Source: Phycisphaerae bacterium (GTDB lineage Bacteria > Planctomycetota > Phycisphaerae > SM23-33). Taken from it: a stretch of 64,000 nt of DNA. The first letter of the stretch is position 1; the number at the start of each line of letters is the position of its first letter. The DNA lies in assembly GCA_009783465.1 (NCBI GenBank), contig WRDM01000011.1:2911-66910 (forward strand). The letters are read 5' to 3'. The notes beneath the pieces were generated by a model. It had not been told where the DNA came from, did not search any database, and worked only from the letters and a program-made list of their open reading frames with translations. This document shows positions 1 to 64,000 of the stretch, piece by piece. The position numbers and the translations under genes were made by a program.

Positions 1-519
1 CTCATCCTCTCCGGTCCGCTCGGCGAGCACGGCCTGGCGGTGCTCTGCCAACGCCAAGGCCTCGCCCTGCGAACCGAATTGGCCAGCGACTGCGCCCCAC
101 TGAACGCCCTCTGCCGCGACCTGGTCGCCCAGCTCGGGCCGGCCGTCAAATGCATGCGAGACCCCACGCGGGGCGGACTCGCCGCCGCCGCCGTCGATCT
201 CGCCAACGCCTGCCGATGCGACATCGAACTCGACGAAGCCGCCATCCCCCAACACCGCGCCGCCCGAGCCGCCGCCGACATGCTAGGCCTCGACCTCCTC
301 ACCGTCGCCAACGAAGGAAAACTCCTCGCCGTCGTCTCACCCGCCGCCGCCGAACAGGCCGTGGCGATCCTCCGCGCACACGACCTCGCCCCCCACGCCG
401 CCGTCATCGGCGCCGTCACGCGCCCCAGCGACCAACCCCTCGTCGAACTCCTCACCACCATCGCCAGCCGCCGCGTCGTCCCAATGCCCTACGGGGAAGA
501 ACTGCCGAGAATCTGCTAG
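1..519 (+). CDS. hypE: Hydrogenase maturation protein HypE, C-terminal part (5' end lies outside the window)
   Basis: The frame is open from base 1. The translated protein ends ...VVPMPYGEELPRIC, the conserved C-terminal PRIC cysteine motif of HypE. AIR-synthase-like C-domain residues (DPTRGGLA, VANEGKL) are present. Confidence 0.85.
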   Translation, partial: LILSGPLGEHGLAVLCQRQGLALRTELASDCAPLNALCRDLVAQLGPAVKCMRDPTRGGLAAAAVDLANACRCDIELDEAAIPQHRAARAAADMLGLDLLTVANEGKLLAVVSPAAAEQAVAILRAHDLAPHAAVIGAVTRPSDQPLVELLTTIASRRVVPMPYGEELPRIC

Positions 520-678
520 AGCGGTTCCAGCTTGCGTGGTGGCTGCTGGCCGTCGCTGAGGACGAGCCAGGCCAGGAGGCCGAAGCAGTCGATGCATCGC
601 ATCGGCGATGCAGGCCGACGCCGCCTGGCGACGCCGCAGGCAGGCCAGCAGCCACCACGCAAGCTGGAACCGCTCTAG
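516..678. repeat. Perfect 36-bp inverted repeat (arms 516-551 and 643-678) with a 91-bp spacer; probable hypE 3' hairpin
   Basis: Left arm ctagagcggttccagcttgcgtggtggctgctggcc is the exact reverse complement of 643-678. The spacer holds a small hairpin gcatcgc/gcgatgc (594-611). The hypE stop TAG (517-519) lies inside the left arm. Confidence 0.9.
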
Positions 679-748
679 AGCGGCGGGCACGTCGCGTGTG
701 GTGATCGCAGGGCCATCGCATCTAAATTTCCGCGTGTTTTCGCGAAAA

Positions 749-842
749 GGCTGTGGGCTGTAGGCTGTAGGAGACATGCCTTTGCGACCGATGTTTCGCA
801 AAGGAAAATCAACCTACAGCCCACAGCCTACAGCCTACAGCC
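749..842. repeat. Hairpin repeat with 7-nt periodic arms (cctacag family)
   Basis: Left arm ggctgtgggctgtaggctgtagg (749-771) pairs with right arm cctacagcccacagcctacagcctacagcc (813-842). There is an inner hairpin cctttgcga/tcgcaaagg. The same unit forms the outer arms of the element at 49870-50145. Confidence 0.85.
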
Positions 843-957
843 TAAAAATGGGCCTTTTTCGATGCGATTGCCCTGGCGGTTATCGTAAATTCCCTTGTTC
901 CGGTTGGGCGAAATTTCTACAGTAGGAAACATACTCATTGATTGGGAGAGTTCCCGC

Positions 958-3033
958 ATGAAGGCAGTGGCGAGATGGTTTGGCGTGTTCGTGTTGGCGG
1001 CGGTGTGTGTGGCGGCGGTTTCGGCGGCGGGGCAGGCGTCGCCCGCGACGGAGCCTGCCGAGGCGCCCGCCGGTGCGATGGACGTGGCGTTGGCGGATGC
1101 GGTGTTGCCGGCCGTGAGCGACGTCGCGCTGGAGCGGGCCAAGGCGTATGTCGACAATTCCGACCGGTACCTTCATCATTCGCATCTCAAGCGTGGCATG
1201 AAGGGGTACGGCAAGACGGTGCTGGCCGGGGTGACGATCGAGCGGTTCGAGGTGGAGATCGTGTCGGTGGTCAGTCACTGGGGGCCTCACCAGGACGTGA
1301 TTCTGGCGAAGCTGTCCGGGCTGGAATTGGAGAAGACCAACGTGATCGCGGGCATGAGCGGCTCGCCGGTGTACGTGGTGGATCCGCGTGACGGCAAGGA
1401 GAAGATGGTCGGCGCGGTGGCGTACGGCTGGTTCGGGCAGAAGGAGCCTCTCTGCGGCCTTCAGCCGATCACGCAGATGCTGGCGATGAACGGCGTGGTG
1501 GGCGAGCGGCGTGCGATGCCGACGTCCGCGCCGGCGGCGGGCGAGTCGCCGCGCGAGCCGGTCGCGGCTGCCCGTGCGGTGCATCGCGAGAACGACAAGG
1601 TGGCGTCGAAGGCGTTTTTGGAGATGGCGTTTGCGGTTCGCAACGCGGAGATCGCCAGGGCGTTTCGCGGGGCGGGCGACGCGGAGGCCGCCGTCGCGAA
1701 GGCGGCGGCCGGCGAGGCCCCCGCGCTGCTGCCGTTGCGGACGCCGCTGATGGTCAGCGGTGTGGGGCGAGAGGCGTTGGCCAACGCGTCGGCGGGGCTG
1801 GCGGCGTTTGGTATGGTGCCGGTGCAGGCGGGCGCGGTGGCGGGCGTCGAGGCCGAGGCTGCCGACGCCAAACTCGAACCCGGCAGCGGCATCGCCATTC
1901 CGCTGGTTCACGGCGACGCGAGCATCTCCGCCGTCGGCACGGTCACGGATGTCATCGACGGCAAGGTCCTTGCCTTCGGGCATTCGTTTTTCTCCGACGG
2001 CGACGTGCGGTTTCCCATGGGGCCCGCCTACATTCACAGCGTGGTCGCGGGCGTGTTCAGCAGTTTCAAGCTGGGTTCGCTCGCGCACATTTCGGGCGCG
2101 CTCACGCGGGACGAGAACGTCGGCGTCGCGGGCGACCTCGGCGAAAACGTCGAGATGATTCCGATGACCGTCGAGGTGGTCTGGAAGGATCTGGGCGAAA
2201 CACAGCAGTACAACTACGACATGGTGGGGCACCGCATGTTCACGCCGCGATTGGTGGGCATGTTGGTCGAGGCGTCCATCACCGGCTGGAAAAATCTGCC
2301 CGAGTCGCACACGCTGCGGTACACGGCGGCGATTGATTTCGGCGAGTTGGGCGTGTACTCGGTGGATAACGTCAGTTCGGGCATGGACACGATGGACATT
2401 TACGGCGAGATGATTCGGCCGCTGCTGGTGGCGTATCGCAACCCGTGGCAGTCGCCGCCGGAGCCGCGCAGCGTCACGGTGCGCGTGACGGTCGAGGAAA
2501 AATCCCTCGCCGCCGACGTGGTGGAATTCAAGCTCGACGGCAAGGTCTATCGGCCTGGCGAGACGCTGACGGGCACGTTGACGGTCGAGCCCTACCGCCA
2601 GCGCCGCACGACGCTGCCGGTGACGTTCGCGCTGCCTCGCGACCTGCCCGAGGGCACGTACACGCTGGACGTGTGCGACGCGTACTACGCCGCCCAGGCC
2701 CTGCGACGCGAGATGCCGCAACGGTACGACCCGCGCAACGTCAGCGAGATGCTCCAGGCGGTGCAGACGATGGCGTCCAACCGCCGCGATTGCCTGTATC
2801 TCCGCCTGCCGCTGAACGAAGGCGGGATGGCGATTCGTCAGAAAGAACTGCCCGATCTCCCCGGCAGCAAGGCGGCCATTCTCGCCCAGGCCGACCGGGA
2901 GGACGTCAAGGCGTTCCGCAAAACCCTCGTCCGCCCGCTGCCAGGCCCGTATGTCTTCAACGGCGCGGCCAGCGCGACGTTCGAGGTCTCCAAGACGGCG
3001 GGGGATTTTTCCCAAAAGCAAGTGAAAGAGTAA
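958..3033 (+). CDS. Secreted serine peptidase, SpoIVB/S55-like
   Basis: ATG at 958 follows gggagag and gives a signal peptide MKAVARWFGVFVLAAVCVAAVSAAGQ. The motif GMSGSPVYV matches the GxSGSP catalytic serine motif of SpoIVB-type (S55) chymotrypsin-fold peptidases. The upstream part of the ORF (from 895) has no signal peptide. Confidence 0.6.
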   Translation: MKAVARWFGVFVLAAVCVAAVSAAGQASPATEPAEAPAGAMDVALADAVLPAVSDVALERAKAYVDNSDRYLHHSHLKRGMKGYGKTVLAGVTIERFEVEIVSVVSHWGPHQDVILAKLSGLELEKTNVIAGMSGSPVYVVDPRDGKEKMVGAVAYGWFGQKEPLCGLQPITQMLAMNGVVGERRAMPTSAPAAGESPREPVAAARAVHRENDKVASKAFLEMAFAVRNAEIARAFRGAGDAEAAVAKAAAGEAPALLPLRTPLMVSGVGREALANASAGLAAFGMVPVQAGAVAGVEAEAADAKLEPGSGIAIPLVHGDASISAVGTVTDVIDGKVLAFGHSFFSDGDVRFPMGPAYIHSVVAGVFSSFKLGSLAHISGALTRDENVGVAGDLGENVEMIPMTVEVVWKDLGETQQYNYDMVGHRMFTPRLVGMLVEASITGWKNLPESHTLRYTAAIDFGELGVYSVDNVSSGMDTMDIYGEMIRPLLVAYRNPWQSPPEPRSVTVRVTVEEKSLAADVVEFKLDGKVYRPGETLTGTLTVEPYRQRRTTLPVTFALPRDLPEGTYTLDVCDAYYAAQALRREMPQRYDPRNVSEMLQAVQTMASNRRDCLYLRLPLNEGGMAIRQKELPDLPGSKAAILAQADREDVKAFRKTLVRPLPGPYVFNGAASATFEVSKTAGDFSQKQVKE

Positions 3034-3060
3034 GGAACGGCGGCCGCGTGGCAAGGTATT

Positions 3061-3238
3061 AAATCCGAAATCCGAAATGCGAAATCCGAAACAGATTCCA
3101 AAGAATTCAAAGAAGAAAATTCCAAACGGCAAAGCCTATGTCGCATCAAAACGTATGGCGTCACCGTCTGGGTTTGGAGTTTTCTCCTTTGGGGTTTTGT
3201 GATTTGTTTCGGATTTCGAAATTCGGATTTCGGATTTC
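3061..3238. repeat. Long hairpin repeat with 7-nt periodic arms (gaaatcc family), copy 1 of 3
   Basis: Left arm aaatccgaaatccgaaatgcgaaatccgaaacagattccaaag pairs with right arm ctttggggttttgtgatttgtttcggatttcgaaattcggatttcggatttc. It starts 28 nt after the stop of the preceding gene. It is homologous to 10617-10781 and 49927-50079. Confidence 0.85.
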
Positions 3239-3306
3239 AAAACGCATTCGCGTAGCACGAGTAGCACGTTCGGACGATGAATCCGCAAGGAAAAGAAAGA
3301 GTCATT

Positions 3307-5628
3307 ATGCGTCATTATGTTTCGGTGTTGTGTGCGTTGTTGATGGCCGCGGGTGCGTTGGCGGTTTCGCCGACGACGGTGGAGCATTCGACCGAGGCGG
3401 ATTTCGCCACGGGCGCGACGTCGGGGGTGGTGGTGACGTCCGAGGGGCGGCTGCAACTCGGGCGTGAATTGGCGGTGCGGATGTCGACGGCGGACGCGCC
3501 GGCCATCGTGTCGGCGTTGGCGACGGACGGGAAAATCATTTACGTCGCCAGCGGCAGCGAGAACACGATTTACAAAATCGACGGCGACAAGAGTGTCCCG
3601 TTCGCCACCGTCGAGGGCACGATCGTCACCAGCCTGCTGTGGACGGGCAAGGAGTTGCTCGCCGGCACGAGCGGCGGCGACGGCGCGGGCGTGTACGCCG
3701 TGGACGACAAAGGCGGCGTCAAGGCGGTCTGGAGCGACGAGGACGTGCAGTACGTCTGGGCGATCCTTCGCGACGGCGCGGGCAGACTGTACGTGGCCAC
3801 CGGCCCGAAGGCCCGCGTGTACGTTGTCGACGGCGGCAAGGGCGACGTGCTGTACGAAGTCCCGTCGGCCCTGGCGAAAAACATTCTTTGCCTCGCCCGC
3901 GAGCGGGACGGCACGCTCTACGCGGGCACGGACACCAGTGGCCTGGTGCTGTGCATTGATCCCGAGAAGAAGACCGGTCGCGTGATTCTGAACGCGACGG
4001 AGAAGGAAGTGTCCGCGATCGTGCTGGACGGCCGGGGCGGGCTGTACGCGGCGACGAGCGATGCGGCCCGCGCGACGGGCGAGGTTGCTCGCGGCGGCGC
4101 GGCGGGCGGAGGCCCGGCGTTTCGCGGCGCGGCCGACGACATGGACGAAATGACCAACCGCGCGCCGGTCCTGGCCGTGGTGGTCGATCCGGCCGACGAC
4201 GATGACGAAGCGTGCGACTGTGGTGAATGCGACGGCGATGAAGACGGCGACGAGGACGAGGAAGGCGTTGTCGCCAAGCCTGCCGACGCCAAGCCCGTCG
4301 TGGCGCCGGTGACGCGTTCGGCGGTGGCGGTTGCGGCGGGTCGAGGCCCCGGCGGCGGAGCGAGTCCTGCCGCGGACGGGCCTGGCAACGCGGTGTACCA
4401 CATTGACGCCGACGGGCTGGCCCGCGCCATCTTCCGACAGGGCGTCAGCATCCTGGCCATGATCCGCGTCGACAACGCGCTCATCCTCGGCACGGGGAAT
4501 AACGGGCAGATTTTCCGGCTGGCGTTGGACAGCGACGAGACGGTCATGCTCGCCGACGCCGAGAGTTCGCAGATCACCGCGCTGACGCAGGCGGGCGGAC
4601 AGATTTACTTCGGCACAGCCAACAAGGGCTCGGTGGGCATGATCGGCGCGTCGCACGCGCGGACCGGCACGTTCACGGCCAAGGCGATCGACGCACAGCA
4701 GATCGCGCGATGGGGCACGGTGCGGTTCTGGTCGTCGGCGCCGGAGGGCGCGAGCGTGACGGTGTCGACGCGGACGGGCAACACGGCGGAGCCGGACGAC
4801 AAGACGTGGAGCGAGTGGTCGGCGCCCGCGGAGGCCAAGGCGGGGTTTATGAAGGTCGCCAGCCCGGCGGGTCGTTTTTTGCAGTATCGGCTGACGTTCG
4901 CGGGCGACGGGTCGGCGACGGCGTCGGCGGGCGACGTTCGGCTGGTGTATCAGGTGGCCAATCTCGCGCCGGTGATTTCGGCGGTTCAGGTGGTCGGCGG
5001 CGAGGGGGCGGGCGGCGCGCGGGCGAATGAACGCGGGGCGACGCCTCCGGGCATCTCTCCCACGGCGGCGCGGATTATCACGATTCAGGCCAGCGATCCC
5101 AACAACGATCAACTCGTGTATACGATCGAGTATCGCGAGGTGGGCACGAGCAACTGGATCGTCGTGGCGGAGAAACTGGAACAGCCGATGTACGTGTGGG
5201 ACACGCAGACGGTTGGCGACGGCGACTACGAGCTTCGCGTCACGGCCAGCGACGCCCCGGCCAATCCGCCCGACAAGGCGCTGACGGCTTCGAAGATCAC
5301 GAAGGTTGTTCGGGTGGACAACACGGCCCCGGTCGTGAAGGACTTCGTGGCGCAGGTGGTGGACGGCAAGGACGGCGAGGCGGCGTCGATTCGGGGCAGC
5401 GGCACCGCCGTCGACGACAGCCGCATCGCGGCCATTCATTACTCCCTCGATAGCTCGACCGAGTGGGTGGCCGTCTCGCCCGACAGCGGACTCTGCGCCG
5501 ATGCCGAGGAAAAATTCTCGTTCACGATCAAGAATATCAAACCCGGCAACCACCGCGTAACCGTCCGCGCCACCGACGCCGTAGGCAACATGGGCTACGC
5601 CAGCGTCACGGTGAATGTGGGGAAATGA
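3307..5628 (+). CDS. Secreted beta-propeller plus Ig/Fn3-like repeat protein (function unknown)
   Basis: ATG at 3307 gives a signal peptide MRHYVSVLCALLMAAGALA. Repeated blade-like motifs are present (GKIIYVASG, GRLYVATGP, GTLYAGTD, GGLYAATSD, GQIYFGTAN). The C-terminal modules are Ig-like (ITIQASDPNNDQLVYTIEY, VTVRATDAVGN). An acidic insert DDDDEACDCGECDGDEDGDEDEEG is present. Confidence 0.6.
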   Translation: MRHYVSVLCALLMAAGALAVSPTTVEHSTEADFATGATSGVVVTSEGRLQLGRELAVRMSTADAPAIVSALATDGKIIYVASGSENTIYKIDGDKSVPFATVEGTIVTSLLWTGKELLAGTSGGDGAGVYAVDDKGGVKAVWSDEDVQYVWAILRDGAGRLYVATGPKARVYVVDGGKGDVLYEVPSALAKNILCLARERDGTLYAGTDTSGLVLCIDPEKKTGRVILNATEKEVSAIVLDGRGGLYAATSDAARATGEVARGGAAGGGPAFRGAADDMDEMTNRAPVLAVVVDPADDDDEACDCGECDGDEDGDEDEEGVVAKPADAKPVVAPVTRSAVAVAAGRGPGGGASPAADGPGNAVYHIDADGLARAIFRQGVSILAMIRVDNALILGTGNNGQIFRLALDSDETVMLADAESSQITALTQAGGQIYFGTANKGSVGMIGASHARTGTFTAKAIDAQQIARWGTVRFWSSAPEGASVTVSTRTGNTAEPDDKTWSEWSAPAEAKAGFMKVASPAGRFLQYRLTFAGDGSATASAGDVRLVYQVANLAPVISAVQVVGGEGAGGARANERGATPPGISPTAARIITIQASDPNNDQLVYTIEYREVGTSNWIVVAEKLEQPMYVWDTQTVGDGDYELRVTASDAPANPPDKALTASKITKVVRVDNTAPVVKDFVAQVVDGKDGEAASIRGSGTAVDDSRIAAIHYSLDSSTEWVAVSPDSGLCADAEEKFSFTIKNIKPGNHRVTVRATDAVGNMGYASVTVNVGK

Positions 5629-5793
5629 GCCACTAGCCATCAGCCAGTAGCCAGTAGGAGCACAGCGACCAGTGACAAGCGACAAGTGACAAGAGAAGGA
5701 AAATCTTGTCTTTCAAACCGTTCGTACGGGATGAAACCGTGAAACAAAACAATCACGGCCTACTCTTGTCGCTTGTCACGGGTCGCTTGTCGC
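5629..5793. repeat. Hairpin repeat with 7-nt periodic arms (gccacta/gccagta then gacaagt units)
   Basis: It starts at the base after the stop codon. Arm gcgaccagtgacaagcgacaagtgacaagag (5665-5695) pairs with ctcttgtcgcttgtcacgggtcgcttgtcgc (5763-5793). The core ggaaaatcttgtctttcaaaccgt...gaaacaaaacaa is conserved, inverted, at 52102-52226. Confidence 0.8.
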
Positions 5794-5959
5794 GATGTTC
5801 CTGTCGCGTAGTGGTATTCCGCGGCGCGATGTTAAGATGGGCAAAATAAAAAGCGTCGTTAAAATTTAATGGATAAAATAAGGAAAATATTCTTGGATAA
5901 AATGGAAACACCCATGGCGTGATTTTCCATAACATGTTATATTTATATATGTTATAGTG

Positions 5960-5989
5960 TTGTGAAAACAAATTTTCGTCCCTTATAAT
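5960..5989 (+). promoter_or_regulatory. Candidate sigma70-type promoter (TTGTGA-N18-TATAAT) inside an AT-rich island upstream of flgM
   Basis: ttgtga lies at 5960-5965 and tataat at 5984-5989, oriented toward flgM (start 6199). The call rests on the sequence pattern only. Confidence 0.3.
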
Positions 5990-6198
5990 TTTTCGTGAAT
6001 CGGACGATGATTTGTATGCAAGGACGCTGTTTCAGGGCGGCAGGAGTTGCCCTGACAGGCCCATGAGGGGCATGAGAATTCCGGGAAGTCGCCGAATAAC
6101 GCCACCACGAGCCGCAGGGACGTCGATTCGAGCAGGGCGATTTTCCACAAACCGCGAAGGTGTGCACGCGGTGGCCTGCTGAGGCCAGGGAGAGAATC

Positions 6199-6480
6199 AT
6201 GACGAACATTCAGGGCATCGGGCAAGGGGCGGTTCCGGCGATTCAGCCGACGGCGCAGGCCAGCCAAAGCGCGTACACGGCCTCGCCGCAGGCGATTGGC
6301 GACACGATCGAGATTTCCAGCGTCGCCCGGCTGACGGCGGCGGTCCACACACTGCCCGACGTGCGGGCGGAGTTGGTCGAGCGAGTCAAGGCCGACATCG
6401 CGGCTGGTACGTACGAAACACCCGACCGGATCGACGTCGCGCTGGAACGTCTCATGGACGACATGACCGGCGTGTTATAG
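6199..6480 (+). CDS. flgM: Anti-sigma-28 factor FlgM
   Basis: ATG at 6199 follows gggagagaatc. The 93-aa protein has the FlgM-type C-terminus VRAELVERVKADIAAGTYETPDRIDVALERLMDDM and a disordered Q/A/S-rich N-terminus. Confidence 0.7.
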   Translation: MTNIQGIGQGAVPAIQPTAQASQSAYTASPQAIGDTIEISSVARLTAAVHTLPDVRAELVERVKADIAAGTYETPDRIDVALERLMDDMTGVL

Positions 6481-6520
6481 CGGCGGCAAACAGGCCGATT
6501 TTTGGCGCAAAGACGATTTT

Positions 6521-6552
6521 CCGGGTGCGGGTAAACCCCACCCGGTTTTTTT
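6521..6552 (+). terminator. Rho-independent terminator after flgM
   Basis: Stem ccgggtg (6521-6527) pairs with cacccgg (6539-6545) and is followed by a run of 7 T (6546-6552). It lies 41 nt after the flgM stop. Confidence 0.7.
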
Positions 6553-6704
6553 ATTGCCAGTTATGATAAATTGGGTAAAATTAACAAGATCAGCAGTCTT
6601 CTTTGTTTTACGCGAGGGCGTCTGGTAAGCGAAGTTTTCTGGAGTTGGCGTTCTGAAATAGTGCGGGTGTTGAACTGTTTGAGGATTGCGATCAGGAGGC
6701 AATC

Positions 6705-7280
6705 GTGCGACGAAAATCGGTGTATACCACGGGAGAGGCAGCCGAGCTGTGTAAGCTTTCGCAGCAGACGGTGATTCGTTGTTTTGACAGCGGGCAGTTG
6801 AAAGGGTTCCGCGTGCCCGGCAGCAAGTTCCGGCGGATTCCGCGCGCGGAGTTGCTGACGTTCATGAAGAGCAACGGCATTCCGTTTGACAGCCTGGAGA
6901 CGGACTACAAAATCCGCGTGCTCGTCGTGGATGACGATCCCGACATCGTGGAGTTGTTTGTCGACGCGTTGCGGGAGGACGGACTATTCGAGGTCGCCAC
7001 CGCGGCCACCGGCTTCGACGCGGGCGTGCTGGCGCAGCAGTTTTCGCCGGACATCGTGGTGTTGGATTTCATGCTTCCGGACATTAACGGCAACGTGGTC
7101 TGCCGCACCATTCGCGAGAATCCCGAGTTGTCGCACATCAAGGTGCTGGTGATTTCCGGCGCGGTCAATCCGGCGGAGATCGACAAGCTCAAAGCCGCCG
7201 GCGCGGACGACTTCATCAAGAAGCCCTTCAATATCGAAGTGGTCACGAAGCGTATCAAGGAGTTGGTGCGAGGGCAGTGA
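6705..7280 (+). CDS. Response regulator with N-terminal excisionase/MerR-type HTH and C-terminal receiver domain
   Basis: GTG at 6705 follows aggagg. The HTH segment is TTGEAAELCKLSQQTVIRCFDSGQLKGFRVPGSKFRRIP. The REC domain is RVLVVDDDPDI...VVLDFMLPDING...KVLVISG...KKPF. Confidence 0.8.
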   Translation: MRRKSVYTTGEAAELCKLSQQTVIRCFDSGQLKGFRVPGSKFRRIPRAELLTFMKSNGIPFDSLETDYKIRVLVVDDDPDIVELFVDALREDGLFEVATAATGFDAGVLAQQFSPDIVVLDFMLPDINGNVVCRTIRENPELSHIKVLVISGAVNPAEIDKLKAAGADDFIKKPFNIEVVTKRIKELVRGQ

Positions 7281-7283
7281 TGG

Positions 7284-7392
7284 AACAGCAGGCTGTTAGA
7301 CGATTAGGCTGTTAGACTGTCAGGCGCGGGCTTATGCATCATTAGGCCTAACGCCTCATGAGCCTGCGCCTAACAGTCTAACAGCCTGTTGT
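7284..7392. repeat. Hairpin repeat with 8-nt periodic arms (cctaacag family), copy 1 of 2
   Basis: Left arm aacagcaggctgttagacgattaggctgttagactgtcaggcgcgggcttatg pairs with right arm catgagcctgcgcctaacagtctaacagcctgtt. The core ggcttatg...tcatgagcctgcgcc is shared with 55283-55393. It begins 4 nt after the stop codon. Confidence 0.85.
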
Positions 7393-7430
7393 TTTGCTTT
7401 TCCGAGGGTCCCGGAGGATAATACGCCGTT

Positions 7431-9635
7431 ATGTCTACCGCCCAATCCAACACGGCCGCGTTGTCGACGCATCAATTGGATCTCATGCTCCGGCCTGTGG
7501 AGCGGTTATTCACATTGCCGGTTGTGGCGGCGCGGGTGATGGAGGCGTTTCATTCGCGGCCTGAGGATGTGGCGGGGCTGGCGATGCTGGATCCGGCATT
7601 GTGTGCGCGGATGTTGATGGTGGAGGGGCCTGCGGCGATTGCTGACGGTGGCGCGTCGTTGGATGTGGATCGGCTGATGGAGGAGTTGCTTGCGATGCCC
7701 GTGCTGCCATCGCCGGCGGGCGGGGCGGCGGGGGAGTTTCCGTCGTCGGCGTTGTGGGTGCATTGTTTGGCCGTCGGCGTGTTGGCGCGGGAGTTGGTCG
7801 GTCGCGTTCGGCCTGACGTGGAGCCGGCGTTGGCGTTCGCGTGCGGGCTGCTGCACGACGCGGGCAAGCTGGCGGCGGTGCTGTGCGTGCCGAAGTCGTA
7901 TCAGCGTGCGTTGGAGAAGGCGGCCTTGGGGCCGGCGGACGTGACGGCGGTCGAGCGTGAGGTGTTGGGCGTGGATCACGCGACGATTGGCCGGCGGCTG
8001 GCGGGGCAGTGGCGGCTGCCGCAGGCGGTGGGCGACGCGATGTGGCTGCACCATCAGCCGGCGGCGGCGCTGCCGATGGAGTTGCCCCATCGCGACCTGG
8101 TGGCCGCGGTGGCGCTGGCGGACCGGCTGGCGAGGCAGCGCGCGTTCGGGCACAGCGGCAACGAGGCCGTCGTCGCGATCGAGTCGACTGAGTTGTCGCC
8201 GTTTGGCCTCGATCTCGATTCGTTGGAAAACTTTCTTATTCCCGTGTCGGCGCGGATCGACGAGTTGTCGCGCCGTCTGGGCCTGCACGAGGCCGCCCCG
8301 CGCGAGCGGCATTACCAGGCGTTGTTACACGTCAATCGCGCGTTGTCCGTCCGCAACGCGGCGTTGTCTCGCGAGCGGGCGTCGCTGCAATCGCACGCGC
8401 GGGCGTTTTCGCATGTGTCGGAATTCGCCGTTTCGCTGGGGCCTGACGCGCGCATCAGCGACGTGCTGCCGCGCATCGCGACTATTGCCGCCGAGACACT
8501 GAATGTGCCCAGTCATGTCGGCACGCCGCTGATTGCGTATGCCGTCGACTCCGCCGCGGGGCAACTGCTGGCGGTGCGGCTGTGGGACGGCCAGCCGCAG
8601 TGGCGGATCGCGTCGCTGCCTCCGGTTGTGGAGCTTCCGGATGCGGCGTTCGTCGCGTCGTCGTCGACGTTGCCGGTGGACGCGGAGGAATTTGACGACT
8701 GGCTGCCGCCAGGGTTCGTGCATCGGCCGTTGGCGTGCGCGGGCCGATGGGTGGGTGGACTGCTCGCCCCGGCGGGCGCGTCGCGGGCCGATGAGGCCGA
8801 CGAGATCATGCTGTCGTGGATGGCCTGCGCGTTGGCGACGGTTCAGGGCCGCGGGCAGGCGGCGGAGTTGAGCGAGCAGTTGGCCGGCGCGTCGCGAGCA
8901 CACGCCGCCGATCAGCAGGCGCTCGCGCACACGCGGGCGCTGGCGGCGGTTGGCGAGATGGCCGCCGGGGCCGCCCATGAACTCAACACGCCGCTGGCGG
9001 TGCTGTCGGGGCGGTCGCAGTTGATGCTCAAAAAGGCGAACACGGATGAGGAGCGTCGGCTGTGGCAGACGATGTCGGAGCAGTCGCAGAAGATCAGCGA
9101 CATCATCACGGAGTTGATGGAATTCGCCTCGCCATCGGCCCCGGCCGCGGAGGCGTTCGACGCGTGGGAGATTCTTCGTCAGGCGTCGTCGGATTTCCGA
9201 AGCGATACTCAAGCGTCGGCGTTAACAGCCGATATAGAAGGTAGTCCCGTGCCCGTGTGGGTGTGGGCGGACCGCCGGCAGGTGCTGTCGGTGTTGCGGG
9301 AAGTGTTGTCCAATGCCGCCACGGCGGCGGAGGGTCCCGTGACGGTGCGTTTGTCCGCTCGCGCCGACGAGGCCGGCCGCGTGACGCTGACGGTGGCTGA
9401 CAACGGGCCGGGCATGGCGCCCGCCGTGGCGGCCAAGGCCTTCGAGCCGTTTTTCTCGCACCAGCGGGCCGGGCGGCGGCGAGGTCTGGGCCTGCCCAGG
9501 GCCCGACGGATCATCCAGGCCAACGGCGGGGAGATCGACCTCCGCACCGCGCCCGGATGTGGAACGACCGTGACCGTGCAGCTTCCCGCGGCCAAACGAA
9601 CGCTTGAGGAGGATGGTGATGCCCCTGGTGGATAA
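7431..9635 (+). CDS. Sensor histidine kinase with N-terminal HDOD domain
   Basis: HDOD signatures are present (LHDAGKL, LGVDHATIGRRLAGQWRLPQAVGDAMWLHH). There is a HisKA H-box (AAGAAHELNTPLAVL) and an HATPase_c N/G boxes region (VLSNAATAA, DNGPGM, GLGLPRARRI). Confidence 0.85.
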   Translation: MSTAQSNTAALSTHQLDLMLRPVERLFTLPVVAARVMEAFHSRPEDVAGLAMLDPALCARMLMVEGPAAIADGGASLDVDRLMEELLAMPVLPSPAGGAAGEFPSSALWVHCLAVGVLARELVGRVRPDVEPALAFACGLLHDAGKLAAVLCVPKSYQRALEKAALGPADVTAVEREVLGVDHATIGRRLAGQWRLPQAVGDAMWLHHQPAAALPMELPHRDLVAAVALADRLARQRAFGHSGNEAVVAIESTELSPFGLDLDSLENFLIPVSARIDELSRRLGLHEAAPRERHYQALLHVNRALSVRNAALSRERASLQSHARAFSHVSEFAVSLGPDARISDVLPRIATIAAETLNVPSHVGTPLIAYAVDSAAGQLLAVRLWDGQPQWRIASLPPVVELPDAAFVASSSTLPVDAEEFDDWLPPGFVHRPLACAGRWVGGLLAPAGASRADEADEIMLSWMACALATVQGRGQAAELSEQLAGASRAHAADQQALAHTRALAAVGEMAAGAAHELNTPLAVLSGRSQLMLKKANTDEERRLWQTMSEQSQKISDIITELMEFASPSAPAAEAFDAWEILRQASSDFRSDTQASALTADIEGSPVPVWVWADRRQVLSVLREVLSNAATAAEGPVTVRLSARADEAGRVTLTVADNGPGMAPAVAAKAFEPFFSHQRAGRRRGLGLPRARRIIQANGGEIDLRTAPGCGTTVTVQLPAAKRTLEEDGDAPGG

Positions 9636-10614
9636 GCCCCGTGTGCTGATTGTGGACGACGAGCCGGCCCTTCGCGCCCTGTTGGCCGACGCGCTCGGTC
9701 CAGGACAGTACGACCTGATGTTCGCCTCCAACGGCCGCGAGGCCATGGATCTGGCGGCCGCGAACAGCCCCGATCTCATCGTCACCGATCTTCGCCTGGG
9801 AGACTGCACCGGACTGGACGTCATCGACCGTCTCCGACAGACGCGACCGAACATCCCCGCCGTCGTCATCACCGGCCACGCCGACCCGGCCTCGCTGGAT
9901 CAGGCATCAAGCCGCCGGGTGGATGTGCTCGACAAACCGCTCGATCTCGACCGCCTTCGTGCGACCGTCCGGCAGGAGCTCGATCGACACGCGCAGGCCG
10001 ACCGGCTGATGCGACGCGTCGACCGCCTCCGCCAACTCGCCCGCACGATCAACGAACAACGCAAAAGCCTCCAGTCGCAACTGGACGAATCGACCGACGA
10101 ACTCGCGCGCGGCTACCGCCGCCTCAGCCGGCAGATGTCCGTGCAGAAAACCCTGGTGGCGTATCAGCAGGAGTTGATCTCCGCCCGCAACGACGACGAC
10201 GTGTTCCGCGCCCTCTTCGCGGCCTTCGTCCAGCAGAGCGGGCCTGTCTTCGGCGTGGCCATGGTCTGCGACGGCGACGCGGAACTCCAACTGGCGGGCC
10301 GGTTCGGCGTGCCTCGCCCCGACGGCCAACCGTTCTGCCTCGCCTTGACGCGACCGGTGATCGAGGACGTGCTCGTCGACCCGAAGGTCACCCAGTTCGA
10401 AGCCACCGACTGCATCGACCGCTTCGACGAAAAACTCCATCGCTACCTGCCGGGCCTGACCCTGCTCGTCGTGCCGCTGCTGCCCAACCCCGGGCAACTG
10501 ATCGGCCTGGTCACGCTCTACCGAAAAGGCGAACAGCCCTTCACCCCCGACGACCTCGCCCTGGCCGAACGCATCGCCAAACCCACCGCCATCGCGGTGC
10601 TGAAGAATGAGTAG
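9619..10614 (+). CDS. Response regulator (REC domain plus coiled-coil and GAF-like C-terminal region)
   Basis: The REC domain is RVLIVDDEPALR...LIVTDLRLGDCTG...AVVITGH...DKPLD. The start is ambiguous among TTG 9604, ATG 9613 and ATG 9619; gaggagg at 9606-9612 favours 9619. The gene overlaps the kinase stop (9635), suggesting translational coupling. Confidence 0.75.
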   Translation: MPLVDKPRVLIVDDEPALRALLADALGPGQYDLMFASNGREAMDLAAANSPDLIVTDLRLGDCTGLDVIDRLRQTRPNIPAVVITGHADPASLDQASSRRVDVLDKPLDLDRLRATVRQELDRHAQADRLMRRVDRLRQLARTINEQRKSLQSQLDESTDELARGYRRLSRQMSVQKTLVAYQQELISARNDDDVFRALFAAFVQQSGPVFGVAMVCDGDAELQLAGRFGVPRPDGQPFCLALTRPVIEDVLVDPKVTQFEATDCIDRFDEKLHRYLPGLTLLVVPLLPNPGQLIGLVTLYRKGEQPFTPDDLALAERIAKPTAIAVLKNE

Positions 10615-10616
10615 CG

Positions 10617-10781
10617 ATCGAAATCCGAAATTCGAAGCCCGAAATCCGAAACAAACTCCAAAGCCCCAAACGACAAAACCCAAACGCTCCGCTATCCAAA
10701 ACATTTGGACCGCGGAGCGTTTGAAATTTTCTGCTTTGGGGCTTTGGAATTTGTTTCGAATGTCGAATTTAGGATTTCGTA
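10617..10781. repeat. Long hairpin repeat with 7-nt periodic arms (gaaatcc family), copy 2 of 3
   Basis: Left arm gaaatccgaaattcgaagcccgaaatccgaaacaaactccaaagccccaaacgacaaaacccaaacgctc pairs with right arm gagcgtttg...ctttggggctttggaatttgtttcgaatgtcgaatttaggatttcg. It sits between convergent genes, and the right arm overlaps the last codons of mnmG. Confidence 0.85.
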
Positions 10782-12742
10782 TTTTTCGCCAGGTGAATCG
10801 CCAGCACGGTGATGTCCGCCGGGGTGATGCCGCTGACGCGTAAGGCTTGGGCGAGGGTGCGCGGGGCGATGGCGGCCAGGCGTTCTCTTGCTTCGTGACG
10901 CAGCGATTTGACGGCGCGATAGTCCAGGTCTCGCGGGATCAATTTGTGTTCGAGGTCTGCGAGCATGGCCAATGATTGGCGCTCGCGAACCATGTAGCCG
11001 TCGTAGCGGGCATCGACGAGGAGCGACTCGATCGCGCGCGGGTGGGCGGCGGTCAGTTGGGATAAACGGGATCCGGGATCCGGGATTCGGGATCCGGGCG
11101 CGGAGGTCGAATCGCCGTTCGTGGTGGCTTCGCCTGTTTGCGTTGTGGGATGTTCCTGTGGTATGGAACGTTCCGTGTCACACGAACGTTCTACAACGCA
11201 AACAGGCGGAGCCACATCCACATTTTTTCCGTCTTCGGGTGTCGGTTGCGTTCGTTGTGCCAATTCCCACAACGTTTTCCCATGTTTTCGCGTGGAATGG
11301 AGAATCGTTCGCGCTTCGGTGACGGCGGATTGGTTGGCGGAGAAGATTTCCCAGCGGTGGTCGTCGACGAGGCCCGCCGCGCGGCCGAGGGGGGTCAGGC
11401 GGCGGTCGGCGTTGTCGGCGCGGAGGCTGAGGCGGTGTTCGCTGCGGCTGGTGAACATGCGGTAGGGTTCGGTGATGCCGCGTGTCACGAGGTCGTCGAT
11501 CATCACGCCGATGTAGGCCTGGTCGCGGCGGAGGACGAATTCGTTTCGGCCCAGGGCGCTGGCGGCGGCGTTGGCGCCGGCGACGAGGCCTTGGGCGGCG
11601 GCTTCTTCATAGCCGGTGGTGCCGTTGACCTGTCCGGCGAGGAACAGGCCGGCGAGGGCTTTGGTTTCGAGCGTCGCGCGGAGTTGGGTTGGCGGGGCGT
11701 AGTCGTACTCGATCGCGTAGCCGAACCGCAGGATCGTCGCGTTTTCCAGGCCCTTGATGCGGCCGATGACGGTGGCCTGCACGTCTTCGGGGAGCGAGGT
11801 GGTCAGGCCGTTGACGTAGACCCAGTGGGTCGCGATGCCTTCGGGTTCGAGGAAAATCGGGTGGGCGTTTTTATCGGCGAATCGTTCGATTTTGGTTTCG
11901 ATGTTGGGGCAGTATCGAGGTCCGGCGGATTGGAGCAGGCCTGAACGCGTCGGGGCGCGGTGGACGTTTTCGCGGATGGCGCGGTGGACGTCGTCGTTGG
12001 TGGCGGTGAGGTGGCAGGGGATTTGGTGGACGTCGAGGTGGTCGGTGAGGAAGGAGAAGGGCGTGGGCGTCGCGTCGCCGTGCTGGGGCGTGCAGCGGGC
12101 GTAGTCGATGGTGTCGGCGGCCAATCGCGGGCAGGTGTCGGTCCGCAGTCGGCCCAGTGTCAGGCCCAGTGCTTGCAGCGAGCGTGACAGGCCGGTGACG
12201 GCGGGTTCGTCGATGCGGCCTCCGTCCCACGATCGGTCGCCCAGGAACATCTGGCCGTTCATAAACGTGCCCGTCGTCACGACGATGGATTTGGCGTGAA
12301 AACGTTCGCCGTCCGCGTGTGTCGATTGGACCGTCGCGCCCGTCACTCGACCGCCTTCGACGAGGATGTCGACGACTTCGCCTTCGATGACGGTGAGGTG
12401 GGTTCGTTGCGAGAGTGTGTGTTGGATCCACGCGGCGTAGGCATGGCGGTCGGACTGGCATCGCGGGCCCCAGACGGCGGGGCCTTTGGAGCGGTTGAGC
12501 ATGCGGAACTGGATGCCGGTGGCGTCGGCGGCCTGGCCCATCAGGCCGCCGAGCGCGTCGATTTCGCGGACGATAGGCCCCTTGCCCACGCCGCCGACGG
12601 CGGGGTTGCACGCCATCTGCGCCACCGTGGCCATCGAGAGCGTTACCAACGCCGTCCGCGCACCCATCGCGCTGGCAGCCCAGGCGGCCTCCACACCCGC
12701 ATGCCCGCCGCCGATCACCAGGACGTCATAGTCTGTATGCAT
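10769..12742 (-). CDS. mnmG: tRNA uridine 5-carboxymethylaminomethyl modification enzyme MnmG (GidA)
   Basis: The N-terminus [20 protein letters not shown] is an FAD-binding motif, followed by [13 protein letters not shown]. MnmG similarity runs through to [18 protein letters not shown] roughly 60-aa extra segment near the C-terminus is encoded by a repeat element. Confidence 0.95.
11068..11213. repeat. Repeat element inside the mnmG coding sequence: (gggatcc)n tandem array plus 21-bp-arm inverted repeat
   Basis: 11068-11098 is gggatccgggatccgggattcgggatccggg. The IR arm ggcttcgcctgtttgcgttgt (11127-11147) pairs with acaacgcaaacaggcggagcc (11193-11213) with 1 mismatch. The motif tttgcgttgt...acaacgcaaa is shared with 53542-53695. 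Confidence 0.8.
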
Positions 12743-12780
12743 GGGGGCATTGTAACAAAGGTATGACGATCCGCCTTCGT

Positions 12781-13286
12781 GAAGACCGAGCGGGATTACG
12801 CGGATTTACGGATTGATAGAGTAGCCATGGGATACGAAGACGAATGGATTGACCTTTCCGGCCTTACGCGGAAGTGGTGGTTCATAGCCCCGGCAGGGGC
12901 GTTTGATGTAGCCCAGGGTGAGCGGTACTCCGCGAACCTTGGGGACGGAGATTTTTCTTTTTCTCTCCTCGTGCCTGACGCCACTGGCCGAGGTCGCGCA
13001 CGCGGGCCTGTACGGCTTCGAACGACGCGAACATGGAAATGTACGAGTTGTTCGGAGCCGCTATCGCGTGACGGTGCGGCCTCGGCCAATGGCGTCAGGC
13101 ATGAGGAGGAAGCCTGTCCCCAGGGCTCGCGAGTACGCTCACCCTGGGCTACACTAGACGCCCCGTTGGGGCTGTGTTCCAGTACGTCACCGCGAGGCCG
13201 TGGAGGCCGCTCGGTTTGTTTTCATGCAATGTTGCACCGGATCAATCCTTACATCCTTATACTCCGTGTCATCCCGCTCGGTCTTC
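12781..13286. repeat. About 506-bp nested imperfect hairpin element bounded by perfect 16-bp terminal inverted repeats
   Basis: The termini are gaagaccgagcgggat (12781-12796) and atcccgctcggtcttc (13271-13286). Inner arm pairs are 12908-12946 with 13116-13152, and 12965-12997 with 13076-13108. The left terminus recurs at 53433. Confidence 0.8.
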
Positions 13287-13501
13287 GCGATGTCAGATCG
13301 ATGTACGTTTTGCCGGCAGGAACGTTCTACAGCGCAAAACGGCAAGCCGCTGAAAACGCGTGTGGTGTAAAACAAAAAAGTTTTGCGAGTGCGGCAACTC
13401 GCGTCGCGCTCTCGCAAAACTCTCCTTTAAAACTCGGTGTCTCGATGGGCGCCTCAGGGGCGCCCTGGGAGGCATCGTGGCCGGTGCGTAGCTCCCAGGC
13501 C

Positions 13502-15394
13502 TTACGCGGCCTTGTTGGCGACGATGCTCGAAAAGTACTGTTGGAACTGGGCGACGGTGATGGTGATCAGGCCGTCGTTGGGGTTGTTGTCGTATTTCAC
13601 GCCGTCGTAACCCCAGGGGTTGTACACGGTGACGGTCTGCACGCCGTTGACGTCCTGGACGCTCACGATCATGTAGGCGTGCGAGCCGATGATCGGGCCT
13701 TGGCTGGCGGTGGTGCTGGCGGCGGTGACGGCTTTGCCGTCGTTCAACTGCGTCTGGAGGAACGTGTAGACGGAGTTGACCGATCCGCCGGTGGTGCGCG
13801 TGGTCGAGGCGGTGCCGGTGATGTCGGCGTAGGCGTCGGCCATCCAGCCGCCGTTGATGGACGCGTAGCTGTTGCCGCCCGTGCGGAAGAAGGCGTACGC
13901 TTTTTCCATGACGGCGACCCAGATCGCGCCGTTGTCGCCCGGCTTGGCGTAGGCGAGTTGTCCGTTGCTGCCTACCGGCAGATCGCCGTCCACGCGGACG
14001 TAAACTTCCTTGCCGTTCTTGTAGAACCGCACGGCGTACGTGCCGTCGCCGAGGGACACGACGGCCTGCTGGATCACCATGGGGTTGGTCTCGGCCAGTG
14101 AGGCCAGCGAGGCCAGGAAGTAGCAGTCGCCCACGTTGCCCTGGTTGATGTCGGTGTAGTTTGGGCCGCCGACGAACAGCGGGCTGGAGGAGAAGTTGCT
14201 GTAGCCCTTGGCATAGCTGGTGACGATGGGGTCGCGGAAGTTTTCGCCGCCGGGGGTCAGCGGGATGTAGTCGTTCTTGTCGGACCAGGGCTGATAGAAC
14301 TCGGCGATTCGGTGGACGGCGCCGGCCTTGATTTCGGCGGCGGACGGGTCGACGATGACGTCGTTCATGTCGACCCAGTAGCTGTTGAATCCGCCGCCCG
14401 CGGTGATGATGGACTGCCCGCCGCCCACGGCGACGTAGAGGTCGTCGCCCAGGCCGCCGAACGCCCAGATCGTGTTGGAGCCGGCCAGGTAATAGGTGTC
14501 GTTGCCTTCGCCGCCGTAGATGCATCCCATGGCCGTCACGGTGGCGGTGAACTGGATGGTGTCGTTGCCTTCGAAGCCGTACACGACGATGCTGGTGAAC
14601 TCGCCGTTGAAGACGAAGGTTTCCGTCGCCGTCGTCAGCGTGAGCGTGTTGAGCGTCTGCGAGAGCACGATGGTGTCGTTGCCGCTGGTGCCGACGACGA
14701 TCAGTTGCAGGCCTGCCCCGGTGTTGATTACTTCGGTCGTGATGGTGTTGGAGGGCGTCGCAATGAAGTCCGGGATGGTGAAGCCCGGCAGGCCCGGCCT
14801 ATTGGTTTCGGGCGGCGTGGGTTTGGAAGGTTCCGGCCCCGGTTCCGGCGCGGGCGGCGGCGACGGCGGTGTCGGTGGCGTGGGCGGTTCGACCGGTGTT
14901 GGAGGCGCTGGTGGCTCGATTGGCGCCGGCGGCACGGAGGGCGTCGAAACCGGCGCGGTGATTTTCGACCGCACCAGTTTGTACTTGGCGCCGTTGGCGC
15001 ACTCGGCCTGGATGTAGTACGTCTGGTCGGCTTCCACCTGGATCGTGAGGTACACGGAGGCGTTGTTGTCGCCCATGACCACCTGGCCGTTGGCGTTGCG
15101 GACCGTCAGCTTGGCGTCGACCCCGTTGTCCTGTCCGTTGGGGAGGATCGAAATCGTCACCGTGCCGGCCGTCTTGGCGGTGAAGGCGAACACGTTGTTT
15201 CTCGAGGCCAGCATGTTGAAGAGGATCGTTCCGGTGGCGCTGGCGGTGAATTGGTATTCCGGCCTGCTGTTGCTCTGGACATCGGCGGGCGCGGACGGGC
15301 CATGGAAGTAAACGTCCTCAACCGGTTCCGACGTCACGCCGCTCAGCAGCAGGCGGGGTTCGAGGGCTTCGAAGGCGTTATGCGGCAGCGTCAT
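13502..15394 (-). CDS. Secreted calpain-like cysteine protease (peptidase C2) with PPC-like domain, P/T-rich linker and RTX-type Ca-binding repeats
   Basis: ATG at 15394 gives MTLPHNAFEALEPRLLLSG. The calpain catalytic motif QGNVGDCYFLASLASLAE is present, with His (SHAYMIV) and Asn (NPWG). GGxGxD-like repeats occur (GTSGNDTI, GFEGNDTI, GGEGNDTY, GGLGDDLY). The linker is PPAPIEPPAPPTPVEPPTPPTPPSPPPAPEP. Confidence 0.8.
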   Translation of the reverse strand: MTLPHNAFEALEPRLLLSGVTSEPVEDVYFHGPSAPADVQSNSRPEYQFTASATGTILFNMLASRNNVFAFTAKTAGTVTISILPNGQDNGVDAKLTVRNANGQVVMGDNNASVYLTIQVEADQTYYIQAECANGAKYKLVRSKITAPVSTPSVPPAPIEPPAPPTPVEPPTPPTPPSPPPAPEPGPEPSKPTPPETNRPGLPGFTIPDFIATPSNTITTEVINTGAGLQLIVVGTSGNDTIVLSQTLNTLTLTTATETFVFNGEFTSIVVYGFEGNDTIQFTATVTAMGCIYGGEGNDTYYLAGSNTIWAFGGLGDDLYVAVGGGQSIITAGGGFNSYWVDMNDVIVDPSAAEIKAGAVHRIAEFYQPWSDKNDYIPLTPGGENFRDPIVTSYAKGYSNFSSSPLFVGGPNYTDINQGNVGDCYFLASLASLAETNPMVIQQAVVSLGDGTYAVRFYKNGKEVYVRVDGDLPVGSNGQLAYAKPGDNGAIWVAVMEKAYAFFRTGGNSYASINGGWMADAYADITGTASTTRTTGGSVNSVYTFLQTQLNDGKAVTAASTTASQGPIIGSHAYMIVSVQDVNGVQTVTVYNPWGYDGVKYDNNPNDGLITITVAQFQQYFSSIVANKAA

Positions 15395-15736
15395 GGCCTC
15401 AGAGTCTTTCTCGCGATTGCGGGTTAGGCCTCTGAGGCAGTGAAGGTTGTGTGTGTGTGGAACGGTGTACGAAATCCGATCCAACAGGAGAACCGTACGA
15501 TTCAGCCGGGGACGATGCAAATGTCACTTTACCACGGATCCCGAAAATTCCGCAGGGTTCCCCGTTGTCCCCGAGCGACTTCCCGATTCACCGACGCAGA
15601 CACCCCGTACGCGACGAGGGAATTGTAGGAGGGTCGGGACGTTTTTTATCAAAACCTAGCCCCGCGGGTCGGGTTAAAGTGTACAAGGGCCTTGCCGAGG
15701 GCTTATCGTGTCGGCACTGGGCGGATGGGCGATCGT

Positions 15737-17407
15737 ATGAACATAGTTGACATATTGCTGGAAAAGAATCTTGTGACGGCCGAGCAGGTCGCCGAGGCGA
15801 TGGACCTTCGCACAACGTCGGGCCTGCGGCTGGACCGCGCGCTGGTCAAGCTGGGGTACATTCGCGAGGAGCGGCTATTGGCCGAGACGAGCGAGCGGCT
15901 GGGGATCCCGCTGGTGGATTTGTCCACGGCGAAGATCGACGTGGAGACGCTGCGCAACCTCCCGCCGAAGCTGATGTACCGCAAGCACCTGCTGCCGATC
16001 AGCCGGGCCAACGGCACGCTGACGGTGGCGACCAGCGACCCGTTCGATCTCTACGCGTTCGACGAACTCAAGCTGCTGACGGGCTTGGAAATTCAGCCGG
16101 TGCTCGCGCTGGAAGACGAGATCGACAAGCACATCAAAATGCATTACGGCGTCGGTGGCGACACGATCGACGAGATGATGTCCACCGACGATCTCGAGGT
16201 CATCGGCGACCAGGACGGCGCCAAGGACGAAGATCTCGAGATGGCCCAGGAAGCCAGCGTCATCAAGCTGGTCAACGAACTGTTCCTGGAGGCCATCAAC
16301 GAACGCGCCACCGACATCCACATCGAGCCCTACGAGCACGACCTGCACATCCGCTACCGCATCGACGGCGTGCTGCAATTGGCGACGCTGCCGCCGCAGA
16401 TCCGGCGATTCCAGGCCGCCATCATCAGCCGCATCAAGATCATGTCCAACATGAACATCGCCGAGAAGCGGCTGCCGCAGGACGGGCGCATCAAGCTGGT
16501 CGCCGGCGGCAAGCAGTTGGACGTCCGCGTCAGCGTGATTCCGATGCTCTACGGCGAGGGCATCGTGATGCGTCTGCTCAATAAGAGCACCACGATGTAC
16601 ACCCTGCCGCAACTGGGCATGGGCGAGGACACGTTCGAAATTTTTGGCCACCTGATCGACCGCCCGCACGGCATTCTGCTGGTGACGGGTCCGACCGGCA
16701 GCGGCAAGACGACGACGCTGTACGCGGCCTTGTCGGCGATCATCTCTCCGGAGATCAAGGTGCTCACGGTGGAAGAGCCGGTGGAGTATCACCTTGAGGG
16801 CGTCAATCAGATTGGCGTCAACAGCAAGATCGGCATGACGTTCGCGCGGGCGTTGCGTGCGATTCTGCGTCACGACCCCGACGTGGTGATGATCGGCGAG
16901 ATTCGCGACCTGGAGACGGCCGAGGCGGCGATTCAGGCGGCGCTGACGGGCCACCTCGTGCTCAGCACGCTGCACACCAACGACGCGTGCTCGGCGGCGA
17001 CGCGGCTGCTGGACATGGGCATCGAGCCGTTCCTGGTGACGAGCACGATGGAGGCGGCGATGGCGCAGCGGCTGGTCCGCACGATCTGCTCGGAATGCAA
17101 GGAACCGTACGAGCCCGACGGCGAGACGCTGCCCGCGGATCTTGGCTATCAAAAGGGCGAGATTTTTTATCGAGGCCGCGGGTGCCGGAAATGTCATAAT
17201 ACGGGCTACTACGGCCGATGCGGGCTGTTCGAGTTGATGGTGACCAGCGACGCGATTCGCGAGTGCATCATGGCCCGCCGCCCGGCGAGCGACATCGTGA
17301 ACATCGCCCGCCGCGAAGGGCTGCGGCTGCTGCGCGAAGACGGCTGGATCAAAGTCCGCCAGGGCGTGACCACGCCCGAGGAAGTGATGCGGTGTACGAA
17401 GATGTGA
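15737..17407 (+). CDS. gspE: Type II secretion / type IV pilus assembly ATPase (GspE/PilB family)
   Basis: ATG at 15737. There is an N-terminal T2SSE_N/MshEN-like domain, Walker A GPTGSGKTTT, a Walker B/Asp box (VMIGEIRD), a His box (LVLSTLHTND) and a tetracysteine motif (CSECKEP...CRKCHNTGYYGR). Confidence 0.9.
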   Translation: MNIVDILLEKNLVTAEQVAEAMDLRTTSGLRLDRALVKLGYIREERLLAETSERLGIPLVDLSTAKIDVETLRNLPPKLMYRKHLLPISRANGTLTVATSDPFDLYAFDELKLLTGLEIQPVLALEDEIDKHIKMHYGVGGDTIDEMMSTDDLEVIGDQDGAKDEDLEMAQEASVIKLVNELFLEAINERATDIHIEPYEHDLHIRYRIDGVLQLATLPPQIRRFQAAIISRIKIMSNMNIAEKRLPQDGRIKLVAGGKQLDVRVSVIPMLYGEGIVMRLLNKSTTMYTLPQLGMGEDTFEIFGHLIDRPHGILLVTGPTGSGKTTTLYAALSAIISPEIKVLTVEEPVEYHLEGVNQIGVNSKIGMTFARALRAILRHDPDVVMIGEIRDLETAEAAIQAALTGHLVLSTLHTNDACSAATRLLDMGIEPFLVTSTMEAAMAQRLVRTICSECKEPYEPDGETLPADLGYQKGEIFYRGRGCRKCHNTGYYGRCGLFELMVTSDAIRECIMARRPASDIVNIARREGLRLLREDGWIKVRQGVTTPEEVMRCTKM

Positions 17408-17451
17408 TTGGTTAACGGGTTGATTCGTTAACGAGTCAACCCGTTAACCAA
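17408..17451. repeat. Near-perfect 44-bp palindrome (gttaacg family) directly after the gspE stop
   Basis: ttggttaacgggttgattcgttaacgagtcaacccgttaaccaa is self-complementary apart from one T/G pair. It shares gttaacgagtcaac units with 62157-62302. Confidence 0.85.
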
Positions 17452-17543
17452 TTAACGAAAAGGTTTCCCTCGAACGGAAATATCGTTTTCCGACGTGCGT
17501 TATAAAAGGTAGCGAAGCAAACAATGAAGTCATAGGAGACACG

Positions 17544-17993
17544 ATGATGCGTCGTATGAGCAGGCGAACGGGTTTTACACTGGTTGAAGTGCTGATCGTG
17601 GTGGCCATTCTGGTGATGTTGGCGGCCGGCGCGACGGTGGCGTATCGCAATATTTACAAGGGGGCGCAGATTGAAACGGCGATGTCCCGTGTCGGGGAAG
17701 TGCGATCGGCCGTCGAACTGTTCCATCTCAAGATCGGGCGGTATCCGTCGAAGGACAAGGGATTGCAGGAACTGCTCACCGCGCCGGATGACGAAGGCGA
17801 AGCCGCCATCTGGAAGAATTACGGCCCGTTCCTGAAGGACGGAAAAATAACCACCGATCCCTGGGGCACGGAAATCCAGTATGAGTTGACCGAGGGCGAC
17901 AACGGGGAGGAGAAGTTCCGCGTGTTCTCGTGCGGCCCGAACCGGCGCGCCGGCGACGAGGACGATATTCCGCAGGCGGAAGGCAATAACTAA
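17544..17993 (+). CDS. gspG: Type II secretion major pseudopilin (GspG-like)
   Basis: aggag lies upstream. The prepilin motif RRTGFTLVEVLIVVAILVML is present, followed by the GspG-like body RVGEVRSAVELFHLKIGRYPS...LKDGKITTDPWGTEIQYE. Confidence 0.8.
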   Translation: MMRRMSRRTGFTLVEVLIVVAILVMLAAGATVAYRNIYKGAQIETAMSRVGEVRSAVELFHLKIGRYPSKDKGLQELLTAPDDEGEAAIWKNYGPFLKDGKITTDPWGTEIQYELTEGDNGEEKFRVFSCGPNRRAGDEDDIPQAEGNN

Positions 17994-18134
17994 GGTTGGT
18001 CCGGCGGCGTTGTCCGGCGGATGTTGGGCGAGGGCACGCGTCGCGGGCCTCGCGGAGACGGCGCGTTGGGCCCGCGCGGAGCTTGGCACGGATGCCGAGG
18101 TTCGCGGCGAGGCCGTCGGATGTGATGGAGTACG

Positions 18135-20429
18135 ATGGCACGGTATCTGCAACAGCTTGGCGTTCGGTTGGCGCATCGCAGTCGGCGGTTCGTGGCCGTG
18201 GACTTCGACAGCCGCCGGCTTCGGGTTGTCTCCGCGCGTCGTGCGGGCGGGCGGGCGGAGTTCCTCAAGTGCCACAGCGTGGAGATCCCCTCCGACGTGG
18301 CCGTCAACGACCCGGCGTCGTTCGGGCCTTTCCTGCACAAATCGTTGAAGAAGCTTCGCGCCGCGGGGTATCCGGTTCTGATGGCCGTGCCTCGCAGCCA
18401 GGCGGTGCTCAAGCCGCTTACGCTGCCGGCGGGGACGGACGACGACGAAGTGGCGTCGATGGTCCGCTTCCAGGTGGAAAAGGAATTGCCTTTCCGCGTG
18501 GAGGACGCGGTCGTCGATCACACGCTGGGCGGCGGCCATTACGGTAGCGACGGCGGCGCGACGGCCGAGGGGGTTCACGTTCTCGTGGCGGCGATTCGGC
18601 TGCCGACGGTCGACTTCTACCGTCGCCTCGCGGAGGCGGGTTCGTTTCGTTTGTTGCGGCTGGGGCTTCGTCCCAGCGCGACGGCCGACTGCGTCCGCGC
18701 CTGTCGCGAAGTGGTTGCCGACGAAGGCGTGGCGGTGATTCACGTCGGGTTCGACGAAATTGAGATCAGCGTGCTGCACGGCGGATCGCTGTCGTTCACG
18801 CGGTCGGTGAGCGTCAAGAACGGCGCGCCGCCGGCGGCGGCCGCACCGATTCCGCTGGCCTCGCCAGGCAAACCTGCCGACGCGGGCACAGGCCCGATTC
18901 CGCTGGCGCCGATCGCGCCGGCGACCAACGGCACGACAACCAACGGCACGACGTCCAACGGCAACGGCACGCCGGCGGTTTCCCCGACGGGGCCGACCGT
19001 CGCGTCGGCGGCGCCGGAAATCGCGCGAACATTGCAGAGTTACCAGGCCCTTCAGCGGCAGGGGCGAATCGCGACGGTGCTCGTCGCGGGCGAGACGGGC
19101 ATTGAGGAAGCCCTGGTCGGCGAACTTTCCCTGCGGCTGAGGATGCCCTGCCAACAGCTCTCGGCCGACGAACTGGCCGGCAGCAAAAAAGCACCGCCGA
19201 CGGGGGCGATGGCATCGCCGCTGGGGTTGGCGCTGGCCCACGCGGCCAGTGAATTCGATTTCGATTTCCTCTCCCCGCGTCGGCCTGTCGTGCGTCGCGA
19301 CGCGAAGAAGGTCAAGTCGGTCGCGGCCCTGGTGGCGGCGGCGATGATCGTCACAGGCCTGCTGGCGGCCAATTACATGTATCTCGACGACATCGAGAGT
19401 CGCGTCGACGCGGCGCACAGGGACATGGAGAAGCTCAAGAAGATCGACGACGAGTTGTCGACGATCGCCAAGAAAGCCAACACGCTCCAGGAGTGGGAGC
19501 GGGGCCGACAGGACTGGCTGGCGCATTGGGCCAATCTCAGCGACCTGCTGCCCGACGCCCAGAGCGCCTACCTCAAGGAAATCAAAATCGAGCCCGCCAC
19601 CAATGTGCCCTCCCGTCTCAAGGGCAAGGACGATGAGCCGGTGGCCACGATCAAGTTCACGCTGCGGGCGCGCGATCAGAAGATTATCACCGACCTCACG
19701 GCGAAGTTGCAGGACGACGGCGAGTATCGGCTGATGCCCAGCCGCATCGAGCCGTGCAAGGACGAGTACATTATTTATAAGGACGAGATGGTCTTCACGC
19801 TCACCGTGCCGCGAAGCATGGTCGATCTGTTCGACGACCTGCTGCCGCTGGAGGAGGAGCGTCTATATCGGCCTGAGGACGACGATTCGGCGATGCAGTT
19901 CGGTCGGCGGGCGGTGGTGATGCCCACTCGCGAGCCGATCCGGGCCAGCAACAACGCCGGCGGCGAGGCGGCGAGGCCTGCGATAACCTATCGCGAGATT
20001 TCGTTCAACAACATTCGGCGCGGCGAGGAGCTGCTGACGCAGTTGTCCGCCACGCCGCTGCGAATCACGGGGCGTCTGGTGGCCGACCCGAAGGCGGGCT
20101 TCCTCGTGCCGTCGGCGTCCGCGGAGACGCACGTGGCGTATCGGCTGGAGGAAATCGCCGCGCGTCAAGGCGGCAACCAGGGCGGCAATCCAGGCGGCCG
20201 GGGCGGCAATCGTGGCGGCGGGCCTGGCGGAAACACCGCCGCGCCGCCGCAGGGCACCGGGCGATTCGTGTACGTGTACGTGGCGAAGAATTCCCCCGCG
20301 GCGTCGGAGATCCAGCGTCGAGGCGACCGCGGGCTGCGCATGCCGCTTCGCGTCGATGGCCTGGCGTACTTCACGGGCGACCTGCCCAAAGACTGCCCCG
20401 TGGGCCTGCTGGCGGAGGCTATCCGATGA
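18135..20429 (+). CDS. Fused assembly-platform protein: PilM-like actin-fold N-domain, TM segment, PilN/PilO-like periplasmic region (GspL-like architecture) and an unknown Gly-rich C-terminal domain
   Basis: The PilM-like start is FVAVDFDSRRLRVVSA...LMAVPRSQAVLKPLTLP...VRFQVEKELPFRVEDAVVDH. The TM segment is VAALVAAAMIVTGLLAANYMYL, followed by a coiled coil. GGNQGGNPGGRGGNRGGGPGGN lies near the C-terminus. Confidence 0.6.
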   Translation: MARYLQQLGVRLAHRSRRFVAVDFDSRRLRVVSARRAGGRAEFLKCHSVEIPSDVAVNDPASFGPFLHKSLKKLRAAGYPVLMAVPRSQAVLKPLTLPAGTDDDEVASMVRFQVEKELPFRVEDAVVDHTLGGGHYGSDGGATAEGVHVLVAAIRLPTVDFYRRLAEAGSFRLLRLGLRPSATADCVRACREVVADEGVAVIHVGFDEIEISVLHGGSLSFTRSVSVKNGAPPAAAAPIPLASPGKPADAGTGPIPLAPIAPATNGTTTNGTTSNGNGTPAVSPTGPTVASAAPEIARTLQSYQALQRQGRIATVLVAGETGIEEALVGELSLRLRMPCQQLSADELAGSKKAPPTGAMASPLGLALAHAASEFDFDFLSPRRPVVRRDAKKVKSVAALVAAAMIVTGLLAANYMYLDDIESRVDAAHRDMEKLKKIDDELSTIAKKANTLQEWERGRQDWLAHWANLSDLLPDAQSAYLKEIKIEPATNVPSRLKGKDDEPVATIKFTLRARDQKIITDLTAKLQDDGEYRLMPSRIEPCKDEYIIYKDEMVFTLTVPRSMVDLFDDLLPLEEERLYRPEDDDSAMQFGRRAVVMPTREPIRASNNAGGEAARPAITYREISFNNIRRGEELLTQLSATPLRITGRLVADPKAGFLVPSASAETHVAYRLEEIAARQGGNQGGNPGGRGGNRGGGPGGNTAAPPQGTGRFVYVYVAKNSPAASEIQRRGDRGLRMPLRVDGLAYFTGDLPKDCPVGLLAEAIR

Positions 20430-21481
20430 GCGCCAAACGCAATGAACGTGTTGTCGCGATCGTGGTGGGCGTCCTGGTGGGCGGCACGCTCCTGTATCTG
20501 CTGGTCAACAGCCTGCACCTCTCGGAGGTCGAAAAGCTCGACCGCGAGATGGCCACCAAGAAGAGGGACATCGCCGCCTTTAACAAAAACATCGCGGCCA
20601 ACACGCCCAAACGCAAAACACTGGAAAGCTATGCCGGCAGAACGCTCGGCACCGACGTCGAAAAGGTCAGTCTCCAGACGCAGACGCGCGTGATGGAGAT
20701 GCTCGCCAAGGCGGGCCTGACCAGCACCAACGGCGTCGGCTCGCCGCCGCTGGAACCCATCCGCCCCAAAGACCTGCCCAACCGCGTCGGCCAATCGCTC
20801 GGCTGGCGGATCAGCGCCAAAGGCCGGCTGGATCAGGTCGTGGATTTCCTCAGCTACCTCGACGCCGAACCGTACGTGCATAAGCTCGACCGGCTGACGG
20901 TCAAGCCCAACGGCAAAGATATTCAGGTTGACGTGGACTTCATGACCCTCGTCATGCCGACGTTGAAAAACGCCAGCCTGCAAACCGTGACGACCATGCC
21001 GGCCACCACGCCGCCGGCGGATCTCGACGACCGCAAAGCCACCTACGCGGTCATCGCCGCCCGCGACGTGCTCAGGCCGTACATCCAACGCGTGCCGCCC
21101 CCGCCGGAACCCACACCGCAGGACCCACCGAAGCCGGACGACCCGCCGAAGCCGGATCCGCCTCCACAGCAACCGCCGCCGGACCCGATGGCGCGGATGC
21201 GAATTGCCGATTTGACGATTTATCCCGACCAGAGCAAAGAGGTCGGCGTGTATGATATCGCCACGCAAAGCCATACGCAGCGGCTGAAGGTTGGCGAGCC
21301 GCTCGGCGGCGGCACGATCGTGCGAATCGACCGCCGGACGATGCCTCATCCCAACAATCCGAATCTGAATTCGGAAGGCCGGGTCATTCTGCAAATCGGC
21401 CAGGACTATTTCGCCATCGAGGTCGGGACGACGGTGGCACAAAAGTACGCCATCCGGGCGGATCAGTTGCCGCCGGAGTAA
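20426..21481 (+). CDS. Bitopic membrane protein, PilO/GspM-like N-part with Pro-rich linker and small PilP/GspC-like C-terminal domain
   Basis: An ATGA start/stop overlap with the upstream gene lies at 20426-20429. The N-terminal TM is VVAIVVGVLVGGTLLYLLV, followed by a coiled coil. The linker is PPPPEPTPQDPPKPDDPPKPDPPPQQPPPDP. The domain assignment rests on architecture only. Confidence 0.45.
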   Translation: MSAKRNERVVAIVVGVLVGGTLLYLLVNSLHLSEVEKLDREMATKKRDIAAFNKNIAANTPKRKTLESYAGRTLGTDVEKVSLQTQTRVMEMLAKAGLTSTNGVGSPPLEPIRPKDLPNRVGQSLGWRISAKGRLDQVVDFLSYLDAEPYVHKLDRLTVKPNGKDIQVDVDFMTLVMPTLKNASLQTVTTMPATTPPADLDDRKATYAVIAARDVLRPYIQRVPPPPEPTPQDPPKPDDPPKPDPPPQQPPPDPMARMRIADLTIYPDQSKEVGVYDIATQSHTQRLKVGEPLGGGTIVRIDRRTMPHPNNPNLNSEGRVILQIGQDYFAIEVGTTVAQKYAIRADQLPPE

Positions 21482-21614
21482 ATAGATGTTGTCTCGTTGT
21501 TGAACGGTCGTGACGCAGGACGCGAGCGTTGTTTTTTCGTTTGTTAATTTAGGCCAGGCGTTTCGTGGAGAAACGGATCGGACAACCAGCCGGGCCATTG
21601 AAGGAGAATGAACC

Positions 21615-24600
21615 ATGCGACAGTCGAAGATCGTCTTCCTGACCATGGCGTTTTTGGTGATCGTGGGCGTGGCGTCGGTGGTGGCGCAAGAGGCCGCCGA
21701 GCCGGCAGCGCAACCCGCTCCCGCCGAACAACCCGCCGCCGCGCCGGCCGAACAGCCCGCGCCGGCCGCGCCGGAAGCCGCTCCTGCGCCCGCGCCGGAA
21801 GTCAAGCGCGACTACCAGTTCCAATACAACGGCGTGCCCTACGCCGAAGTGGTCCGGCGGTTCGCGCAGGCGGCCAAAAAACCGATCCTCGGCGACGTTC
21901 CCGTCGAGGGCCATCTGACGTTCTTCGACAGCGAATCCTACACCTACGAAGAAGCGTTCGAGATGCTCAACACGCTGCTGGCGATGCGCGGGGCGAGCAT
22001 CATCGAACAAGGCCGCTTCATCCGCTGCATGCCCACGCCGATGCTGAACGCGAAAATCTACACCGGCACGGAAAAAACCGAAAACATCAAGCCGACCGAA
22101 ATCGTCACCGTACTGCTGCCGCTGAAATACCTCGACGCCGAAGTCGCCGCCAAAACCGCCATCCGCATGGTCAGCTCGTACGGGTCGGTCGCGCCGATGA
22201 GCCGAGGCCGAGGCGTCGTCATCACCGATCACATGGGCAACATCCAGCGGGTCAAAGTTCTGTTCGACGAAATGGACCGCGACTCGTTCTCGTCGCAGCA
22301 GGTTCGCTCGTTCGCGCTCAAGCAGGCGCAGGCGCGCAACATCGTCAACGTCGTCAACCAGCTGTTCATGTGGAAGGGCGACCCGACCAAGATGCCCGAC
22401 GACTGGGCGTTTGCCGCCTCCGACGACCGCTCCAACACGCTGGTGCTGATCGGCGTCGGGCCCAAGCTCGCGCTGGCCGAGGACATGGTCACGCAGCTCG
22501 ACAGCGGCGGCCCGCGCGAAGGCGACATGAAGGTGTACGATCTCAAGAACGCCAAGGCCGAGTCGCTGGCCAACTCGGTGCGGCAGGCGCTGACGACCAA
22601 TCGCGACGCCGCGGGCATCAGCGTGGTGGGCGACCCGGGGTCGAACCGGCTGATCGTGGCCGTCCCGCCGAATATGATCAAGCAGGTCGACGCGATGGTG
22701 GAGCAGCTCGACGTGAGCGCGACGAGCGTGGCGTCGGGGTTCCGCGTGTTTCGGCTGACGAAGGCCGACGCGAACCAGATGGCCAATGTGATGCAGCAAC
22801 TCATGCACCGCGCCCGCGATCCGCGGACGGGCGTTCAGCCGGCGGCGGTGATGGCCGACGGGCCGACCAACAGCGTGATCATCAGCGGCCTGGCGGCGGA
22901 CATTGAGTTGGCAACGGCCGTCATCCAGGAACTGGACATGGGCGAGGACGGCCTGTCGCGCGACGTGCAGGTCGTGCCCCTCAAGAACGGGCGCGGGCAC
23001 GAAACGGCGAACATGATCCGCCAACTCTTCACGCAGCAGCGGCAGGGTCAGCCCGGCGCGTCCAGCCTGCGCGTGGAGTCTGACCCCACCGGCGGCAGCC
23101 TGATCATCTCCGCCAGCCCCGGCGACTGGCAACTGATCCAGGAAATCCTCAGGAAAATCGAAGTGAACGGCCCGGCCGCGTCCATCGTGACGCGCATGGT
23201 GGCCGTCAAAAACATCCGTCCCGGCGAGCTGGCCGGGTCGCTGCACCACGTGTTCAATTCGCGTCCCCGGCCCGTGCCGGTGGTGTTCGCGCCGTCGGAC
23301 CGGACCAGCACGATGCTGGTCTCCGCGCCGCTGGAAGAACAGGATGCGATCGCCGACATCATTCGCTCGCTCGACGTCGGGCCCGACGCGCCCCGCGAGG
23401 ACGTGACGATCGTCAACCTCACCAGCAGCGACGCGCGCCAATTGGCCGAGACGATCCGGCAGATGATTCCGCACGACATGCACGGCCGCATTCAGGTCGT
23501 CGGCGACTGGATGAGCAACAGCGTGGTGCTGCGCGCTCCCGACAGCGATCGGGAGTCGATGGTGAAGATCATCCGGGATTTGGACGTGCCGATTCAGAAG
23601 GAAGTCAGCCAGGTCCAGACCGTCCAGGTGCAGCACGTGCACGCGTCGCAGTTGGCGGGGTCGTTGATGCAGATTTACGGCCGCCAGCAGAACCAGCAGC
23701 GAGGTCAGCGTCAGGGCGGCGGCTCGCTGGTGATGGTGGCGGCGGCGGACCTGGTGATCGTTCCCACCGGCGAAAAGGCATTGATTGTCAAGGCGTCGCC
23801 GTCGGAGATGGAACAGGTTCTGGCGATGATCAAGCAGTTGGACGTTCCCGGCGGCGCGTCCACGTCGGGGATGCGGGTGATTCAGTTGAAGTCGGGCGAG
23901 GCGTACCGCGTGGCGGACGTCATTCGCGGCATGATTCCGCACGAGTTGCACGGGCAGATGCAGGTGGTGGCGGATCCGGGCAGCAACAGCGTGGTCATTC
24001 GCGGCCCCGAGTCGGTCCGGCAGGCGATGGAAGATGTGGTGGCCACGCTCGACGCGACGGCGCGTCAGGGCATGCGGCAGACGCGGCTGATCAAGGTCGA
24101 GCACGTCGCGGCGTCGCAGGCGGCGGAGACGTTGCGGCAGTTGTACGTCAACCGGTCGGGCGACCACTCGCAGCAGGTGATGGTGGCGGCGGCGCCGGGC
24201 GACAAGCAGTTGATCATCGACGCGCCGGACAGCCTGGTGGAAGCAGTCGCGCAGATGGCGACCAGTCTGGACGTGGCCGAGTCGGTGACCGCGCAATCGG
24301 TGCGCGTGTACACGCTCTCGTCGGGGTCGGCGCCGGAGATTGCGCAGTCGCTGGGCCGGCTGTATCAGCAGCGTGACGGCGGCGACCGGCGAGGCCAACC
24401 GCCGCCCCCGCGGTTCGAAGCCAGCGCCACCAGCAACCAGGTGATCGTGTCGGCCAGCGAGGAGCAGTTCAAGGTCGTCGACGAATTGCTCAAGCAGATG
24501 CAGGACGTTCCGGCGGCGTTGGCGTCGGACACGAAGACATTCAAACTTCAATACGCCAAGGCCCGCGATCTGGCGCCCGTGCTGCAAAACATGCTCCAGG

Positions 24601-27600
24601 GCAACACCAACGTCGGTGGCGGCCAATGGCAGCAGCAGCCTCAGTGGCAGCCGCCGCAAGAGGGTGGCGGCGAGAACCAGTGGCAGCCGCGGCCCCGATA
24701 CCAGCCGCGTAGCGACAGCAGCGCGCCGTTCCGCGTGGCGGCGTTGGAGAGCAACAACACGCTGATCGTTCAGGGCACGGCGGACAAGCTGGCGCTGGCC
24801 GAGCAGTTGATCCAGACGTTCGACGTGGACGTCAACGACACGGAGAAGGCGACGATTCAGATTATCGGCCTCAAGAACGCCAAGGCGGATTCGCTCGCCG
24901 AGAGCATCAACCGGACGCTGGCGGATCAAGCCCAGCAGCGTGGCGCGGGCACGCGGGTGACGGTCACGCCCGAGATGAACACCAACAGCCTGCTGGTGCG
25001 GGGCCTGCCCGCGGACATCGACAACGTGCTCGCGATGGTGCAGCAGTTGGACGTCGACGGCGAAGCCCGCGTGGAGATGAAGGTCTATCGGCTGGAAAAC
25101 AGCGACGTGGCGGACATCGAGAAGGTGATGAGCAAGCTGCTGGGCGACATTACGCGGATGGGCGCCAGCAATCGTCGCCAGGGCGGCGGGGGCGAGAGCG
25201 GCTATAGCGTTACCGCCGACGAACGCACCAACAGCCTGATCGTCTTCACGACGGCGGCGAATTTCAAGGTCATCGAGACGCTGCTGGCCGACCTGGACAA
25301 AGGCCCCGAGGACATCACGCCGCGGAAGCAGCGCGAGATCCATTTCGCCTGGCTGGAGAATCAGAAGGCCCGCGACGTGGTGGCGAAACTCGAAGCGATG
25401 TACCGCGACCGCAAGCCCGCCGACCGGCCTTATATCGAACCGGACTCGTTCTTCAACACCATCACGCTCATCGCCGAAGAAGCCGACATCAAGCAGATGA
25501 TGGAGATGATCGACAAGTTCGACAGCCAGCCGGTCAAGAGAAACCTCCAGGTCAAGGTCTTCCCGCTGCTGGCCATGCGGGCGGACCGAATGGCCGACGC
25601 GATCGAACGCGTCTACAGCCAGATGACCGACGCGAAGATCACCGTGACGGACCGCATCCCCGGCCGAAGCATGCCGCGATACCCGCAGGACAAGCCCGGC
25701 GACAACCGAGTCCCCAACGGCGGCGCGAACGGCCATCCGGTCGAGCAGCCGAATCCTTCGCAGCCCGAACCGCAGTCCGAACCCCATCACGCCGATCCGG
25801 GCGGCGACGTGGGCGTGGAAATTCTGCCGTCGCTGCTGGAGATGATGAGCGAACCCGCCCTGGCCGACGCGGACGACACCGGGCCGGCGATTACGATTTC
25901 GGTGGACTCCGAATCCAACTCGCTGGTCATCGCCGCGACGCGGGAAGAGTTGCAGGAAATCGAGCGGTTCATCCAGGATCTGACCACCAGCACGTCCACG
26001 AGCGAGATGGACATACGATACTACAAGGTTAAGAGCGCCGACGTGACGGCCATTGCGCACACGCTGGACCTGTTGTTCAACCCGCAGTCGGCGGGGCGGA
26101 ATCCGCAGGCCGGTGGTCAGGCCGCCCGCACGGGGCGCCGCGGCGGCAACCCGGGCAATCCGCAGCCGGACCCCAACCAGCCGCCACAGGACCCCAACAA
26201 TCCGCAGCCTCAGCCGGCGCCGCAACCGGTTCCGGCGCCCAATGTCATCCTCGTGCCGTACGCGCGGACCAGCATGCTGATCGTCCGCGCCAAGCCGGCG
26301 GAGTTCGACATGATCGAAGTGTTGCTGGATACGCTGGACAGACCGTCGGGCGTTCTGACGGATATGCGTATCTTCACGCTCAAGAACGTCACCGCGAACG
26401 AGGTGGCCGCCAACGTGCGGGATCTGTTCCAGCGTGCCTCGGCCAGCGTGGGCGATGGCGGCGAGGCGGCTCCGCCCGCCAACGGCAACGAGCAGCGCGA
26501 GGAGATGATCCGCCAGCAGCTCGAATTGCAGGCCAGCGGCGGCGGGGGCGGAGGCAACATCAGCGTCACCGCCAACCAGCAGAGCAACAGCGTGATCGTG
26601 GTGGCTTCGCCGGAGAACCTGCGGATCGTCGAGAGGCTGATCAATGAACTGGATCAATCCGCCGGCGGGAGGACCGTCGTGGTGCGGCTGTATCCGGTGC
26701 GGGCGGGCAACGCGGAGGCGGTGGCCAACTCGCTACGTCAGGCGTTCGGCACGGGCGGGAATTTCGCCAATCCCGGCGGACGTCGGGGCGGCGTCGGGGC
26801 GGTCGCGATGGCGGACTCGGCGTTTAGCATCAGCGCCAACGAGGAGTCGCGCGTCGTCATCGTGTCGGCTGACCCCGACAAACACGAACTGGTCCAGAAG
26901 GTGCTCGACGAACTGAACGCCGCCGCGGAGGCCGCGGGAGCGAGCGTGGTTCATGTGTATCGGCTCGACAACGCCGTCGCGCAAGGCGCCGCCGGCGCGC
27001 TGCGGGAAGCGGTGAGCAACAACCGCTCCATCCGCATCAGCGCCGACAACAGCAACAACAGCATCATCATCAACGCGCCGGAGGCCGAACACGAACGGCT
27101 GGCCGCCCTGATCGCGGACATCGACAAGCCCATGACGTCGGTGCCGGATGTGCGGACGATCGTGCTCCGAAACGCCGATCCGACGGCCACGGCGAACAAT
27201 CTGACGCGGATTTTCTCGCAGCAGCAACAGCAGGCCGGACCTCGCCGGGGCAACGTCATCGGGCAGGGGCTGGCGATCGAAGTGGACATCGAGAGCAAGA
27301 CGCTCATGGTCCGTTCCGACGAGGAGACGTTCGAGAAGGTCCGCCAGTTGGCCTCCCACCTCGACGCCACCAGCCCGCGCGGCCGGAGCAAACAGCACGT
27401 CTTCACGCTCCAGTACGCCGACGCGATCAGCATCGCGCCGAGCATGACCCAGGCCTTCGCCCCGCAGCCGGGCGTGCGACTGTCGCCCGACGACTTCGTG
27501 CAGATCGTGGCCGAAGCGAATTCCAACAGCCTCATCGTCACCGCCAACGAGACCAACATCGAGAAGGTCATCACGCTGATCGCCAAGATCGACACGGAGA

Positions 27601-30600
27601 CCACAGGCGGTAACCGCAACGAACTGCTGGTGCTCGCCAACGCCAAGTCGGCCGACATGGTGAACACGCTGCGCACCGTCGCCGCCAACGTGCCGCGCGG
27701 GAAAACGCCGGTCGTCGTCTCGGCCGACGAAGGCTCGAACGCGTTGATTTTTGCCGGCCCCGGCGGCGAATTGGACAAGTTGATCAAGATGGCGATGCAG
27801 TTGGATCAGGCGTCGTCCGCGGGCGCGGGCACGATGGGCGTGTACGTGATGGCGCTGGAAAACGGCCAGGCGGTCGACATGGCCACGAAGGTCCGCGACC
27901 TGTACAACCAGCAGGCCAACGCCGCCCGCGCGCAGCGGAAGTCGATTGATCCGCTGGCCGTGACGGCGGATGACCGCGCCAACGCGCTGATTCTGGCGAC
28001 CACGAAGGACATGTACGAGCAGGTCAACGGATGGGTGAGCCAGTTGGAAAAAATCACCCCCGCCAAGGGCACGCTGCGCGTGATCACCGTGCCCAACGCC
28101 GATCCGCTGGAGGTCGAACGGGCCATTCAGCAGTTGTACGGCGGGCAGGGCCCCGGCAGGCCGTCGCGAATTGGCGATCCGGACGAAGAGGAAGAAGAAC
28201 CGACGACCCAGCCGACCAGTCAGCCGGCGCAGGAAGACGATCCGCAGGCCCAGCCGCAGATTCAACCGCAGGTCGTCGCGCCGCCGCTGGCCGCCGAACC
28301 GGCAGCGCTGCCGGCTGGCCGAGGCGGGACGGTCTCCACCACCGTCTTCCCGCAGCAGCGGACTATTTTTGTCACCGCCGCCGACGAGGATTTCGAAGCC
28401 ATTCAAGCGCTCGTCAAGGCGATGGACGACGCGGCCGCCAAGAGCCGACAGGGCGTGCAGTTGTTCGTGCTCAAGCACGCGGACACGCAGCAGATGGCCC
28501 AGTCGCTCAACAACGTGTTCAATCGTCTTGCCCGGCGGCAGGAGGATCTCGTGATCGCCACGCCGATCCAGGGCACGCGGGCGATCGTGGTGGCGGCGAC
28601 GGAGGCGAAGATGAAGGAAGCCTCCGCCCTCATCGAGCAGATGGACAGCGAAGCCCTCAGCCCGAAGGTGGAGTTCCGCGTCTATCCGCTCAAGAACGCC
28701 AATCCCGCCCGGCTGCTGCCGACCGTGCAGGGCATGTTGTCGCAGCTTCAGCGGGCGCGGACGGGCGAGCAGATCACCGTCAGCGCCGACGAGCGCACGC
28801 GCAGCCTGATCGTGACGGCCAGCGCGAGCGTGTTCAACCAGATCGACAACATTATTGAGACGCTCGACCAGACGCCGCAGTATGAGAAGGTCGAGGTGCT
28901 GATCCTGCCGCTCAAGACGGCGGAAGCGTCGCGGCTGGCGGTCGTGCTGACGCAGATGCTCACGCCCGGCAGCGACGGCCAGGCGTCGCAGCAGGCCCGC
29001 GCGTTGCAGGAACAGATTCGCCTGCTCCGCATCCGCTCGACGGTGCAGGATCAGGTGCCGGAGCTGGATTTGTCTCAGCCGATCAAGATCACCGCCGACG
29101 GCGCGGCGGGGTCGAACTCGCTGGTCATCACGTCGACGGCGAATAATCTCAAGGCGATGGCTGCTGTCGTGGAAATGATGGACCGTCTGCCGGTGAGCGA
29201 GGGCGTGATGGTGCGCGTGGCGCATCTGGAGCACGCCGACGCGGCCACGGTGATGGCGGTGCTGCGGAGTATCTTCGATCAGGGTCAGCGGCTGACGAGT
29301 CGGGTTCCCGGCGGCCGGGCCGAGCCGACGACCGCCAGCGGCAAGGCGTTGACGAGTCCGCTGAACATCGCCGTCGACGCCCGCACGAACACGCTGATTT
29401 TAGCTGGCGTCGAGGAAAGCGTCGCGCTGGCGGAGATCGTGCTGCGGGATCTCGACCGCGAGAACGCCAAGTTCACCACGGAAGTCCGGCTGTTCCAGGT
29501 GAAGAACGTCTCGGCGGTTTCGTTGTCCAACATGGTCCGCTCGGTGTTCGCCGAAGGCGCCGCCGTCGGCGGCAGCGAAGGACTCAACACGCAGGTCACG
29601 CGGCTCAAGCTGGTTCTGGAGCAAGCGGTCGAGAAGCCCGAAGACGGCAAGGACGAACCGGGCGACGAACAGAACGAGGCCGCGCCCACGCCGCCTGCCA
29701 CGGAGCGTTCGACGGCGATTGCCAAGTCGCGTCCCGCGCTGACAGTGCAGGCCGACCCGACGAGTAACATTATTATTGTGGCTGCCCGGTCGGATATCAT
29801 GCCGCTGATCGCCGACGTGATTTCGACGATGGACCTCGCCGGCGCCGCCACCGGGCCGAACGATGTTCGCATTCTGCCGCTGACCCACGCCGACGCGTCG
29901 CGGTTGCAGCAGATGATCATGACGATTTACACCTCCGGCCCGGCCGCGGTGCAGATCCGCGCCGAGGACAGGCCGACCATTGTCATCGACACGCGCACCA
30001 ACGCGCTGGTCGTTTCCGCGACGGAGAAAACCGTCGCGGCGGTGGAGGCGTTGGTGGCCCGGCTGGACACCAAAAGCGACGTCGAGCAGCTCGACGTCCG
30101 GTTGTTGAAGATCGAGCACGTGGACGCCGCGGAAGTGGGCGGCACGGTGCAGCGGATCATGGACGCCCGCGTGCAGCGGCTGGTCTCGCAGGGCGTGCGC
30201 GACGCCGACGCCGCCCGCGTCACCATCGTCGCCTACGCGCGGAGCAACAGCCTCATCATCGGCGGGTCGGCCGAAGGGTACGAACTGATCAAGACGATCG
30301 TGTCGCAGCTCGACACGGAAGAACCGGCGCTGGCGGGACAGATTCAGCTCATCCCGCTGACCAACGCCAACGCGGCCACCATCGCGGGAAGTCTGTCGAA
30401 TCTGTTCAACCAGCGTTACCAGGCCGTGCGAAGTGCCGAACTGGCGCGGCAGCGGCCGATCATCATGAGCGACGTGCGGTCCAACAGTTTGATGGTTGTC
30501 GCCAATGCCGACGACAGCAAACTGCTGACGGGCCTGCTCGAAAAACTCGACATCAAGCTGACCGATGCCGCCGTCGGCATTCACGTGGTGCCGATGCAGA

Positions 30601-33560
30601 ACATGGACGCCGCCGTCGCCGCGCCCATGATTCAGAATGTGTTCAACGCCCGCCTGACGGCTGCCACGCCGCCGGGCCAGCCGATTCAGCCGCAGGACCG
30701 CGTCACGGTCCAAATCGAGCCGCTGTCGAACTCGCTGCTGGTCGTCTGCTCGAAGGAGAACCTCGAACTGCTCGGCGACCTGTTGGACAAGGTGGACGTC
30801 GAGCCGGCCGTTGCCGACGGCGTGGTGGAGATCATCGAACTGAAGAACGCCACGGCGGACAACGTGCGGGCGCTGCTGCAAACCCTCATCAGCCAGGGGC
30901 TGTACAAACCCGGCACGAGCGGGACCGTCAGTGCGGCGCAGGCGGCGAGAGAGAAGGTGACGATCGTCGCCGAGTCGCGGTTGAACCTGTTGCTGGTGTC
31001 GGCCAGCAAGGAGAACCTTGCGATTGTCAAGCAGTTGGTCACGACGTTGGACGACAACAAGTTGCAGCAGGGCGACATCCGCATCTTCACGATCAAGAAC
31101 GCCAACGTGACGCAGTTGACGCCGACGCTGGTGCAGTTCTTCAATCAGAAGCTCCAGGCCGAGCGGACGGTCAACCCGTCGGTCGCCACCTCGACGATGC
31201 CGCTGGTGGCCGTCCCCGACGTCCGCACCAACACGCTGCTGGTGGCGGGTGGGAAGGAAAACTTCGACTTCGTGGAGAAGATGCTCGAACAGCTCGACGG
31301 TCCCGGCGCCGCCGCCAATGAATTCCGGCGGTTCCAACTGGAGAACGCGACGGCGGCGACGCTTCAGCCGACGTTGCAGAGCCTGTTCACGCAGCGGCTT
31401 GCGACCGGAAAGAGCAAAGAGGCCGTCTTCATCTTCCTGGACGCGGTCAGCAACGCGATGTTGATCGGTGCCAGCCCGGAGGACATGGCGTTCGCCGCGG
31501 ACATCATCGCGCTGATGGACGTCAAATCCGAGGCTCCCGACGCGACGAAGATTTTCCCGCTGACGTACGCGAATTCGGCCTCGCTGGTTCCGGTGCTTCA
31601 GAGCCTCCTTCGCGCCGGAACGACGGTGGCAGCCGTCGCCGTCACCTCCGATGAGCGGACCAACTCCATCCTGGTGACAGCCGGCACGGCGGATCTCGAA
31701 CGCGTCGCGGATCTGATCGGTAAACTGGACATCGCCGAGACGCTCACGAACGTGGCGGAAATGCGTATATTCCAACTCATGTACGCCGACGTGACCGAAC
31801 TGGCGACCACGCTGCGCGAAGCGCTCAACAACCGCCCAGCCGCCACGCCGGGGTCCAGCGCCAACCGGGCGATCCTGCTCCAACTGGTGACGCGCTCGGC
31901 GGAGGGGCAGGACCTGATCATCAGCGCCCTCCAGCAGGGCGTGCAGTTGACGCCAGACCGTCGGACGAACATGCTGATCGTCACCGCGCCGAAAGAGAAC
32001 ATGCCGGTGCTGGAGACGATTATCAAGGCGCTGGACACGGTCAGCCCGACGCAGGTGGAAATCAAGATGTTCACGCTCAAGAACGCTGCCGCCCGACAGA
32101 TGGCGCAGATGCTCACGGAGCTGTTCCGGCTGGACAACACGAACAACCGCAACGTCCAGTTGATGATGCCGGGCCTGGTGGCGATGCCGGGCGGCGTGGC
32201 GGCCCCGGTGGCCGTGCCGGGCGTCGAGGGCGACGCGGCCGCTGGCACCGCCGGCGAACCGGTGCTCGCCGTGACGGTCGATCCGCGAACCAACAGCCTG
32301 CTGGTCGCCGGCACGAAGGCGTATCTGGAAATGGCCACGCAGGTCATCGAGGAACTCGACAACCAGACCGAGACCGAACGCAAGATGGAACTGTTCCGCA
32401 TGCGGAACAGCCAGGCGGCCGACATCGAGACGGCCCTGCGGAGTTTCCTCGACCGCGAGCGGCAGACGCTGACGTCGACGCTGGGCACCGATGCCGTCGG
32501 GGCGGCCGACCGGCTGCTGGAACGTGAAGTGATCGTCGTGGCCGAGCGGGCGACCAACACGCTGCTGGTGTCGGCCAGTCCGCCGTATTTCGATCGGATC
32601 GCCGAGATCATCCGCGAACTCGACAAGGCGCCGCCGCAGGTGCTCATCCAGGTGCTGCTGGCCGAAGTGACGCTCGACAACTCCATGGACCTGGGCATGG
32701 AGTGGACGCACACGACCACCGCCAACGGGCACGCGGTCAGAACGGGCACGGACTTCGGCCTGTCCGCCCAGGCGAACGGCTTCTCGCTGTCGGTGACGGG
32801 CGACAACCTCAACCTGTTCCTGCGGGCGCTGCAAAGCCAGGGCCGCGTCGAGGTGCTCAGCCGGCCTCAGATTCACGCCACCGACAACATGAACGCGGAG
32901 ATCAACGTCGGCCAGGAGGTGCCCTTCATCCGCGACACCCGCGTGGACGTCAACGGCGGCATCTACAACACGATCCAGTACGAGACGGTGGGCGTGATTC
33001 TGAACCTCACGCCGCGCATCAACCACGAAGGCCAGGTCAAGCTCGACGTCGCGCCGGAAGTCAGCTCGCTCTCGACCTCCAGCGTCCAGGTCGGCAACGG
33101 CGTGTACATGCCGATTATCAACACCCGCAAGGCCAAAACGACCGTCACCGTGCAGGACGGCCATTCGGTGATCCTCGGCGGGCTGATCACCGCCCACGAC
33201 GAAAAACGCGACGAGAAGGTGCCCGTCCTGGGCGACATCCCGCTGCTGGGCTGGTTCTTCAAACATCAGAAGACCGTCAAGCAGCGGACGGAACTGCTGA
33301 TCATCCTGACGCCGCACGTGATTCGGAACAACGATGACACCGACAAGATGACCGACGAGCAGATCGAAAAGATGAACCTGCTCCGGCAGATGCGTGCGGG
33401 CATGAGTCGGATTGGCGACCCGTCGCTGGTGCCGGCTACCATGCCCGCCAGCGGGCAGGCGCCGATGCTCCAGGAGACCCCGCGCACCGGCGGCAACACG
33501 CAGGAGGAACTGGACCAGCTCAACACGGCTCCGGTGCGGATCGACGCGCATGCGCGGTGA
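21615..33560 (+). CDS. Giant secretin (3,981 aa): signal peptide, N0-like domain, about 40 tandem secretin N-domain repeats, C-terminal secretin pore domain
   Basis: aaggag lies upstream of ATG 21615. The signal peptide is MRQSKIVFLTMAFLVIVGVASVVAQ. The C-terminus carries secretin-domain motifs (VLIQVLLAEVTLD, LQSQGRVEVLSRPQI, VGVILNLTPRI, PIINTRKAKTTV, VPVLGDIPLLGWFFK, ELLIILTPHVI). The repeat unit follows the pattern [VI]x[VI][FY]xLKNAxAxxL...V.AD.RTNSLIV......I..LI..LD. Confidence 0.9.
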   Translation: MRQSKIVFLTMAFLVIVGVASVVAQEAAEPAAQPAPAEQPAAAPAEQPAPAAPEAAPAPAPEVKRDYQFQYNGVPYAEVVRRFAQAAKKPILGDVPVEGHLTFFDSESYTYEEAFEMLNTLLAMRGASIIEQGRFIRCMPTPMLNAKIYTGTEKTENIKPTEIVTVLLPLKYLDAEVAAKTAIRMVSSYGSVAPMSRGRGVVITDHMGNIQRVKVLFDEMDRDSFSSQQVRSFALKQAQARNIVNVVNQLFMWKGDPTKMPDDWAFAASDDRSNTLVLIGVGPKLALAEDMVTQLDSGGPREGDMKVYDLKNAKAESLANSVRQALTTNRDAAGISVVGDPGSNRLIVAVPPNMIKQVDAMVEQLDVSATSVASGFRVFRLTKADANQMANVMQQLMHRARDPRTGVQPAAVMADGPTNSVIISGLAADIELATAVIQELDMGEDGLSRDVQVVPLKNGRGHETANMIRQLFTQQRQGQPGASSLRVESDPTGGSLIISASPGDWQLIQEILRKIEVNGPAASIVTRMVAVKNIRPGELAGSLHHVFNSRPRPVPVVFAPSDRTSTMLVSAPLEEQDAIADIIRSLDVGPDAPREDVTIVNLTSSDARQLAETIRQMIPHDMHGRIQVVGDWMSNSVVLRAPDSDRESMVKIIRDLDVPIQKEVSQVQTVQVQHVHASQLAGSLMQIYGRQQNQQRGQRQGGGSLVMVAAADLVIVPTGEKALIVKASPSEMEQVLAMIKQLDVPGGASTSGMRVIQLKSGEAYRVADVIRGMIPHELHGQMQVVADPGSNSVVIRGPESVRQAMEDVVATLDATARQGMRQTRLIKVEHVAASQAAETLRQLYVNRSGDHSQQVMVAAAPGDKQLIIDAPDSLVEAVAQMATSLDVAESVTAQSVRVYTLSSGSAPEIAQSLGRLYQQRDGGDRRGQPPPPRFEASATSNQVIVSASEEQFKVVDELLKQMQDVPAALASDTKTFKLQYAKARDLAPVLQNMLQGNTNVGGGQWQQQPQWQPPQEGGGENQWQPRPRYQPRSDSSAPFRVAALESNNTLIVQGTADKLALAEQLIQTFDVDVNDTEKATIQIIGLKNAKADSLAESINRTLADQAQQRGAGTRVTVTPEMNTNSLLVRGLPADIDNVLAMVQQLDVDGEARVEMKVYRLENSDVADIEKVMSKLLGDITRMGASNRRQGGGGESGYSVTADERTNSLIVFTTAANFKVIETLLADLDKGPEDITPRKQREIHFAWLENQKARDVVAKLEAMYRDRKPADRPYIEPDSFFNTITLIAEEADIKQMMEMIDKFDSQPVKRNLQVKVFPLLAMRADRMADAIERVYSQMTDAKITVTDRIPGRSMPRYPQDKPGDNRVPNGGANGHPVEQPNPSQPEPQSEPHHADPGGDVGVEILPSLLEMMSEPALADADDTGPAITISVDSESNSLVIAATREELQEIERFIQDLTTSTSTSEMDIRYYKVKSADVTAIAHTLDLLFNPQSAGRNPQAGGQAARTGRRGGNPGNPQPDPNQPPQDPNNPQPQPAPQPVPAPNVILVPYARTSMLIVRAKPAEFDMIEVLLDTLDRPSGVLTDMRIFTLKNVTANEVAANVRDLFQRASASVGDGGEAAPPANGNEQREEMIRQQLELQASGGGGGGNISVTANQQSNSVIVVASPENLRIVERLINELDQSAGGRTVVVRLYPVRAGNAEAVANSLRQAFGTGGNFANPGGRRGGVGAVAMADSAFSISANEESRVVIVSADPDKHELVQKVLDELNAAAEAAGASVVHVYRLDNAVAQGAAGALREAVSNNRSIRISADNSNNSIIINAPEAEHERLAALIADIDKPMTSVPDVRTIVLRNADPTATANNLTRIFSQQQQQAGPRRGNVIGQGLAIEVDIESKTLMVRSDEETFEKVRQLASHLDATSPRGRSKQHVFTLQYADAISIAPSMTQAFAPQPGVRLSPDDFVQIVAEANSNSLIVTANETNIEKVITLIAKIDTETTGGNRNELLVLANAKSADMVNTLRTVAANVPRGKTPVVVSADEGSNALIFAGPGGELDKLIKMAMQLDQASSAGAGTMGVYVMALENGQAVDMATKVRDLYNQQANAARAQRKSIDPLAVTADDRANALILATTKDMYEQVNGWVSQLEKITPAKGTLRVITVPNADPLEVERAIQQLYGGQGPGRPSRIGDPDEEEEEPTTQPTSQPAQEDDPQAQPQIQPQVVAPPLAAEPAALPAGRGGTVSTTVFPQQRTIFVTAADEDFEAIQALVKAMDDAAAKSRQGVQLFVLKHADTQQMAQSLNNVFNRLARRQEDLVIATPIQGTRAIVVAATEAKMKEASALIEQMDSEALSPKVEFRVYPLKNANPARLLPTVQGMLSQLQRARTGEQITVSADERTRSLIVTASASVFNQIDNIIETLDQTPQYEKVEVLILPLKTAEASRLAVVLTQMLTPGSDGQASQQARALQEQIRLLRIRSTVQDQVPELDLSQPIKITADGAAGSNSLVITSTANNLKAMAAVVEMMDRLPVSEGVMVRVAHLEHADAATVMAVLRSIFDQGQRLTSRVPGGRAEPTTASGKALTSPLNIAVDARTNTLILAGVEESVALAEIVLRDLDRENAKFTTEVRLFQVKNVSAVSLSNMVRSVFAEGAAVGGSEGLNTQVTRLKLVLEQAVEKPEDGKDEPGDEQNEAAPTPPATERSTAIAKSRPALTVQADPTSNIIIVAARSDIMPLIADVISTMDLAGAATGPNDVRILPLTHADASRLQQMIMTIYTSGPAAVQIRAEDRPTIVIDTRTNALVVSATEKTVAAVEALVARLDTKSDVEQLDVRLLKIEHVDAAEVGGTVQRIMDARVQRLVSQGVRDADAARVTIVAYARSNSLIIGGSAEGYELIKTIVSQLDTEEPALAGQIQLIPLTNANAATIAGSLSNLFNQRYQAVRSAELARQRPIIMSDVRSNSLMVVANADDSKLLTGLLEKLDIKLTDAAVGIHVVPMQNMDAAVAAPMIQNVFNARLTAATPPGQPIQPQDRVTVQIEPLSNSLLVVCSKENLELLGDLLDKVDVEPAVADGVVEIIELKNATADNVRALLQTLISQGLYKPGTSGTVSAAQAAREKVTIVAESRLNLLLVSASKENLAIVKQLVTTLDDNKLQQGDIRIFTIKNANVTQLTPTLVQFFNQKLQAERTVNPSVATSTMPLVAVPDVRTNTLLVAGGKENFDFVEKMLEQLDGPGAAANEFRRFQLENATAATLQPTLQSLFTQRLATGKSKEAVFIFLDAVSNAMLIGASPEDMAFAADIIALMDVKSEAPDATKIFPLTYANSASLVPVLQSLLRAGTTVAAVAVTSDERTNSILVTAGTADLERVADLIGKLDIAETLTNVAEMRIFQLMYADVTELATTLREALNNRPAATPGSSANRAILLQLVTRSAEGQDLIISALQQGVQLTPDRRTNMLIVTAPKENMPVLETIIKALDTVSPTQVEIKMFTLKNAAARQMAQMLTELFRLDNTNNRNVQLMMPGLVAMPGGVAAPVAVPGVEGDAAAGTAGEPVLAVTVDPRTNSLLVAGTKAYLEMATQVIEELDNQTETERKMELFRMRNSQAADIETALRSFLDRERQTLTSTLGTDAVGAADRLLEREVIVVAERATNTLLVSASPPYFDRIAEIIRELDKAPPQVLIQVLLAEVTLDNSMDLGMEWTHTTTANGHAVRTGTDFGLSAQANGFSLSVTGDNLNLFLRALQSQGRVEVLSRPQIHATDNMNAEINVGQEVPFIRDTRVDVNGGIYNTIQYETVGVILNLTPRINHEGQVKLDVAPEVSSLSTSSVQVGNGVYMPIINTRKAKTTVTVQDGHSVILGGLITAHDEKRDEKVPVLGDIPLLGWFFKHQKTVKQRTELLIILTPHVIRNNDDTDKMTDEQIEKMNLLRQMRAGMSRIGDPSLVPATMPASGQAPMLQETPRTGGNTQEELDQLNTAPVRIDAHAR
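22098..32630 (+). other. Array of about 40-41 divergent secretin N-domain (NolW-like / ring-building motif) repeats within the giant secretin
   Basis: I read 40 consecutive units ending ...NSLIV...LD (for example DDRSNTLVLIG, DPGSNRLIVAV, DERTNSLIVFT, DARTNTLILAG, DPRTNSLLVAG, ERATNTLLVSA), plus one N1-like unit at the start (RGRGVVITDHMGNIQRVKVLFDEMD). The mean spacing is about 86 aa. Confidence 0.8.
32631..33326 (+). other. Secretin (beta-barrel pore) domain of the giant secretin
   Basis: The region PPQVLIQVLLAEVTLDNSMDLGMEW through RTELLIILTPHVIR has the canonical motif order of GspD/PilQ secretin C-domains. Confidence 0.85.
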
Positions 33561-33584
33561 CGTGCGCTGCGATGCGACATGTGG

Positions 33585-33882
33585 GTGAAGATGGGCCGCT
33601 TGTTGCAGGGAATCAAAGCCACTAGCCACAAGCCACTAGCGACAAGGGCTTGCGAGGCGTGACGGTGAAATTGTTCCTCGCTGTGGCGAGAGAGGTCTCG
33701 ATGCTTCGCGGACGCGGAGATCGGCGGGAGCGTCCATGTTGGCCGATGATCGAGTCAGCGGAGCATCGGGACCACTCTCTCGAACGGGATGTTCATGTTT
33801 ACAGTGATGCACCGAAAACCGTTGTCGCTTGTCGCTTGTGGCTAAAACGATTCCCTCGAACCCGCGGTGCATTTTCACCGTC
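33585..33882. repeat. About 298-bp structured repeat (gccacta/gccacaa 7-nt arms plus conserved core), copy 1 of a direct pair
   Basis: It starts gtgaagatgggccgcttgttgcagggaatcaaagccactagccacaagccactagcgacaagggcttgcg and ends gcattttcaccgtc. The core gtggcgagagaggtctcgatgcttcgcgga...gaccactctctcgaacgggatgt is shared with 34458-34750. It begins 25 nt after the secretin stop. Confidence 0.85.
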
Positions 33883-33912
33883 GGGCACACGGAGATGACA
33901 GCGAGGTTACAT

Positions 33913-34434
33913 ATGGCTATGCGAAACCTGTTCATCGTCGCGGGCGTCGCGGCGATGCTGGCGGCGGGCGGATGCGGCGATCAGCCGGCGGGCGTCACGC
34001 CGGCCGGTGCGCCGACGCCTGTGCAGGCGGTGGACGAGGTGATGCTCATCACGTCGCCGGCGGCCATCAGCGCCGACGGCACGGCCAGGCCCGACAGCTT
34101 CACCGCCGGCGTGTGGTTTTTTTCCAACAGCCGGGGCGCGAAGTTGCCGCCCACGCTGGTGCGAGGCCGCGTCGAGATCCTGATGTACGACGGCGCCTTG
34201 TCGGCCAACGCGTTGCGGACCGCCACGCCGCTGCACGTGTGGGAATTCCCCGACGACCAGTTGCCGCAGTACGTCGGCAAGCATCGCTATTACGGCTGGG
34301 GGTACAATTTCCTGCTGTCGTGGGGCAACGACGTGCCCACCCAGGACCGCATCACGGTCATCGTCCGCTTCACGGGCGGCGGCCGGACAATTGAGTCGAA
34401 ACCATCGACCGTCACCGTGCGGGACCTGAAGTGA
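33913..34434 (+). CDS. Small lipoprotein of unknown function (positional pilotin candidate)
   Basis: ATG at 33913 gives MAMRNLFIVAGVAAMLAAGGCGDQ, a signal peptide with lipobox LAAGGC. The protein is 173 aa with no recognisable domain. The gene is flanked by direct copies of a roughly 295-bp repeat. Confidence 0.55.
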   Translation: MAMRNLFIVAGVAAMLAAGGCGDQPAGVTPAGAPTPVQAVDEVMLITSPAAISADGTARPDSFTAGVWFFSNSRGAKLPPTLVRGRVEILMYDGALSANALRTATPLHVWEFPDDQLPQYVGKHRYYGWGYNFLLSWGNDVPTQDRITVIVRFTGGGRTIESKPSTVTVRDLK

Positions 34435-34457
34435 GGTTGGATGTTCGCGGCGTGCGG

Positions 34458-34750
34458 GTGAAGAGGAGACGCTTGTTCGAGGGAGTCAGAGCCACTAGCC
34501 ACCAGCCACTAGCGACAAGGGCTTGCGGCGCTTGGCTGTACATGTGCACCTCACGGTGGCGAGAGAGATCCCAATGCTTCGCGGACTCGATAATCGACAG
34601 GGGGGTTCGTGGTAGCCGATCTTCGAGTCCGCGAAGCCGCAAGACCACTCTCTCGAATGGGATGTACTCATTTACCGTCACGCACCGCAAGCCCTTGTGG
34701 CTAGTGGCTTGTGGCTTGCCTCCCTCGAATGTATGGTACGATTTCACCGT
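34458..34750. repeat. About 293-bp structured repeat, copy 2 of the direct pair
   Basis: It starts gtgaagaggagacgcttgttcgagggagtcagagccactagccaccagccactagcgacaagggcttgcg and ends cgatttcaccgt. It is collinear with 33585-33882 and begins 24 nt after the lipoprotein stop. Confidence 0.85.
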
Positions 34751-34768
34751 TGCGCAAAAGGAGAACCA

Positions 34769-35836
34769 ATGACCAGTGATCTGGAAGTCTATCGTCAAAC
34801 GATGTCGTTTCGTCGGCCTGGGCGGGTGTTGTTTGCTGCCGATTTCACGCCGGACCTTCGTGAGCGGCTGGTGAAGCACACCGGCAGCGAGGATCTTCTT
34901 GGGCATTACGGCATGTGGAAGCGTGCGTGGGTCGGGCCTCGCCGGCCTGAGGGATTGGCGAAGATCGACTACTCCGTGTATTACAAAGACGACACGCTGC
35001 CGCCGGGCACGACGATCGACGACTCCGGCGTGGCGCATATTCCCGGCGGTTTTTATCACTTCACGAAAATGCTCTCGCCGTTGCGGAACGCCACCAGCAT
35101 CGAGCAGATTCAATCGTATCCGCTCGATAACACGCTTGAGTGGGACTGGTCGCAGGTCAAAGCCGACGTCGACAAGGCCCATGCCGAGGGCATCGTCGTG
35201 GGCGCGTGGGTGGGTCACATGTACGAGTCGGCCTGGCAGATTCGCGGCTATGAGGAGTTCCTCACGGACATGCTCACGCAGCCGGCGTGGGCGCACGCGA
35301 TGCTCGAGCGGGTGATCGAAACCAAGGCCGAACGCTGCCGTCGGCTCGCCGAGGCGGGCGTGGACGTCCTCCAGTGCGGCGACGACGTGGCCAGCCAACG
35401 CGCCCTGATGTTCGAGCCGGCGATGTGGCGGGAATTCATGCTCAGCCGTTGGCGCAAGGTGTGGGCGGCCGCCCATGCCGCCAATCCCGGCGTGCACGTC
35501 TGGTATCACAGCGACGGCGACATCACGGCCATCATCGGCGAGTTAATCGAGGCGGGCGTGAACATTCTCAACCCGCTCCAGCCGGAGTGCCTCGACGTCG
35601 ACGCCGTCTTCGCGGAGTTCGGCGGACGCGTCGCCTTCGACGGCGTGATGGGCACGCAAAGCACGATGCCCTGGGGAACCCCCGCCGACGTGAAAGCCCG
35701 CGTGAAGGAAATCATCCAGAAATATGGCCAAAACGGCGGCCTGTTCGTCACGCCCACGCACATCCTCGAACCGGAAGTGCCGCTGGCAAACATCGACGCC
35801 TTCGCCGACGCCTGCCGCGAATATGGACAGGGCTAG
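34769..35836 (+). CDS. Uroporphyrinogen decarboxylase (URO-D) family protein, MtaA/CmuA-like
   Basis: aaaggag lies upstream of ATG 34769. URO-D family C-terminal pattern: GVDVLQCGDDVASQRALMFEP...VWYHSDGDI...LNPLQPEC...GTPADVKARVKEII...GGLFVTPTHILEPEVPLANIDAF. Confidence 0.75.
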   Translation: MTSDLEVYRQTMSFRRPGRVLFAADFTPDLRERLVKHTGSEDLLGHYGMWKRAWVGPRRPEGLAKIDYSVYYKDDTLPPGTTIDDSGVAHIPGGFYHFTKMLSPLRNATSIEQIQSYPLDNTLEWDWSQVKADVDKAHAEGIVVGAWVGHMYESAWQIRGYEEFLTDMLTQPAWAHAMLERVIETKAERCRRLAEAGVDVLQCGDDVASQRALMFEPAMWREFMLSRWRKVWAAAHAANPGVHVWYHSDGDITAIIGELIEAGVNILNPLQPECLDVDAVFAEFGGRVAFDGVMGTQSTMPWGTPADVKARVKEIIQKYGQNGGLFVTPTHILEPEVPLANIDAFADACREYGQG

Positions 35837-35867
35837 AGCAATTCAAGATTGAGGTGTTGCAATTTTT

Positions 35868-35925
35868 AGCCGCGAATTACGCGAATTTTCGAATGATTCT
35901 GAAGAAATTCGTGTAATTCGCGGCT
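35868..35925. repeat. 21-bp-arm hairpin (cgaatt family) after the URO-D-family gene
   Basis: agccgcgaattacgcgaattt (35868-35888) pairs with aaattcgtgtaattcgcggct (35905-35925). A related half-motif attcgcgaaaattcgcggct occurs near 56515-56540. Confidence 0.75.
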
Positions 35926-36001
35926 TAAAGGGATGCGGCAAGTCATTCGTAAACTGCGTTAATCCCTGAATCCCAGAAAAAAGGACACCCAGGAGAACGG
36001 T

Positions 36002-38413
36002 ATGACTCGCGTATTTTTGCCGTCGCATCCGTTTGCGGATTTGTCCGATTTGGCCGCCCGTGAGTGTGGCGATTGGCCTTGGGCGCCGAATAATCGGTGG
36101 ACGGCGAAGTGGGTGGATCATCCCGGGCGTGGATGCGGCGACTGGCCTTCGGTCGTGGTGTTTCGGCTGGTGGTCGACGTGCCGCCAACCGCGCTGGCGG
36201 AGCGGGTTCGTGTGCACGTCACGGCGGATCAGCGGTATCGACTGATGCTGGACGGGCGGACGATCGGTCGCGGGCCTGAGCGGGGCGACGTGCGGCGGTG
36301 GCGGTTCGAGAGTTACGAGCTGGAGTTGCCGGCGGGGCGGCACGTGCTGTTGGCGCAGAGTTGGTGGCTGGCGGATCGCGGGCCGTTGGTTCAGACGACG
36401 TTAAGGCCTGGGTTTTTGTTGCAGGCGGAGGGCGCGTGGCACGAGTTGCTGTCGACGGGCGTCGCGTCGTGGGAGTCGATGCGGCTGGACGGTTACGGTC
36501 TGGTGGATCCCGGCCACACGCTATACAGCGGTTCGAAGACGGCCATTGACGGTCGGCGGTTTCCGTGGGGCTGGCAGGGGGGCGACGGGCCTTACGTGCC
36601 GGTGGAGACTATCCGCTGGGCCGACGGCGTGAGCACGCTTCGCTCGACGAATCATTTCTGGCTGCTGACGCCCGCGACGCTGCCGCCGATGCTGGATCAG
36701 CCGTGGCAAGGCGGGTCGGCGCGATACGTGACCGACGCGGAGGACACTTACCCCGTATCGGCGGAAAAACACCTGCCCTCCGAAGCCGTCCACTGGCAGC
36801 GGTGGCTCGACGGTGACGGCAGCGTGACGATCCCGCCGCGTTCGCGACGCCGCGCGATCATCGACCTGGAGGACTACCTCTGCGCCTACGCGTCGATCAC
36901 GCTCTCGGGCGGGGCCGACGCCCGATTGGCCATCCGCTGGGCCGAGGCGCTGTTTGAACAACCGACGTGGTACACCGCCAAAGGCAACCGCGCCGTCATC
37001 GACGGCAAGCATTTCCTGGGCTACGGCGACGAATACATTGCCGACGGCGGCGCCGCCCGCACGTTCGAGCCGCTCTGGTGGAACGCCGGCCGATATCTCG
37101 AAATCGACGTCGCCACCGCCGACGAGCCGCTCACGCTCGACGCGCTGCACCTGTCCCAAACCCGCTACCCGATGGAGATGGAGTGCTCCTTCGCCGCCTC
37201 CGACGAACGGTTCGCCGAGGTCGTCCCGCTGGCCGAGCGAACGCTGAAGGCGTGTTTTCACGAGACGATTATGGACTGCCCGTACTACGAGCAGATGCCC
37301 TGGGTGGGCGACAGCCGCGTCGATGCCCTCGTCGGCTACGTGTTCGCGCACGACGACCGGCTGGCTCGCAAAGCCATCGAGACCTACAATGCGTCGCGGC
37401 TGTGGACGGGCCTGACGCAATCGTGGTATCCCGCCAACGCGTTGAACATGATTCCGTCGTTCGCGCTGTGGTGGGTGTGCATGGTGGAGGATTTTTTCCA
37501 GTGGCGCGAGAGCGGCGAGTTCGCGCGGCGGATGCTGCTCGGGGCGCGGACGACGATGGAGGCGTTCCGCAGCCTCACCGGCAGAGACGGCATGATCACG
37601 CTGCCGCACGGCTCGAATTTCATCGACTGGGTTCGCCATCCCGCCTGGGCGGGCAGCGGGCCTCGGGTCGGCGAGGAAGGGTATTCGTCGATTCTCAATC
37701 TGATTTACGTGCTGGCGTTGAACGCCAAGTCGCGCATGGAGGCATTTTACGGCGATCCGCTGATGGCGACGCGCGATCGGCAGGCGGCCGAGGCGGCCAT
37801 GGCCGGCGTGATGAAACACTTCTGGAACGAGCCGCGAAGCCTGCTGGCCGACACGCTGGAGGCGGACAGTTTCAGCGAGCACGCGCAGAGTTTGGCGATC
37901 CTCACGGGCCTGCTGCCGGCGGACCGGCAGGAGCGGATCGTGCAAGGCCTGCTGAGCGAGAGCGACCTGGCCCGCACGACGATTTTCTTTTCGCATTACC
38001 TGTTGGACGCCCTCGGCCGGGCGGGGCGCACCGACGCGATCGTCGAGCGGCTGGGGCTGTGGTTCGGCCTCAAGGGCAACGGCTTTCTCACCACGTACGA
38101 ACACCCCGAGCCGACGCGCAGCGACTGCCATGCCTGGGGCACGCATCCGCTGTACCATTTCCTGGTGACGATCCTCGGCGTCCGACCGGCCTCGCCGGGA
38201 TTCGGCACGGTCCGCATCGAGCCGCAACTGGGTCCGCTGACATGGGCACACGGCAGAGTCCCGCACCAGGCGGGTTTGATCGAGGTCCGCGTCACGCGAA
38301 CAGACGGCGATGGTTTCGAGGCGGACATCACCCTCCCGCCAGGTTTGAGCGGTGTGTTCGTGCAGAGCGGCAAGGAAATCCCGATGCAAAGCGGGCGACA
38401 GATGGTGAAGTAG
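36002..38413 (+). CDS. Six-hairpin glycoside hydrolase, GH78 (alpha-L-rhamnosidase)-like
   Basis: aggag lies upstream of ATG 36002. The motif MDCPYYEQMPWVGDSR resembles the DCP..E...W.GD motif of the bacterial rhamnosidase six-hairpin domain. The length is 803 aa. The family assignment comes from motif memory and is not verified. Confidence 0.55.
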   Translation: MTRVFLPSHPFADLSDLAARECGDWPWAPNNRWTAKWVDHPGRGCGDWPSVVVFRLVVDVPPTALAERVRVHVTADQRYRLMLDGRTIGRGPERGDVRRWRFESYELELPAGRHVLLAQSWWLADRGPLVQTTLRPGFLLQAEGAWHELLSTGVASWESMRLDGYGLVDPGHTLYSGSKTAIDGRRFPWGWQGGDGPYVPVETIRWADGVSTLRSTNHFWLLTPATLPPMLDQPWQGGSARYVTDAEDTYPVSAEKHLPSEAVHWQRWLDGDGSVTIPPRSRRRAIIDLEDYLCAYASITLSGGADARLAIRWAEALFEQPTWYTAKGNRAVIDGKHFLGYGDEYIADGGAARTFEPLWWNAGRYLEIDVATADEPLTLDALHLSQTRYPMEMECSFAASDERFAEVVPLAERTLKACFHETIMDCPYYEQMPWVGDSRVDALVGYVFAHDDRLARKAIETYNASRLWTGLTQSWYPANALNMIPSFALWWVCMVEDFFQWRESGEFARRMLLGARTTMEAFRSLTGRDGMITLPHGSNFIDWVRHPAWAGSGPRVGEEGYSSILNLIYVLALNAKSRMEAFYGDPLMATRDRQAAEAAMAGVMKHFWNEPRSLLADTLEADSFSEHAQSLAILTGLLPADRQERIVQGLLSESDLARTTIFFSHYLLDALGRAGRTDAIVERLGLWFGLKGNGFLTTYEHPEPTRSDCHAWGTHPLYHFLVTILGVRPASPGFGTVRIEPQLGPLTWAHGRVPHQAGLIEVRVTRTDGDGFEADITLPPGLSGVFVQSGKEIPMQSGRQMVK

Positions 38414-38504
38414 TACGGGGTTTGTCGACCGTAAACCACGCACGTCTATAGTAACTGTACAGTGGTCAAACGGGTTTGCAAAGGAAACTAGGGAAAATTA
38501 TTCC

Positions 38505-38608
38505 CGTGATGCGGGCGTCTTGCCCGCGTCCGGATGTGGTATAGACGTGGCGTTTTTTATGGAACAGTCTCATGGATCGCACAACGCGGGCGAGACGCCC
38601 GCATCACG
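38505..38608. repeat. Palindromic element, intergenic copy (family also found inside mutS2 and the ABC permease)
   Basis: Arm cgtgatgcgggcgtcttgcccgcg (38505-38528) pairs with cgcgggcgagacgcccgcatcacg (38585-38608) with 1 mismatch. It ends 2 nt before the mutS2 stop codon (38611-38613). Confidence 0.85.
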
Positions 38609-38610
38609 TT

Positions 38611-41301
38611 TCACTCCCGTACCGGTTCCAGGTCGGTCAGGGGGATTTCCAGTTCGAAGGCGCCGCTTTGCACGACGGCGTGTTGTTTGTCCGGGTTGAT
38701 GCGGAGGAGCGTGGCGCGTTTGTGAAACGGGACGACGTACACCTGTTGGCCTGGCTGGACGGCGAGCAGTTTGTCGAGGTGTTCTTTGGATCGGCCTTGG
38801 GGGCTTCGGCGGTGCATCGGCTGTGGGGCGGCGGGCTCAGAGTCGCCGTCGCGCGGCGTCGATTCGCCGTGTCGGCTTCGATCGCCGTGTCGTGGCCCGT
38901 GTCGGCCTCGGGCGGGATCGGCCTCGCGCCCGGCCTTCGCGAACGGGCTTTCCTGCGGGAACAGTTCCTGCAACGTCACCTCCAACTCGCCGGCAATCGT
39001 CTGTACCTTCGCCTTACCTCGCGCGAAATCCACCGACGTGAGCGTGCCGTTGCCCGGCAGCTTTGTCAGCGTCACTTCGTCGCCGACCTTCATCTCGCCG
39101 ATCCGCGCCAGCCACGCGTCGAACTGCCGCGAACGCTCCTTCTGTTCGCGCAGGCTCCGCTCGAGTTCTTTCTGCGCGTGGGTTGCCTGCGCGGCGGCCT
39201 GCTCGCTGGCGGCCGCCTGCGCGTGCATCTGCTGACGCACCGCGTTGATCTGCCCCCGCACGGCTTCCTGGCCGAGGTCGGGCATCAGTTCGCGGAGGGG
39301 CACTTCGATTTGCAGCGGGTCGGCATTGACGACGGCGATCTGGCGGTGCAGCTCCAGCCGAACCAGCCTGCCCATGCGTCGCAGCGAGGGCACGAAGACG
39401 TCGTCGCCTTCTTTGAGTTCACCCAGGCCCGCCAGCCAGAGGTTGAATTCCTCCTGGAGTCGTCGCAGGTCGGCAAGTTTGACTTCGTACGAAACCTGCT
39501 GGGTTTGGGCGGCCAATTGGGCTTCCGCGGCGGCGGCGCGGGCCTGCTCGGCGTCCTGGCGGACGATGCTCGTCGCCTGAATCGCCCGGCGAAACTGCTT
39601 GCCCTGTTGGTTCAGGTATTGGCGGGATGCGCCGACGATGCGTCGGGGCAGGCCCAGGTGGGCGGCCACCGAGATGGCATGACTTTCGCCGGGCGTGCCG
39701 ATGAGCAGGTGGTAGGTCGGGCGGAGGGTTTCGGAGTTGAAGGCGACGCTGGCGTTGTCGACGCGTTCGTTGGCGTAGGCGTAGGCTTTGAGGACGCTCA
39801 GGTGCGTCGTGACGATGCACGCGCAGCCGACGCGGCGGATTTCGTCGAGAATCGCCTGCCCGATCGCGCCGCCCTCGTCGGGGTCGGTGCCGCTGCCGAG
39901 TTCGTCCAGCAGGACGAGACTGGCGGCGTCGGCTTTGTGAAGGATGTACCGCACCCGCTTGATGTGGGCGCCGAACGTGGAGAGCGACTGCTCCAGCGAC
40001 TGTTCGTCGCCGATGTCGATGAAGACGTCGCGGTAGGCGGGCATGATCGCGCCGCGCCGGACCGGAATGTGCATGCCGCTCTGGGCCATCACTACCAGCA
40101 GCGCCACCGTTTTCAGCGCGACGGTCTTTCCGCCGGTGTTCGAGCCGGTGATGATCAGCACGTCGAAATCCTGGCCAAGGCGGATGTCGATGGGGACGAC
40201 AGCCGGCGTAGCCGCGCAACGTGACGCGGGCATCTCGCCCGCGTTGTGTGTACCATCGCCCTGGCTGGTGGAAGGCGCCAAATTTTTTCCGTCATTGCCG
40301 GACGCGGGCAAGATGCCCTCGCCACGTTGCTCCGTCTGCTCGATCAGCAGCGGGTGCCTGGCCTGGTGAAACACCAGCGGGCCTCGCTCGGTGATTTCCG
40401 GGCAGGTGAAGTTGAACTGGTACGCGTACTGCGCCTTGGCCGTCAGGACGTCGATGTGGGCCAGGCTGTGGAGCGTCGTGCGGACGCGGTCGGCGACGGC
40501 GAAGATTCGCAGGGCGAGTTGGCTGAGGAGGCGTTGGATTTCTCGGCGTTCGTCCTCGGCCAGATCGCTGAGGCGGTTGTTGAGTTGCACGCAGGCTTCG
40601 GGTTCAACGAACACGGTCGCGCCGCTGTGGGACGCGCGGTGGACGACGCCGGGCAGTCGGCCTCGGTTTTCCGCCTTTACCGGCAGCACGTAGCGGTCGC
40701 CGTGGAGGGTGACGACGGCCTCCTGGAGCAGTTTGGCGACTTCGCTTTGCCGCACGTAGCTGTGGATGAGGCTGTGGATGGCCTGCGCCGTGTCGGCCAT
40801 GTGGCGGCGGACTTCGGCGAGTTTGTGGCTGGCGCGGTCGCTGACGATGCCGTCGGGGTCGATGACGGCGTGCACGGCGTCGATTTCGCTTTGGAATTCG
40901 CCGATCCCACCGGCCATCGCGTGCAGCAGCGGCAGCGACTCGGGCAGTGAGAGCAGATAGCGGCGGACGTTCATCGCGCCTTCGAGCGTGCCGGCGATGA
41001 CGAGAAAATCTTCCGCGCTGGCGCCCGCGCCCGGCGTGGCCCGTTCCAGGGCGGCGGTGATGTCCACCACGCCGCCGAACGGCGGCAAGCCCACGTCGCG
41101 CAAGGCAGCCACCATCTGGCTGACCTGTTCCAGCCACTCGCGAATCACGGCGGGGTTTCGGCTGGGCCCGATACGCCGTGCCAATTCGCGTCCCAGCCCG
41201 CACCGACAATACCGCGACAAAATCGCCCGGACGGCATCGAACTCAATTTTGTTCAGCGTAAACGAATCCACATTGGCCTCGCAAACAAACCTGTCGCTCA
41301 T
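38611..41301 (-). CDS. mutS2: MutS2-family ATPase (no Smr domain detected; triplicated C-terminal module)
   Basis: The MutS domain V has Walker A ITGSNTGGKTVALKT and Walker B LVLLDELGSGTDPDEGGA, with ARHPLL upstream. The C-terminus lacks an Smr-like LDLHG motif and instead has three roughly 45-aa related units. Confidence 0.8.
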   Translation of the reverse strand: MSDRFVCEANVDSFTLNKIEFDAVRAILSRYCRCGLGRELARRIGPSRNPAVIREWLEQVSQMVAALRDVGLPPFGGVVDITAALERATPGAGASAEDFLVIAGTLEGAMNVRRYLLSLPESLPLLHAMAGGIGEFQSEIDAVHAVIDPDGIVSDRASHKLAEVRRHMADTAQAIHSLIHSYVRQSEVAKLLQEAVVTLHGDRYVLPVKAENRGRLPGVVHRASHSGATVFVEPEACVQLNNRLSDLAEDERREIQRLLSQLALRIFAVADRVRTTLHSLAHIDVLTAKAQYAYQFNFTCPEITERGPLVFHQARHPLLIEQTEQRGEGILPASGNDGKNLAPSTSQGDGTHNAGEMPASRCAATPAVVPIDIRLGQDFDVLIITGSNTGGKTVALKTVALLVVMAQSGMHIPVRRGAIMPAYRDVFIDIGDEQSLEQSLSTFGAHIKRVRYILHKADAASLVLLDELGSGTDPDEGGAIGQAILDEIRRVGCACIVTTHLSVLKAYAYANERVDNASVAFNSETLRPTYHLLIGTPGESHAISVAAHLGLPRRIVGASRQYLNQQGKQFRRAIQATSIVRQDAEQARAAAAEAQLAAQTQQVSYEVKLADLRRLQEEFNLWLAGLGELKEGDDVFVPSLRRMGRLVRLELHRQIAVVNADPLQIEVPLRELMPDLGQEAVRGQINAVRQQMHAQAAASEQAAAQATHAQKELERSLREQKERSRQFDAWLARIGEMKVGDEVTLTKLPGNGTLTSVDFARGKAKVQTIAGELEVTLQELFPQESPFAKAGREADPARGRHGPRHGDRSRHGESTPRDGDSEPAAPQPMHRRSPQGRSKEHLDKLLAVQPGQQVYVVPFHKRATLLRINPDKQHAVVQSGAFELEIPLTDLEPVRE
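40216..40330. repeat. Palindromic element inserted in frame inside mutS2
   Basis: The sequence runs gcaacgtgacgcgggcatctcgcccgcgttgtg ... ccggacgcgggcaagatgccctcgccacgttgc. It is homologous to 46003-46136 (same orientation) and 38505-38608 (inverted). It is translated as ILPASGNDGKNLAPSTSQGDGTHNAGEMPASRCAA. Confidence 0.85.
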
Positions 41302-41310
41302 TATACATCG

Positions 41311-44256
41311 TTATTTCTTGTACCGTTCTTCGGCTTTCTTTTTTGCGGCGAGCAGGCGACCCATGGCGGTGTTGTCGGCGGGAGGCGGTGTTTGGGGCGG
41401 GTCGGATTTCTTTGGTTCGGCTGGGGCGCGTTTGTCGGTTGGGGCGGAGAGGTCGGCCGTTGGCAGGGCGCGATCGGCGTCGGTGTTGGCGGCGGCGTCG
41501 TAGTGGCGTGTGGGTTGGGTTTGTGCGCCGGATTGGCCGGCGAGGTTTTTTTTGACCTGTTCGCGCCGGGCCTGGAGGCGGGCGATGCCTTCGTTGACGG
41601 CGGCGGGTTGTTTGCGGCGGACGAGGCTGGCGATTTTTCGGCCGATGTTGCCCCAGTCGACGGCGACGCGTCGCACGGCGACGTCGAGGAGGAAGGCGAT
41701 CAGGAACACGATGACGAGGGACTTGGTCATCGGCGTGGCGGTTCGGGGGAACTGCAGGCCCTGGCGGGCGAAGAGGTCGGTGGTGCGGTCGACGCTGGTG
41801 AGCACCCGGCCTCCGGTCATGCGTGCGATCTCGGCCAGCAGGGCGGTGTTGTCCTGGAGGTCTTCGAATTCGGGCGCGTAGGGGACGGAGACGACGGACT
41901 GGACGATTTTTCGCGAGTCGGGCGGGCCGTAATGGAGGTTGACGAGGTAGCTGCCGGCGGCGTCGGCGTCGAATCGTGCGGCGTATCGGCCGGGGCCTAC
42001 TTGTCGCGGCGAGAGGGTTTGGGATTTCATGTCCGGCGAGATGACCTGCACGGCAAGGCCTTCGAGGTAGAGGAAGTTGCCGTCGCTGTCGTTGCTTTCG
42101 ACGACGAGTTCGACGCGGCGGTCCTGGACGTCGGCGAAGATTTCGCATTCGCCGCCGCCGGCGGATCGGACCGCGTGTCGGACGGCCCGCTCCCAGAAGC
42201 TCGCGAAATCCGGCCAGGTTGCCCACGCGTTGTCCCACTGCCCGCCGACGGAGGAGGTGAACGCGACGGTGCGGCCCAGTCCGCTGGGCATGGCGGCGAG
42301 GATCGGATCTTTTTCGTCTGTGCCGTGGAGGATGACGCGCGCGAGGCCTCCCTTGGGTCGGCCCGTCAGGACGTAACCGTCCAGCGCGGGCAGGTGTGCG
42401 ATGGTTCGGCCGAGTTCGTGGTCGCCGGCTTCGAGGGCGGGCGTGAAGCGTGTTTCCTGGATCAGCGAGCGTCGGACGACCTGGGCTTCCTTGACGAAAA
42501 TTTGCGGCAGTTCGTTGGCGGATTTCGGCTGGTAGTATCGGCCTCCGGTGATCCGCGCCATTTCGCGCATGCCTCGCAGGCCCGGGTCGTCGGGGCTGTG
42601 CGGGGCGACGACGACGACGGTGATGGAGATTCTGGCGGCCTTGCAGTCGGCGAGCAGTTGGGGGCTGGGCCGCTGCGGGTCGCCGTCGGTGATGATGATG
42701 ATGTGCCGCTGTCCTGCCCGGCTGGCGACGAGGGCGTCGTGGGCGGACTGGATGTGCGGACCGAGATCGAAGAAATCGTTCATGACCATCTGGTCGATGG
42801 CTTTGAGGATGCCGCTTTTGTCGCCAGCGGGCTGAAGCGGGTATTCCCACGGGTCGTTAGGCGTGTTGAGTTGGTAGCTGACGAGTCCGACGAGGTCGAG
42901 TCGGCTGAGGGCGTTTGCGGCGGCTTTTGCGGTTTCTTTTCCCCAGCGGTTTCCTTCGGGCATTTCGCAGGAGTGGATGACCAGGACGAGGGCGCCGAGA
43001 GGCATTTGTTCTTTTTGCGGCGGGTCCATTTCGACGGGCATGATGTTGGCGACGGGGCTGCCGATCCACCCGCCCGCGCCGAACGCGTCGGGGCCTCCGG
43101 TCATCACGAGGCCGCCGCCGAGGTCGTTGACGTAGCGGCAGATCATCTGCTGCTGCCGCATGGAGAACCAACTGTTGTCGACGTCGGCCAGGATGATGCA
43201 GTCGACGTCCACCAGTTCGCTGAGTTGCTGCGGGAAGCTCTCGGCCTGCACGTAGGTGACGGGGAATTTCGATTCCCGCAGCGCTTCGGCCAGCGGCAGC
43301 CCCGCGCGGCGGTCGGCGTCCACCAGCAGCACGCTGCCCGAGCCGGCGATGTAGGTCATCGCGCTGGCCATGTTGTTGTGGGGGATCTGGTCGTCGCGCG
43401 GGCTTGCGGGGGTGAAGACGGCTTTGAATTCGTGCATGCCGCGCTCGCCCAGCGGGACTTCCAGCGTGCGGACGTTGACGCCCTCGCGGAGCGTGACGGG
43501 GATTTGCGGCCCGTCCGCGCCGAGCACGACCGGCTGTCCGTTGACGCTCACCGTGATCGTGCCTCGCGCGGCGTGCGTGGATCGCAGGACCAGGCGCAGG
43601 GGCACGGTTTGGCCTGGACGTGCCCTCGGCGGCGCGACGAGGCGCGAGAAGATCACCTCGTTGTCGTGGCGGTACTGAAGAGGCACGACGTCGATGGGGA
43701 TGTTGTTGGCGGCCGCGCGGCGGGCGAATTCGCGAAGATCGCCGCGCGTTTCGTTACCGTCGCTGACGAGCAGCAGCCGGCAGGCGGTGTCCGGCGGCGC
43801 GACGGCCATCGCCATCTGCAACCCGCCGGAAAGATAACTCTGCTCGCCGAGCATCTGTCTGGAGTAATCTTCGAGCTCGATTTTATTGCCCGGCAGCTTG
43901 GCGATGGCGACGACTTCGGCGGCGTCGATGACGGCGAAGCGGTCTTGGGCCGGTTTGTTTTCGCCCGCCGCCCGCAACGCCGCCAGCGCGTTCTGACGAA
44001 CCGGCTCGGGCACGGACTGGCTGCGGTCGATGACGGCCAGCAGCGTCACCTGCGTGCTCTTCTCTCCGAGCATCGGCTCGGCCAGCAGCGTCGCCAGCAG
44101 CAGCACCACCAGCACGCGCAACACGGTGGCCGTGATTCGCCGCGCACCGCCAAGACTCTTGAGCCCGCGCAGGCCAATCCACGCGATCGGCACCGCCAGC
44201 AACCCAGCCAGCAGCCACGCCGGATTGGCGAAAAAGAAGACCGTGGTGGCGATCAT
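41311..44256 (-). CDS. Membrane protein with BatA-type N-terminal double-TM domain and VWA domains
   Basis: The N-terminus is FFFANPAWLLAGLLAVPIAWIGLRGLK. A MIDAS-type motif VIDRSQSV is present, then LLVSDGNET. A second VWA-like region has HIIIITDGDP. The stop lies 10 nt upstream of the mutS2 start. Confidence 0.75.
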   Translation of the reverse strand: MIATTVFFFANPAWLLAGLLAVPIAWIGLRGLKSLGGARRITATVLRVLVVLLLATLLAEPMLGEKSTQVTLLAVIDRSQSVPEPVRQNALAALRAAGENKPAQDRFAVIDAAEVVAIAKLPGNKIELEDYSRQMLGEQSYLSGGLQMAMAVAPPDTACRLLLVSDGNETRGDLREFARRAAANNIPIDVVPLQYRHDNEVIFSRLVAPPRARPGQTVPLRLVLRSTHAARGTITVSVNGQPVVLGADGPQIPVTLREGVNVRTLEVPLGERGMHEFKAVFTPASPRDDQIPHNNMASAMTYIAGSGSVLLVDADRRAGLPLAEALRESKFPVTYVQAESFPQQLSELVDVDCIILADVDNSWFSMRQQQMICRYVNDLGGGLVMTGGPDAFGAGGWIGSPVANIMPVEMDPPQKEQMPLGALVLVIHSCEMPEGNRWGKETAKAAANALSRLDLVGLVSYQLNTPNDPWEYPLQPAGDKSGILKAIDQMVMNDFFDLGPHIQSAHDALVASRAGQRHIIIITDGDPQRPSPQLLADCKAARISITVVVVAPHSPDDPGLRGMREMARITGGRYYQPKSANELPQIFVKEAQVVRRSLIQETRFTPALEAGDHELGRTIAHLPALDGYVLTGRPKGGLARVILHGTDEKDPILAAMPSGLGRTVAFTSSVGGQWDNAWATWPDFASFWERAVRHAVRSAGGGECEIFADVQDRRVELVVESNDSDGNFLYLEGLAVQVISPDMKSQTLSPRQVGPGRYAARFDADAAGSYLVNLHYGPPDSRKIVQSVVSVPYAPEFEDLQDNTALLAEIARMTGGRVLTSVDRTTDLFARQGLQFPRTATPMTKSLVIVFLIAFLLDVAVRRVAVDWGNIGRKIASLVRRKQPAAVNEGIARLQARREQVKKNLAGQSGAQTQPTRHYDAAANTDADRALPTADLSAPTDKRAPAEPKKSDPPQTPPPADNTAMGRLLAAKKKAEERYKK

Positions 44257-44280
44257 GGCGGCGCCTCCACGGGGAGGTTT

Positions 44281-44537
44281 TTTTTACCACAGAGGCACAG
44301 AGGAGAAGAGCCACAAGCCACAAGCCACAAGCCACAAGGTATGGCTCGTCTGATGTAAACAAGACCATACTGATGAAGTGACAAAATGTCTTTGGCGTTT
44401 TCGTTATTCATGCCGTAACCATCAAAATTGCATTCATTCCTCTGCTTTCGCCGTCGTCGTCCCTTACCTCGTGGCTCGTGGCTAGGCTCTGTCTCAAAAC
44501 TAGTGGCTTTTTTCTTTCTGTGCCTCTGTGGTAAAAA
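44281..44537. repeat. Nested hairpin repeat (outer arms ttaccacagaggcacagag; inner 7-nt gccacaa arms; conserved core), copy 1
   Basis: Outer arms 44281-44302 and 44518-44537 pair. The inner arm gccacaagccacaagccacaagccacaagg (44310-44339) pairs with ccttacctcgtggctcgtggctagg. The core ggtatggc...gttttcgtt.ttca.gc...cgtcgtcg.cccttacct is shared with 47158-47337. Confidence 0.85.
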
Positions 44538-44547
44538 GAATCTCGCC

Positions 44548-47148
44548 TCACGGCAGTTTCCACACCTGGACCCGATCGTTTCCGCCGTCCACCACGTAGG
44601 CCATGTTGTCGTCGTCGATCGCGACGGCCCAGGGGTAACTGAGTTGTCCCAGTTCGCGTCCGGCTGAACCCAGTGAAGCGATTGCCTGGCCGTCGGGCGT
44701 GAAAATCTGTACGCGGTTGTTGCCCTGTTCGACGACGACCAGCCGGCCGTCGCGCGTCAACGCCAGGCCGTACGGATATCGCAACTGCCCAGGCCCGCTG
44801 CCCGGCGAGCCGATGTAGCCCTGCAATTCACAACGGAGATTGTACACCGCGACGCGGTGATTGCACGCGTCCGTCACGTACAATCGGTCGCGGGCGGCGT
44901 CGACGGCCATCGACTGCGGCCTCGAGAACTGCCCCGCCTCCGGGCCGAACGATCCGAACGCGCCGAGGAATTTTCCTTCCGGCGTGAAGAGGTTGATGCG
45001 GTCGTTGGCGCCGTACTCGCTGACGAGCACGCGGCCGTCGGGGAGGAACGCGATGTCGGTGGGGAAGATGAATTGGCCGTCGCCCTCGCCGAAACTGCCC
45101 CACTGGCGGACGAGTTCGCCGTCACGGGAGAAGACCATGACACGGTGGCAGTGCGTGTCGGCCACGTAGATGTTTCCGTCGGGTCCGACGCTGACGCCGC
45201 AGGGTTTGCCGGCGACGATGTCGGGCATGGCGATGTCGCGCACGAAACCGCCGTCGGGGCTGAGCAGTTGGACGCGTCCGGTTTTGTCGACGACGACGAG
45301 CGTGCCGTCGGCGAAGCGGTCGATCGCGCGCGGGTAGAGGAGCTCGCCGTTGCCCGAGCCGCGTCGGCCGATCTTGCCGCGCACGTCGGGCGGGCTGTCG
45401 TGCGGACGCGAGCAGGCCGGCAGCGACACGCCCGACAGAGCGACGATCAGCAGCAGCGTCATCAGCGAGCGGCGGCGGCGAGCCAGCCGCAGCAGCAGCC
45501 ACAGGCCGATCGCGGCGGCGAGGTAGAAGCCGAATAATAGCAGGCATGCGGCGACGACTTCCTGGTCCCGCAAGGCGTGCATCTGGTTGAGGAGGTAGAG
45601 GCTGAGGCTGAAGGCGCCCGGCGGCGAGACGATCTGGCTGCCGGTGATTTCGGTCAGGCCGAGCATGAGGACGACGACGGCGGCCCCCGCGAGCGTCGGC
45701 CAGGTCGCGGGGAGATGGACGTGCCGCCAGGCCTGCCAGGGCGACGCGCCGTCGACGGCGGCGGCTTCGGCGAGCGAGCGGCTTCGCGCGTCGCGGACGG
45801 CCCAGAAGACGATCAGCGCCAGGCCGGCGAATCGCACGCCCTGGAAGAGGCTCACCAGCAGCACGCTGTCGCGCAGCGGCAACAGCCACTCGTACCGCGC
45901 GATCCACTGCGACATCGCCACCGCGACCAACCCGCCGGGAATGATGGCCACGACCAGCAGGGAGACGGCGATGAGGGCGGTGATAATGCGGCGCGGGCGG
46001 CTGCAACGTGACGCGGGCGTCTCGCCCGCGTTGTGCGTTCCATTGATTTGGTTGTTGGAATACGTCGAACCGCCTTTGCCGCTCCGCGTGGGCAAGATGC
46101 CCGCGAGACGCATGGGCGAGACGCCCTCGCCACGTGAAACGCCCGTGTCCCAAGCGATCCTTGCCAGCAGCAGCGCCACGCCGGCGCCGAGGGCGGAGAC
46201 GGCCAGCGATTGGACGTATTTATCCGCCTGGAGCGTGACGAACTGCGCGAGATAATGCGGCGACATCGTGCCGGCCAGCAACGCCAGAGGCCCCGCCAGC
46301 GTGAACAGTAGCAGGGCGGTCACGAACGTCCAGGCCCATCGTCTCGGCCGGCCTGTAAATGATTTGGCACCGCCGCCGGTGTGATCGGCCCAGCCCTTCG
46401 CCGATCGCGCCAGCGCGACGGCCAACAGCAGCGACATCGCCGCCAGCGGCACGCAGCCGGCCACCGCCGGACCGACGCGAAGCGACTGCTGCATCGCCAA
46501 CGCCAACTCCGTGCCGATCGTCGCCTGACCGGCCAAATGCAGCGACGCGAAATCGGCTAAACACAGCGCAAAACACAGCCCCGCCGCCAGCGCGGCCGGG
46601 CGGGTCATCAGCGGAGCGGCCACGTATCGCAATCGGGCGAGCGGGCGGGCATCCAGGGCGGCGGCGTCGTGCACCTCGGCGGGAATGTTTCGCCACCCCT
46701 GCGCCAACAGCAGCGCCGCCAACGGCCAATACCACAGCACCAGTGTGAACGAGGAGGAGATCCAGGCCGCCCACTCCGCCAGCGTGCGGTCGGCGGCGAC
46801 GTACTGCCCCAGCGCCGCCGTCGGCGACAGGCAGATCGCCCACGAATAATACAACACGTACTGCGGCAGCAGCACGCTCGCCAATGCCAGCACGGTCAGC
46901 CCGCCCGCCCACCGACGCGATGCCGTCGCCATCAGCCATGCCGGCACGAGCCCCAACGCCACCGCCATCGCCGCCACCATCGCCGCCAACCCCACCGACC
47001 GCGCCGCCACCGGTGACCACCAGAGCGCCAACCCCTCCGCCAGATCCGCCAGCGAAACCTGCGACACCAGCCCCGCCAACGGGACAACGACGAGGCAAGC
47101 CCAGATCGCGACGCCGAGCAGGAGCAGGATGGGTCGTAGAATGGTCAT
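44548..47148 (-). CDS. ABC transporter permease (two-domain FbpB-type) fused in frame to an NHL-repeat beta-propeller protein
   Basis: ATG at 47148 gives MTILRPILLLLGVAIWACLVV. Multiple TM segments occur in two permease halves. After LLRLARRRRSL comes an internal Met with a lipoprotein-like signal MTLLLIVALSGVSLPAC, then six NHL-type blades (YPRAI, PCGVSV, FPTDIAF, RPQSMAV, YPYGLAL, YPWAVAI). Confidence 0.8.
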   Translation of the reverse strand: MTILRPILLLLGVAIWACLVVVPLAGLVSQVSLADLAEGLALWWSPVAARSVGLAAMVAAMAVALGLVPAWLMATASRRWAGGLTVLALASVLLPQYVLYYSWAICLSPTAALGQYVAADRTLAEWAAWISSSFTLVLWYWPLAALLLAQGWRNIPAEVHDAAALDARPLARLRYVAAPLMTRPAALAAGLCFALCLADFASLHLAGQATIGTELALAMQQSLRVGPAVAGCVPLAAMSLLLAVALARSAKGWADHTGGGAKSFTGRPRRWAWTFVTALLLFTLAGPLALLAGTMSPHYLAQFVTLQADKYVQSLAVSALGAGVALLLARIAWDTGVSRGEGVSPMRLAGILPTRSGKGGSTYSNNQINGTHNAGETPASRCSRPRRIITALIAVSLLVVAIIPGGLVAVAMSQWIARYEWLLPLRDSVLLVSLFQGVRFAGLALIVFWAVRDARSRSLAEAAAVDGASPWQAWRHVHLPATWPTLAGAAVVVLMLGLTEITGSQIVSPPGAFSLSLYLLNQMHALRDQEVVAACLLLFGFYLAAAIGLWLLLRLARRRRSLMTLLLIVALSGVSLPACSRPHDSPPDVRGKIGRRGSGNGELLYPRAIDRFADGTLVVVDKTGRVQLLSPDGGFVRDIAMPDIVAGKPCGVSVGPDGNIYVADTHCHRVMVFSRDGELVRQWGSFGEGDGQFIFPTDIAFLPDGRVLVSEYGANDRINLFTPEGKFLGAFGSFGPEAGQFSRPQSMAVDAARDRLYVTDACNHRVAVYNLRCELQGYIGSPGSGPGQLRYPYGLALTRDGRLVVVEQGNNRVQIFTPDGQAIASLGSAGRELGQLSYPWAVAIDDDNMAYVVDGGNDRVQVWKLP
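46003..46136. repeat. Palindromic element inserted in frame inside the ABC permease gene
   Basis: The sequence runs gcaacgtgacgcgggcgtctcgcccgcgttgtg ... gggcaagatgcccgcgagacgcatgggcgagacgccctcgccacgtg. It is translated as RGEGVSPMRLAGILPTRSGKGGSTYSNNQINGTHNAGETPASRC, in the same frame as the mutS2 copy. Confidence 0.85.
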
Positions 47149-47157
47149 ACGTGAAAA

Positions 47158-47337
47158 GCCACTAGCCACTAGCCACCAGGTATGGCCGAACCTGTTGTGA
47201 ATAAGAACACACTGGCGGTGCGGCAACGTATCGTCAGTGTTTTCGTTGTTCACGCATACTCGTCAGACTCGCATCAACTCTTTTGCCTTCACCATCGTCG
47301 CCCCTTACCTTGTGGCTAGTGGCTTGTGGCTAGTGGC
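47158..47337. repeat. Hairpin repeat with 7-nt gccacta arms and conserved core, copy 2
   Basis: gccactagccactagccaccagg pairs with ccttaccttgtggctagtggcttgtggctagtggc. The core is collinear with 44310-44490. It lies between the permease start and the binding-protein stop. Confidence 0.85.
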
Positions 47338-47345
47338 TCGCATTC

Positions 47346-48356
47346 TTACCGCCCGAAGACAGCCTTTGCCTCGGCACGCGCCTTGTCGAGATTGTCCACG
47401 ATGGTTTCGTACGGCACGTCCAGCGGTTTGCCCAGGCCGTAGGATGCGTGCCATGCGTCGGGCATGATTGTGTGGATGGGCTGATTGCGGGCTTCGCTTT
47501 CGGCCAGGCGTTTTTCGGCGTGCTGGAGGAGGAATTCCGCCAGCAGGCGGGCCTCTTCGGTGTTCGGCCCGCCGCGAATCAACGCCACCGTGTTGGGGAA
47601 CGTCATCGCGCCGCGTCCGTTCTGATCCAGCGGGGCCATGCCGATCCGCCAGCCTTTTTCGCGCGCCTCGAAGACGTCGTCGCTGTCGGTCAGGCCGATG
47701 TCGGCACGGTTTAACGCCACTTCCAGAACGGCCTTGGAATTGCCGTCGACCAATCTCGCCCGGACGGCCAATTGCGCGAGAATGGCCCGCGTCCGCTCGT
47801 CACCGTAGTGGGCGAACCAACTGGCCACGTCGCCGCCGGTCGTGCCGAACTGCGGATTGGCCATCACCAGCCGATACGGATGGCGCCCGTCGACGACCGC
47901 CAGCAGATCCTCCAGCGACCGCGGCGCGTGATCGTCCGGCACGCGGTCCGTTGACCACGCGATCACGCGCTGCCGCAACGCAAAGCCGTGCCATTGCCCT
48001 TCAGGCCCGCGAAATTGCTCGGGCCAATTCGCCACGACCGGCGACTCCAGCGGCGCGAGCAACCCCTGACGCTGCAACTGAATCATGTACACCACTTCGT
48101 TGGACCAGAAGACATCGCAGGCGGGCTTGGCCTTCTCCGCCAGCAGGCGGTTGAACAGCCCAACAGTCTTGGCGGCCTCCGAATCGCAAACGCGATCCAC
48201 GCGGATGCCGGTCTGTTTCTCGAACTCGTCGAGAATCGGATCGGCCACCTGCACGTCGGCGGAATAATACAACACCACCCGCCGCTGCTTTTTGTCCTGG
48301 CAGGCGGCCAAGACTAACACAGGGACGAGGCAGGATAATACCAGCAAATTTTTCAT
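47346..48356 (-). CDS. ABC transporter periplasmic substrate-binding lipoprotein (iron(III)/FbpA-like family)
   Basis: ATG at 48356 gives MKNLLVLSCLVPVLVLAAC (lipobox). The pattern VVLYYSADVQVADPILDEFEKQTGIRV is typical of SBP_bac_6/FbpA-type proteins. It sits adjacent to the permease. No ATPase gene is in the window. Confidence 0.75.
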   Translation of the reverse strand: MKNLLVLSCLVPVLVLAACQDKKQRRVVLYYSADVQVADPILDEFEKQTGIRVDRVCDSEAAKTVGLFNRLLAEKAKPACDVFWSNEVVYMIQLQRQGLLAPLESPVVANWPEQFRGPEGQWHGFALRQRVIAWSTDRVPDDHAPRSLEDLLAVVDGRHPYRLVMANPQFGTTGGDVASWFAHYGDERTRAILAQLAVRARLVDGNSKAVLEVALNRADIGLTDSDDVFEAREKGWRIGMAPLDQNGRGAMTFPNTVALIRGGPNTEEARLLAEFLLQHAEKRLAESEARNQPIHTIMPDAWHASYGLGKPLDVPYETIVDNLDKARAEAKAVFGR

Positions 48357-48588
48357 GGCACTTACGATAGCATTACGCGACGGTGTACCCAAGAAAAAAC
48401 GGCGTGCGGAAATGGAGGCCAACCGGTTGTTTTCCACGAAAAATCAGATATTGTCCGCTGGGCCAGACAATTCAACCACACCCTCACTGATCACACATCA
48501 CGGCTTCCGGTTGCAATTCTCCGCCGCGTGCATACGCTGTATGGGCAGGTGGTGGCCGGTTTCGCGGTTTTTCGGTAAAGGAGAACGT

Positions 48589-49860
48589 ATGCGATATTCA
48601 CGGATTTTGTTGGCGGTTGTGGCGGCGATGGTGTGTGGGGTTGGCGGCGGGGCAATGGCAGAGGCGCTAAGGGCGACGCCCGAGGTGGTCGAGAAAGTAC
48701 GTATGGCAAAATTTGTGGACGGCATGAACGGGTTCGGGTTACAGATGTACGGCCAATTGGCGGAGGCGGAGGGCAATCTGTTTTTCTCGCCGTTGAGTCT
48801 TCACGCGGCCTTGAGCATGACGAGCGTCGGAGCGCGGGGCGAAACGCACGCGGAGATGGCGGCGGTGCTCGGCCTGCCGGGCAGCGAGGCGGAGGAGACG
48901 TCGCCGGCGGCGGTCGGGGCGTATTATAAGGCGTTTTTAGGAAAAATGCTCGCCGACGCCGCGCGCGTCAAGTCGCAGCAGTTGTCCGTCGCCAACGGGT
49001 TGTGGCTGAATAAAAAGTTCAGCCTGGTTAAAGGATTTGACGCCGCGATGCGGACGGATTTTCAGGCCGAGGCAGGCACGGCGGATTTTGCCGACACCAA
49101 GGCGGCCGCGAAGGTGGTCAACGACTGGGTCGCGAAGAAGACGAACAACCGCGTCAAGGACATCATTTCACCGGCCATGCTCAACCGCGACACGGTGCTG
49201 CTGCTGGCCAACGCGTTGTACTTCAAGGGCGCGTGGGCGGAGGAATTCGGCAAAGCCAACACCGCCGACGGCGAGTTCAAACTCGGAGGCGACAAGACGG
49301 TCAAGGCCAAGATGATGAGCCACAAGGCCGAGTTCGATTACGCCGAAACCGACGACGCGCAAGTGCTCGCGATGCCGTATGCGGGGCATCAATTTTCGAT
49401 GGTGATTGTGCTGCCGAAAAAAGTCGGCGGCCTGGCGGAGCTGGAGAAAAACCTCTCCGCCGACTCGCTGGCGGCATGGACGACATTCGAGTCGGAAGAC
49501 GTTCGCGTGACGCTGCCTCGGTTCAAGGTTACGCGGGATTTCGACGCCCGCAAGCCTCTCGAAGCGATGGGCATGACGAAGGCGTTCAGCCGCGAGGGCG
49601 GGGCGGATTTTTCCGGCATGGTGGCCGACGAGAAGGTGGCGATCAGCTTCGTGGTTCACAAGGCGTTCGTGGCCGTGGACGAGGTGGGCACGGAAGCGGC
49701 GGCGGCGACGGTGGTCGGCATCGCCAGGGCGATGGCGCCGCTGGAGCCGAAAGAACCCAAGGAATTCAAGGCGGACCATCCGTTTTTGTTCATGATCCGT
49801 CACAACCAGACGGGCGCGATCCTGTTCATTGGCAGGGTGGCGGATCCGACGAAGGAATGA
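48589..49860 (+). CDS. Serpin (serine protease inhibitor), secreted
   Basis: aaaggag lies upstream of ATG 48589. The signal peptide is MRYSRILLAVVAAMVCGVGGGAMA. The serpin motifs FSPLSLHAALSMTSVGARGET and NALYFKGAWAEEF are present. The inhibitory-type hinge EVGTEAAAATVVGIARAM is followed by DHPFLFMIRH. Confidence 0.9.
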   Translation: MRYSRILLAVVAAMVCGVGGGAMAEALRATPEVVEKVRMAKFVDGMNGFGLQMYGQLAEAEGNLFFSPLSLHAALSMTSVGARGETHAEMAAVLGLPGSEAEETSPAAVGAYYKAFLGKMLADAARVKSQQLSVANGLWLNKKFSLVKGFDAAMRTDFQAEAGTADFADTKAAAKVVNDWVAKKTNNRVKDIISPAMLNRDTVLLLANALYFKGAWAEEFGKANTADGEFKLGGDKTVKAKMMSHKAEFDYAETDDAQVLAMPYAGHQFSMVIVLPKKVGGLAELEKNLSADSLAAWTTFESEDVRVTLPRFKVTRDFDARKPLEAMGMTKAFSREGGADFSGMVADEKVAISFVVHKAFVAVDEVGTEAAAATVVGIARAMAPLEPKEPKEFKADHPFLFMIRHNQTGAILFIGRVADPTKE

Positions 49861-49869
49861 CGAAGAAGA

Positions 49870-50145
49870 CTGTAGGCTGTAGGCGCGGTGCTGGCTTATG
49901 GTGGTCCCGCTACGTAAAAACGTCTTGAAATCCGAAACAAACTCCAAAGACTCAAACGACAAAATTCCAAACGCTCTCGCTATCCATGCGTCAAAGCTCG
50001 CGGAAAGCGAGAGCGTTTGGGATTTTTCTTTTGGGCTTTGGAGTTTGTTTCGGATTTCGAGTTTCGTATTTCGGATTTGAAAACGCTCCCGCATGGCTGG
50101 ACCACCATAAGCCGGCACCGCGCCTACAGCCTACAGCCTACAGCC
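49870..50145. repeat. Composite nested hairpin: outer cctacag-family arms enclosing a gaaatcc-family element (copy 3), between convergent serpin and bioB
   Basis: Outer arm ctgtaggctgtaggcgcggtgctggcttatggtggtcc (49870-49908) pairs with ggaccaccataagccggcaccgcgcctacagcctacagcctacagcc (50099-50145). The inner element 49927-50079 is homologous to 10617-10781. The bioB stop (50138-50140) lies inside the right outer arm. Confidence 0.9.
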
Positions 50146-51130
50146 TGTCTCTCACGACGGTCATTCCCGCGTCGGCGATCATCTGGGCGTCTTGTTGTGC
50201 GGATCGGCCTGCGGTGGTGAGGTAGTCGCCGGTCATGAGGCTGCTGGCGCCGGCGTGGAAGATCCAGCTTTGCATGTCGCGGAGGTTGACGGTTCGTCCG
50301 CCGCAGAGTTTGATGTCGACGCGAGGTAGGGCCAGTCGGAAGATCGCGACGGTACGGAGGATATCTAGTGGCGGCATGGGCGGTTGATGTTCCAGCGGCG
50401 TGCCGGGGATCGGGTGGAGGAAGTTCAGCGGCGTGACGCGCGGGGCGACGTCGCGCAAGGCTAGGGCCAGGTCGATGCGGTCCTCCCAGGATTCGCCCAG
50501 CCCGAGCAGCCCGCCGCTACAGACGTCCATGCCGGCCTCCCGCGCGTTTCGAAGCGTGGCCAATCGGTTGTCGTAGGAATGGCTGGTCACGACCTGCGGG
50601 AAAAACGCTCGCGACGTTTCGAGGTTGTGGTGGTATAGAAATGTTCCCGCCTGCGCGAGTTGTTGGGCCTGTGCGGCGGTGAGTTCGCCGAGGGAGGCGC
50701 AGACGCGTAACGGCTGGGCGTTGGGGTCGCGGCGGATGGCGTCGATGGCGTCGCGCACGTCGCGGAGGTCGGCGTCGGTGGGGCGTCGGCCCGAGTTGAC
50801 GATCCCGAGGCAGGCCGCGCCGGCTCGCACGGCGTTGCGGGCGGCCTGAACGATCTGTTCACGCGGCGTGCGGGTGGATGATTCCCGTCCCAGCGGCCCC
50901 AGCCGCGATTGCGAACACCAGCGGCAGTCCTCGCTGCATCCGCCAAGCCGCCCCGGCACGATGCAGCACAGCGTCACCGCGTCGCCCATGAAGTGCCGCC
51001 GCACACGATTGGCCGCGGCGAAAAGCTCCATCGGGCACGGCCTGGACAACTCCAGCGCACGCAACAACTCCGGCCGGCCCAGGGAATCGCCGTCCAGCAC
51101 GCGATGCGTGATCGTGGTTAGGTTATCCAC
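50138..51130 (-). CDS. bioB: Biotin synthase
   Basis: The radical-SAM motif CSEDCRWCSQS is present, with BioB-like downstream motifs (CASLGELT, YHHNLETS, VCSGGLLGLGES). The apparent start is GTG at 51130. Confidence 0.9.
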   Translation of the reverse strand: MDNLTTITHRVLDGDSLGRPELLRALELSRPCPMELFAAANRVRRHFMGDAVTLCCIVPGRLGGCSEDCRWCSQSRLGPLGRESSTRTPREQIVQAARNAVRAGAACLGIVNSGRRPTDADLRDVRDAIDAIRRDPNAQPLRVCASLGELTAAQAQQLAQAGTFLYHHNLETSRAFFPQVVTSHSYDNRLATLRNAREAGMDVCSGGLLGLGESWEDRIDLALALRDVAPRVTPLNFLHPIPGTPLEHQPPMPPLDILRTVAIFRLALPRVDIKLCGGRTVNLRDMQSWIFHAGASSLMTGDYLTTAGRSAQQDAQMIADAGMTVVRDRL

Positions 51131-51134
51131 GTCC

Positions 51135-51425
51135 CTACCGGCGTTCGAAAGACCGCCGCAGGTCGATGGAGTCGCCCATGTCGATCTGGGTGGGCGAGCC
51201 GGTTTTATTGGGCACGTAGACGATCATGCGTTGCGCGTTGACGTCGATGACGGTGACCATGTCCACCGTGTCCCGCATCGACGCCGTGCCGAGAATGTAG
51301 TCGCCGCCCTTGACCGAGGCCGACCCCGCCTGTGCGGGCGTCGTCGCGTACGAACCGATCACCAAGGCAACCAGAATCGCCGCCGAAACGCAGAGAACCA
51401 CTATTGCGATCGAATCTTTTTTCAT
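51135..51425 (-). CDS. Small N-terminally anchored protein, paralog B (unknown function)
   Basis: The protein starts MKKDSIAIVVLCVSAAILVALVIG... and contains VKGGDYILGT...VIDVNAQRMIVYV. It resembles the adjacent 90-aa protein. The stop lies 4 nt before the bioB start. Confidence 0.5.
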   Translation of the reverse strand: MKKDSIAIVVLCVSAAILVALVIGSYATTPAQAGSASVKGGDYILGTASMRDTVDMVTVIDVNAQRMIVYVPNKTGSPTQIDMGDSIDLRRSFERR

Positions 51426-51445
51426 GATAGTTCCTTTCGTGGCGG

Positions 51446-51718
51446 TTAACGGCCTCGTTTGAAATCGGCCTCGATGTCGCGACCCCGGAGTTCCACCAGC
51501 TTGCGGTCCGAGGTGCTGTAGTACCACGCCTTGAGGTTGCGGGTTTTGAGGTCGAGGATGTAAATGGCCTCACTATTCTGTCCGACTCGCCCGCTGACCT
51601 GGAGGTAGTCCGACCCGCCACGCACCTGGGCGTGGGCCGGCTCGGAATGCATCGTCAGCACCCAGACCAGCAGCCCCACGTTCAGGGCCGCCAGCGCCGC
51701 AATCACTGCCTTTTTCAT
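51446..51718 (-). CDS. Small N-terminally anchored protein, paralog A (unknown function)
   Basis: The protein starts MKKAVIAALAALNVGLLVWVLTM... and contains VRGGSDYLQVS...IYILDLKTRNLKAWYY. It has the same architecture as the downstream paralog. Confidence 0.5.
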   Translation of the reverse strand: MKKAVIAALAALNVGLLVWVLTMHSEPAHAQVRGGSDYLQVSGRVGQNSEAIYILDLKTRNLKAWYYSTSDRKLVELRGRDIEADFKRGR

Positions 51719-51831
51719 GATCGTTCTCCTTAACAGTTATTTTGCTCACTCACGCCGCCGCGCGGCGGAGGGTTCCATGCTCGACGCGTCATCGTCTCAG
51801 ACACCGGCCGGGGAGGCCTGGTTAGCCCGCG

Positions 51832-52056
51832 TTAGTCCACGTGCGACCGCTTGGCGTGTTTGAAGCCCAGCACGCCCGTGCATCCAAGAAAGATCACGAT
51901 GCACAGCAGGCCGAACCAGTTGATCGTGTATCCGGTGGCGCCTTCGGTCTTTGGCGGGTCGAACCCGTCGCCAGCCGCCCAGGCGAATCCCGCCGCAAAA
52001 ACCGCCATCACCGTCGCCGCCGCCATCGCCGTGAATTTGGTCGTCATGCGGTTCAT
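51832..52056 (-). CDS. Small membrane protein (signal peptide plus C-terminal TM anchor), unknown function
   Basis: The protein starts MNRMTTKFTAMAAATVMAVFAAGFAWAAG and ends NWFGLLCIVIFLGCTGVLGFKHAKRSH. The start is uncertain (52056 or 52047). Confidence 0.4.
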   Translation of the reverse strand: MNRMTTKFTAMAAATVMAVFAAGFAWAAGDGFDPPKTEGATGYTINWFGLLCIVIFLGCTGVLGFKHAKRSHVD

Positions 52057-52101
52057 TATACTTTCCGTCGGGCGACATGCAATTGGCTTTCGGAAGACAG
52101 C

Positions 52102-52226
52102 GACAGGTGACAAGCGACAAGTGACCAGAGCAGGAATGTCTTGTTTTGTTCCACGCTCTCGCGCAGTGTGGACGTTTTGAAAGACAAGACTTTCCTGCTC
52201 TGGTCACTTGTCGCTTGTCACTTGTC
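52102..52226. repeat. Hairpin repeat with 7-nt gacaagt arms; inverted homolog of 5665-5793
   Basis: gacaggtgacaagcgacaagtgaccagagcagg (52102-52134) pairs with cctgctctggtcacttgtcgcttgtcacttgtc (52194-52226). It ends 1 nt before the acetyltransferase stop codon. Confidence 0.85.
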
Positions 52227-52227
52227 C

Positions 52228-53376
52228 TCACACATGCGACGGCATGGGCACGGTGAAGGGGAGCGGGAAAATCTGGTTCAGCCATCGCAGCGAGGGCGGC
52301 AGGTGCGTGACGGCCGACGGCGACCAGGGGCCAAACAGCAGGCGGACCATCTGCAATTCGTCCAGGTGCAGTTCGTCCTCGCTGCGCCGGGCCGGGTTGT
52401 TGCCGAGCGTGCATCGCTGCGGCGTTTCGCCGCGGAGCATGACCAGTGTCGCCCGCTCGCCCTCGGGCACGTTAGGCTGCCAGATCGGCGCATAGGCCTC
52501 CAACAGTCGCGGGAGATTGTGGATGCGGAGATTGAGCAGTTCGGGCGAGACCCATTCGGCGCGGGGCCAAAAATAATTCGTTTGCGGCGTCGCGCCGGGG
52601 CAGCAGGGGACCGAGACCGCGCCCTGGCTGTTTTGGTCCGCGATGGCCGCCAGCAGCGCGTGGAGGGCGTGGAACTCCCCGCCGTATTCGAGAATGGAAT
52701 CCGAGTTGTGCGGCGCAACGGCGAACGCCGCCGGCACGGCCTCGGCAGGGGCGTGTTGCGGCGAAGCGGTCCAGAGGATCTGCGGATTGCCGCGTGTGAG
52801 TTTTCGCAGCCAGGTTTCGTGTGGATAGACACACCGCACGGGCTGATGGGTGTAGAGCGTCCAGAGGCGGTTGTCCGTGGCGGCCTCGGCGGCGGGGCGG
52901 GAGGCGATGTCGAAGCCCTCCGGCGCCGGCGCGAGCGTCTTGCGGCTGAGTCGGCACCGCATGGCCGTGCCCGCGACCTCCCAGCCGAAATGGGCGTAGC
53001 GGTCGCGCCGCCCGCCCAGCCAGGACATTGGCGCCGACGTCGACTCCATGTGTGCGACGGTGTCGTTCATCAAGGCCGTCATGAAGCCGCGCCCGCGGTA
53101 CTCGCTCAGGCAGGACACCTGCCCGATGCCGAACATCTTCACCGTTGCGGGCCCCAGCACGAGCGTCTGCGGATAGCACCCGACGCACGCGACAATTCGG
53201 CCATCCTGGCGGATGATCCGATGACACGCCATTGCCTCGTCCGTCGGGTCGAACAGATCGGCATACAAAAAATCAAACCCCGGGTGCGAGGGATTCTCAA
53301 CCCGAAACGCCGCCGCGAGCATGTCCAGCAATTCGCGACGATCGGCAACTTTTGCGGTTTCAATTGTGGGAGTCAT
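52228..53376 (-). CDS. GNAT family N-acetyltransferase (Eis-like, two-domain)
   Basis: The acetyl-CoA binding region is GIGQVSCLSEYRGRGFMTALMNDTVAHM. The 382-aa length and C-terminal extension are typical of Eis/enhanced intracellular survival-type GNATs. Confidence 0.7.
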   Translation of the reverse strand: MTPTIETAKVADRRELLDMLAAAFRVENPSHPGFDFLYADLFDPTDEAMACHRIIRQDGRIVACVGCYPQTLVLGPATVKMFGIGQVSCLSEYRGRGFMTALMNDTVAHMESTSAPMSWLGGRRDRYAHFGWEVAGTAMRCRLSRKTLAPAPEGFDIASRPAAEAATDNRLWTLYTHQPVRCVYPHETWLRKLTRGNPQILWTASPQHAPAEAVPAAFAVAPHNSDSILEYGGEFHALHALLAAIADQNSQGAVSVPCCPGATPQTNYFWPRAEWVSPELLNLRIHNLPRLLEAYAPIWQPNVPEGERATLVMLRGETPQRCTLGNNPARRSEDELHLDELQMVRLLFGPWSPSAVTHLPPSLRWLNQIFPLPFTVPMPSHV

Positions 53377-53432
53377 GGGCGTTTTTTACCACAGAGGCGA
53401 GGAAGGGTGTGAAAAAAATTATCCGACCTCGC

Positions 53433-53695
53433 GAAGACCGAGCAGGATTACGCGGATGGAAGGATTGTATGGAGAATTGTTCGTTCCAGTACGGCCATTC
53501 GGTAATTCAGGGATAACGTATCGAAATTTCCCCGGTTTTCCGCATGCCCTCTGGAATCGGCGCGCCTGGCCACAGGCCCTGCCAGTTTGCGTTGTAAGAC
53601 GTTGTGCGTGATACAGCGCTTCATTTGTCACAACGACCTACAACGCAAACTGGCAGGGCTGCTGTGGCCAGGCGCGCCGATTCCAGAGGGCATGC
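53433..53695. repeat. Mosaic repeat region: truncated relative of the 12781 element plus a 54-56-bp-arm inverted repeat
   Basis: gaagaccgagcaggattacgcggat (from 53433) matches the 12781 terminus. The IR arm 53542-53595 (gcatgccctctggaatcggcgcgcctggccacaggccctgccagtttgcgttgt) pairs with 53640-53695. The loop motif is related to the element inside mnmG. Confidence 0.8.
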
Positions 53696-53716
53696 GTGTC
53701 GATGTCCGCGTCGTCG

Positions 53717-54388
53717 TTATGCCCGTCGTCGCCGCAGCAGCGCCAGGCCGCCCAGGGCCAGCAGGGTCATCGTCATCGGCTCGGGAACGGGCGTGCCGAA
53801 GAAGGTGACATTGCCGATGCCGACGTAGAGATCGCCCACGGGCCAGCCGGGCTTCATCTCGCCGTTGTCGTTCCAAAACCATTCTTCAAACGGAAAGCTT
53901 TGCCCTCCGCCGCGCACGATCTCGAACTTGACCGCATTGGCCTGTTCATTGAAGGCAATGCCGTCGACCTTGGCCCCAGCCCCGTCGCCGGTGGGAAGTC
54001 CGGTCACATCGAACGCAAAGCTCCACGTGGTGCCGCCGTCGGTGGAGACATAGACGTTCATGTCGTTGACGCCCTTCCAGTGGGATCCCCAGAAATTCTG
54101 GAAATCCATGGAGTCGACCTGATACAAATCGTCGAAGTAAAACGCGATCCACGGAGCGGTGTCGGGATCCTCAAGAACGACGGGACCACCGTAGGTCGGA
54201 TTGGCCGCGCTGTTCCATTGTCCCTCACCAGGCCGCCAAGCGATTGGCTGCCCCTCGGGGACGATCGGACCGTTTCCGTAACTGGACGCCCACACGTCGG
54301 CGATGGGAATCGCCCCCGCGCCCGCCGAGGCGACGACAAACAAAGCCGCCGATACAGCCAAAACCCATGCTGTCTTGCTCACGTTCAT
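53717..54388 (-). CDS. PEP-CTERM-anchored secreted protein (discoidin/carbohydrate-binding-like domain)
   Basis: ATG at 54388 gives the signal peptide MNVSKTAWVLAVSAALFVVASAGA. The C-terminus VPEPMTMTLLALGGLALLRRRRA is a PEP-CTERM sorting signal. No exosortase gene is in the window. Confidence 0.8.
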   Translation of the reverse strand: MNVSKTAWVLAVSAALFVVASAGAGAIPIADVWASSYGNGPIVPEGQPIAWRPGEGQWNSAANPTYGGPVVLEDPDTAPWIAFYFDDLYQVDSMDFQNFWGSHWKGVNDMNVYVSTDGGTTWSFAFDVTGLPTGDGAGAKVDGIAFNEQANAVKFEIVRGGGQSFPFEEWFWNDNGEMKPGWPVGDLYVGIGNVTFFGTPVPEPMTMTLLALGGLALLRRRRA

Positions 54389-54756
54389 GTCTCTGCTCCT
54401 TTGGCGAAAAAATATAACGAAATGGCCGCACGCCAGCACACAACGATCGTGCGATCGGGAACGAGTCCGCGTCTCCGAGTCTGTATGTTCAGCCTACCGC
54501 ATTTTCCTCCGGCGTCAAGCGCGTTTTCCGGGCCGGATTTTTTCAGAACCCCCGTCCCATGGTCCCCGCGAAAAAATCGCGGATCGCGGGTAAATATTCC
54601 ATGATCGGGCCTAGAATTTCGCGACTTGTCGAGACATCGGAGAGGGCGGCTGGATGGGTCAACGCGGGCCAGGGGGGTCTGCTTTCTGCCCGTCCTCGCG
54701 AACGTTCAGGGGCGGCGACGTCGGGGGAACCCGGCACGCCATGAAAGGAACCGACC

Positions 54757-55275
54757 ATGTACCGAATGCTGAGTCTGGGCGTGATGGTGGCGTTGCTGGG
54801 GTCGCTGATGGGGTGTGCGAGCAGCGGGGAGCCCCAGGCGCGGAGTCGCTGGTCCGGCGGCAGCACGCCTCCGGGGTATCAGTGGGGCGAGGGGTTGACG
54901 TCGCTGTGGGATTCGTCGACGTACAACACGCAGGTGCTGCAGGCCTGCCACGACCTCTACGACGGCAAGATGGCGATTACGCGCGTCAATGCCGCCAAGC
55001 GTCTTGGCGAACTCAAGCCCACGAGCAATTTCGCGGTGGAGCGGCTGGAGCGTGGCATGAAGGATCGCGTGATGGAGGTTCGTATCGCGTCGGCGTTGGC
55101 GTTGCAGGAGATCGGCACGGACGGCGCGATGCGGCATCTGAAGGAGGCGCAGGAAAAAGGCCAGGTGCCGTGCGATCTGCCCACATCGGCCGGCCAGGGC
55201 AGCGCGTTCCAGGGCGATAACACGCCCTCCGACAGCACGGAGACGACGGTGGAAGTGAAGGCGAGGAAGGACTGA
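54757..55275 (+). CDS. Lipoprotein with HEAT-like repeats
   Basis: The signal peptide and lipobox are MYRMLSLGVMVALLGSLMGC. HEAT/PBS-lyase-like repeats are present (RVNAAKRLGELK, VRIASALALQEIGTDGAMRHL). Confidence 0.65.
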   Translation: MYRMLSLGVMVALLGSLMGCASSGEPQARSRWSGGSTPPGYQWGEGLTSLWDSSTYNTQVLQACHDLYDGKMAITRVNAAKRLGELKPTSNFAVERLERGMKDRVMEVRIASALALQEIGTDGAMRHLKEAQEKGQVPCDLPTSAGQGSAFQGDNTPSDSTETTVEVKARKD

Positions 55276-55282
55276 GAGGAAG

Positions 55283-55393
55283 GCTGTTAGACTGTTAGGC
55301 TGTTAGACTGTTCGGGAGAGGCTTATGAAGGATTTGGCCTGATTTTTCATGAGCCTGCGCCTAACAGCCTAACAGCCTAATAGTCTAACAGTC
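55283..55393. repeat. Hairpin repeat with 8-nt periodic arms (cctaacag family), copy 2 of 2
   Basis: gctgttagactgttaggctgttagactgtt pairs with cctaacagcctaacagcctaatagtctaacagtc. The core ggcttatg...tcatgagcctgcgcc matches 7284-7392. It lies between convergent genes. Confidence 0.85.
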
Positions 55394-55401
55394 TCTGTCT
55401 C

Positions 55402-56427
55402 CTACAGCCTGCTGAAGTACCATATCACCACGCCGGCCAAGAGGAGGCGGTAGACGCCGAAGGGTGTCAGGCCGTGTTTGGTGAGCCAGCCGACGAGGCC
55501 CTTGATGGCGGCGGCGCCGACGACGGCGGAGACCAACACGCCGACGACAAGGGCGAGCGGCCCGGCGGATTCGATCAATGCGCCGTGGTTTTTATACCCT
55601 TCGTAGAGTGTGGCGGCGGCGATGGTCGGCAGGGACAGCAGAAAGCTGAACTCTGCCGCTTTGAGCATGTTCAGGCCGATCAGCAGCCCGGCGACGATGG
55701 TCATCATGCTTCGGCTGGTGCCCGGCCACATGGCGAGCGTCTGCGCCAGGCCGATCGCCAGCGCGTGCCAGTAGGTCAGGTCTTCGATGCCGATCCGTTT
55801 TCGCCCCGGCGTGCGGCGGTACCAGAATTCCACGGCGATCATCAGCACCGCGCCGAACGCCAGCGCGTACGCCACCGGCATCGGCGAGTAGAGTTCCTTG
55901 ATGGACTTGTGAAAGAGCAGTCCGATGACGGCCGCCGGCATGAACGCGATCAGCAGCAGGAAAAAGAGTTTGATGCCCTGTTTTCGTTCGGGGGAGAGCT
56001 GCTCGCGGGCGGTCTTTCTTTTGAACAGCGCGGCCGCACCGCCAAAGACGCCGCCGGCCATCTGGCCGACCCGCCGCCAATACAGCCCGACGACCGCCAG
56101 CAGCGTCCCGAGATGCAGCACGACGTCGAACGCGTCGATGGCATCGGAATCCTTCAACTTCCGCCCCATAGGCCCACGCTCGTCGCCGTACTCCGTCAGC
56201 CCCAGCTTGTGACCGACCAGAATCAGATGCCCCGTCGAGGAGACCGGCAGGAACTCCGTCAATCCCTGGACAGCCCCGAGAATGGCGGCATCGCCGACAG
56301 AAATCGTCGTTTTGGGTGATGATTTTTCCGCGTCCTCGGCGGGCGTTGTGGTGGGGTCTTGCGTTTGCGCGATGGCGGCAGTCGAGAACACACCGGCGAG
56401 GAGGAATGACAACAGGTTTTTTTTCAT
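55402..56427 (-). CDS. uppP: Undecaprenyl-diphosphate phosphatase
   Basis: The BacA/UppP motif GAVQGLTEFLPVSSTGHLIL is present and the protein is polytopic. It has an extended N-terminal signal-like region. Confidence 0.9.
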   Translation of the reverse strand: MKKNLLSFLLAGVFSTAAIAQTQDPTTTPAEDAEKSSPKTTISVGDAAILGAVQGLTEFLPVSSTGHLILVGHKLGLTEYGDERGPMGRKLKDSDAIDAFDVVLHLGTLLAVVGLYWRRVGQMAGGVFGGAAALFKRKTAREQLSPERKQGIKLFFLLLIAFMPAAVIGLLFHKSIKELYSPMPVAYALAFGAVLMIAVEFWYRRTPGRKRIGIEDLTYWHALAIGLAQTLAMWPGTSRSMMTIVAGLLIGLNMLKAAEFSFLLSLPTIAAATLYEGYKNHGALIESAGPLALVVGVLVSAVVGAAAIKGLVGWLTKHGLTPFGVYRLLLAGVVIWYFSRL

Positions 56428-56534
56428 GCGAGAATCTCAATCGTTTTCAACGTCCTGCAGTGCAAAACGGCAAGCCATATCCGCATCCATCCTTACATTC
56501 CTGAATCCCTGAAAAAATTCGCGAAAATTCGCGG

Positions 56535-57038
56535 CTACAAAATTCCAGCGCGGAAAATCACCTGCGCCACGATGTTCGCGTACACGCCGGCCATGATGTC
56601 GTCCATGAGGACGCCCCAGCCTTTGGGGAGCTTTTCGAACTGCCTCGCCGGCGGCGGCTTGAGGACATCCATGATGCGGAACAATACAAAACACACGCCG
56701 GCGGTGATCAGCCAACCTTTCCATGTGCATTCGCCGGCCGGCAGGGTAACGGGCACGCCCAGCAGCGCCACCGCCTGGCCGGCCACCTCGTCAATCGTGC
56801 AGTATTTCGGGTCCTTCTTCTTCCACGTCCGCTCGGTGAAGTCGCCAAACGCCACGCAGGCCACCGACGCCAGCACCGCCGTCGCGACCATCGCCCATTG
56901 CGCCATGGCCCAGGATGAGCACGACCCCACCCACGCCACGGCCAGGAAAATCGCCACCGTCACCAGCGAACCCCATGTGCCGCTGGCGGGAAGATAGCCC
57001 GTGCCGAATCCCGTCACGATCAATTTTCGTACGCCCAT
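56535..57038 (-). CDS. pgpA: Phosphatidylglycerophosphatase A
   Basis: The ATG at 57038 overlaps the pgsA stop (TAATG). The PgpA N-terminal motif LIVTGFGTGYLPASGTWGS is present, and the C-terminal motif is FRIMDVLKPPPAR...GWGVLMDDIMAG. Confidence 0.85.
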   Translation of the reverse strand: MGVRKLIVTGFGTGYLPASGTWGSLVTVAIFLAVAWVGSCSSWAMAQWAMVATAVLASVACVAFGDFTERTWKKKDPKYCTIDEVAGQAVALLGVPVTLPAGECTWKGWLITAGVCFVLFRIMDVLKPPPARQFEKLPKGWGVLMDDIMAGVYANIVAQVIFRAGIL

Positions 57039-57688
57039 TACGCCGTCCCGTCGTCGCGGAAGACCTGCCGGATTTTGCCCACGTACGCCAGGCCGCTCAG
57101 CACCGTGCCGACCGTCGCCAGCCAGACCAGGGCAATCTTCCCGATCACCGCCCATTCTTCATCGGGAAAATTGGCGGTTTGCAACAGTACGCCGCAGATC
57201 GCCGCCGACTGGAGAAACATCTTGAGCTTCCCCACCGGCGTGGCGGGAAACTTGATGCCCTGACTCTCGCTGTAGCCCCGCACCGCCGACACCAGCAGCT
57301 CCCGGCAGAGAATTACCACCACCATCCACGACTGCACCGCCGAAATCATGTGCCCGTTGATCCAGAAGGCCATCTGTTCGGCCCCCTCGCGGTGACCGGC
57401 GGGCGCGGCGAAATTCGACCCCGCCAGCATGATGAACGCGCCCAGCACGAGTACCTTGTCGACGAACGGATCGGCGATGCGGCCGAACGCGCTGGTCCAG
57501 TTGTATTTCCGCGCGATCCACCCGTCGAGGACGTCGGTGACGCCCGCGACGAGATAGACGACCAAGGCCGCGTTCAGCAGCCAAGGCGCCGCGCCGTTGG
57601 CGAGGTCGACCATGCCCAGCAGCACGAAAAACAACACCGCCAGTCCGATGCGGGCCACCGTCAATTGATTGGGCAACTTCCAGTTCAT
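57038..57688 (-). CDS. pgsA: CDP-diacylglycerol--glycerol-3-phosphate 3-phosphatidyltransferase
   Basis: The CDP-alcohol phosphatidyltransferase motif DVLDGWIARKYNWTSAFGRIADPFVDK is present. The N-terminus is LPNQLTVARI. Confidence 0.9.
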   Translation of the reverse strand: MNWKLPNQLTVARIGLAVLFFVLLGMVDLANGAAPWLLNAALVVYLVAGVTDVLDGWIARKYNWTSAFGRIADPFVDKVLVLGAFIMLAGSNFAAPAGHREGAEQMAFWINGHMISAVQSWMVVVILCRELLVSAVRGYSESQGIKFPATPVGKLKMFLQSAAICGVLLQTANFPDEEWAVIGKIALVWLATVGTVLSGLAYVGKIRQVFRDDGTA

Positions 57689-57706
57689 GTCGTTGTGTAA
57701 AAAACG

Positions 57707-59359
57707 TTACCGAATCAGATTGTCCGCCGTCATTTCCTTTGGGACGTCGATATGCATCAGTTTCAGGATGGTCGGCGCGACGTCGCTGAGTTTGCCGTGG
57801 GCGATCAGTTTTTCGCCGGTGGCGTTTTTGCTCACCAGGATGCAGTGGACCGGGTTGGTGGTGTGAGCGGTTTGCGGCGCGCCGGTTTCCATGTCGACCA
57901 TCTGTTCGGCGTTGCCGTGGTCGGCGGTCACGAGGAGCACGCCGTCGCGTTCCAGCACGGCCTGCACGATTTGTCCCACGCAGTCGTCGACGGTTTCGAT
58001 CGCCTTGACAGCGGCGGCGAACACGCCGGTGTGCCCCACCATGTCGCCGTTGGCGTAGTTGAGCACGATGAAGTCATACGTGTTGGCCAGGTCGGCGGCG
58101 GTTTCGTTGGGGAAGGGCAGCGTCTCCAGTTCGGTCTGCGGCGTGTTGCGGGCCTGCTCGCGAACGGCGGCGATGCCGTCCCGAATGGCCGTCAGGGCCA
58201 ACGCGGTCACCGGGTACGCGCTCATCTCGGGCTGGCGGTCCTCGGGAATCGTGATGCTGGCGACCTGGATGCGGTCCTCGCCTCCGTAGGGTTCGATCCG
58301 CTTGCCGTTGAAAAAGCTCGTCACGTGGCGGTATTTCTGGAATTCCGCGATGCGAAGCTGGTGTCGGCCCGCCCGGCTGATAACTTCGCCCAGCAGATTG
58401 GCCATGTTCATCGGCGGGATGAGTTCGTCGGTAAACTGGTCCCAGTATCTCGTCAGGCCCATGAAGAAAACTTTCGGCGCCGGTCCGCGGTTGAAGTGGG
58501 CGAAGTCGGCGTCGACGAACGCGTGGGCGAGTTGGATCGCGCGGTCCTGCCGGAAGTTGGTGTGGAGGACGGCGTCGCCGGGCTGGATCAGGCCGACGGG
58601 CTTGTCGGAGGCGTCGACGATGAGGGTGGGGCGGATGAATTCGTCGGTTTCGACGATGCCGCCTTTGGCGGCCTGCTCGGCGGCGCGGGCGTAGGCTTGT
58701 TCGATGGCTTGCCGGGCGGAGCGTGCGTGGAGTCCCTGGCCTTCGAACAGCGCGCGGTAGGCCTTCTCGGTGCGGTCCCAGTTTTCGCCTCGGTCCATGG
58801 CCCAGTATCGCCCCATGACGCTGCCGATTCGCCCGACGCCGGAGGCCTTCATCGCGGCTTCCAGCGCGTCGAGGTATGTCAAGGCGCTTTGGGGCGGCGT
58901 GTCGCGGCCGTCGGAGAAGAAATGCACCACCACGTTCTTGACCTGCTGGGCGGCGAGGTGCTTGATGAGGGCGAACAGGTGTTCCTGCACGGCATGGACG
59001 CCCTGATCCTGGACGAGGCCCATGAGGTGGAAGGCTCCGTTGTTGCGTTTGACCTGCTCGATGGCGGCGGTCAGTCGCGGGGAGGCCCACAATTCGCCCG
59101 TGCGGATGGCGATGTCCACGCGGGTGATTTCCTGCGTGACGACGCGCCCGGCGCCCATGTTCAAGTGTCCGACTTCGCTGGAGCCTTGCGATCCCGCCCG
59201 TACGCCGACCTCCTCGCCCGAGGCCGACAGCGTGCACCACGGGTACGTCGCCAGCAACGCGTCCGTGTTGGGCGTGCGGGCGGCCCGCACGGCGTTGCCT
59301 GAATACTCCGGTCCAATTCCCCAGCCGTCACGCACCAAGAGCACAATCGGTCGAGCCAT
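57707..59359 (-). CDS. gpmI: 2,3-bisphosphoglycerate-independent phosphoglycerate mutase
   Basis: The N-terminus VLLVRDGWG, the motifs GSSEVGHLNMGAGR and ANGDMVGHTG, and the C-terminus ITADHGNAE-like (VTADHGNAEQM) are canonical for iPGM. Confidence 0.95.
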   Translation of the reverse strand: MARPIVLLVRDGWGIGPEYSGNAVRAARTPNTDALLATYPWCTLSASGEEVGVRAGSQGSSEVGHLNMGAGRVVTQEITRVDIAIRTGELWASPRLTAAIEQVKRNNGAFHLMGLVQDQGVHAVQEHLFALIKHLAAQQVKNVVVHFFSDGRDTPPQSALTYLDALEAAMKASGVGRIGSVMGRYWAMDRGENWDRTEKAYRALFEGQGLHARSARQAIEQAYARAAEQAAKGGIVETDEFIRPTLIVDASDKPVGLIQPGDAVLHTNFRQDRAIQLAHAFVDADFAHFNRGPAPKVFFMGLTRYWDQFTDELIPPMNMANLLGEVISRAGRHQLRIAEFQKYRHVTSFFNGKRIEPYGGEDRIQVASITIPEDRQPEMSAYPVTALALTAIRDGIAAVREQARNTPQTELETLPFPNETAADLANTYDFIVLNYANGDMVGHTGVFAAAVKAIETVDDCVGQIVQAVLERDGVLLVTADHGNAEQMVDMETGAPQTAHTTNPVHCILVSKNATGEKLIAHGKLSDVAPTILKLMHIDVPKEMTADNLIR

Positions 59360-59457
59360 GTCATGTCCTTTCCTTACCGTAGTGTATCAGGACTCGACAC
59401 ATTGCTCAACGCGAATCGCCGAGCGGAGAGAATTGGAACCGACGTTTTGGCAAATTA

Positions 59458-59925
59458 TCAGAACAGCCACGCGTCGGTGGCGGTGGCGTTTGATGTTTTG
59501 TTTGTCGTGGCGAGGGCGCGCGTTTTTTGCTCCGTCGTCGTTGAGGTGGCGTCGGGGTTGTCGTCGAACCATCCCTCGTCGTCGGGGTTGTATTCATCCG
59601 CGGGGCCGAGATCTGGTTCGGCCAATGCGGTCGCCGTGGACGTTTCCCGCCATGGCAGCGCCCGCGACGTCGAAGCCGGTGTTTCCTCGACGGTCACCGC
59701 CGCCATCGCCGTCGCGATCGGCCTGGCGGTCGCGGCCGGGGTGTCGCCATAGGCCGGGACGTAATGCCCCAGCCGGGCGGAATGGCCTCGCAGCCGCGGC
59801 GCCTGGCTGCGAAGGAGGTGCTGAAGGTAGTCGTTGAGGTCCACTTCGTCAAACCGGGCCAGGAATTCCGGCAGGGCGGTTCGATTGAAGCTGCGAATTT
59901 CGTCGATCAGTTGCCGCTTGCTCAT
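59458..59925 (-). CDS. Hypothetical protein (conserved-looking N-terminal helix, acidic/low-complexity C-terminus)
   Basis: The ORF sits in the same-strand gene block between fusA and gpmI. ATG at 59925 has gagg upstream, and the alternative ATG is at 59937. I recognised no domain. Confidence 0.45.
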   Translation of the reverse strand: MSKRQLIDEIRSFNRTALPEFLARFDEVDLNDYLQHLLRSQAPRLRGHSARLGHYVPAYGDTPAATARPIATAMAAVTVEETPASTSRALPWRETSTATALAEPDLGPADEYNPDDEGWFDDNPDATSTTTEQKTRALATTNKTSNATATDAWLF

Positions 59926-59987
59926 GGTGTACCTCATGGCGTCGACACGACGCCCTTGAGGCTATCGGCGTGGCGGGGGAAAAAACT

Positions 59988-62078
<2,091 letters not shown>

Positions 62079-62156
62079 ACGATTATCGGCCAGATTATAG
62101 TCGCGGGAATTGTTTTTGTTAATCCGCAAATTTGCGGATGTCGTTTTCGTGTGCAC

Positions 62157-62302
62157 GACAGTGAAATCGTACCGTCAATTCCAGGGAATGTTTTCGTTGA
62201 TTCGTTAACTGGTTGACTGGTGAGGTTTCTCGAATTAACGAGTCAACCAGTTAACGAGTCAACGAAAACATTCCCTGGAATTGACTGTACGATTTCACCG
62301 TC
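62157..62302. repeat. 146-bp long hairpin (gttaacg family core, about 44-nt outer arms) between fusA and the upstream oxidoreductase gene
   Basis: gacagtgaaatcgtaccgtcaattccagggaatgttttcgtt pairs with aacgaaaacattccctggaattgactgtacgatttcaccgtc with 2 mismatches. The inner arms are gttaactggttgac/gtcaaccagttaac. The end motif gatttcaccgt also terminates the repeats at 33882 and 34750. Confidence 0.9.
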
Positions 62303-62318
62303 GTGCTGGTCACTGGAC

Positions 62319-63677
62319 TCACACCATGTCCTTGATATTCGACGCGTCGGTCGGGAAGGCGAAGGGCATGTCTTCCAGGGCGGCGACAGGGAGTTTGTTG
62401 CGGATCGCCAGGCCGAACAGGTTGATGACCTCCTCGCTGTTGGGCCCCAGCAGCGACGCGCCGACGATGCGCCCCTGGTGGCGGTCCACCAGCACGGCCG
62501 ATCCGGAATACTTCAGATTCAGCCGCCGGTTGCTCGGCCACGAGGCCATGTCGCGGCGGATGATGTCGTACGCCAGCCCGCGGGAGGCCGCCTGCTCCTC
62601 AGTGAGGCCCACGAACGCCAGCCTCGGCGACGTGAACACCACCGTCGGAATGCCCTCGTACTCCACGCGGCGGTGGTTGCCGCCGAGCATGTTCAGCGCG
62701 GCCGCGTCGCCCTCGATGCATGCGATCGGCTCCAGTTGCAGGCCGGGGCTGTCGTTGCAGTCGCCGGCCGCGTACACCGTCGGGTCGCTGACGCTCTGCA
62801 TGAACTCGTTGACGCACACGCCGCTGAGCGCGCCTTTTCGCAGCACGCCGCCGGCCTTGCAATCGAGGGCGTCGAGGTTCGGCACTCTGCCCGCGCCGTG
62901 AACGACCAGGTCGCCGCGCACCTCGATGGCCTGGCCCGCCTGAAGCCCGGTGACGGCGAACTCCGCCCCCTCGCGACGCACGCCCGTGACGTCTACCTTC
63001 GTCAAAATCTCCACGCCCGCCTCACGCGACGCCTCACGCAGCGTGTCCGTCAGCGGCTTGTCGAACTGCCGCAACAGCCGCGGACCTCGCTCAAGCACCG
63101 TCACCTTCGCGCCCGCCCTGGCCGCGACGTGGGCGAACTCCATCGAAATGTATCCGCCGCCGATGAACACCACGCGCGGCGGCAAATGATCCAACTCCAG
63201 AAACCCGTCACTGGTGAGCACCAACTCCTCGCCGACAATCCGCAACGGACGTGGATACGCGCCCGACGCGATCAGCGTGAAGCCGGCCTCGAACTCCCGC
63301 CCGTTGACGGCCAATCGTCCCGGCGCGACAAACCTCGCCTTGCCGTGCAGCGTCTGCACGCCCAGCGACACAAACAACGCCTCCGTGTCGCGAGGCACGT
63401 CGCGAATCAACGCCCGCTTGAATTCGATCAGCCGCTCCCACAACAGCCGGGGCGGATGGTCGATGACTCGCGCCTCTGCCAGCCGTCGACAATGCTGCAC
63501 CTGCCGACCAACCTCCGTGAGAATCACCTTCGGCAAACACCCGCGAAGCTCCGACGTGCCGCCGTAGGGCTGATAATCCGCCACCGCCACCGACCACCCC
63601 GCCCGCCGACACCGCACAATCGCCGCCCTTGCCGCCCCGCCCGTCCCCACCACAAACAAATCCACCTTCTCCGCCAT
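62319..63677 (-). CDS. FAD-dependent pyridine nucleotide-disulfide oxidoreductase family protein (glutathione reductase-like fold, non-canonical active site)
   Basis: ATG at 63677. The FAD motif is DLFVVGTGGAARAA. The NAD(P) motif is VVFIGGGYISMEFA, and AAGDC is present. The redox motif reads GGTSELRGCLPK rather than GGTCxxxGCxPxK. The dimerisation domain is present. Confidence 0.8.
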   Translation of the reverse strand: MAEKVDLFVVGTGGAARAAIVRCRRAGWSVAVADYQPYGGTSELRGCLPKVILTEVGRQVQHCRRLAEARVIDHPPRLLWERLIEFKRALIRDVPRDTEALFVSLGVQTLHGKARFVAPGRLAVNGREFEAGFTLIASGAYPRPLRIVGEELVLTSDGFLELDHLPPRVVFIGGGYISMEFAHVAARAGAKVTVLERGPRLLRQFDKPLTDTLREASREAGVEILTKVDVTGVRREGAEFAVTGLQAGQAIEVRGDLVVHGAGRVPNLDALDCKAGGVLRKGALSGVCVNEFMQSVSDPTVYAAGDCNDSPGLQLEPIACIEGDAAALNMLGGNHRRVEYEGIPTVVFTSPRLAFVGLTEEQAASRGLAYDIIRRDMASWPSNRRLNLKYSGSAVLVDRHQGRIVGASLLGPNSEEVINLFGLAIRNKLPVAALEDMPFAFPTDASNIKDMV

Positions 63678-64000
63678 GGTTGTCCCTCGGAACATCATAG
63701 CGCAAGGCGAAGGTTGGCGCAGAGGCACCTTGCTTCGCTCTCCAAGCCCAGGCAGGGGGCTACCCAAGGCGCCCCGGGGCTTGGGGCGTCCAGTCTGTTG
63801 GACGATCCAACCAGACGGCAGACGCGGCCCGTTCCATCACCGTTCGAAGCCGTGCCAGAAAATTTGAGCACCCCGCGCGGAAAAAATTGCGGATTTTTTT
63901 CTTGCTATTGTGTGCAAAAAACGAAGAATGGGCCGCTAATCTGCTTCGCCGGATTGGCCGATGAACTCAGTGCATGTCGAAGTGCTGGCTTGCGGCGGAC

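Follow-up and report, generated by a model that had tools for sequence, protein, structure and literature searches.

A dispersed fold-back palindrome and a heptamer array read in frame inside mnmG of a Phycisphaerae bacterium

Introduction

How does a gene for a tRNA-modification enzyme come to carry a long palindrome and a heptamer array inside its reading frame, and does the added sequence do anything for the protein or its mRNA? The question is raised by mnmG in the 64,000-nucleotide stretch of DNA from an uncultured Phycisphaerae bacterium analysed here (the window; coordinates without a prefix are positions in it), which comes from a repeat-rich, 70% complete MAG of 70 contigs and 2.48 Mb. 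There is a known precedent in the Rickettsia palindromic elements RPE-1 to RPE-10 (Ogata et al. 2000/2002), which are palindromes of ~100-150 bp that lie in frame in housekeeping genes; the review PMC10969869 describes these elements as adding a surface peptide without destroying the fold, as having orthologous copies that are kept in related species and, in some families, as having nearly half of their copies within genes. We argue below that the mnmG module is very probably a comparable case, namely repeat DNA, selfish or structural, that is passively translated in a permissive loop of MnmG.

Results

The host gene and the anatomy of its repeat module

The features of the locus are as follows:

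10769-12742, minus strand: mnmG (tRNA uridine 5-carboxymethylaminomethyl modification enzyme), an intact open reading frame of 657 aa with Pfam and PDB matches that hosts the insert
11067-11098, no strand: heptamer array (CGGGATC)4.6 (Tandem Repeats Finder: period 7, 4.6 copies, 92% matches)
11099-11123, minus strand: 25-nt spacer between array and palindrome, TTNGDSTSA (aa 540-548), from the DNA alignment with the sister species
11124-11215, no strand: 92-nt palindromic element, subfamily B of the TTTGCGTTGT family (repeat search, fold and family listing)
11130-11146, minus strand: left conserved 17-nt family arm, ACAACGCAAACAGGCGA (DNA search, 1 mismatch)
11193-11209, plus strand: right conserved 17-nt family arm, ACAACGCAAACAGGCGG (DNA search, 0 mismatches)

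The protein has both the N-terminal FAD-binding GIDA domain and the C-terminal helical bundle of MnmG: Pfam GIDA (PF01134) covers residues 6-399 (E 1.1e-149, 499 bits) and SAM_GIDA_C (PF13932) residues 594-647 (74 bits). The intermediate helical domain, GIDA_C_1st, is matched below its cut-off and only over the first 35 of its 96 positions (residues 461-495), and the insert is covered by no Pfam domain in the profile search of MnmG. MnmG chains in the PDB (E. coli, Aquifex and Chlorobium structures) match the frame at E 1e-160 to 1e-171, and the solved structures align to it in two pieces, query residues 4-484 and 568-653, with both repeat features between them. The conserved MnmG motifs are all present, the frame is open across its 657 codons, and mnmG is the single match in the 70% complete host assembly. 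Open reading frame, Pfam match and translation thus agree with the original prediction, which placed a repeat module in frame in the variable linker ahead of the C-terminal helical bundle.

The module was also predicted to consist of a heptamer array and a palindrome, and both were recovered at the positions listed above. Arms of 21 bp had been claimed for the inverted repeat; the repeat is real, but its arms (11124-11169 and 11170-11215) are 46 nt each, 38/46 complementary (83%) and without any spacer, and the 21-nt arms are their best-conserved core. Similarly, an extra segment is present but measures ~43-50 aa rather than the ~60 aa first proposed, since the 57 aa quoted for it include native linker. 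The palindrome corresponds to residues 510-540 (31 aa) and the array to residues 549-559 (11 aa), both in frame; the insert would be translated, to judge from its intact frame. The array peptide has a 7-aa period, as 21 nt hold three of the 7-nt units. The 92 nt of the palindrome leave a remainder of 2 on division by three, and the 7-nt unit a remainder of 1. The 25-nt spacer is probably original linker, since the sister species (below) has it too. The mRNA of 11060-11222 folds with a predicted -77.7 kcal/mol, against -47.5 +/- 4.0 for shuffled sequences (z = -7.5; none of 200 shuffles is as good), and no terminator-like site was called at the palindrome in a search for intrinsic terminators.

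The extra segment is an insertion

In 108 of the 120 best homologues, the stretch that aligns with query residues 490-565 has 29-39 aa (mode 33), compared with 76 in the query. The net excess is therefore 43 aa, or 129 nt, close to the 124 nt that palindrome (92 nt) and array (32 nt) make together. MnmG of all 40 relatives examined from the same class (39 genera) aligns as ~1-500 plus 555-655, with 9-23 codons between the two parts in the relative, and all 16 aligned family-level orthologues have gaps opposite the query segment. The original prediction had treated an equivalent linker in orthologues as evidence against an insertion; the genomes without the repeats were found to have a 33-aa linker and no equivalent sequence.

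The composition of the insert sets it apart as well. Its GC3 is 0.52 compared with 0.81 for the rest of mnmG, and it has not acquired the codon-position bias typical of coding DNA. In an AlphaFold2 model built on a 17-sequence alignment (mean pLDDT 75), residues 499-551 have pLDDT values of 30-39 and are almost devoid of regular secondary structure, with a single 4-residue helix at 502-505; the helices that flank the insert have values of ~70-89. The ~43 added amino acids are probably disordered.

The palindrome belongs to a large family confined to this lineage

The 17-nt arm ACAACGCAAACAGGCGG has 303 matches at up to 3 mismatches in the 2.48-Mb assembly and 29 in a reversed-genome control. 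Inward-facing pairs of arms define at least 86 hairpin elements, with the conserved arms CYGCCWGTTTGCGTTGT / ACAACGCAAACWGGCRG, which bears out the prediction that the palindrome is dispersed. The interior between the arms has a modal length of 44 nt (46 nt in the mnmG copy), and whole palindromes run from 67 to 158 nt. Subfamily A (48 copies, ...GGCCACAGGCC CTGCCAGTTTGCGTTGT...) has long outer stems, and subfamily B (35 copies, ...ATGGCT CYGCCTGTTTGCGTTGT...AGCCAT) includes the mnmG copy. The window itself contains 4 family arm matches where 0.22 are expected, and the intergenic recurrence noted at ~53.6 kb was confirmed, with arms at 53579-53595 and 53640-53656:

53576-53659 (= C11:56486-56569), no strand: intergenic subfamily A copy, arms CTGCCAGTTTGCGTTGT / ACAACGCAAACTGGCAG (family listing and arm search)

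The family is restricted to this lineage. The exact pattern TTTGCGTTGN{38,50}CAACGCAAA finds 75 elements in the host genome and none in the 40 relatives of 39 genera, and 52 of 58 matching stretches in JGI metagenomes come from sample Ga0123353, the same sample as the sister species. A search of 185,579 GTDB species genomes gave 25 matches in other phyla, which we rejected as family members because they have in common with it only the 10-nt core that the search pattern requires; they are GTAG-tagged REPs or chance palindromes. The 64-kb window contains no Rfam match at or above the gathering score.

What is conserved among the copies? In 21 subfamily B copies of equal length, 91.8% of the cells pair, and in 29 of the 43 pairs both partners have changed; none of 500 shuffles came up to these values, and pairing in slid controls was 36-43%. 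High pairing together with changes on both sides indicates that the hairpin, rather than the interior sequence, has been kept. In subfamily A, G-U pairs are equally common on the two strands (88 and 97), so nothing there suggests selection on one transcript strand. The mnmG hairpin ranks 70th of 86 from the weakest and is among the more stable family copies, a stability that would also fit some selection on structure.

Direct repeats of at least 4 nt flank the palindrome in none of the 86 copies, and matches of 2-3 nt occur there at chance level. No mobilising enzyme for the family was found in the 70% complete genome. A Y1 transposase was considered, and the one strong PF01797 match in the assembly (C23:13560-13904, 88 bits) was set aside, since the nested palindrome on either side of it is a different one. 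In view of the co-varying arms and the lack of target-site duplications, the family most likely spread through a fold-back (hairpin) intermediate, helped by a putative trans-acting enzyme. It is most aptly described as a new fold-back repeat family, specific to this lineage, in which translated members are rare.

Copies inside genes are rare

Twenty frames run without a stop through a copy and for 60 codons or more beyond it in both directions, and two of these lie in credible proteins, so that credible genes account for 2/86 copies (~2%): mnmG and a double-FtsX permease on C19.

C19:23359-23436: copy in an FtsX-type permease (Pfam FtsX), directly after the first FtsX domain

These intragenic and intergenic calls are based on open frames, GC3, Pfam and inspection. 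Of the other 18 frames, the ten that were translated (C19 apart) were dismissed on inspection as Arg-rich or antisense-like, and the remainder were set aside on the GC3 and short length of their flanks; a frame on C55 found by tblastn is spurious. The mnmG and permease copies are read in different frames (PVCVV... and ACLRCK...), and the family therefore has no conserved peptide.

A second in-frame hairpin element in this genome offers a comparison. The GACGCGGGCGTCTCGCCCGC-type element in an ABC permease (46003-46136) is also a hairpin repeat read in frame in a conserved gene, but its sequence is unrelated; as had been predicted, the two families are different, with zero common sequence and no BLAST match of the mnmG module there. 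The mnmG palindrome family differs from it also in being almost entirely intergenic.

The insertion is shared with a sister species

P0002, the closest protein in public data (79% identity in BLASTP, 83% in the alignment), is known from two independent assemblies (JGI and ENA). It has a shorter insert at the identical position, whose DNA keeps both arms (24 nt, 88% complementary, 4-nt loop), lacks the central 36 nt of the hairpin, and has 11 nt in place of the 38-nt array region of the query, with no heptamer array. The length differences between the two species are 15, 36 and 27 nt, all multiples of three. Counted by hand on the alignment, orthologous arms are identical at 26/31 and 19/23 positions. 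The mismatch between the two arms of the query palindrome (8/46, 17%) is about equal to this divergence between species (16-17%), as neutral decay predicts for an insertion near the species split. Since the insertion occupies one and the same site in both species, the palindrome predates that split; the array is either a later expansion in the query lineage or a loss in the sister lineage.

The sister sequence also bears on whether the locus is an artefact. A repeat-rich MAG in 70 contigs and 70% complete does leave some room for the notion that repeats produced an assembly chimera, or that mnmG is a pseudogene in the making, but a 657-codon open frame with every conserved MnmG motif, a fold that is predicted to be intact and a homologous insertion at the identical site in both independent assemblies of a sister species make this extremely improbable.

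The heptamer array

Period-7 arrays are common in this genome. After overlaps were collapsed, arrays of at least 3 copies number 362 at period 7 and 204 at period 8, compared with 28 at period 3 and 66 at period 6; looser de-duplication gives 526 period-7 arrays, or ~212 per Mb. Many period-7 and period-8 arrays make up hairpin arms. The abundant heptamers of the host genome are units that contain AGCC. The GGGATCC unit occurs in 2 of the 526 period-7 arrays. The mnmG array has a twin at C21:9700-9735, which is 94% identical, down to the variant unit and its position, and because of this near-identical twin the array was perhaps copied in rather than grown in place. A metagenome scan for a second strain, which required both unique array flanks with a gap of 12-42 nt between them, returned 0 matches.

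Could the array act as a switch, either by phase variation, in which slippage by one unit would shift the frame and remove the C-terminal domain, or as a template-strand G4 that modulates transcription? Its unit of 7 is not a multiple of 3, its length differs between the two species, and its plus strand, the template for mnmG, has five GGG tracts separated by 4-nt loops (GGGATCCGGGATCCGGGATTCGGGATCCGGG), resembling the GGGNATC heptamer SSRs of Xanthomonas and Nostoc, which form G4 in vitro with 4 units preferred and which, where they lie inside ORFs, are found on the coding strand less often than expected (Rehm et al. 2015, PMC4692102). The likeness extends to the number of units (~4), each with its G3 tract, so that at least four such tracts are present, and to the G-rich strand being the non-coding template. 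The mnmG unit is, however, GGGATCC, is translated and is rare rather than enriched in its genome; the array is a G4 candidate. With 4.6 imperfect units it is also a poor slippage substrate, and mnmG is apparently single-copy in the assembly, so an off-switch would lose its function. We therefore regard a switch of either kind as very unlikely.

Two loops of MnmG accept repeats in other Phycisphaerae too

Other members of the clade have repeats in MnmG that are read in frame and are unrelated in sequence to the module described here. For example, complete (AATGCGG)n...(ATTCCGC)n hairpins occur twice in P0003, once in an FAD-domain loop and once in the C-terminal linker that hosts the present module, and the FAD-domain loop carries (CGACCTT)6.4 at locus L005 and (AAATCCG)4.6 at locus L008. 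Among the 120 homologues, the FAD-domain loop has 45 or more residues in the aligned stretch in 29 (~25-27 is usual), and the C-terminal linker is expanded in 8. Since MnmG of other Phycisphaerae has unrelated repeats in this linker or in the FAD-domain loop, both loops are permissive, and the repeats of the clade have colonised them again and again. A stronger version would have the hairpin and heptad repeats of Phycisphaerae repeatedly target these two loops, or be kept there, and generate new disordered loops throughout the lineage, with 7-nt arrays serving as slippage-adjustable "frame adapters" that rescue frame-breaking inserts such as the 92-nt palindrome; we consider this unlikely.

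Recurrence at one site may equally raise the suspicion that the module has been co-opted, its strong mRNA hairpin (~-72 kcal/mol) tuning mnmG translation or stability, or its loop altering the interaction of MnmG with MnmE or tRNA. Hairpin inserts of other lineages in the same linker fit this idea, as do the retention of the insertion in two species and the fact that the mnmG hairpin is stronger than most intergenic copies. But the inserts of other lineages have sequences unrelated to this one, the entire hairpin centre and 3/24 arm pairs are gone from the sister copy, and the arm substitutions between the species are not compensatory; the GC3 of the insert is like that of non-coding DNA, and its peptide is predicted to be disordered. 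Co-option appears to us quite improbable on this evidence, and passive translation of repeat DNA remains the reading that we prefer.

Discussion

The course of events that we propose is the following. A copy of a non-coding hairpin repeat, lineage-specific and REP/RPE-like, would have inserted into the part of mnmG that encodes a surface linker, in the first C-terminal helical subdomain. This copy would have survived as its reading frame was stop-free and the loop tolerated added residues, and the palindrome would then have been carried along, translated as a disordered peptide of ~31 aa. The heptanucleotide microsatellite nearby would add 11 aa, its length constrained only by the frame. The module would have no protein function of its own, the frame would be the only filter, and the insert would be selectively neutral.

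How does the family compare with known repeats? It can be likened to the Rickettsia palindromic elements by its behaviour, in that it is a dispersed, multi-copy palindrome with in-frame, stop-free copies between intact domains (in mnmG and the FtsX permease) and with an orthologous copy kept in a related species. It differs from them in that ~2% of its copies (2/86) are intragenic rather than a large share, in having no conserved peptide, in its host, which belongs to Phycisphaerae and not Rickettsia, and in the heptamer microsatellite that accompanies the mnmG palindrome. REPs also have occasional copies entirely inside ORFs of RNA- or DNA-handling enzymes (Di Nocera et al. 2013, PMC3733652), and the present family is REP/REPIN-like in its high copy number, mostly extragenic location, restriction to one lineage and co-varying arms. 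Its members are nevertheless single long hairpins (78-158 nt) rather than units of 20-40 nt. They end in CYGCC... / ...GGCRG with outer ATGGCT/AGCCAT or GGCC stems and have no constant GTAG/CGTC tag (GTAG occurs only in the interior of some copies), and no Y1 transposase gene flanked by the family, as a RAYT would be, was found in the 70% complete genome. MITEs are likewise small and non-autonomous with inverted ends and are able to form in-frame fusions (review PMC10969869), but target-site duplications are absent from all 86 copies here. The repeat family is new, its behaviour is already known from the Rickettsia palindromic elements, and no new mechanism is revealed.

With this finding, the non-coding hairpin DNA that is read through inside conserved enzymes of Phycisphaerae gains a further, independent repeat family, the second so far, together with a microsatellite, and one such event can be placed near a species split. 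The places where MnmG accepts large insertions are mapped as well, which is useful for loop engineering. For annotation, MnmG length outliers and broken GIDA_C_1st matches in this clade are to be read as repeats, and not as errors or new domains.

Period-7 and period-8 arrays and the mnmG heptamer array

Tandem arrays of period 7 and period 8 are hugely over-represented across the whole genome of this Phycisphaerae bacterium: counting arrays of at least three copies with overlaps collapsed gave 362 of period 7 and 204 of period 8, versus 28 of period 3, and looser counting raised the period-7 value to 526 (roughly 212 per Mb). These arrays are dominated by a handful of units containing AGCC (AGGCTGT, AGCCAGT, GGCTATT and GTGGCTT), mostly as inverted pairs that form hairpin arms. 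The relevant features are as follows:

Window 748-844, 3061-3238, 44309-44483, 47157-47338 and 55284-55391: examples of period-7/8 arrays
Contig C21, 9700-9735: near-identical twin of the mnmG heptamer array (94% over 36 nt), apparently intergenic
Window 10619-10790: heptamer-armed hairpin (CGAAATC)n ... (GATTTCG)n, beginning within the final mnmG codons
Window 10711-10677, minus strand: call of a terminator-like stem and T-run
Contig C19, 23359-23436 (outside the window): second translated copy of the TTTGCGTTGT hairpin family, in the region 21219-24782
Contig C23, 13300-14110 (outside the window): region with an IS200/RAYT-like Y1 transposase gene (PF01797, 88 bits)

The C21 twin and the mnmG array share a flanking AAAC and an identical variant unit at the matching position, and this agreement in sequence suggests copying of the whole array in one piece. 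At the end of the gene, the right arm of the (CGAAATC)n/(GATTTCG)n hairpin encodes the MnmG tail ...KNTKS and its stop codon; the MnmG of the sister species ends in ...KNSKS, so the arrangement is common to both species.

The TTTGCGTTGT family and other repeat families

In a double-FtsX permease of ~1150 amino acids, the C19 copy falls between the FtsX domains, and its reading frame is not the one used by the mnmG copy. The Y1 transposase gene is bracketed by a nested palindrome (GCCCCGAAGGGGC... / ACCCAGGGTGAGC...) that differs from the TTTGCGTTGT family, and its product is a candidate mobiliser of another repeat family of this genome. A GTAG-tagged REP family, GTAGGGGTTTGCGTTGGGGCGG ... CCGCCCCAACGCAAACCCCTAC, was found in several unrelated MAGs: RI_153 (L037, L041, L043, L047, L053), MFD01721.bin.2.215 (L033, L036, L046, L052) and Caldilineaceae (L029, L045, L050). 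It has the GTTTGCGTTG core in common with the TTTGCGTTGT family, probably only because the search pattern required that core.

In-frame repeats in MnmG of other Phycisphaerae

Other Phycisphaerae mnmG genes carry in-frame repeats, either complete hairpins with heptamer arms or single heptamer arrays (L028:1928-2065 and 3154-3364, in the mnmG of P0003; L005:1932-1976; L008:1921-1952). These repeats give peptides with a 7-residue period, for example ECGMRNA/IPHSAFR and SEIRNPK/FRISDFG. Of 120 MnmG homologues, 29 have an expanded FAD-domain loop and 8 an expanded C-terminal linker.

Follow-up and report, generated by a model that had tools for sequence, protein, structure and literature searches.

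A 3,981-residue GspD-type secretin with 40 tandem N-domain units, encoded beside type II secretion-like genes in a Phycisphaerae bacterium

The secretin gene and its domains

The window (the whole 64-kb stretch of DNA analysed) carries a group of genes on its forward strand in the order gspE, gspG, GspL/PilM-like, PilO/GspM-like, secretin and lipoprotein. Their coordinates, and those of the secretin domains, are given in Table 1. The secretin ORF (nt 21615–33560, + strand) encodes a protein of 3,981 aa and about 420 kDa without an internal stop, an AGGAG motif lies about 9–13 nt 5′ of its ATG, and the N-terminus (MRQSKIVFLTMAFLVIVGVASVVA followed by QE) reads by inspection as a Sec signal peptide. 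An earlier note made from the letters of this DNA had given an uninterrupted ORF with a good RBS and a signal peptide. The GC3 of the gene is 0.88, and that of its neighbours 0.79–0.88.

Table 1. Coordinates of the secretin domains and adjacent genes within the window.
Feature	Position (nt)	Strand	Basis
gspE-type assembly ATPase, 571 aa, with N-terminal MshEN / c-di-GMP-binding motif	15692–17407	+	Pfam T2SSE E 2.5e-135, MshEN E 1.4e-23
gspG-type major pseudopilin, 149 aa	17544–17993	+	Pfam T2SSG E 3.2e-18, N_methyl
GspL/PilM-like bitopic inner-membrane platform protein, 764 aa	18135–20429	+	PilM_2 aa 22–224, E 9e-14
PilO/GspM-like inner-membrane protein, 351 aa	20426–21481	+	TM aa 7–30; AF2 and Foldseek
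Secretin signal peptide, aa 1–24	21615–21686	+	predicted cleavage between VVA and QE; read from sequence
Secretin N0 (~aa 63–150) and N1 (~aa 163–221)	21801–22289	+	PDB alignment; sub-threshold Pfam
40 tandem Secretin_N units, aa 226–3674	22290–32636	+	Pfam, self-HMM, AF2
Secretin outer-membrane pore domain	32637–33326	+	PF00263 aa 3738–3904; PDB; Foldseek
Secretin C-terminal tail: predicted helix ~aa 3906–3932, then disordered end and stop	33327–33560	+	AF2
Small conserved lipoprotein, lipobox LAAGGC	33829–34434	+	homologues downstream of related secretins

Both ends of the protein resemble known secretins, as the earlier reading had proposed. The terminal pore domain was recognised by Pfam (PF00263; E 7e-51, 172.6 bits against a cut-off of 27.5) and matched the GspD structure 5wq7 in a PDB sequence search (E 3.4e-48). 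At the other end, a Pro/Ala-rich linker (aa 25–62) precedes N0. The Pfam N0 model (PF21305, aa 77–136) scores 22.2 bits, under its 27-bit cut-off, and aa 66–322 align with residues 4–262 (N0-N1-N2) of E. coli GspD 5wq7 (E 3.6e-13). The N0-N1 crystal structures of XcpQ match aa 77–224 in the PDB sequence search (E ~1e-7).

Among the secretin family models, that for GspD (TIGR02517) gives 1278 bits against a cut-off of 351, a total inflated by 22 repeated stretches, the best of which is aa 3482–3913 (model positions 161–600). The PilQ model (TIGR02515) gives 408 bits, and the type III secretion system (T3SS) SctC/InvG model (TIGR02516) 376 bits, the latter because the pore and N domains are common to secretins. 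An AMIN domain was absent from the protein in the Pfam search. The last six units and the pore were modelled together by AF2 (mean pLDDT 77; pTM 0.47 for the monomer), so the placement of the units relative to each other is uncertain. The best Foldseek matches of this segment were the GspD, ExeD and PulD secretins of type II secretion systems (T2SS), with E values of 6e-28 to 1e-26. The tail helix corresponds to residues 706–732 of the modelled segment, pLDDT falls below 50 beyond it, and the tail may be an analogue of the S-domain. Judged by these sequence matches, the gene is an outer-membrane secretin of the GspD type.

The repeat array

Pfam finds Secretin_N (PF03958) in 39 stretches (1200.7 bits), and an HMM built from the secretin's own units resolves exactly 40 that do not overlap. 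They follow each other every 86.2 aa on average (median 79), with a median gap of 3 aa from one unit to the next, which agrees closely with the 40 units plus N1, spaced at about 86 aa, that had been counted by eye. With the separate N1 there are 41 N domains, and with N0, 42 periplasmic domains. Units are 61–153 aa in length, the extra residues forming loops rich in P, Q and G that connect helix 1 to strand 2. In units 11, 15, 16, 24 and 29 (102–153 aa) these loops are long and disordered. The last six units were modelled by AF2 with a beta-alpha-beta-beta-alpha (KH-like) fold, and pLDDT was low only in the insert loops. Weak Pfam matches to KH_SLS1_1 and KH_DEAH11 contained no significant individual stretch and are explained by the KH-like fold for which secretin N domains are known, and nucleic-acid binding of the KH type was rejected.

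Pairwise identity between units averages 22%, with a maximum of 43%. Tandem Repeats Finder detected only three short arrays in the gene (37–59 nt, 2.1–2.6 copies), and the longest direct DNA repeats, of 25–56 nt, come from shared motifs only. The low identity and the lack of long DNA repeats rule out an assembly stutter or a recent duplication, a point on which the earlier note was correct. A higher-order super-repeat was also ruled out, as identity between units is independent of their separation.

Units could be matched one by one across species. They are reciprocal-best and collinear in 32 of 32 cases with the related protein P0123 and in 36–37 of 40 with P0136; the latter and P0138 each have 40 units, collinear one to one, and come from independent assemblies of other samples. 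Orthologous units have median scores of 141–218, against 85 when a unit is compared with its best paralogue in its own protein. Unit positions are therefore orthologous across species, which indicates that the array is ancient and that each position is under selection. Conservation is uneven along the array: orthologue scores are ~180–350 for units 27–40 and ~90–330, mostly below 240, for units 1–26. Block insertions and deletions fall in the N-terminal and middle parts, and P0123 has no counterparts of window units 19–26, which are missing as a whole block.

Neighbouring genes

The ATPase scores 628.7 bits with the GspE model TIGR02533 (cut-off 630.25) versus 595 with that of PilB (cut-off 675.65), and 39.7 bits with the c-di-GMP motif model NF053729 (cut-off 38). 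Orthologues that are 71–85% identical lie upstream of giant secretins at three other loci (L004, L005 and L006). The pseudopilin (TIGR01710, 86.7 bits; cut-off 88.85) is syntenic at these loci, as are homologues of the GspL/PilM-like protein of 579–777 aa. The GspL/PilM-like protein of the window matches TIGR01175 pilM (E 5.5e-16), and has a cytoplasmic actin-like domain, a single TM segment (~aa 393–415) and a periplasmic part of ~350 aa.

The 351-aa protein encoded directly upstream of the secretin is kept at the same three loci. It consists of an N-terminal TM segment, a ferredoxin-like domain, a Pro-rich linker and a C-terminal beta domain, and has no match in Pfam. Its AF2 model (mean pLDDT 64) is closest to PilO by Foldseek (3jc8_Oa, E 3.5e-4; 2rjz). 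A weak NCBIfam match to GspC_delta (aa 190–334, E 4e-4) is far under the cut-off, and a PDB profile search with an alignment of the protein returned nothing meaningful. It is a candidate for a GspC-like partner of the secretin N0.

Downstream of the secretin, the lipoprotein gene probably starts at an internal Met codon near nt 33913–33919, and its product is without matches in Pfam and NCBIfam. Homologues with a lipobox are encoded directly downstream of the secretins of L005 (44% identity, E 2e-45) and L004 (E 2e-24), and a homologue at L006 (tblastn, E 1e-8) is parted from the secretin by an IS91/integrase insertion. Weaker matches (E ~1e-5 to 1e-4, in a search of only four subject sequences) were seen downstream in L002 and L001. 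The lipoprotein is a candidate pilotin or assembly partner.

Gene order in L005 is the same as in the window, and in L004 and L006 it runs gspE-F-G-H-(I)-J/K, a PilM_2 gene, a ~350-aa gene and then the secretin. Within the 64-kb window, gspF, minor pseudopilin genes, a PilT-type retraction ATPase and T3SS genes were not found, and L002, a distant relative, has no homologues of the window T2SS genes within 10 kb of its secretin. An ORF at nt 12779–14101 (+) was considered as the missing gspF and rejected, as it has no Pfam match, its codon-position GC pattern is unlike that of real genes, and it overlaps a calpain-like gene on the other strand.

Relatives in public databases

The window protein is deposited in GenBank as MCL2700846.1, a 'hypothetical protein' of a Phycisphaerae MAG. 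Searches at E ≤1e-30 gave 4,931 matches, 150 of which were inspected, and an exhaustive representative search of protein clusters revealed the giants. The protein is not a singleton: relatives of 3,000 aa or longer form at least 129 public clusters (50% identity) with 29–57 units, and two further relatives (6,805 and 6,885 aa) have 75 units each. All of these giants that carry a taxon name belong to Phycisphaerae. Of the 129, N0 is present near the N-terminus in 117 and the pore domain in 127. Some relatives are annotated as 'type II secretion system protein D' or 'secretin N-terminal domain-containing protein', and one is encoded on a contig of 9.18 Mb that is marked as circular by the suffix '_c' of its name. 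Proteins with 10–20 units were not seen among the complete proteins sampled, a sample biased to high scorers.

A full-text literature search returned no description of giant secretins. The word 'secretin' has a count of zero in a 2025 review of Planctomycetota and in a survey of huge proteins, and a 2024 paper on Phycisphaerae genomics makes no mention of secretion systems, type II, pili, periplasm, GspD or secretin.

Discussion

Secretins usually have 2–6 ring-building modules, and their periplasmic reach is thought to be ~15–35 nm. The window protein shares with the T2SS secretins GspD of E. coli and Vibrio cholerae, PulD of Klebsiella and XcpQ of Pseudomonas a signal peptide, N0, N1, N domains of the beta-alpha-beta-beta-alpha type and a double-barrel pore, and GspD is its best match at both ends in sequence and in structure. 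Both are also encoded with gspE, gspG and gspL/M-like genes. They differ in size, GspD having four periplasmic domains (N0–N3) in ~650 aa, while the window secretin combines N0 with 41 N domains over 3,981 aa. For comparison, the vestibule of the Legionella T2SS (N0–N3 and pore) is 23 nm long (10.1101/525063). Unlike GspD, the window secretin has no recognisable S-domain or known pilotin. In their place are a helix at the C-terminus and, encoded downstream, a conserved lipoprotein whose family is unannotated.

The closest precedent for a lengthened secretin is PilQ of Thermus thermophilus, with six stacked rings (N0–N5) in a complex of 350 Å that was described as 'exceptionally long' and 'one of the largest', and whose extra beta-alpha-beta-beta-alpha rings were read as spanning an unusually wide periplasm (PMC5745081). 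In both proteins more rings would give a longer reach, although PilQ has 6 rings in 757 aa and belongs to a pilus system, while the window secretin has 42 periplasmic domains and a Gsp-type context. Compared with the PilQ operon (pilMNOPQ, with PilB/PilT), the PilM_2-like gene is the only trait of this kind in the window, and the window ATPase fits GspE better than PilB. PilQ is the largest characterised secretin found, and in predicted domain number and length the window protein is far beyond all characterised secretins found, as had been claimed. Within the same phylum, secretins of the Planctomycetia/PVC type are ~1,000–1,300 aa. That of a Thermoguttaceae MAG (L001, 1,205 aa) has a pore 31% identical to that of the window protein, and the same small lipoprotein, with weak similarity, downstream. 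Such secretins (Pirellulales, Thermoguttaceae) have only 5–6 N units.

We lean, with some reserve, towards a GspD secretin of a T2SS-type machine in which all 42 periplasmic domains are stacked as a tube. In this model ~12–15 protomers would stand side by side, as in every solved secretin, and each of the 42 domains would contribute one ring. At 3–5 nm per ring the tube would extend ~130–200 nm under the outer-membrane pore. The conserved N0 ring would dock on an inner-membrane platform of ordinary size, its likely contact being the C-terminal beta domain of the 351-aa PilO/GspM-like protein. As the periplasmic parts of the inner-membrane partners are only ~330–350 aa, the secretin itself would have to bridge the gap. 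A GspG filament driven by GspE would then run the whole tube, either pushing cargo out or emerging itself. If units differ from each other while each is strictly conserved at its own position, neighbouring chains could be held in register at assembly. From this analysis, a stacked-ring conduit of ~150 nm is plausible. Against a closed tube of that length are the questions of how cargo would enter and of how a short 'piston' pseudopilus would serve it. We know of no ultrastructure that would fit a tube of 130–200 nm, and Phycisphaerae are reported to lack the internal membranes of other Planctomycetota. The lack of gspF and minor pseudopilin genes in the window, and of T2SS gene homologues within 10 kb of the L002 secretin, also fits poorly.

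The number of units among relatives (29–75), with blocks gained and lost, does not sit easily with the idea of a rigid spacer for a fixed gap. The same secretin might then not form one straight stack: the ~14 membrane-proximal units would make a rigid vestibule, and the rest would be flexible, extensible or folded back, acting as a tether or an accordion or lying in concentric or curved layers, and would keep the pore joined to the platform across a periplasm of variable or ordinary width. The better conservation of units 27–40, the location of block changes in the N-terminal and middle array and the disordered loops of several middle units are in keeping with such an arrangement, as is the statement in a 2025 review that the internal membranes of other Planctomycetota 'appear to be absent in Phycisphaerae' (PMC12673574). 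However, gaps of typically three residues leave little room for hinges, each unit has its orthologue at the same position in other species, and the far-N-terminal N0 is kept in most relatives, as if it reached the platform. N domains also form rings in all solved secretins (PDB matches; PMC5745081). We regard a partial stack as rather unlikely, although it deserves serious consideration. That the machine is instead a pilus or fibre-extrusion (or uptake) system, with the long secretin sheathing a filament through the envelope, seems less probable still. If the tube were ~150 nm long, the GspG polymer would have to be a true filament and not a piston of ~15 subunits (scale from 10.1101/525063), the platform protein fits PilM_2/pilM and not GspL models, the ATPase scores for PilB and GspE are close and both just under the cut-off, and the many-ring precedent, PilQ, is a secretin for pili and DNA uptake. 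Set against this, the best matches are of the T2SS type (TIGR02517 GspD, the GspD-type N0, TIGR01710 GspG and the Foldseek hits), related operons include the minor pseudopilins GspH, GspJ and GspK and a gspF gene, the secretin lacks AMIN, and a PilT-type ATPase is missing from the window.

It is very improbable that the gene is an artefact, whether through wrong assembly of a repeat, a chimeric MAG contig or decay into a pseudogene that makes no functional protein. Only one public record, a 67-kb MAG contig, has the identical sequence, but the 11.9-kb ORF is stop-free with a GC3 like that of its neighbours, DNA repeats long enough to mislead an assembler are absent, P0136 and P0138 provide collinear orthologues from independent assemblies, gene order is conserved at the related loci, and a further orthologue lies on the 9.18-Mb contig.

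A conserved family with 29–75 ring modules would exceed the known range of secretin reach by an order of magnitude, and Phycisphaerae may build an envelope conduit far longer than any studied. We propose only tentatively, and with more doubt than confidence, that Phycisphaerae make homo-oligomeric secretin nanotubes of ~100–300 nm with 29–75 rings, which would be by far the longest bacterial envelope conduits known. If they do, each ring would be set by its own ancient, position-specific unit, with divergence enforcing chain register. Such nanotubes would also call for an envelope unlike any yet observed in this class, for example one with a very deep periplasm, with membranes that separate locally or with intraperiplasmic tubes, and for a type II machine with a true long filament, which would challenge the short-piston view of type II secretion. 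The stacked-ring model predicts a tube with visible ring striations that is longer the more units the protein has, and the family offers cryo-ET a target defined by its genes in a class that has been little studied. The family is also a natural experiment in how long tandem-domain homo-oligomers avoid assembling out of register.

Two links drawn in the earlier note found no support. One was to the crateriform structures of Planctomycetes. Such structures, with pili, are attributed to Planctopirus limnophila (Boedeker et al. 2017, as cited in PMC12673574), a member of the order Planctomycetales (PMC11131199), whereas all giant secretins with a taxon name are from Phycisphaerae and the Planctomycetia-type secretins seen here have few units. 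The other was to an unusually deep periplasm, given the reported absence of internal membranes in Phycisphaerae (PMC12673574).

There is also a gap in annotation, a secretin of 3,981 aa being labelled 'hypothetical protein' in GenBank. When its C-terminal 781 aa were searched against an index of 5.8 billion proteins, only proteins of up to 1,362 aa were returned, many of them fragments, and many of the 'partial secretin' fragments in databases are probably pieces of such giants.

Architecture and predicted fold of the giant secretin

The secretin gene is a single ORF of 3,981 codons with no internal stops, and an AGGAG motif lies about 9–13 nt 5′ of its ATG. Its codon-position composition (GC3 0.88, GC1 > GC2) agrees with that of the adjoining genes, and the long ORFs antisense to it are the usual shadows of a 64% GC genome. 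By inspection, residues 1–24 (MRQSKIVFLTMAFLVIVGVASVVA/QE) look like a Sec signal peptide. Pfam gave 39 Secretin_N stretches (1200.7 bits) and a single Secretin pore domain (aa 3738–3904, E 7e-51), with N0 below threshold (22.2 bits against a cut-off of 27), and the top-ranked NCBIfam model was T2SS GspD. An iterative HMM trained on the units of the protein itself placed exactly 40 non-overlapping Secretin_N units between aa 226 and 3674, with a mean spacing of 86.2 aa and a median inter-unit gap of 3 aa. Searches of PDB sequences matched aa 66–322 to N0-N1-N2 of E. coli GspD (5wq7, E 3.6e-13) and aa 77–224 to crystal structures of XcpQ N0-N1. The 40 repeats, N1 and N0 proposed in the earlier note were recovered exactly. 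These lines of evidence together therefore give the order signal peptide, Pro/Ala-rich linker, N0, N1, 40 units, pore and C-terminal tail.

In an AlphaFold2 model of aa 3201–3981 (61 aligned sequences; mean pLDDT 77, pTM 0.47), six beta-alpha-beta-beta-alpha units are followed by the secretin beta-barrel and a C-terminal helix. Confidence is low only at the extreme C-terminus and in P/Q/G-rich loops that interrupt the units between helix 1 and strand 2; because of the pTM value, the placement of units relative to each other is unreliable. The best Foldseek matches are T2SS secretins (AspS-GspD 5zdh, E 6e-28; ExeD, PulD and E. coli GspD), ranking above T3SS, T4P and phage pIV secretins. The protein's assignment to the secretin superfamily, and within that to the GspD branch, is secure. 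It serves as secretin in a Gsp-type machine and has 42 ring-capable periplasmic domains.

A family of giant secretins

GenBank MCL2700846.1 ('MAG: hypothetical protein FWE88_04035 [Phycisphaerae bacterium]') matches the protein at 100% identity. When its C-terminal 1,200 aa were searched exhaustively with HMMER against 1.84 billion representatives of clusters at 50% identity, 4,931 matches reached E <= 1e-30. Among the best 150 of these, plus four cluster members, at least 129 relatives are 3,000 aa or longer. They carry 29–57 units by the self-derived HMM, with N0 near the N-terminus in 117 of the 129 and a C-terminal pore domain in 127; across the sampled relatives, length follows unit number (r = 0.93). 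The longest representative among the best 150 has 5,532 aa, while cluster members reach 6,805 and 6,885 aa and 75 units, one 75-unit member being OQB85541.1 ('Type II secretion system protein D precursor [Planctomycetes bacterium ADurb.Bin126]'). Among the matches listed, all taxon-named members are Phycisphaerae/Phycisphaeraceae or unclassified 'Planctomycetes'. Pirellulales and Thermoguttaceae secretins from the same searches have 5–6 units (about 1,100–1,250 aa).

Many entries of 800–1,360 aa (P0002, P0013, P0022 and others), named 'secretin N-terminal domain-containing protein, partial', start within a unit and are evidently giant-secretin fragments split by short contigs. A word-indexed search returned no protein above 1,362 aa, though giants are present in that collection.

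The new feature is the extreme multiplication of N-domains; the sequences are already public, some annotated as T2SS protein D. No paper describing giant secretins was found in the full text covered, which leaves out most subscription journals. Neither a 2025 review of the phylum nor a 2024 survey of proteins >5,000 aa contains the word 'secretin'. Secretion systems, pili and the periplasm all go unmentioned in a 2024 genomic analysis of Phycisphaerae, which is also absent from the matches to 'Phycisphaerae' plus 'secretin'.

Divergence and positional identity of the units

Identity among the 40 units averages 22% (maximum 43%) and is independent of the distance between them. Tandem Repeats Finder detected only three short arrays in the gene (37–59 nt), and the longest direct DNA repeats (25–56 nt) are motif-level, lying over the codons of the conserved D-x-R-T-N-S-L-I-V and L-K-N-A motifs. 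Such divergence bears out the earlier claim that neither assembly stutter nor recent duplication is involved. With collinear orthologues also present in independent assemblies, an artefactual origin is hardly credible.

An all-against-all comparison of units with five closer relatives (identity from 41% down to about 33%) gave reciprocal-best pairs that were nearly perfectly collinear: 32 of 32 in P0123 (32 units), 36 of 37 in P0136 (40 units), 33 of 33 in P0138 (40 units), 36 of 38 in P0126 (44 units) and 35 of 37 in P0122 (57 units). Median orthologue scores were 141–218, against a median best score of 85 to another unit of the same protein. The correspondence is much weaker in the more distant P0199 (47 units; 12 of 18 pairs collinear, median score 104.5). 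The proteins differ in length through the insertion or deletion of whole blocks; for example, units 19–26 of the window protein are missing from P0123 as a single block. The best-conserved units are the 14 membrane-proximal ones (27–40). Collinearity and the excess of orthologue over paralogue scores show an ancient array that has escaped homogenisation, with each position under its own purifying selection.

Scale and arrangement of the unit array

In Legionella the T2SS vestibule (pore plus N0-N3) extends for about 23 nm (10.1101/525063). Thermus PilQ, with six rings, measures 35 nm and is reported to cross most of a wide periplasm (PMC5745081). These lengths therefore correspond to about 3–5 nm per ring. 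In place of N0-N3 or six rings, the protein described here has N0, N1 and 40 units, and by analogy its 42 periplasmic domains would stack into a tube of about 130–200 nm, or up to about 300 nm in the 75-unit members. In a tube of at least 12 parallel chains, divergence between units would make out-of-register pairing less favourable, and conservation by position would keep specific ring-to-ring interfaces.

A stacked conduit is the favoured reading, somewhat more likely than not. N0 is kept at the distal end, the units closely abut, every unit position is conserved and the inner-membrane partners are normal in size. Against this, unit number varies 2.5-fold among relatives, conservation is lower in the middle units, which also contain long disordered loops, and no ultrastructure known to us matches a 130–200 nm tube. 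Internal membranes also 'appear to be absent in Phycisphaerae' (PMC12673574). An array that is partly flexible or otherwise arranged is rather unlikely, and a machine that extrudes fibres rather than secreting is more doubtful still. Crateriform structures with pili are on record for Planctopirus limnophila (order Planctomycetales; PMC12673574, PMC11131199); the Planctomycetia secretins found here are short, and the suggested link to these structures is not supported. Nor was support found for the proposed link to an enlarged periplasm. If the stacked conduit is a closed tube, it would raise the questions of cargo entry and pseudopilus length.

Gene neighbourhood

Type II secretion genes precede the secretin gene (table below); gspF and minor pseudopilin genes were not found within the window. 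The MshE-type motif of the ATPase scores barely above cut-off (39.7 against 38 bits), and together with the MshEN domain suggests c-di-GMP control of the machine. The GspL/PilM-like protein is unusually long, with a low-complexity P/A/T/N/G region in its cytoplasmic part (about aa 230–300) and a Gly/Asn/Arg-rich stretch (GGNQGGNPGGRGGNRGGGPGG) near its periplasmic C-terminus. The AF2 model of ORF351 (mean pLDDT 64) resembles PilO (3jc8_Oa, E 3.5e-4; 2rjz), followed by a Pro-rich linker and a C-terminal beta domain with a weak GspC_delta match (E 4e-4, far below cut-off). ORF351 is hypothesised to be a GspM-plus-GspC-like partner of the secretin N0.

Features of the window and of related loci
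Feature	Sequence	Position	Strand
Regulatory cluster	window	6705–10614	+
Calpain-family protease, 672 aa	window	13502–15520	-
GspE-type ATPase, MshEN/c-di-GMP motif	window	15692–17407	+
GspG pseudopilin	window	17544–17993	+
Bitopic PilM_2/GspL-like protein, 764 aa	window	18135–20429	+
ORF351, 351 aa, N-terminal TM segment	window	20426–21481	+
Giant secretin	window	21615–33560	+
ORF201, 201 aa, lipobox LAAGGC; no Pfam or NCBIfam model	window	33829–34434	+
Permease/NHL fusion, 901 aa	window	44548–47253	-
Solute-binding protein	window	47346–48437	
Serpin	window	48292–49860	+
ORF201 homologue	L001	11469–12527	
ORF201 homologue	L002	24811–25470	
ORF201 homologue	L004	25834–26349	
ORF201 homologue	L005	20717–21196	
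IS91-type transposase and integrase	L006	24334–26378	
ORF201 homologue	L006	26748–27245	

Among loci of relatives, L005 (3,488-aa secretin) has the gene order of the window, including the divergent protease. In L004 (5,277 aa) and L006 (4,527 aa; a 9.18 Mb contig whose name bears the circular suffix '_c'), gspE, gspF, gspG, gspH, (I), J/K, PilM_2 and a gene encoding roughly 350 aa precede the secretin. Homologues of the window's T2SS genes were not found within 10 kb of the L002 secretin.

The protease (Peptidase_C2, E 9e-33, plus a PPC domain) is divergent from gspE; its orthologue, 59% identical, occupies the same position in L005 and is not found there in L004 or L006. It could be cargo of the system or a processing enzyme. 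The regulatory cluster, which lies about 5 kb before the T2SS genes, encodes an HTH_17 response regulator, a 734-aa HDOD-domain histidine kinase and a GAF-containing response regulator.

Downstream, ORF201 belongs to an unannotated family of small proteins linked to secretins across Phycisphaerae, and less firmly in the Thermoguttaceae MAG. Its annotated TTG start is probably 28–30 codons too far upstream. Homologues directly follow the secretin in L004 and L005, and weaker matches do so in L002 and L001 (Thermoguttaceae), with E values around 1e-5 to 1e-4 in a search of just four subject sequences; a lipobox is seen in all four and in the window copy. The L006 homologue (tblastn E 1e-8) is displaced from the secretin by the IS91/integrase insertion. 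Because a lipobox protein is conserved downstream and a C-terminal helix is predicted in the secretin, the two suggest a pilotin/S-domain-like pair.

Elsewhere in the window, the bacterial serpin (Pfam Serpin, E 4.5e-114) has an N-terminal extension of about 140 aa. The 901-aa protein is an unusual fusion of a BPD_transp_1 ABC-transporter permease domain with a C-terminal NHL-repeat beta-propeller, and its gene adjoins that of the solute-binding protein.

Follow-up and report, generated by a model that had tools for sequence, protein, structure and literature searches.

An in-frame palindromic REP doublet in mutS2 of a Phycisphaerae bacterium and its relation to RAYT-associated elements

The mutS2 gene of a GC-rich Phycisphaerae MAG, located in the 64-kb stretch of DNA analysed here (the window), carries a palindromic element in the midst of its coding sequence, which raises the question of what this element is, how it arrived there and how the encoded protein accommodates it. 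A first-pass annotation had described the element as about 115 bp long and hairpin-ended, and had placed two further copies in the same window. Both its sequence (termini GCAACGTGAC...GCCACGTTGC) and its coordinates were confirmed, as was its residence, in frame, in an intact mutS2 gene (copy B; Table 1). The two further copies, A and C, also held up: together with copy B, they contain 6 of the 7 matches to the hairpin motif in the window, for which shuffled sequences predict only 0.07 matches.

Table 1. Coordinates of the element copies, their hairpins and their host genes in the 64-kb window.
Feature	Position	Strand	Remarks
Copy A	38505..38608	- ('S' orientation)	extragenic, within a convergent gene pair, 3 nt beyond the stop codon of mutS2
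Host gene mutS2	38611..41301	-	896 aa; MutS_III, MutS_V and two MSSS SH3 domains
Copy B, 115-bp REP-doublet element	40216..40330	+	in frame within mutS2
Left REP hairpin GCGGGCATCTCGCCCGC	40226..40242	+	foot CGTGAC on its 5' side
Right REP hairpin GCGGGCAAGATGCCCTC	40304..40320	+	one stem mismatch; GCCACG on its 3' side
Second host gene, double ABC permease fused to NHL beta-propeller	44548..47253	-	NCBI protein 866 aa
Copy C, 132-134 bp, two 3' hairpin modules	46003..46136	+	in frame A0 in the ABC-permease/NHL gene

Copy B consists of two inverted GC-rich hairpins placed around a spacer, and its termini form inverted repeats of the pattern GCAACGTGRC...GYCACGTTGC. As DNA, it folds into a single long hairpin (-33 kcal/mol, z -4.3, on one strand and -38.5 kcal/mol, z -6.4, on the other), and as mRNA-sense RNA it reaches -66.7 kcal/mol (z -7.9). 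End-to-end folding was found in all three window copies, with z-scores from -4.1 to -7.9. Searching the whole window against Rfam at gathering thresholds returned no match; the element is thus not explained by any known intron or structured RNA. The 'S' orientation of copy B lies on the plus strand, opposite to mutS2, such that the gene reads the element in frame A0. Copy C, whose in-frame residence in a second gene had been overlooked in the first-pass annotation, has the same orientation and is read in the same frame, with a coded peptide of ...SRGEGVSPMRLAGILPTRSGKGGSTYSNNQINGTHNAGETPASRC; orthologues of this second host (~42% identity) have a short loop where copy C inserts. Two of the three copies that the source genome carries within the window are therefore intragenic. 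Copy A, for its part, sits in a classic REP position (Table 1).

The protein encoded by the interrupted gene scores 656 bits against the equivalog model TIGR01069 (cut-off 400), and the best Foldseek matches of its structural model are the MutS2 proteins of B. subtilis, T. maritima and T. thermophilus. Residues ~325-362 are coded by the element and lie between the motifs ARHPLL (314-319) and VVPIDI (368-373), which are set only 4 residues apart in B. subtilis MutS2 and 2 in T. maritima MutS2, in agreement with the earlier remark that few residues separate them in known MutS2 proteins. The accompanying estimate of ~40 added amino acids exceeds the net gain, which is ~29 aa: the loop that follows the IxQ turn measures 45 aa here, versus typically 16 aa among the 120 Phycisphaerae-type homologues listed. 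The element thus seems to have taken the place of the native loop and not merely to have lengthened it. In the AlphaFold model, residues 335-363 form a coil with pLDDT below 50, between a helix (317-329) and a strand (371-375), so that the idea of a surface loop is supported by a model in which the insert would be disordered and would fit the host fold. Orthologues at most 66% identical to this MutS2 lack the segment and have the 16-aa loop, which bears out its reading as an insertion, and in a 78%-identical orthologue this site is likewise occupied by a member of the family.

To search for further copies, we scanned genome contigs with a 21-nt hairpin pattern. In this contig scan the bare hairpin proved common to REP doublets of Verrucomicrobiota, Acidobacteriota, Haliangiales and other Planctomycetota and is thus not family-specific by itself, for which reason a longer pattern was adopted for the metagenome collection. 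There, at least 113 further copies with the conserved core were found, on contigs of metagenome Ga0123353 from a sister organism. At least 58% of the sampled copies (52/90 assessable copies, among the matches listed) reside in frame inside genes, with 39 of these 52 read in frame A0, 11 in S2 and 2 in A2. The first-pass annotation had proposed a mobile element that tolerates translation in one frame; mobility and tolerance are both supported, but two frames are in use (A0 and S2), one per orientation. Family members are 100-150 bp long, with a conserved spacer of ~50 bp and ~35-50 coded amino acids, and 92 of the 101 delimited copies among the matches listed belong to one length class modulo 3, which preserves the downstream frame. 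Of 20 host ORFs searched against Pfam (the ORF with an embedded RAYT included), 17 contained domain matches, the matched hosts including ValRS, LpxB, FeoB, KdpD, an ABC exporter, PurL and a CCA-type enzyme; in all cases checked (15/15), the insert lay outside the Pfam-matched stretches.

The repeated unit of these elements is a 17-nt hairpin module, G(C/A)GGGC-N5-GCCC(G/T)C. Among the matches listed, 218 modules have C-G and 73 have A-T at stem pair 2-16, intermediate combinations being scarce, and stem pair 7-11 is G-C in 203 modules and A-T in 59; the stems are maintained by compensatory changes. The foot, C-G-T-G-R-C, is 97-98% conserved at its G, T and G, and its R is G in 46 cases and A in 39, giving GTGG or GTGA. 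Copies differ in how many 3' hairpin modules they carry in tandem.

Only one kind of coding element was found between these termini, and it encodes a Y1 RAYT. The RAYT of the sister organism (L069) scores 84.5 bits against NF047646 (cut-off 80) and lies between TGTGAC-GCGGGCGTCTCGCCCGC and GCGGGCGGGACGCCCGC-GTCACG, and a second RAYT, from a Tepidisphaeraceae MAG (L009), is 56% identical to it and has the same ends. Each is embedded in frame in another gene, that of ValRS in the sister organism and that of a DinG-like helicase in the Tepidisphaeraceae MAG. The RAYT-bearing element forms an open in-frame cassette that has no stop codon and no nearby ATG, and an in-frame GVG-type start (GTG) could serve as the RAYT start. 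Since the best 120 RAYT homologues are free-standing proteins of 197-347 aa, RAYTs are not embedded in other genes as a rule. A tblastn search of the 64-kb window detected no RAYT.

Several known systems resemble this one in part. A 2013 study listed REPs inside genes, many of which act in DNA repair, for Opitutus terrae, Thauera, Xanthomonas and others (Di Nocera et al., PMC3733652), and the earlier statement that in-frame palindromes are 'otherwise rare' outside Rickettsia was therefore too strong. Like the element described here, those REPs are GC-rich stem-loops or dimers within ORFs; they are translated as short peptides, and many reside in DNA-repair and tRNA-synthetase genes (mutS2 is absent from the published host list), a RAYT is their proposed mobiliser, and in O. 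terrae, which belongs to the same PVC superphylum, a similar GGGCG-NNN-CGCCC hairpin gives rise to the peptides GTGVPPV and HGRHARAT (PMC3733652). Yet they are mostly intergenic, and the intragenic ones are chiefly single hairpins or dimers coding for 7-30 aa (PMC3733652), in contrast to a 100-150-bp doublet with a conserved spacer, ~35-50 coded amino acids, at least 58% in-frame intragenic copies and two frames of use. The foot reads CGTGRC here, where REPs canonically have GTAG (or CGTC); GTGG, one of the two forms that CGTGRC yields, is reported as a degenerate variant of GTAG for the GTAG-20 REPs of O. terrae (PMC3733652).

Our family has much in common with the Pseudomonas and E. coli REPIN-RAYT systems (Bertels and Rainey 2011, PMC3116915): the inverted REPs around a spacer that form one long hairpin, a copy number of tens to hundreds, a Y1/HUH RAYT flanked by the same REPs and the apparent lack of target duplication. 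Classical REPINs, however, are almost exclusively extragenic and have a free-standing RAYT, whereas in our family the majority of copies sit in frame within genes and both RAYTs are embedded. REPs are even extragenic by definition, which does not describe a family with 52 of 90 assessable copies in frame among the matches listed. Nunvar 2010 and Ton-Hoang 2012 reportedly also deal with the REPIN-RAYT systems of Pseudomonas and E. coli. The IS200/IS605 family (IS608, ISDra2) is characterized by a Y1 HUH transposase that recognizes subterminal hairpins on one DNA strand and by the absence of target duplication. With such a single-strand mechanism the wobble-pair strand asymmetry of our elements (see below) is in accord, but the window element has no transposase of its own, and its ends are multi-copy REP modules rather than asymmetric LE/RE ends (for the family features, see PMC6006769).

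The Rickettsia palindromic elements RPE-1 to RPE-10 (Ogata et al. 2000, via PMC10969869 and PMC3733652) are, as summarized in those two papers, palindromes of ~100-150 bp as well, found in frame in many unrelated and seemingly functional genes, with coded peptides compatible with the fold of the host protein. Their host, by the same accounts, is an AT-rich obligate intracellular alphaproteobacterium, such that a sequence relationship to the present element is not expected, and we make no claim of RPE membership for an element whose host is a GC-rich Phycisphaerae MAG. In these summaries RPE-1 has no known transposase partner, whereas the element described here is GC-rich, is built of REP hairpin modules and is matched by a RAYT with the same ends.

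We consider it likely that the element is a REP doublet moved by a RAYT, that its insertion into mutS2 is ancestral, that it persists there as a near-neutral loop, and that selection, not targeting, has shaped where copies are retained. The doublet would be a non-autonomous, REPIN-like element, composed of CGTGRC-footed inverted REPs around the conserved ~50-bp spacer and most likely moved as single-stranded DNA by the RAYT (REP-associated Y1/HUH tyrosine transposase). The mutS2 copy may have been gained by the common ancestor of the window organism and the sister organism, in the loop between the MutS2 lever region and the strand preceding Walker A, with loss of the native 16-aa loop upon insertion. 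The frame proposed to be translated is free of stops and would yield a hydrophilic peptide rich in Gly, Ala, Pro, Ser and Thr; preservation of the frame, the absence of stops and the hydrophilic character together suggest that the insert is translated as a disordered surface loop. Judged from the intact ORF, translation would produce the peptides GEGILPASGNDGK and NLAPSTSQGDGTHNAGEMPASR across the insert junctions. Persistence of the insert would then reflect its near neutrality for MutS2, and selection would have retained those copies that fall in inter-domain loops and in the two frames that avoid Arg-rich peptides. The 39:11 bias of A0 over S2 could, however, arise from strand-specific insertion instead of peptide selection.

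A broader version of this account, which we regard as doubtful and put forward only tentatively, is that the whole REP/RAYT system of this Phycisphaerae lineage has become adapted to life inside coding genes. Its two stop-free frames, mirror images of each other, would code for benign loop peptides, and the RAYT would be made as an internal domain of a housekeeping protein or by internal initiation within one. There would also be some turnover, as elements of other families seem to supplant residents at the same loops. Because the RAYT cassette is open, in frame and without a stop, production of the transposase within a housekeeping protein is possible.

The persistence that we attribute to near neutrality might alternatively reflect co-option, with the insert peptide or the ~28-bp mRNA stem being selected in MutS2 and in other hosts, for example through regulation by RNase III, by pausing translation or as a loop that mediates interactions. 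The insert has indeed been kept over ~22% amino-acid divergence of MutS2, with its 3' hairpin nearly intact in both lineages, and its mRNA hairpin is very stable. Furthermore, the non-Watson-Crick stem pairs are unevenly distributed (51 A-C versus 7 G-T on the S strand, among the matches listed), implying that the stems pair better on the strand carried by most host mRNAs. Nevertheless, we find this explanation improbable: a shared peptide, ...GTHNAGE(T/M)PA(S/P)R..., recurs across dozens of proteins with unrelated functions; the mutS2 copy has a spacer that has diverged from the family consensus and from the orthologous copy (L049), in which the 5' hairpin is broken; an unrelated element occupies the same MutS2 site in sister lineages; and the loop is disordered in the structural model.

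RAYT-mediated movement of a REP doublet must also be weighed against a classical MITE, that is, an internally deleted derivative of a DDE-transposase IS that moves by cut-and-paste and leaves target-site duplications. Terminal inverted repeats, a length of ~100-150 bp and the lack of own coding capacity would suit a MITE, but we disfavour this origin as very unlikely. Direct repeats beyond CGTG...CACG, the conserved termini, are absent from 79 of the 100 copies among the matches listed, a count in which a 2-bp CG or 4-bp ACGT duplication inside the ends is undetectable. Moreover, the ends are built of stem-loop modules that show compensatory changes and, on the 3' side, differ in tandem number; no parent DDE IS was found, and the Y1 RAYT is the sole transposase found between the same termini.

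It is scarcely probable that the insertion is tolerated merely because mutS2 is decaying or non-functional. The Smr nuclease domain was not detected in this MutS2 (Pfam, E <= 0.001), which could be taken as a sign of decay, but the 896-aa ORF is intact and scores above the TIGR01069 cut-off, Walker A and the other invariant ATPase residues are all intact, and the MutS_V plus MSSS architecture is common to 120/120 homologues listed (from Phycisphaerae or Planctomycetota where a source is named). Third codon positions have diverged far more than first and second ones since the insertion, being 56% identical to those of the 78%-identical orthologue against 78% for the gene overall, which indicates purifying selection; essential genes of the sister organism, those for ValRS, LpxB and Lnt, bear the element as well. 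Least credible of all is removal of the insert before mature MutS2 is formed, whether excised from the RNA, bypassed in translation or spliced out of the protein, for although a perfect long mRNA stem juxtaposes both junctions, intein and intron features are absent, Rfam gave no match in the window, and the single length class of 92/101 copies (among the matches listed) and the confinement to low-Arg frames are predicted by translation and unneeded for removal.

In-frame intragenic palindromes are already published, both as intragenic REPs and as Rickettsia RPEs; unusual here are the residence of the majority of the sampled copies in frame within genes and the embedding of both RAYT genes found in housekeeping genes. 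In-frame palindromic DNA has so far been mainly a Rickettsia curiosity, along with scattered intragenic REPs, and the family described here adds a second in-frame system, in a free-living or gut-associated GC-rich lineage and with an identifiable REP/RAYT family. The hosts include the essential genes valS, lpxB, lnt, purL and mutS2. This makes several ideas testable: selfish DNA as a source of new protein loops and linkers, the filters that appear to act on retained copies (length modulo 3, the frame used, a bias against Arg-rich peptides and a position between domains), and RAYT expression from inside host proteins. Annotation and homology searches are affected too, through inflated loops, spurious 'lineage-specific insertions' and repetitive peptides such as ...HNAGETPAPR... 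seeded across MAG proteomes.

Palindromic targets were considered as a general rule of insertion and rejected, with at least 3 contiguous complementary flank bases in 13 of 100 copies among the matches listed versus ~4 expected. Duplication of a CG target would make the net insertion a multiple of 3, which fits the small elements (CGTG..CACG = 3n+2) and misfits the 762-nt RAYT element (3n). Among the homologous loci of the fetched set, no clean empty site was found, and one trio was informative: two of its loci are filled (L135 and L085), and in the unfilled third (L078), 22 nt resembling joined element termini remain.

The roughly 115-bp, hairpin-ended element reported within the mutS2 ORF by the first-pass annotation was confirmed by both the sequence and the ORF coordinates, and its two further copies in the window were recovered by motif scan and alignment (Table). 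The window contains 7 matches to the hairpin motif, compared to 0.07 expected from shuffled sequences, and 6 of these 7 fall within copies A, B and C. An alignment of the three shows invariant ends around a variable centre, and each copy forms a single end-to-end long hairpin (DNA z-scores of -4.1 to -7.8), with the mutS2 copy reaching -66.7 kcal/mol as mRNA-sense RNA (z -7.9). Copy A occupies the classical REP location.

Table. Coordinates of the element copies, their host genes and related features
Feature	Location	Strand	Remarks
Copy A	38505-38608	-	Between convergent genes, 3 nt beyond the mutS2 stop codon
Copy B	40216-40330	+	Within mutS2 ORF; GCAACGTGAC-GCGGGCATCTCGCCCGC-GTTGTG...GGAC-GCGGGCAAGATGCCCTC-GCCACGTTGC
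Copy C	46003-46136	+	In frame within permease/NHL ORF; orientation and frame as in the mutS2 copy
mutS2	38611-41301	-	896 aa
Double ABC permease fused to NHL propeller	44548-47253	-	Contains copy C in frame
GACAAGCGACAAG family	5667-5801, 52092-52226		Intergenic
Other palindromic families	3061-3256, 5627-5801, 7290-7387, 10621-10803, 33574-33886, 34447-34755, 44302-44357, 47308-47345, 49867-50139, 52092-52226, 55274-55401, 62153-62306		
Long repeat ORF	21612-33557	+	3982 aa
ValRS ORF, locus L069 (Ga0123353)	4158-8024	+	1289 aa
RAYT cassette in L069	4842-5603		762 nt, without stop codon
RAYT locus L009 (Tepidisphaeraceae MAG)	6336-8000	-	
Terminus-like stretch, locus L078	~5026-5047		22 nt

The host is a genuine, intact MutS2. 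Its product exceeds the TIGR01069 cut-off of 400 with a score of 656 bits, shares 100% identity with NCBI FWE88_04055 of a Phycisphaerae MAG, retains Walker A and all other invariant columns, and contains Pfam MutS_III, MutS_V and two MSSS SH3 domains; a Foldseek search with its AlphaFold model (mean pLDDT 80.9) returned the B. subtilis, T. maritima and T. thermophilus MutS2 proteins as best matches. Pfam detected no Smr domain in the window protein, and all 120 listed homologues (Phycisphaerae/Planctomycetota where the source is named) likewise have no detectable Smr nuclease domain; the C-terminus of the window protein holds the two SH3 domains, with long coiled coils in between.

The element encodes residues ~325-362, and comparison with homologues bears out the proposed insertion ahead of the strand that precedes Walker A. 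In B. subtilis, ARHPLL extends to residue 312 and the VVxxDI strand begins at 317; 2 residues separate them in T. maritima, and the LLIxQ-to-VVPID spacing, typically 16 aa (AWRQEKAGVPPEKRHP) among the 120 listed homologues, is 45 aa in the window. In agreement with the surface loop that the annotation had considered, residues 335-363 were modelled by AlphaFold without secondary structure and at pLDDT <50, flanked by a helix (317-329) and a strand (371-375). Orthologues at 66% identity and below have an empty site rather than an equivalent segment. The same element family occupies the same place and orientation in P0004 (78% identical; L049), a homologue from metagenome sample Ga0123353, where the 3' hairpin is intact and the 5' hairpin degenerate, while P0002 and P0003 (80% and 78%; L048) carry a different palindromic element, of the GACAAGCGACAAG family, encoding SDKRQATSDKSRK. 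Third codon positions of the window and L049 genes are far less identical (56.5%) than the genes as a whole (77.6%), indicating that MutS2 has been under purifying selection since the insertion. Most likely, the insertion is a nearly neutral, disordered loop that would be translated with its host.

Copy C repeats this arrangement in the permease, with an insert peptide of RGEGVSPMRLAGILPTRSG...NGTHNAGETPASRC compared to RGEGILPASG...GTHNAGEMPASRC in MutS2. The loop here is short in orthologues at ~42% identity; P0123 (72% identical) has the same element family with five tandem AEGVPPAR modules, and P0122 (71%) has another family, AAATCCGAAAT, of which intergenic copies occur in the window. Both host genes in the window have one near relative with the same family in the same loop and another with a different family there (GACAAGCGACAAG in MutS2, AAATCCGAAAT in the permease), and in L068 a left end of GCGGGC type is fused directly to a AAATCCGAAAT element. 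These observations suggest that incoming elements land in, or take the place of, those already resident. Among three homologous CCA/poly(A)-polymerase genes, those of L135 and L085 contain the element and that of L078 does not; there, a stretch (AACATGGCGTCCCCCGTAACAC) resembling both element termini joined could be an excision footprint or an end-like target. Copies in L075, L106, L119 and L140 have perfect inverted-complementary flanks of 7-8 nt beyond CGTG...CACG (e.g. ggcctggCGTG...CACGccaggcc), and look as if they had inserted into palindromes already there.

Scanning the genome collection for the bare hairpin plus GTTG yielded 47 loci across many phyla; every one was REP-doublet-like, and the source genome was not represented. 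The GCGGGCGTCTCGCCCGC hairpin is shared by REP doublets from several phyla within this set, e.g. Verrucomicrobiota SPRUCE_520 (L003, L008, L016, L021) and Haliangiales (L010, L023, L041); in some doublets it has the foot GTAGTGGC, and in others it is nested within a second hairpin type (GGCAGGCGTCCCGCCTGCC). A 23-nt pattern matched at least 93 metagenome stretches, nearly all from Ga0123353, the sample that also holds P0004. At least 113 element copies lie in these listed matches, extending the family well beyond the window. The family consensus is (A)CGTGRC GCGGGCGTCTCGCCCGC GTTGTGCGTTCCATTGGCCTGGTCGCTGGAAGACGTCAAACCGTCTTCGCCAGAC [GCGGGCAGGATGCCCGC GGGACGC]x0-3 GCGGGCGAGACGCCCGC GCCACG, with 1-4 hairpin modules of 24 nt apiece at the 3' end; variation in the tandem number of this module accounts for the five repeats of P0123. 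Head-to-tail arrays of the whole element occur in L056, L105, L111 and L115. Among the copies listed, conservation outside CGTG...CACG is at background level, and direct repeats beyond these ends are absent in 79 of 100. Compensatory replacement of C-G by A-T pairs is seen in the stems. Of their non-Watson-Crick pairs at loci L050-L142, 51 read A-C on the 'S' strand, and so G-T on its complement, versus 7 that read G-T; the stems therefore pair better on the strand complementary to 'S'. This asymmetry is consistent with a role for just one strand, whether as ssDNA for a Y1 transposase or as A-orientation RNA.

We assessed reading frames with a codon model trained on the fetched loci (mutS2 sense 0.237 versus antisense 0.077), limited to the 90 copies with at least 80 flanking codons on either side. 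Thirty-nine were in frame in A0, the frame of the window's intragenic copies (complement of 'S'; typical peptide RGAGVSPARPAGILPASGEDGLTSSSDQANGTHNAGETPAPR), 11 in S2, the opposite orientation (RGAGVSPALCVPLAWSLEDVKPSSPDAGRMPAGRAGETPAPR), and 2 in A2; the other 38 were intergenic, at gene ends, in arrays or low-scoring. In-frame residence is thus the rule, not the exception, in the copies assessed. Of the 101 copies delimited among the matches listed, 92 had a GCGGGC-to-CACG length of 2 modulo 3 (50/52 intragenic, 31/38 others). S1 is stop-free in 76/99 copies but never used, and A2 in 64/99 but used twice; Arg+Lys content is 24-29% in the little-used or unused frames S0, S1, A1 and A2, 8% in A0 and 11% in S2. 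Pfam domains were found in 17 of 20 host ORFs scanned, including the ORF with an embedded RAYT, and the insert lay outside Pfam-matched stretches in all 15 hosts with usable domain coordinates. Hosts include ValRS, KdpD, an ArnT-like PMT_2 protein, FeoB, rhamnosidase, an ABC exporter, LpxB, Lnt, an aldolase-SDR fusion, a TOTE primase-helicase, PurL, CCA/poly(A) polymerase, a sigma-54 activator and a MacB-like permease.

The element's likely mobiliser is a REP-associated tyrosine transposase (RAYT). No RAYT was found in the 64-kb window. In L069, a RAYT cassette (TGTGAC-GCGGGCGTCTCGCCCGC...RAYT...four hairpin modules...GCGGGCGGGACGCCCGC-GTCACG) lies in frame within ValRS between YPL and ATTRPET; its protein scores 84.5 bits against NCBIfam NF047646 'REP-associated tyrosine transposase', above the cut-off of 80, and matches Pfam Y1_Tnp. 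A 56%-identical RAYT with the same REP ends is embedded in the same way, in frame and with no stop codon, in L009, where it separates the TSATL motif of a DinG-like helicase from its Helicase_C_2 domain. Both cassettes read R(G/D)AGVSPA at the left and RGRDAR(A/V)T at the right. In the protein collection, each of the 120 best-matching RAYT homologues is a free-standing protein of 197-347 aa. Quentin et al. 2018 (PMC6006769) discarded Y1 proteins that were 'unexpectedly long', regarding them as fusions or annotation errors.

The annotation's reading of a mobile palindromic element that tolerates translation proved essentially right, with at least 113 copies and 52 of 90 assessed in frame, and the best classification is as a REP-doublet (REPIN-like)/RAYT element with RPE-like behaviour. 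REPs are by definition extragenic, unlike this element, and canonically carry the foot GTAG, of which its GTGG/GTGA foot may be a variant. Di Nocera et al. (PMC3733652) catalogued intragenic REPs, the largest number in Opitutus terrae (PVC superphylum), with peptides such as GTGVPPV and HGRHARAT, and described REPs overall as mostly intergenic; the classical in-frame palindromic elements are the Rickettsia RPEs (PMC10969869). Neither this family, nor a mostly in-frame REPIN population, nor RAYTs embedded in housekeeping genes were found described in the literature searched. The kind is already known; what makes this variant noteworthy is how many copies reside in frame, together with the frame filter, the apparent repeated replacement of elements at the same loops and the RAYT cassettes held in frame.

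At least four other palindromic families (AAATCCGAAAT..., GCCACTAGCCACAAG..., GACAAGCGACAAGTGAC..., AGGCTGTTAGACTGTTAGG... and others) fill many intergenic gaps, none being intragenic within the window. Within the 3982-aa ORF, a 36-nt motif encoding ...(A/T)DERTNSLIV... recurs in at least 16 diverged copies; this looks like a very long secretin-N-like repeat array.

Follow-up and report, generated by a model that had tools for sequence, protein, structure and literature searches.

A REPIN-like palindromic element lying in frame within a Phycisphaerae permease gene, its copies in other genes, and a candidate mobilizing transposase

In the window (the whole 64,000-nucleotide stretch of Phycisphaerae DNA analyzed here), the gene for an ABC permease encloses a palindromic element that reads through in the frame of its host, as does a second copy in mutS2. 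How does such an element come to lie within coding sequence, what sets the frame in which it is read, and does the encoded peptide matter to the protein that carries it? An earlier note on this DNA suggested either that selection filters insertions to the one open, tolerated frame or that the peptide has a function of its own, and it also considered that the host genes might be decaying or the shared frame coincidental.

The sequence at 46003 to 46136 of the forward strand is as that note described it, and a translated palindromic copy of about 134 bp is confirmed within the permease gene; the element proper (copy C) measures 129 nt at 46006..46134 on the minus strand (nhmmer profile positions 1 to 129, E = 6e-31), or 43 in-frame codons reading RGEG...THNAGETPASR, and the additional bases are palindromic flank plus the next Cys codon. 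Residues 374 to 417 of the surrounding 901-codon open reading frame (ORF) (44548..47253, minus strand) translate as RGEGVSPMRLAGILPTRSGKGGSTYSNNQINGTHNAGETPASRC. On the coding strand, copy C begins with two 24-nt REP-like hairpin modules (46087..46134, minus strand), CGTGGCGAGGGCGTCTCGCCCATG and CGTCTCGCGGGCATCTTGCCCACG, which are translated as RGEGVSPM and RLAGILPT and are delimited by the sequence, the family alignment, and the statistics of hairpin tags and loops. There follows a variable spacer with a small internal hairpin (46036..46086, minus strand; translated RSGKGGSTYSNNQINGT), recognized from sequence, fold, and family alignment, where conservation within the element family is lowest. 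The copy closes with an inverted terminal hairpin (46006..46035, minus strand), CACAACGCGGGCGAGACGCCCGCGTCACGT, translated HNAGETPASR and defined by sequence, fold, and the alignment of the three window copies; in the predicted fold, this hairpin pairs with the first module to form a long REPIN-like stem, and the folding energy of the whole copy is −73 kcal/mol (z = −5.9 versus shuffled sequences).

The host of copy C (44548..47253, minus strand) is the permease of an ABC importer (Fe3+/ThiP/PhnU-like) in which two TMDs are fused and to which a further transmembrane (TM) helix and a periplasmic NHL beta-propeller are added, as judged from Pfam, NCBIfam, an AlphaFold model, and hydropathy; the Pfam and NCBIfam matches are to a double BPD_transp_1 and a C-terminal NHL propeller. 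Public gene calls start the gene at 47148 (866 aa), and the record of P0001 is named [quoted passage not shown] The insert had been placed in a loop between the two halves of the permease: it does lie in a loop, but not exactly between the halves, as two further TM helices precede it and the loop (aa 369 to 418) comes before the core that Pfam assigns to the second half. By hydropathy, this loop lies two TM helices before the EAA loop and is natively flanked by SRPRR, and in the AlphaFold model the insert has pLDDT values of 28 to 32 and no secondary structure; it is thus predicted to be disordered and cytoplasmic. The insert is absent from nine orthologous permeases that are about 42% identical, and one orthologue has at that position a different repeat family, unrelated to the element. 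An orthologue only 72% identical still carries an element copy there, and the orthologue P0003 has six modules versus two in the window permease; separate ENA and JGI assemblies each have contigs encoding identical orthologue proteins P0002 and P0003.

Two further copies occur in the window. Copy B (40219..40326, minus strand; 108 nt, or 36 codons, with one module) is translated in frame as RGEGILPASGNDGKNLAPSTSQGDGTHNAGEMPASR, according to sequence, alignment, and translation, within mutS2 (38611..41301, minus strand; NCBIfam TIGR01069 at 656 bits, Pfam MutS_V and MSSS), where it separates the ARHPLL motif from the ATPase domain. The Bacillus subtilis MutS2 structure (7qv3) lacks the insert, having 4 residues where the window protein has 48, and is otherwise collinear with it across the insert. 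Copy A (38505..38608, plus strand; 104 nt; profile E = 1.6e-18) is intergenic and oriented opposite to copies B and C; it sits 3 bases past the mutS2 stop codon and between convergent genes, the classical position of a REP. The mean column identity in an alignment of the three copies is 72%, and the core 12-mer occurs seven times in the window with at most one mismatch, versus 1.6 expected. Rfam covariance models gave no match at the gathering threshold anywhere in the window (no intron, riboswitch, or other RNA family). The translations bear out that the mutS2 and permease copies share both frame and orientation relative to their host genes. Because each of these genic copies is free of stops in four of its six frames, the chance that two copies agree in frame is about 1/6 to 1/4, so the agreement is not significant by itself and acquires significance only from a larger catalogue.

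Such a catalogue, drawn from contigs of the same metagenome that represent several related populations and not one closed genome, contains 212 distinct element copies in 0.89 Mb (nhmmer) and at least 119 exact core matches (the duplicate locus L004 left out). Elements consist of one to six 24-nt modules, followed by about 50 nt of spacer that includes a small hairpin and then by one inverted hairpin; a module comprises a GTGN tag, a CGCGGGC stem, a 5-nt loop, and a GCCCGCG stem, with 7 to 8 bp paired. The outer tags are GTGG (70), GTGA (30), GTGT (26), and GTGC (11), the inner tags are GTCC and GTCT, and the canonical GTAG was absent among the hairpin tags counted; CGTC is present between inner modules and in the GCCCGCGTCACG variant, although as an unpaired tag, in the manner of the CGTC-tagged REP class, it is not demonstrable. 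Among the approximately 159 classifiable copies, 75 (about 47%) lie in frame inside genes, as called by a codon-usage classifier and checked with Pfam for 20 hosts. All 20 of these host ORFs match known families that are functionally unrelated to each other, and several have domains on both sides of the insert; the sequences on either side of the element are scored as coding, in a frame that runs on unbroken, and the host ORFs are intact. Dozens of unrelated proteins share the motifs RGxGVSP and THNAGETPA. A word-indexed protein search with the consensus peptide gave no candidates, and an exhaustive profile search of proteins returned 24 at E ≤ 1e-3, an undercount given the weakness of the 37-position profile. 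A scan of a genome collection for the terminal hairpin plus GTTGTG gave three matches, none in the source organism, whose contig lies outside the GTDB representatives.

Outside genes, 72% of copies have lengths that are a multiple of three, and the catalogue holds no copies between divergent genes. One locus (L033) has an empty site where two others (L090 and L040) are filled. This empty site might itself be a decayed solo hairpin, a reading that we do not find convincing. Neither a target-site duplication nor a conserved flanking target was seen at the junctions or in this empty/filled comparison, and although the element ends are inverted (CAACGTG...CACGTTG), these are the REP hairpins themselves. 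The nine orthologues and the MutS2 structure without the insert, together with the empty site, show these to be real insertions in real genes.

The frame in which genic copies are read is severely restricted. Of the 75, the HNAGETPA frame accounts for 59 and its palindrome-symmetric twin for 14, the remaining 2 being of mixed phase; none uses any of the other four frames throughout. Put in terms of the hairpin, the phase or its twin in 73 of 75 copies is GCG-GGC-(GTC-TCG or GAG-ACG)-CCC-GCG, giving AG[VS/ET]PA. The shared frame of the two window copies is therefore no coincidence, and with hosts that are intact, conserved proteins, decay is not borne out either. Of the proposal that selection admits the one open, tolerated frame, the restriction is real, but "one open" is wrong: five of six frames of the consensus element have no stop, and in individual copies each unused frame is stop-free in 42 to 76% of cases, so openness cannot be the filter. 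By our own arithmetic, a null model in which only stops matter yields the observed counts with a probability of about 1e-24. What separates the frames is their content: the two used ones carry 3 to 4 Arg plus Lys (codon-usage scores of +0.12 and −0.04), and the four unused ones 11 to 14 per 42 residues (scores of −0.13 to −0.78). The bar on Arg-rich readings is not absolute: a few copies translate their opening hairpin as RASRPR and then change phase, and four hairpins downstream of a transposase gene nested in ValRS (described below) translate as RGRDA....

Orientation is governed less strictly. Genic copies are forward in 59 cases and reverse in 16, so the common orientation of the two window copies, although true of those two, reflects a tendency of about 4:1 and not a rule; the metagenome catalogue, the kind of check that the earlier note had proposed, confirms a single phase or its twin but contains both orientations. 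Since non-genic copies between co-directional genes show the same bias (21:6), the orientation bias does not arise from selection on the peptide.

A candidate means of mobilization is at hand in the same metagenome, where a protein at locus L024 matches the NCBIfam model NF047646 for REP-associated tyrosine transposases (RAYTs) at 83.4 bits (cutoff, 80), has the HVH motif, and is encoded between hairpins of the element type, two upstream and four inverted downstream. The core beside this gene differs from the window terminal hairpin at two loop positions, and the core as it stands in the window occurs on both sides of a 56%-identical RAYT at locus L002, from a related Tepidisphaeraceae MAG. 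One RAYT copy with its flanking hairpins is nested, in frame and stop-free, within ValRS. The homologues found number 4,342; among the matches listed, most are free-standing proteins of 200 to 350 aa, many labelled RayT by JGI. Neither a RAYT nor a pair of empty and filled alleles occurs within the window, and it is from these flanking hairpins that a RAYT appears the most likely agent of mobilization.

The explanation that we prefer, with a probability of roughly 0.75, is that the element is a mobile, REPIN-like, nonautonomous, high-copy-number element built from REP-type hairpins and copied by a RAYT, tolerated within genes only in a phase that is not Arg-rich, and encoding a peptide without a role. 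The RAYT likely copies the element, and copies would land both between and inside genes. To persist inside a gene, a copy would need a length divisible by three, a site in a loop or linker that tolerates it, and a phase giving a small, uncharged, disordered peptide rich in Ala, Gly, Ser, Pro, and Thr; insertions in the Arg/Lys-rich phases would be purged. In the permease, the result would be an unstructured cytoplasmic loop of 43 residues ahead of the second TMD core, with no role of its own.

There is some chance, though we think it doubtful, that this REPIN lineage has become gene-resident and is adapted to life inside coding sequence. Several features point in that direction: each 24-nt module equals eight codons, codon usage in the used phase is host-like, about half of the copies are in frame in genes, lengths divisible by three extend to copies outside genes, and at least one RAYT copy, with its hairpins, lies in frame in the essential ValRS. 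If so, the host could delete the system only by exact excision, which would amount to a persistence strategy not yet described for REPINs and RAYTs and to a mechanistic model for the palindromic elements of Rickettsia.

It is unlikely, but deserves weighing against purging of Arg-rich phases, that the frame is instead set at insertion, by a short target that occurs in one codon phase under GC3-biased codon usage, such that copies are born in phase. IS200/IS605-type Y1 transposases use short specific targets, which lends support to this idea, and words of four to six bases are very phase-biased in confident genes (CGTG is 80% and ACGTG 88% in one phase). The equal orientation bias within and outside genes implies that insertion mechanics or strand bias shape the distribution, and the toleration of an Arg-rich reading beside the RAYT in ValRS and the 72% of non-genic copies with lengths divisible by three also fit. 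Yet CGTG fails as the phase-setting target, as its natural phase is opposite to the observed one: in genes, CGTG naturally falls in the phase CGT|G just 7% of the time, and targeting would predict the unused, Arg-rich phase. Even a bias of 88% would give 73 or more of 75 copies with a probability of only about 0.004 (again by our own arithmetic), the copies compared show no conserved flanking target or duplication, and it would be a coincidence that the used frames are exactly the two that avoid 11 to 14 Arg or Lys.

That the peptide is itself a functional module spread by the element, be it a linker lending flexibility, a motif that is bound or modified, or a site of protease cleavage, strikes us as very improbable. 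[quoted passage not shown] Scans of host proteins found no Pfam or NCBIfam match in the insert region, modeled confidence is low (pLDDT of about 30), hosts have unrelated functions, distant orthologues do without the insert or, in one case, have the unrelated repeat family in its place, module number varies from one to six, and copies in reverse orientation specify another peptide in their middle part. The second proposal of the earlier note, that the peptide has a function of its own, is accordingly not supported. Finally, we give almost no credence to the element being absent from the mature product, through decaying or chimeric genes at the repeat or through intron- or intein-like removal: metagenome assemblies can misjoin at repeats and so stable an RNA hairpin might be processed, but both sides of the insert are collinear with a single family (MutS2 with 7qv3, the permease with its orthologues), ORFs are intact with coding flanks, the ENA and JGI assemblies agree on P0002 and P0003, there is no Rfam intron and no Pfam intein or endonuclease domain, and cleavage by RNase III would presumably destroy the mRNA and not splice it.

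To our knowledge, in-frame palindromes have been regarded as peculiar to Rickettsia, whose elements have never been matched to a transposase. The present family, mobile and largely tolerated on our preferred reading, is unrelated in sequence, GC-rich, and from a different phylum, has a similar in-frame frequency, and comes with an identifiable RAYT carrying the same hairpins. With it, the route by which such elements come to lie in genes becomes open to study, as does the choice between targeting and the purging of Arg-rich insertions as the source of the frame rule. In practical terms, Phycisphaerae protein segments of the form GVSPA...THNAGETPA, and apparently other repeat-derived segments as well, are to be regarded as mobile insertions rather than lineage-specific domains, and they mark structurally permissive loops.

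The Rickettsia palindromic elements (RPE-1 to RPE-10; Ogata et al. 2000, 2002, as summarized in PMC10969869 and PMC3733652) resemble the element in being palindromes of about 100 to 150 bp, with tens to hundreds of copies, close to half of them in frame in unrelated housekeeping genes (here, about 47%), and in having a family-characteristic frame that gives a conserved peptide at sites compatible with protein folding. Rickettsia conorii, for example, has 44 RPE copies, nearly half within ORFs (PMC10969869). RPEs are AT-rich and unrelated in sequence to the GC-rich element described here, and an NCBIfam scan of two host proteins had no RPE model among its matches at E ≤ 0.001. The host here is a high-GC Phycisphaerae member (Planctomycetota) and not an obligate intracellular alphaproteobacterium, the ends of the element are built of amplifiable 24-nt hairpin modules, and a candidate RAYT is present, whereas CGTC REPs, the class in which PMC3733652 places RPE sequences, are reported there to lack association with a transposase gene. 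MITEs with in-frame fusions (ERIC, Correia/NEMIS, Coxiella QMITE1, and Anabaena elements; PMC10969869) are likewise small, nonautonomous, bounded by inverted repeats, and occasionally found in ORFs, to which they add peptides, but their intragenic copies are occasional exceptions, and for our element no IS-type terminal inverted repeats, no target-site duplication and, looking as far as the RAYT, no parent IS were identified.

Closer in several respects are the GTAG REPs of Opitutus terrae (Di Nocera et al. 2013, PMC3733652), also from the PVC superphylum, which are short, GC-rich, RAYT-associated stem-loops in inverted dimers and clusters; known genes, many with roles in DNA repair or related to RNA, harbor them as units, dimers, or clusters that encode 20 to 80 additional residues. 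The same paper records a mutation of the GTAG-20 tag to GTGG, which is also the commonest tag here, and by analogy GTGG represents a variant tag and not grounds for exclusion from the REP class. The stem and loop sequences differ, the intragenic share is far higher here, and the available text of that paper does not report a strict single hairpin phase or lengths in multiples of three outside genes.

With the REPINs and BIMEs of Pseudomonas and Escherichia coli, the element shares two inverted REPs and a spacer that together form one long hairpin, a RAYT flanked by REPs (a REPtron), and copies downstream of genes and between convergent genes. These systems are the subject of work by Bertels and Rainey (2011), Nunvar (2010), and Ton-Hoang (2012), with modelling in PMC8049555. 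The canonical GTAG tag of REPINs is replaced here by GTGG, GTGA, or GTGT on outer hairpins and GTCC or GTCT on inner ones. Classical REPINs are essentially extragenic, whereas about half of the copies here are in frame within genes and a RAYT itself is nested in ValRS: the element behaves as a REPIN but departs from the extragenic location of that class.

At 46003-46136 the window DNA reads as the earlier note described: a copy of the palindromic element (copy C; 46006-46134, minus strand) lies within a 901-codon ORF (44548..47253, minus strand), where it encodes residues 374-417, RGEGVSPMRLAGILPTRSGKGGSTYSNNQINGTHNAGETPASRC. By Pfam and NCBIfam, the host gene encodes a fused double BPD_transp_1 ABC-importer permease (ModB-like matches at 86-278, BPD_transp_1 at 421-590) with a C-terminal NHL beta-propeller, and an identical 866-aa product of this gene is present at NCBI, named ABC transporter permease subunit. 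Copy B (40219-40326, minus strand), within mutS2 (38611..41301, minus strand; TIGR01069, 656 bits), is read RGEGILP...THNAGEMPASR, in the frame and orientation of copy C. Copy A (38505-38608), opposite in orientation to both, is intergenic, 3 bases past the mutS2 stop and between convergent genes. The likeness among these copies far exceeds chance: a core 12-mer (≤1 mismatch) occurs 7 times in the window versus 1.6 expected, nhmmer E-values are 6e-31 (copy C), 4e-19, and 2e-18, and copy C has a folding energy of -73 kcal/mol (z = -5.9). Frame sharing by two copies alone is not significant, since each has four stop-free frames out of six.

On the coding strand, the element begins with at least one 24-nt hairpin module (consensus CGTGGCGCGGGCGTCTCGCCCGCG), continues through a variable spacer of ~50 nt with a small GAAGACG/CGTCTTC hairpin and then CCAATGGAACG, and ends in an inverted hairpin, CACAACGCGGGCGAGACGCCCGCG(C/T)CACG. 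The outer module pairs with this terminal hairpin, so that the entire unit forms one long stem, an architecture that is that of a REP doublet, as in REPINs/BIMEs. Outer hairpins bear GTGG, GTGA, or GTGT tags and inner ones GTCC or GTCT; the canonical GTAG tag is absent from element hairpins in a tally over the catalogue, and Rfam has zero matches in the window. The number of modules is two in copy C (129 nt), one in copy B (108 nt), and six in the copy of a permease orthologue of 72% identity. Across all loci, lengths peak at 126, 129, and 132 nt, with further peaks at 102 and 105 nt. A length divisible by three is found in 62 of 68 intragenic copies and in 61 of 85 others (72%), versus one third expected, and the whole family looks shaped for reading-frame neutrality.

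The core hairpin has just three matches in GTDB representative genomes, and a scan of JGI metagenomes assigns nearly all of the matches listed to one sample (Ga0123353 / 3300010167). Contigs encoding identical proteins are common to this sample and ENA assembly ERZ27257304 (where the window is k141_3092085); the catalogue loci therefore derive from one community, in which three or more related Phycisphaerae populations are present. With the duplicate locus L004 left out, the metagenome loci contain at least 119 exact-core copies, and nhmmer recovers at least 212 distinct copies in 0.89 Mb. When 1.84 billion representative proteins are searched exhaustively with a profile of the translated element, only 24 reach E ≤ 1e-3, an undercount given the short profile; every named protein among them is "MAG ... 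[Phycisphaerae bacterium]" with an FWE88_ tag, so the translated element appears confined to this lineage.

These copies are insertions into real genes, and orthologues differ in the presence or absence of the insert. At the permease site, the comparison with element-free orthologues that the earlier note proposed yields nine, at ~42% identity, with a short linker and no insert; the orthologue at 72% identity carries the same element with its additional modules. In a further orthologue, P0002 (71% identical; L100:8185-8361), the site is occupied in frame by another palindromic family, reading IRNPKSEIRNKSQ... / IRNPKSEIRNKSQTTTFQNPNG..., and this loop therefore tolerates more than one repeat family. 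This second family, GAAATCCGAAAC.../...GTTTCGGATTTC, is unrelated to the element and also lies intergenically in the window at 3061-3256, 10621-10803, and 49867-50139. Other short inserts in the ~42%-identical orthologues (P0007, alignment columns ~387-400; P0009, columns ~798-830) read like translated hairpin repeats of other families (LEWHGLPARENTARM; NSHKDTKSQRE...LGVLVPSW), and one such orthologue, P0004, is assigned by NCBI to Sedimentisphaerales; the in-frame insertion of repeats may be common throughout Phycisphaerae.

Bacillus subtilis MutS2 (7qv3) aligns on either side of the copy B insert, with 4 residues versus 48 here. In three orthologues of another protein, L033 reads PEL-CVTGDAM-FAAAV (L033:4983-5047, empty or a short remnant) where L090 and L040 hold 42-44 element-encoded residues (full elements at L090:7505-7611 and L040:9166-9398); likewise, the full element of L048 corresponds to a terminal hairpin alone in L086. 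No target duplication is recognized at these differing sites (L033/L090/L040, L048/L086). Such sites vary between related populations and may help define junctions. All 20 hosts scanned with Pfam match a known protein family (KdpD, FeoB, RNase R, ValRS, LpxB, Lnt, a sigma-54 activator, an ABC exporter, cobalamin adenosyltransferase, exosortase, and a UvrD-like helicase among them), and wherever domain matches flank the insert on both sides, the element either interrupts one such match or sits at a domain boundary. Two related LpxB genes (L026:3061-4722, minus strand; L063:2124-4046, plus strand) carry the element after GHPLFD in opposite orientations, each in a permitted phase, reflecting either independent insertions at a permissive site or a palindromic unit flipped in place. 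Assembly chimerism is ruled out by collinearity, and identical orthologue proteins are also encoded in two separate assemblies.

Copies were called intragenic when the element frame was stop-free, the frame stayed open for ≥150 nt on each side, and both flanks exceeded 0.2 on a codon-usage log-odds score trained on long ORFs with GC3 > GC1 > GC2 (0.4 to 0.5 bits per codon for real genes, ≤0.03 for antisense shadow ORFs). Among the matches listed, 57 of 119 exact-core copies are intragenic: 45 are read in the HNAGETPA frame, 11 in its palindrome-symmetric twin (AGVSPAL...), and one otherwise, the last being a lone hairpin beside the transposase gene of L002, not an element, and excluded from the total. 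An independent set lacking the exact core gives 19 of 44 (14, 3, and 2, respectively), and its two exceptions begin in the RASRPR phase, then shift back. Excluding the L002 hairpin, 75 copies are intragenic (59 HNAGETPA, 14 twin, 2 other), and ~47% of copies are in frame within intact genes. Both used frames read each hairpin GCG-GGC-(GTC-TCG or GAG-ACG)-CCC-GCG, that is, AGVSPA or AGETPA. The reading phase is nearly exclusive, and the frame shared by the two window copies is no coincidence; the contrary case, use of all frames in decaying hosts, is contradicted by the near-single phase and the intact host genes.

Orientation behaves differently from frame. The common orientation noted earlier holds for the two intragenic window copies but not as a rule: the ratio is 59:16 in intragenic copies versus 21:6 in non-genic copies between co-directional genes (Fisher odds ratio, 1.05), and this equal bias makes orientation a matter of insertion or RNA-level biology rather than of the peptide. 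The catalogue holds no non-genic copies between divergent gene pairs.

A candidate agent of spread is encoded next to hairpins of this type. In L024, a ValRS ORF (4158-8024, plus strand; E = 9e-173 to Thermus ValRS) contains, between YYLRYPL and TTRPETMLGD, an in-frame, stop-free insert (4839-5610, plus strand) composed of two hairpin modules, a full Y1/HUH transposase, and four inverted hairpins downstream, preceding the TTRPET editing-domain motif. The transposase matches NCBIfam NF047646, "REP-associated tyrosine transposase" (RAYT), at 83.4 bits versus a curated cutoff of 80. A Tepidisphaeraceae MAG (L002) encodes a RAYT 56% identical to it with the same core hairpin on both flanks, and among the matches listed of 4342 homologues most are free-standing, 200 to 350 aa long, and often annotated RayT. 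This places the element hairpins in the REP/RAYT world. By eye, the nested insert is AT-richer than its host gene, and the same ORF carries a second insertion, a full element at aa 681-724.

We thus have a high-copy REPIN-like family together with a RAYT carrying the same hairpins. Spread of the element would depend on the RAYT; after insertion, Arg-rich phases and lengths that are not multiples of three would be purged, and modules would be gained and lost in 24-nt steps through slippage. The two used frames encode 3 to 4 Arg+Lys per ~42 residues (codon-usage scores, +0.12 and -0.04), and the four unused frames 11 to 14 (-0.13 to -0.78). An Arg-rich reading occurs beside the RAYT in the L024 ValRS, so the filter is not absolute. 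The main rival to post-insertion purging is a target motif with strong codon-phase bias that sets the frame at the moment of insertion: short words are very phase-biased in these genes, but CGTG is in the observed phase in just 7% of its natural occurrences.

A function of the encoded peptide itself, as the earlier note offered, finds no footing in the 17 codons upstream of the core, compared with the family consensus. Differences in translated copies are distributed over codon positions 1, 2, and 3 in proportions of 35, 36, and 30% (synonymous:non-synonymous, 44:302) and those in non-genic copies in proportions of 30, 40, and 30% (49:341), giving no evidence of amino-acid constraint over these codons (odds ratio, 1.01; p = 1.0); conservation of the element stems from its DNA hairpins, not the peptide. 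The note's other option, filtering to one open frame, fails because five of six consensus frames are open and each unused frame is open in 42 to 76% of copies; stop codons as the cause of the frame rule are rejected (stops-only null probability, ~1e-24 by our own arithmetic).

In an AlphaFold model of the permease (12-sequence alignment; mean pLDDT, 74), exactly the inserted residues have pLDDT 28 to 32 and lack secondary structure, between two confident helices. By hydropathy, two transmembrane helices separate the insert-bearing loop (aa 369-418), flanked by SRPRR, from the downstream EAA loop (aa 487-513). The EAA loop of type I ABC importers is cytoplasmic, and the insert, two helices earlier, would therefore face the cytoplasm as a predicted disordered segment. 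The insert does occupy a permease loop, though not strictly one between the two halves, since two second-half helices precede it. At aa 595-615, directly before the NHL propeller, an extra transmembrane helix follows the last permease helix and an RRRR stretch, ending in a lipobox-like SLPAC/LxGC motif whose Cys614 (45412-45414) is invariant in 12 of 12 orthologues. It looks like an internal lipoprotein signal, and the propeller may therefore either have a lipid anchor or be released by cleavage in the periplasm.

Hairpin repeats are unusually abundant in this genome. The window has at least five additional inverted or palindromic families, e.g., GCCACAAGCCAC..., AGGCTGTTAGAC..., and perfect 35-36-nt inverted pairs, at 516-678; 5627-5801 and 52092-52226; 7290-7387 and 55274-55401; 11124-11215; 33610-33725, 34489-34716, 44302-44357, and 47303-47345; 53541-53696; and 62153-62306. 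Those at 44302-44357 and 47303-47345 sit just beyond the ends of the permease gene. The 36-nt direct-repeat families of 22400-32300 (D1, D3, and others; irregular spacing of ~230 nt to 2.7 kb) are protein-domain repeats unrelated to the element, within a 3981-aa secretin-like ORF with multiple Secretin_N matches.

We found no literature description of this element family or of these samples. The family is a real, statistically robust case of a phenomenon that is already known, though rare, here with a candidate transposase and in a new lineage. Unlike classical REPINs, it lacks GTAG and has half of its copies within genes. In behavior it matches the Rickettsia RPEs, with in-frame intragenic copies and a conserved encoded peptide (of the 44 RPE copies in R. 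conorii, nearly half lie within ORFs, with the peptide conserved [PMC10969869]), but neither its sequence nor its taxon makes it an RPE. Its behavior also matches the intragenic GTAG/CGTC REPs reported by Di Nocera et al. 2013 (PMC3733652); Opitutus terrae, a member of the PVC superphylum, has the largest number of these, and its GTAG-20 tag is GTGG, as in the element.
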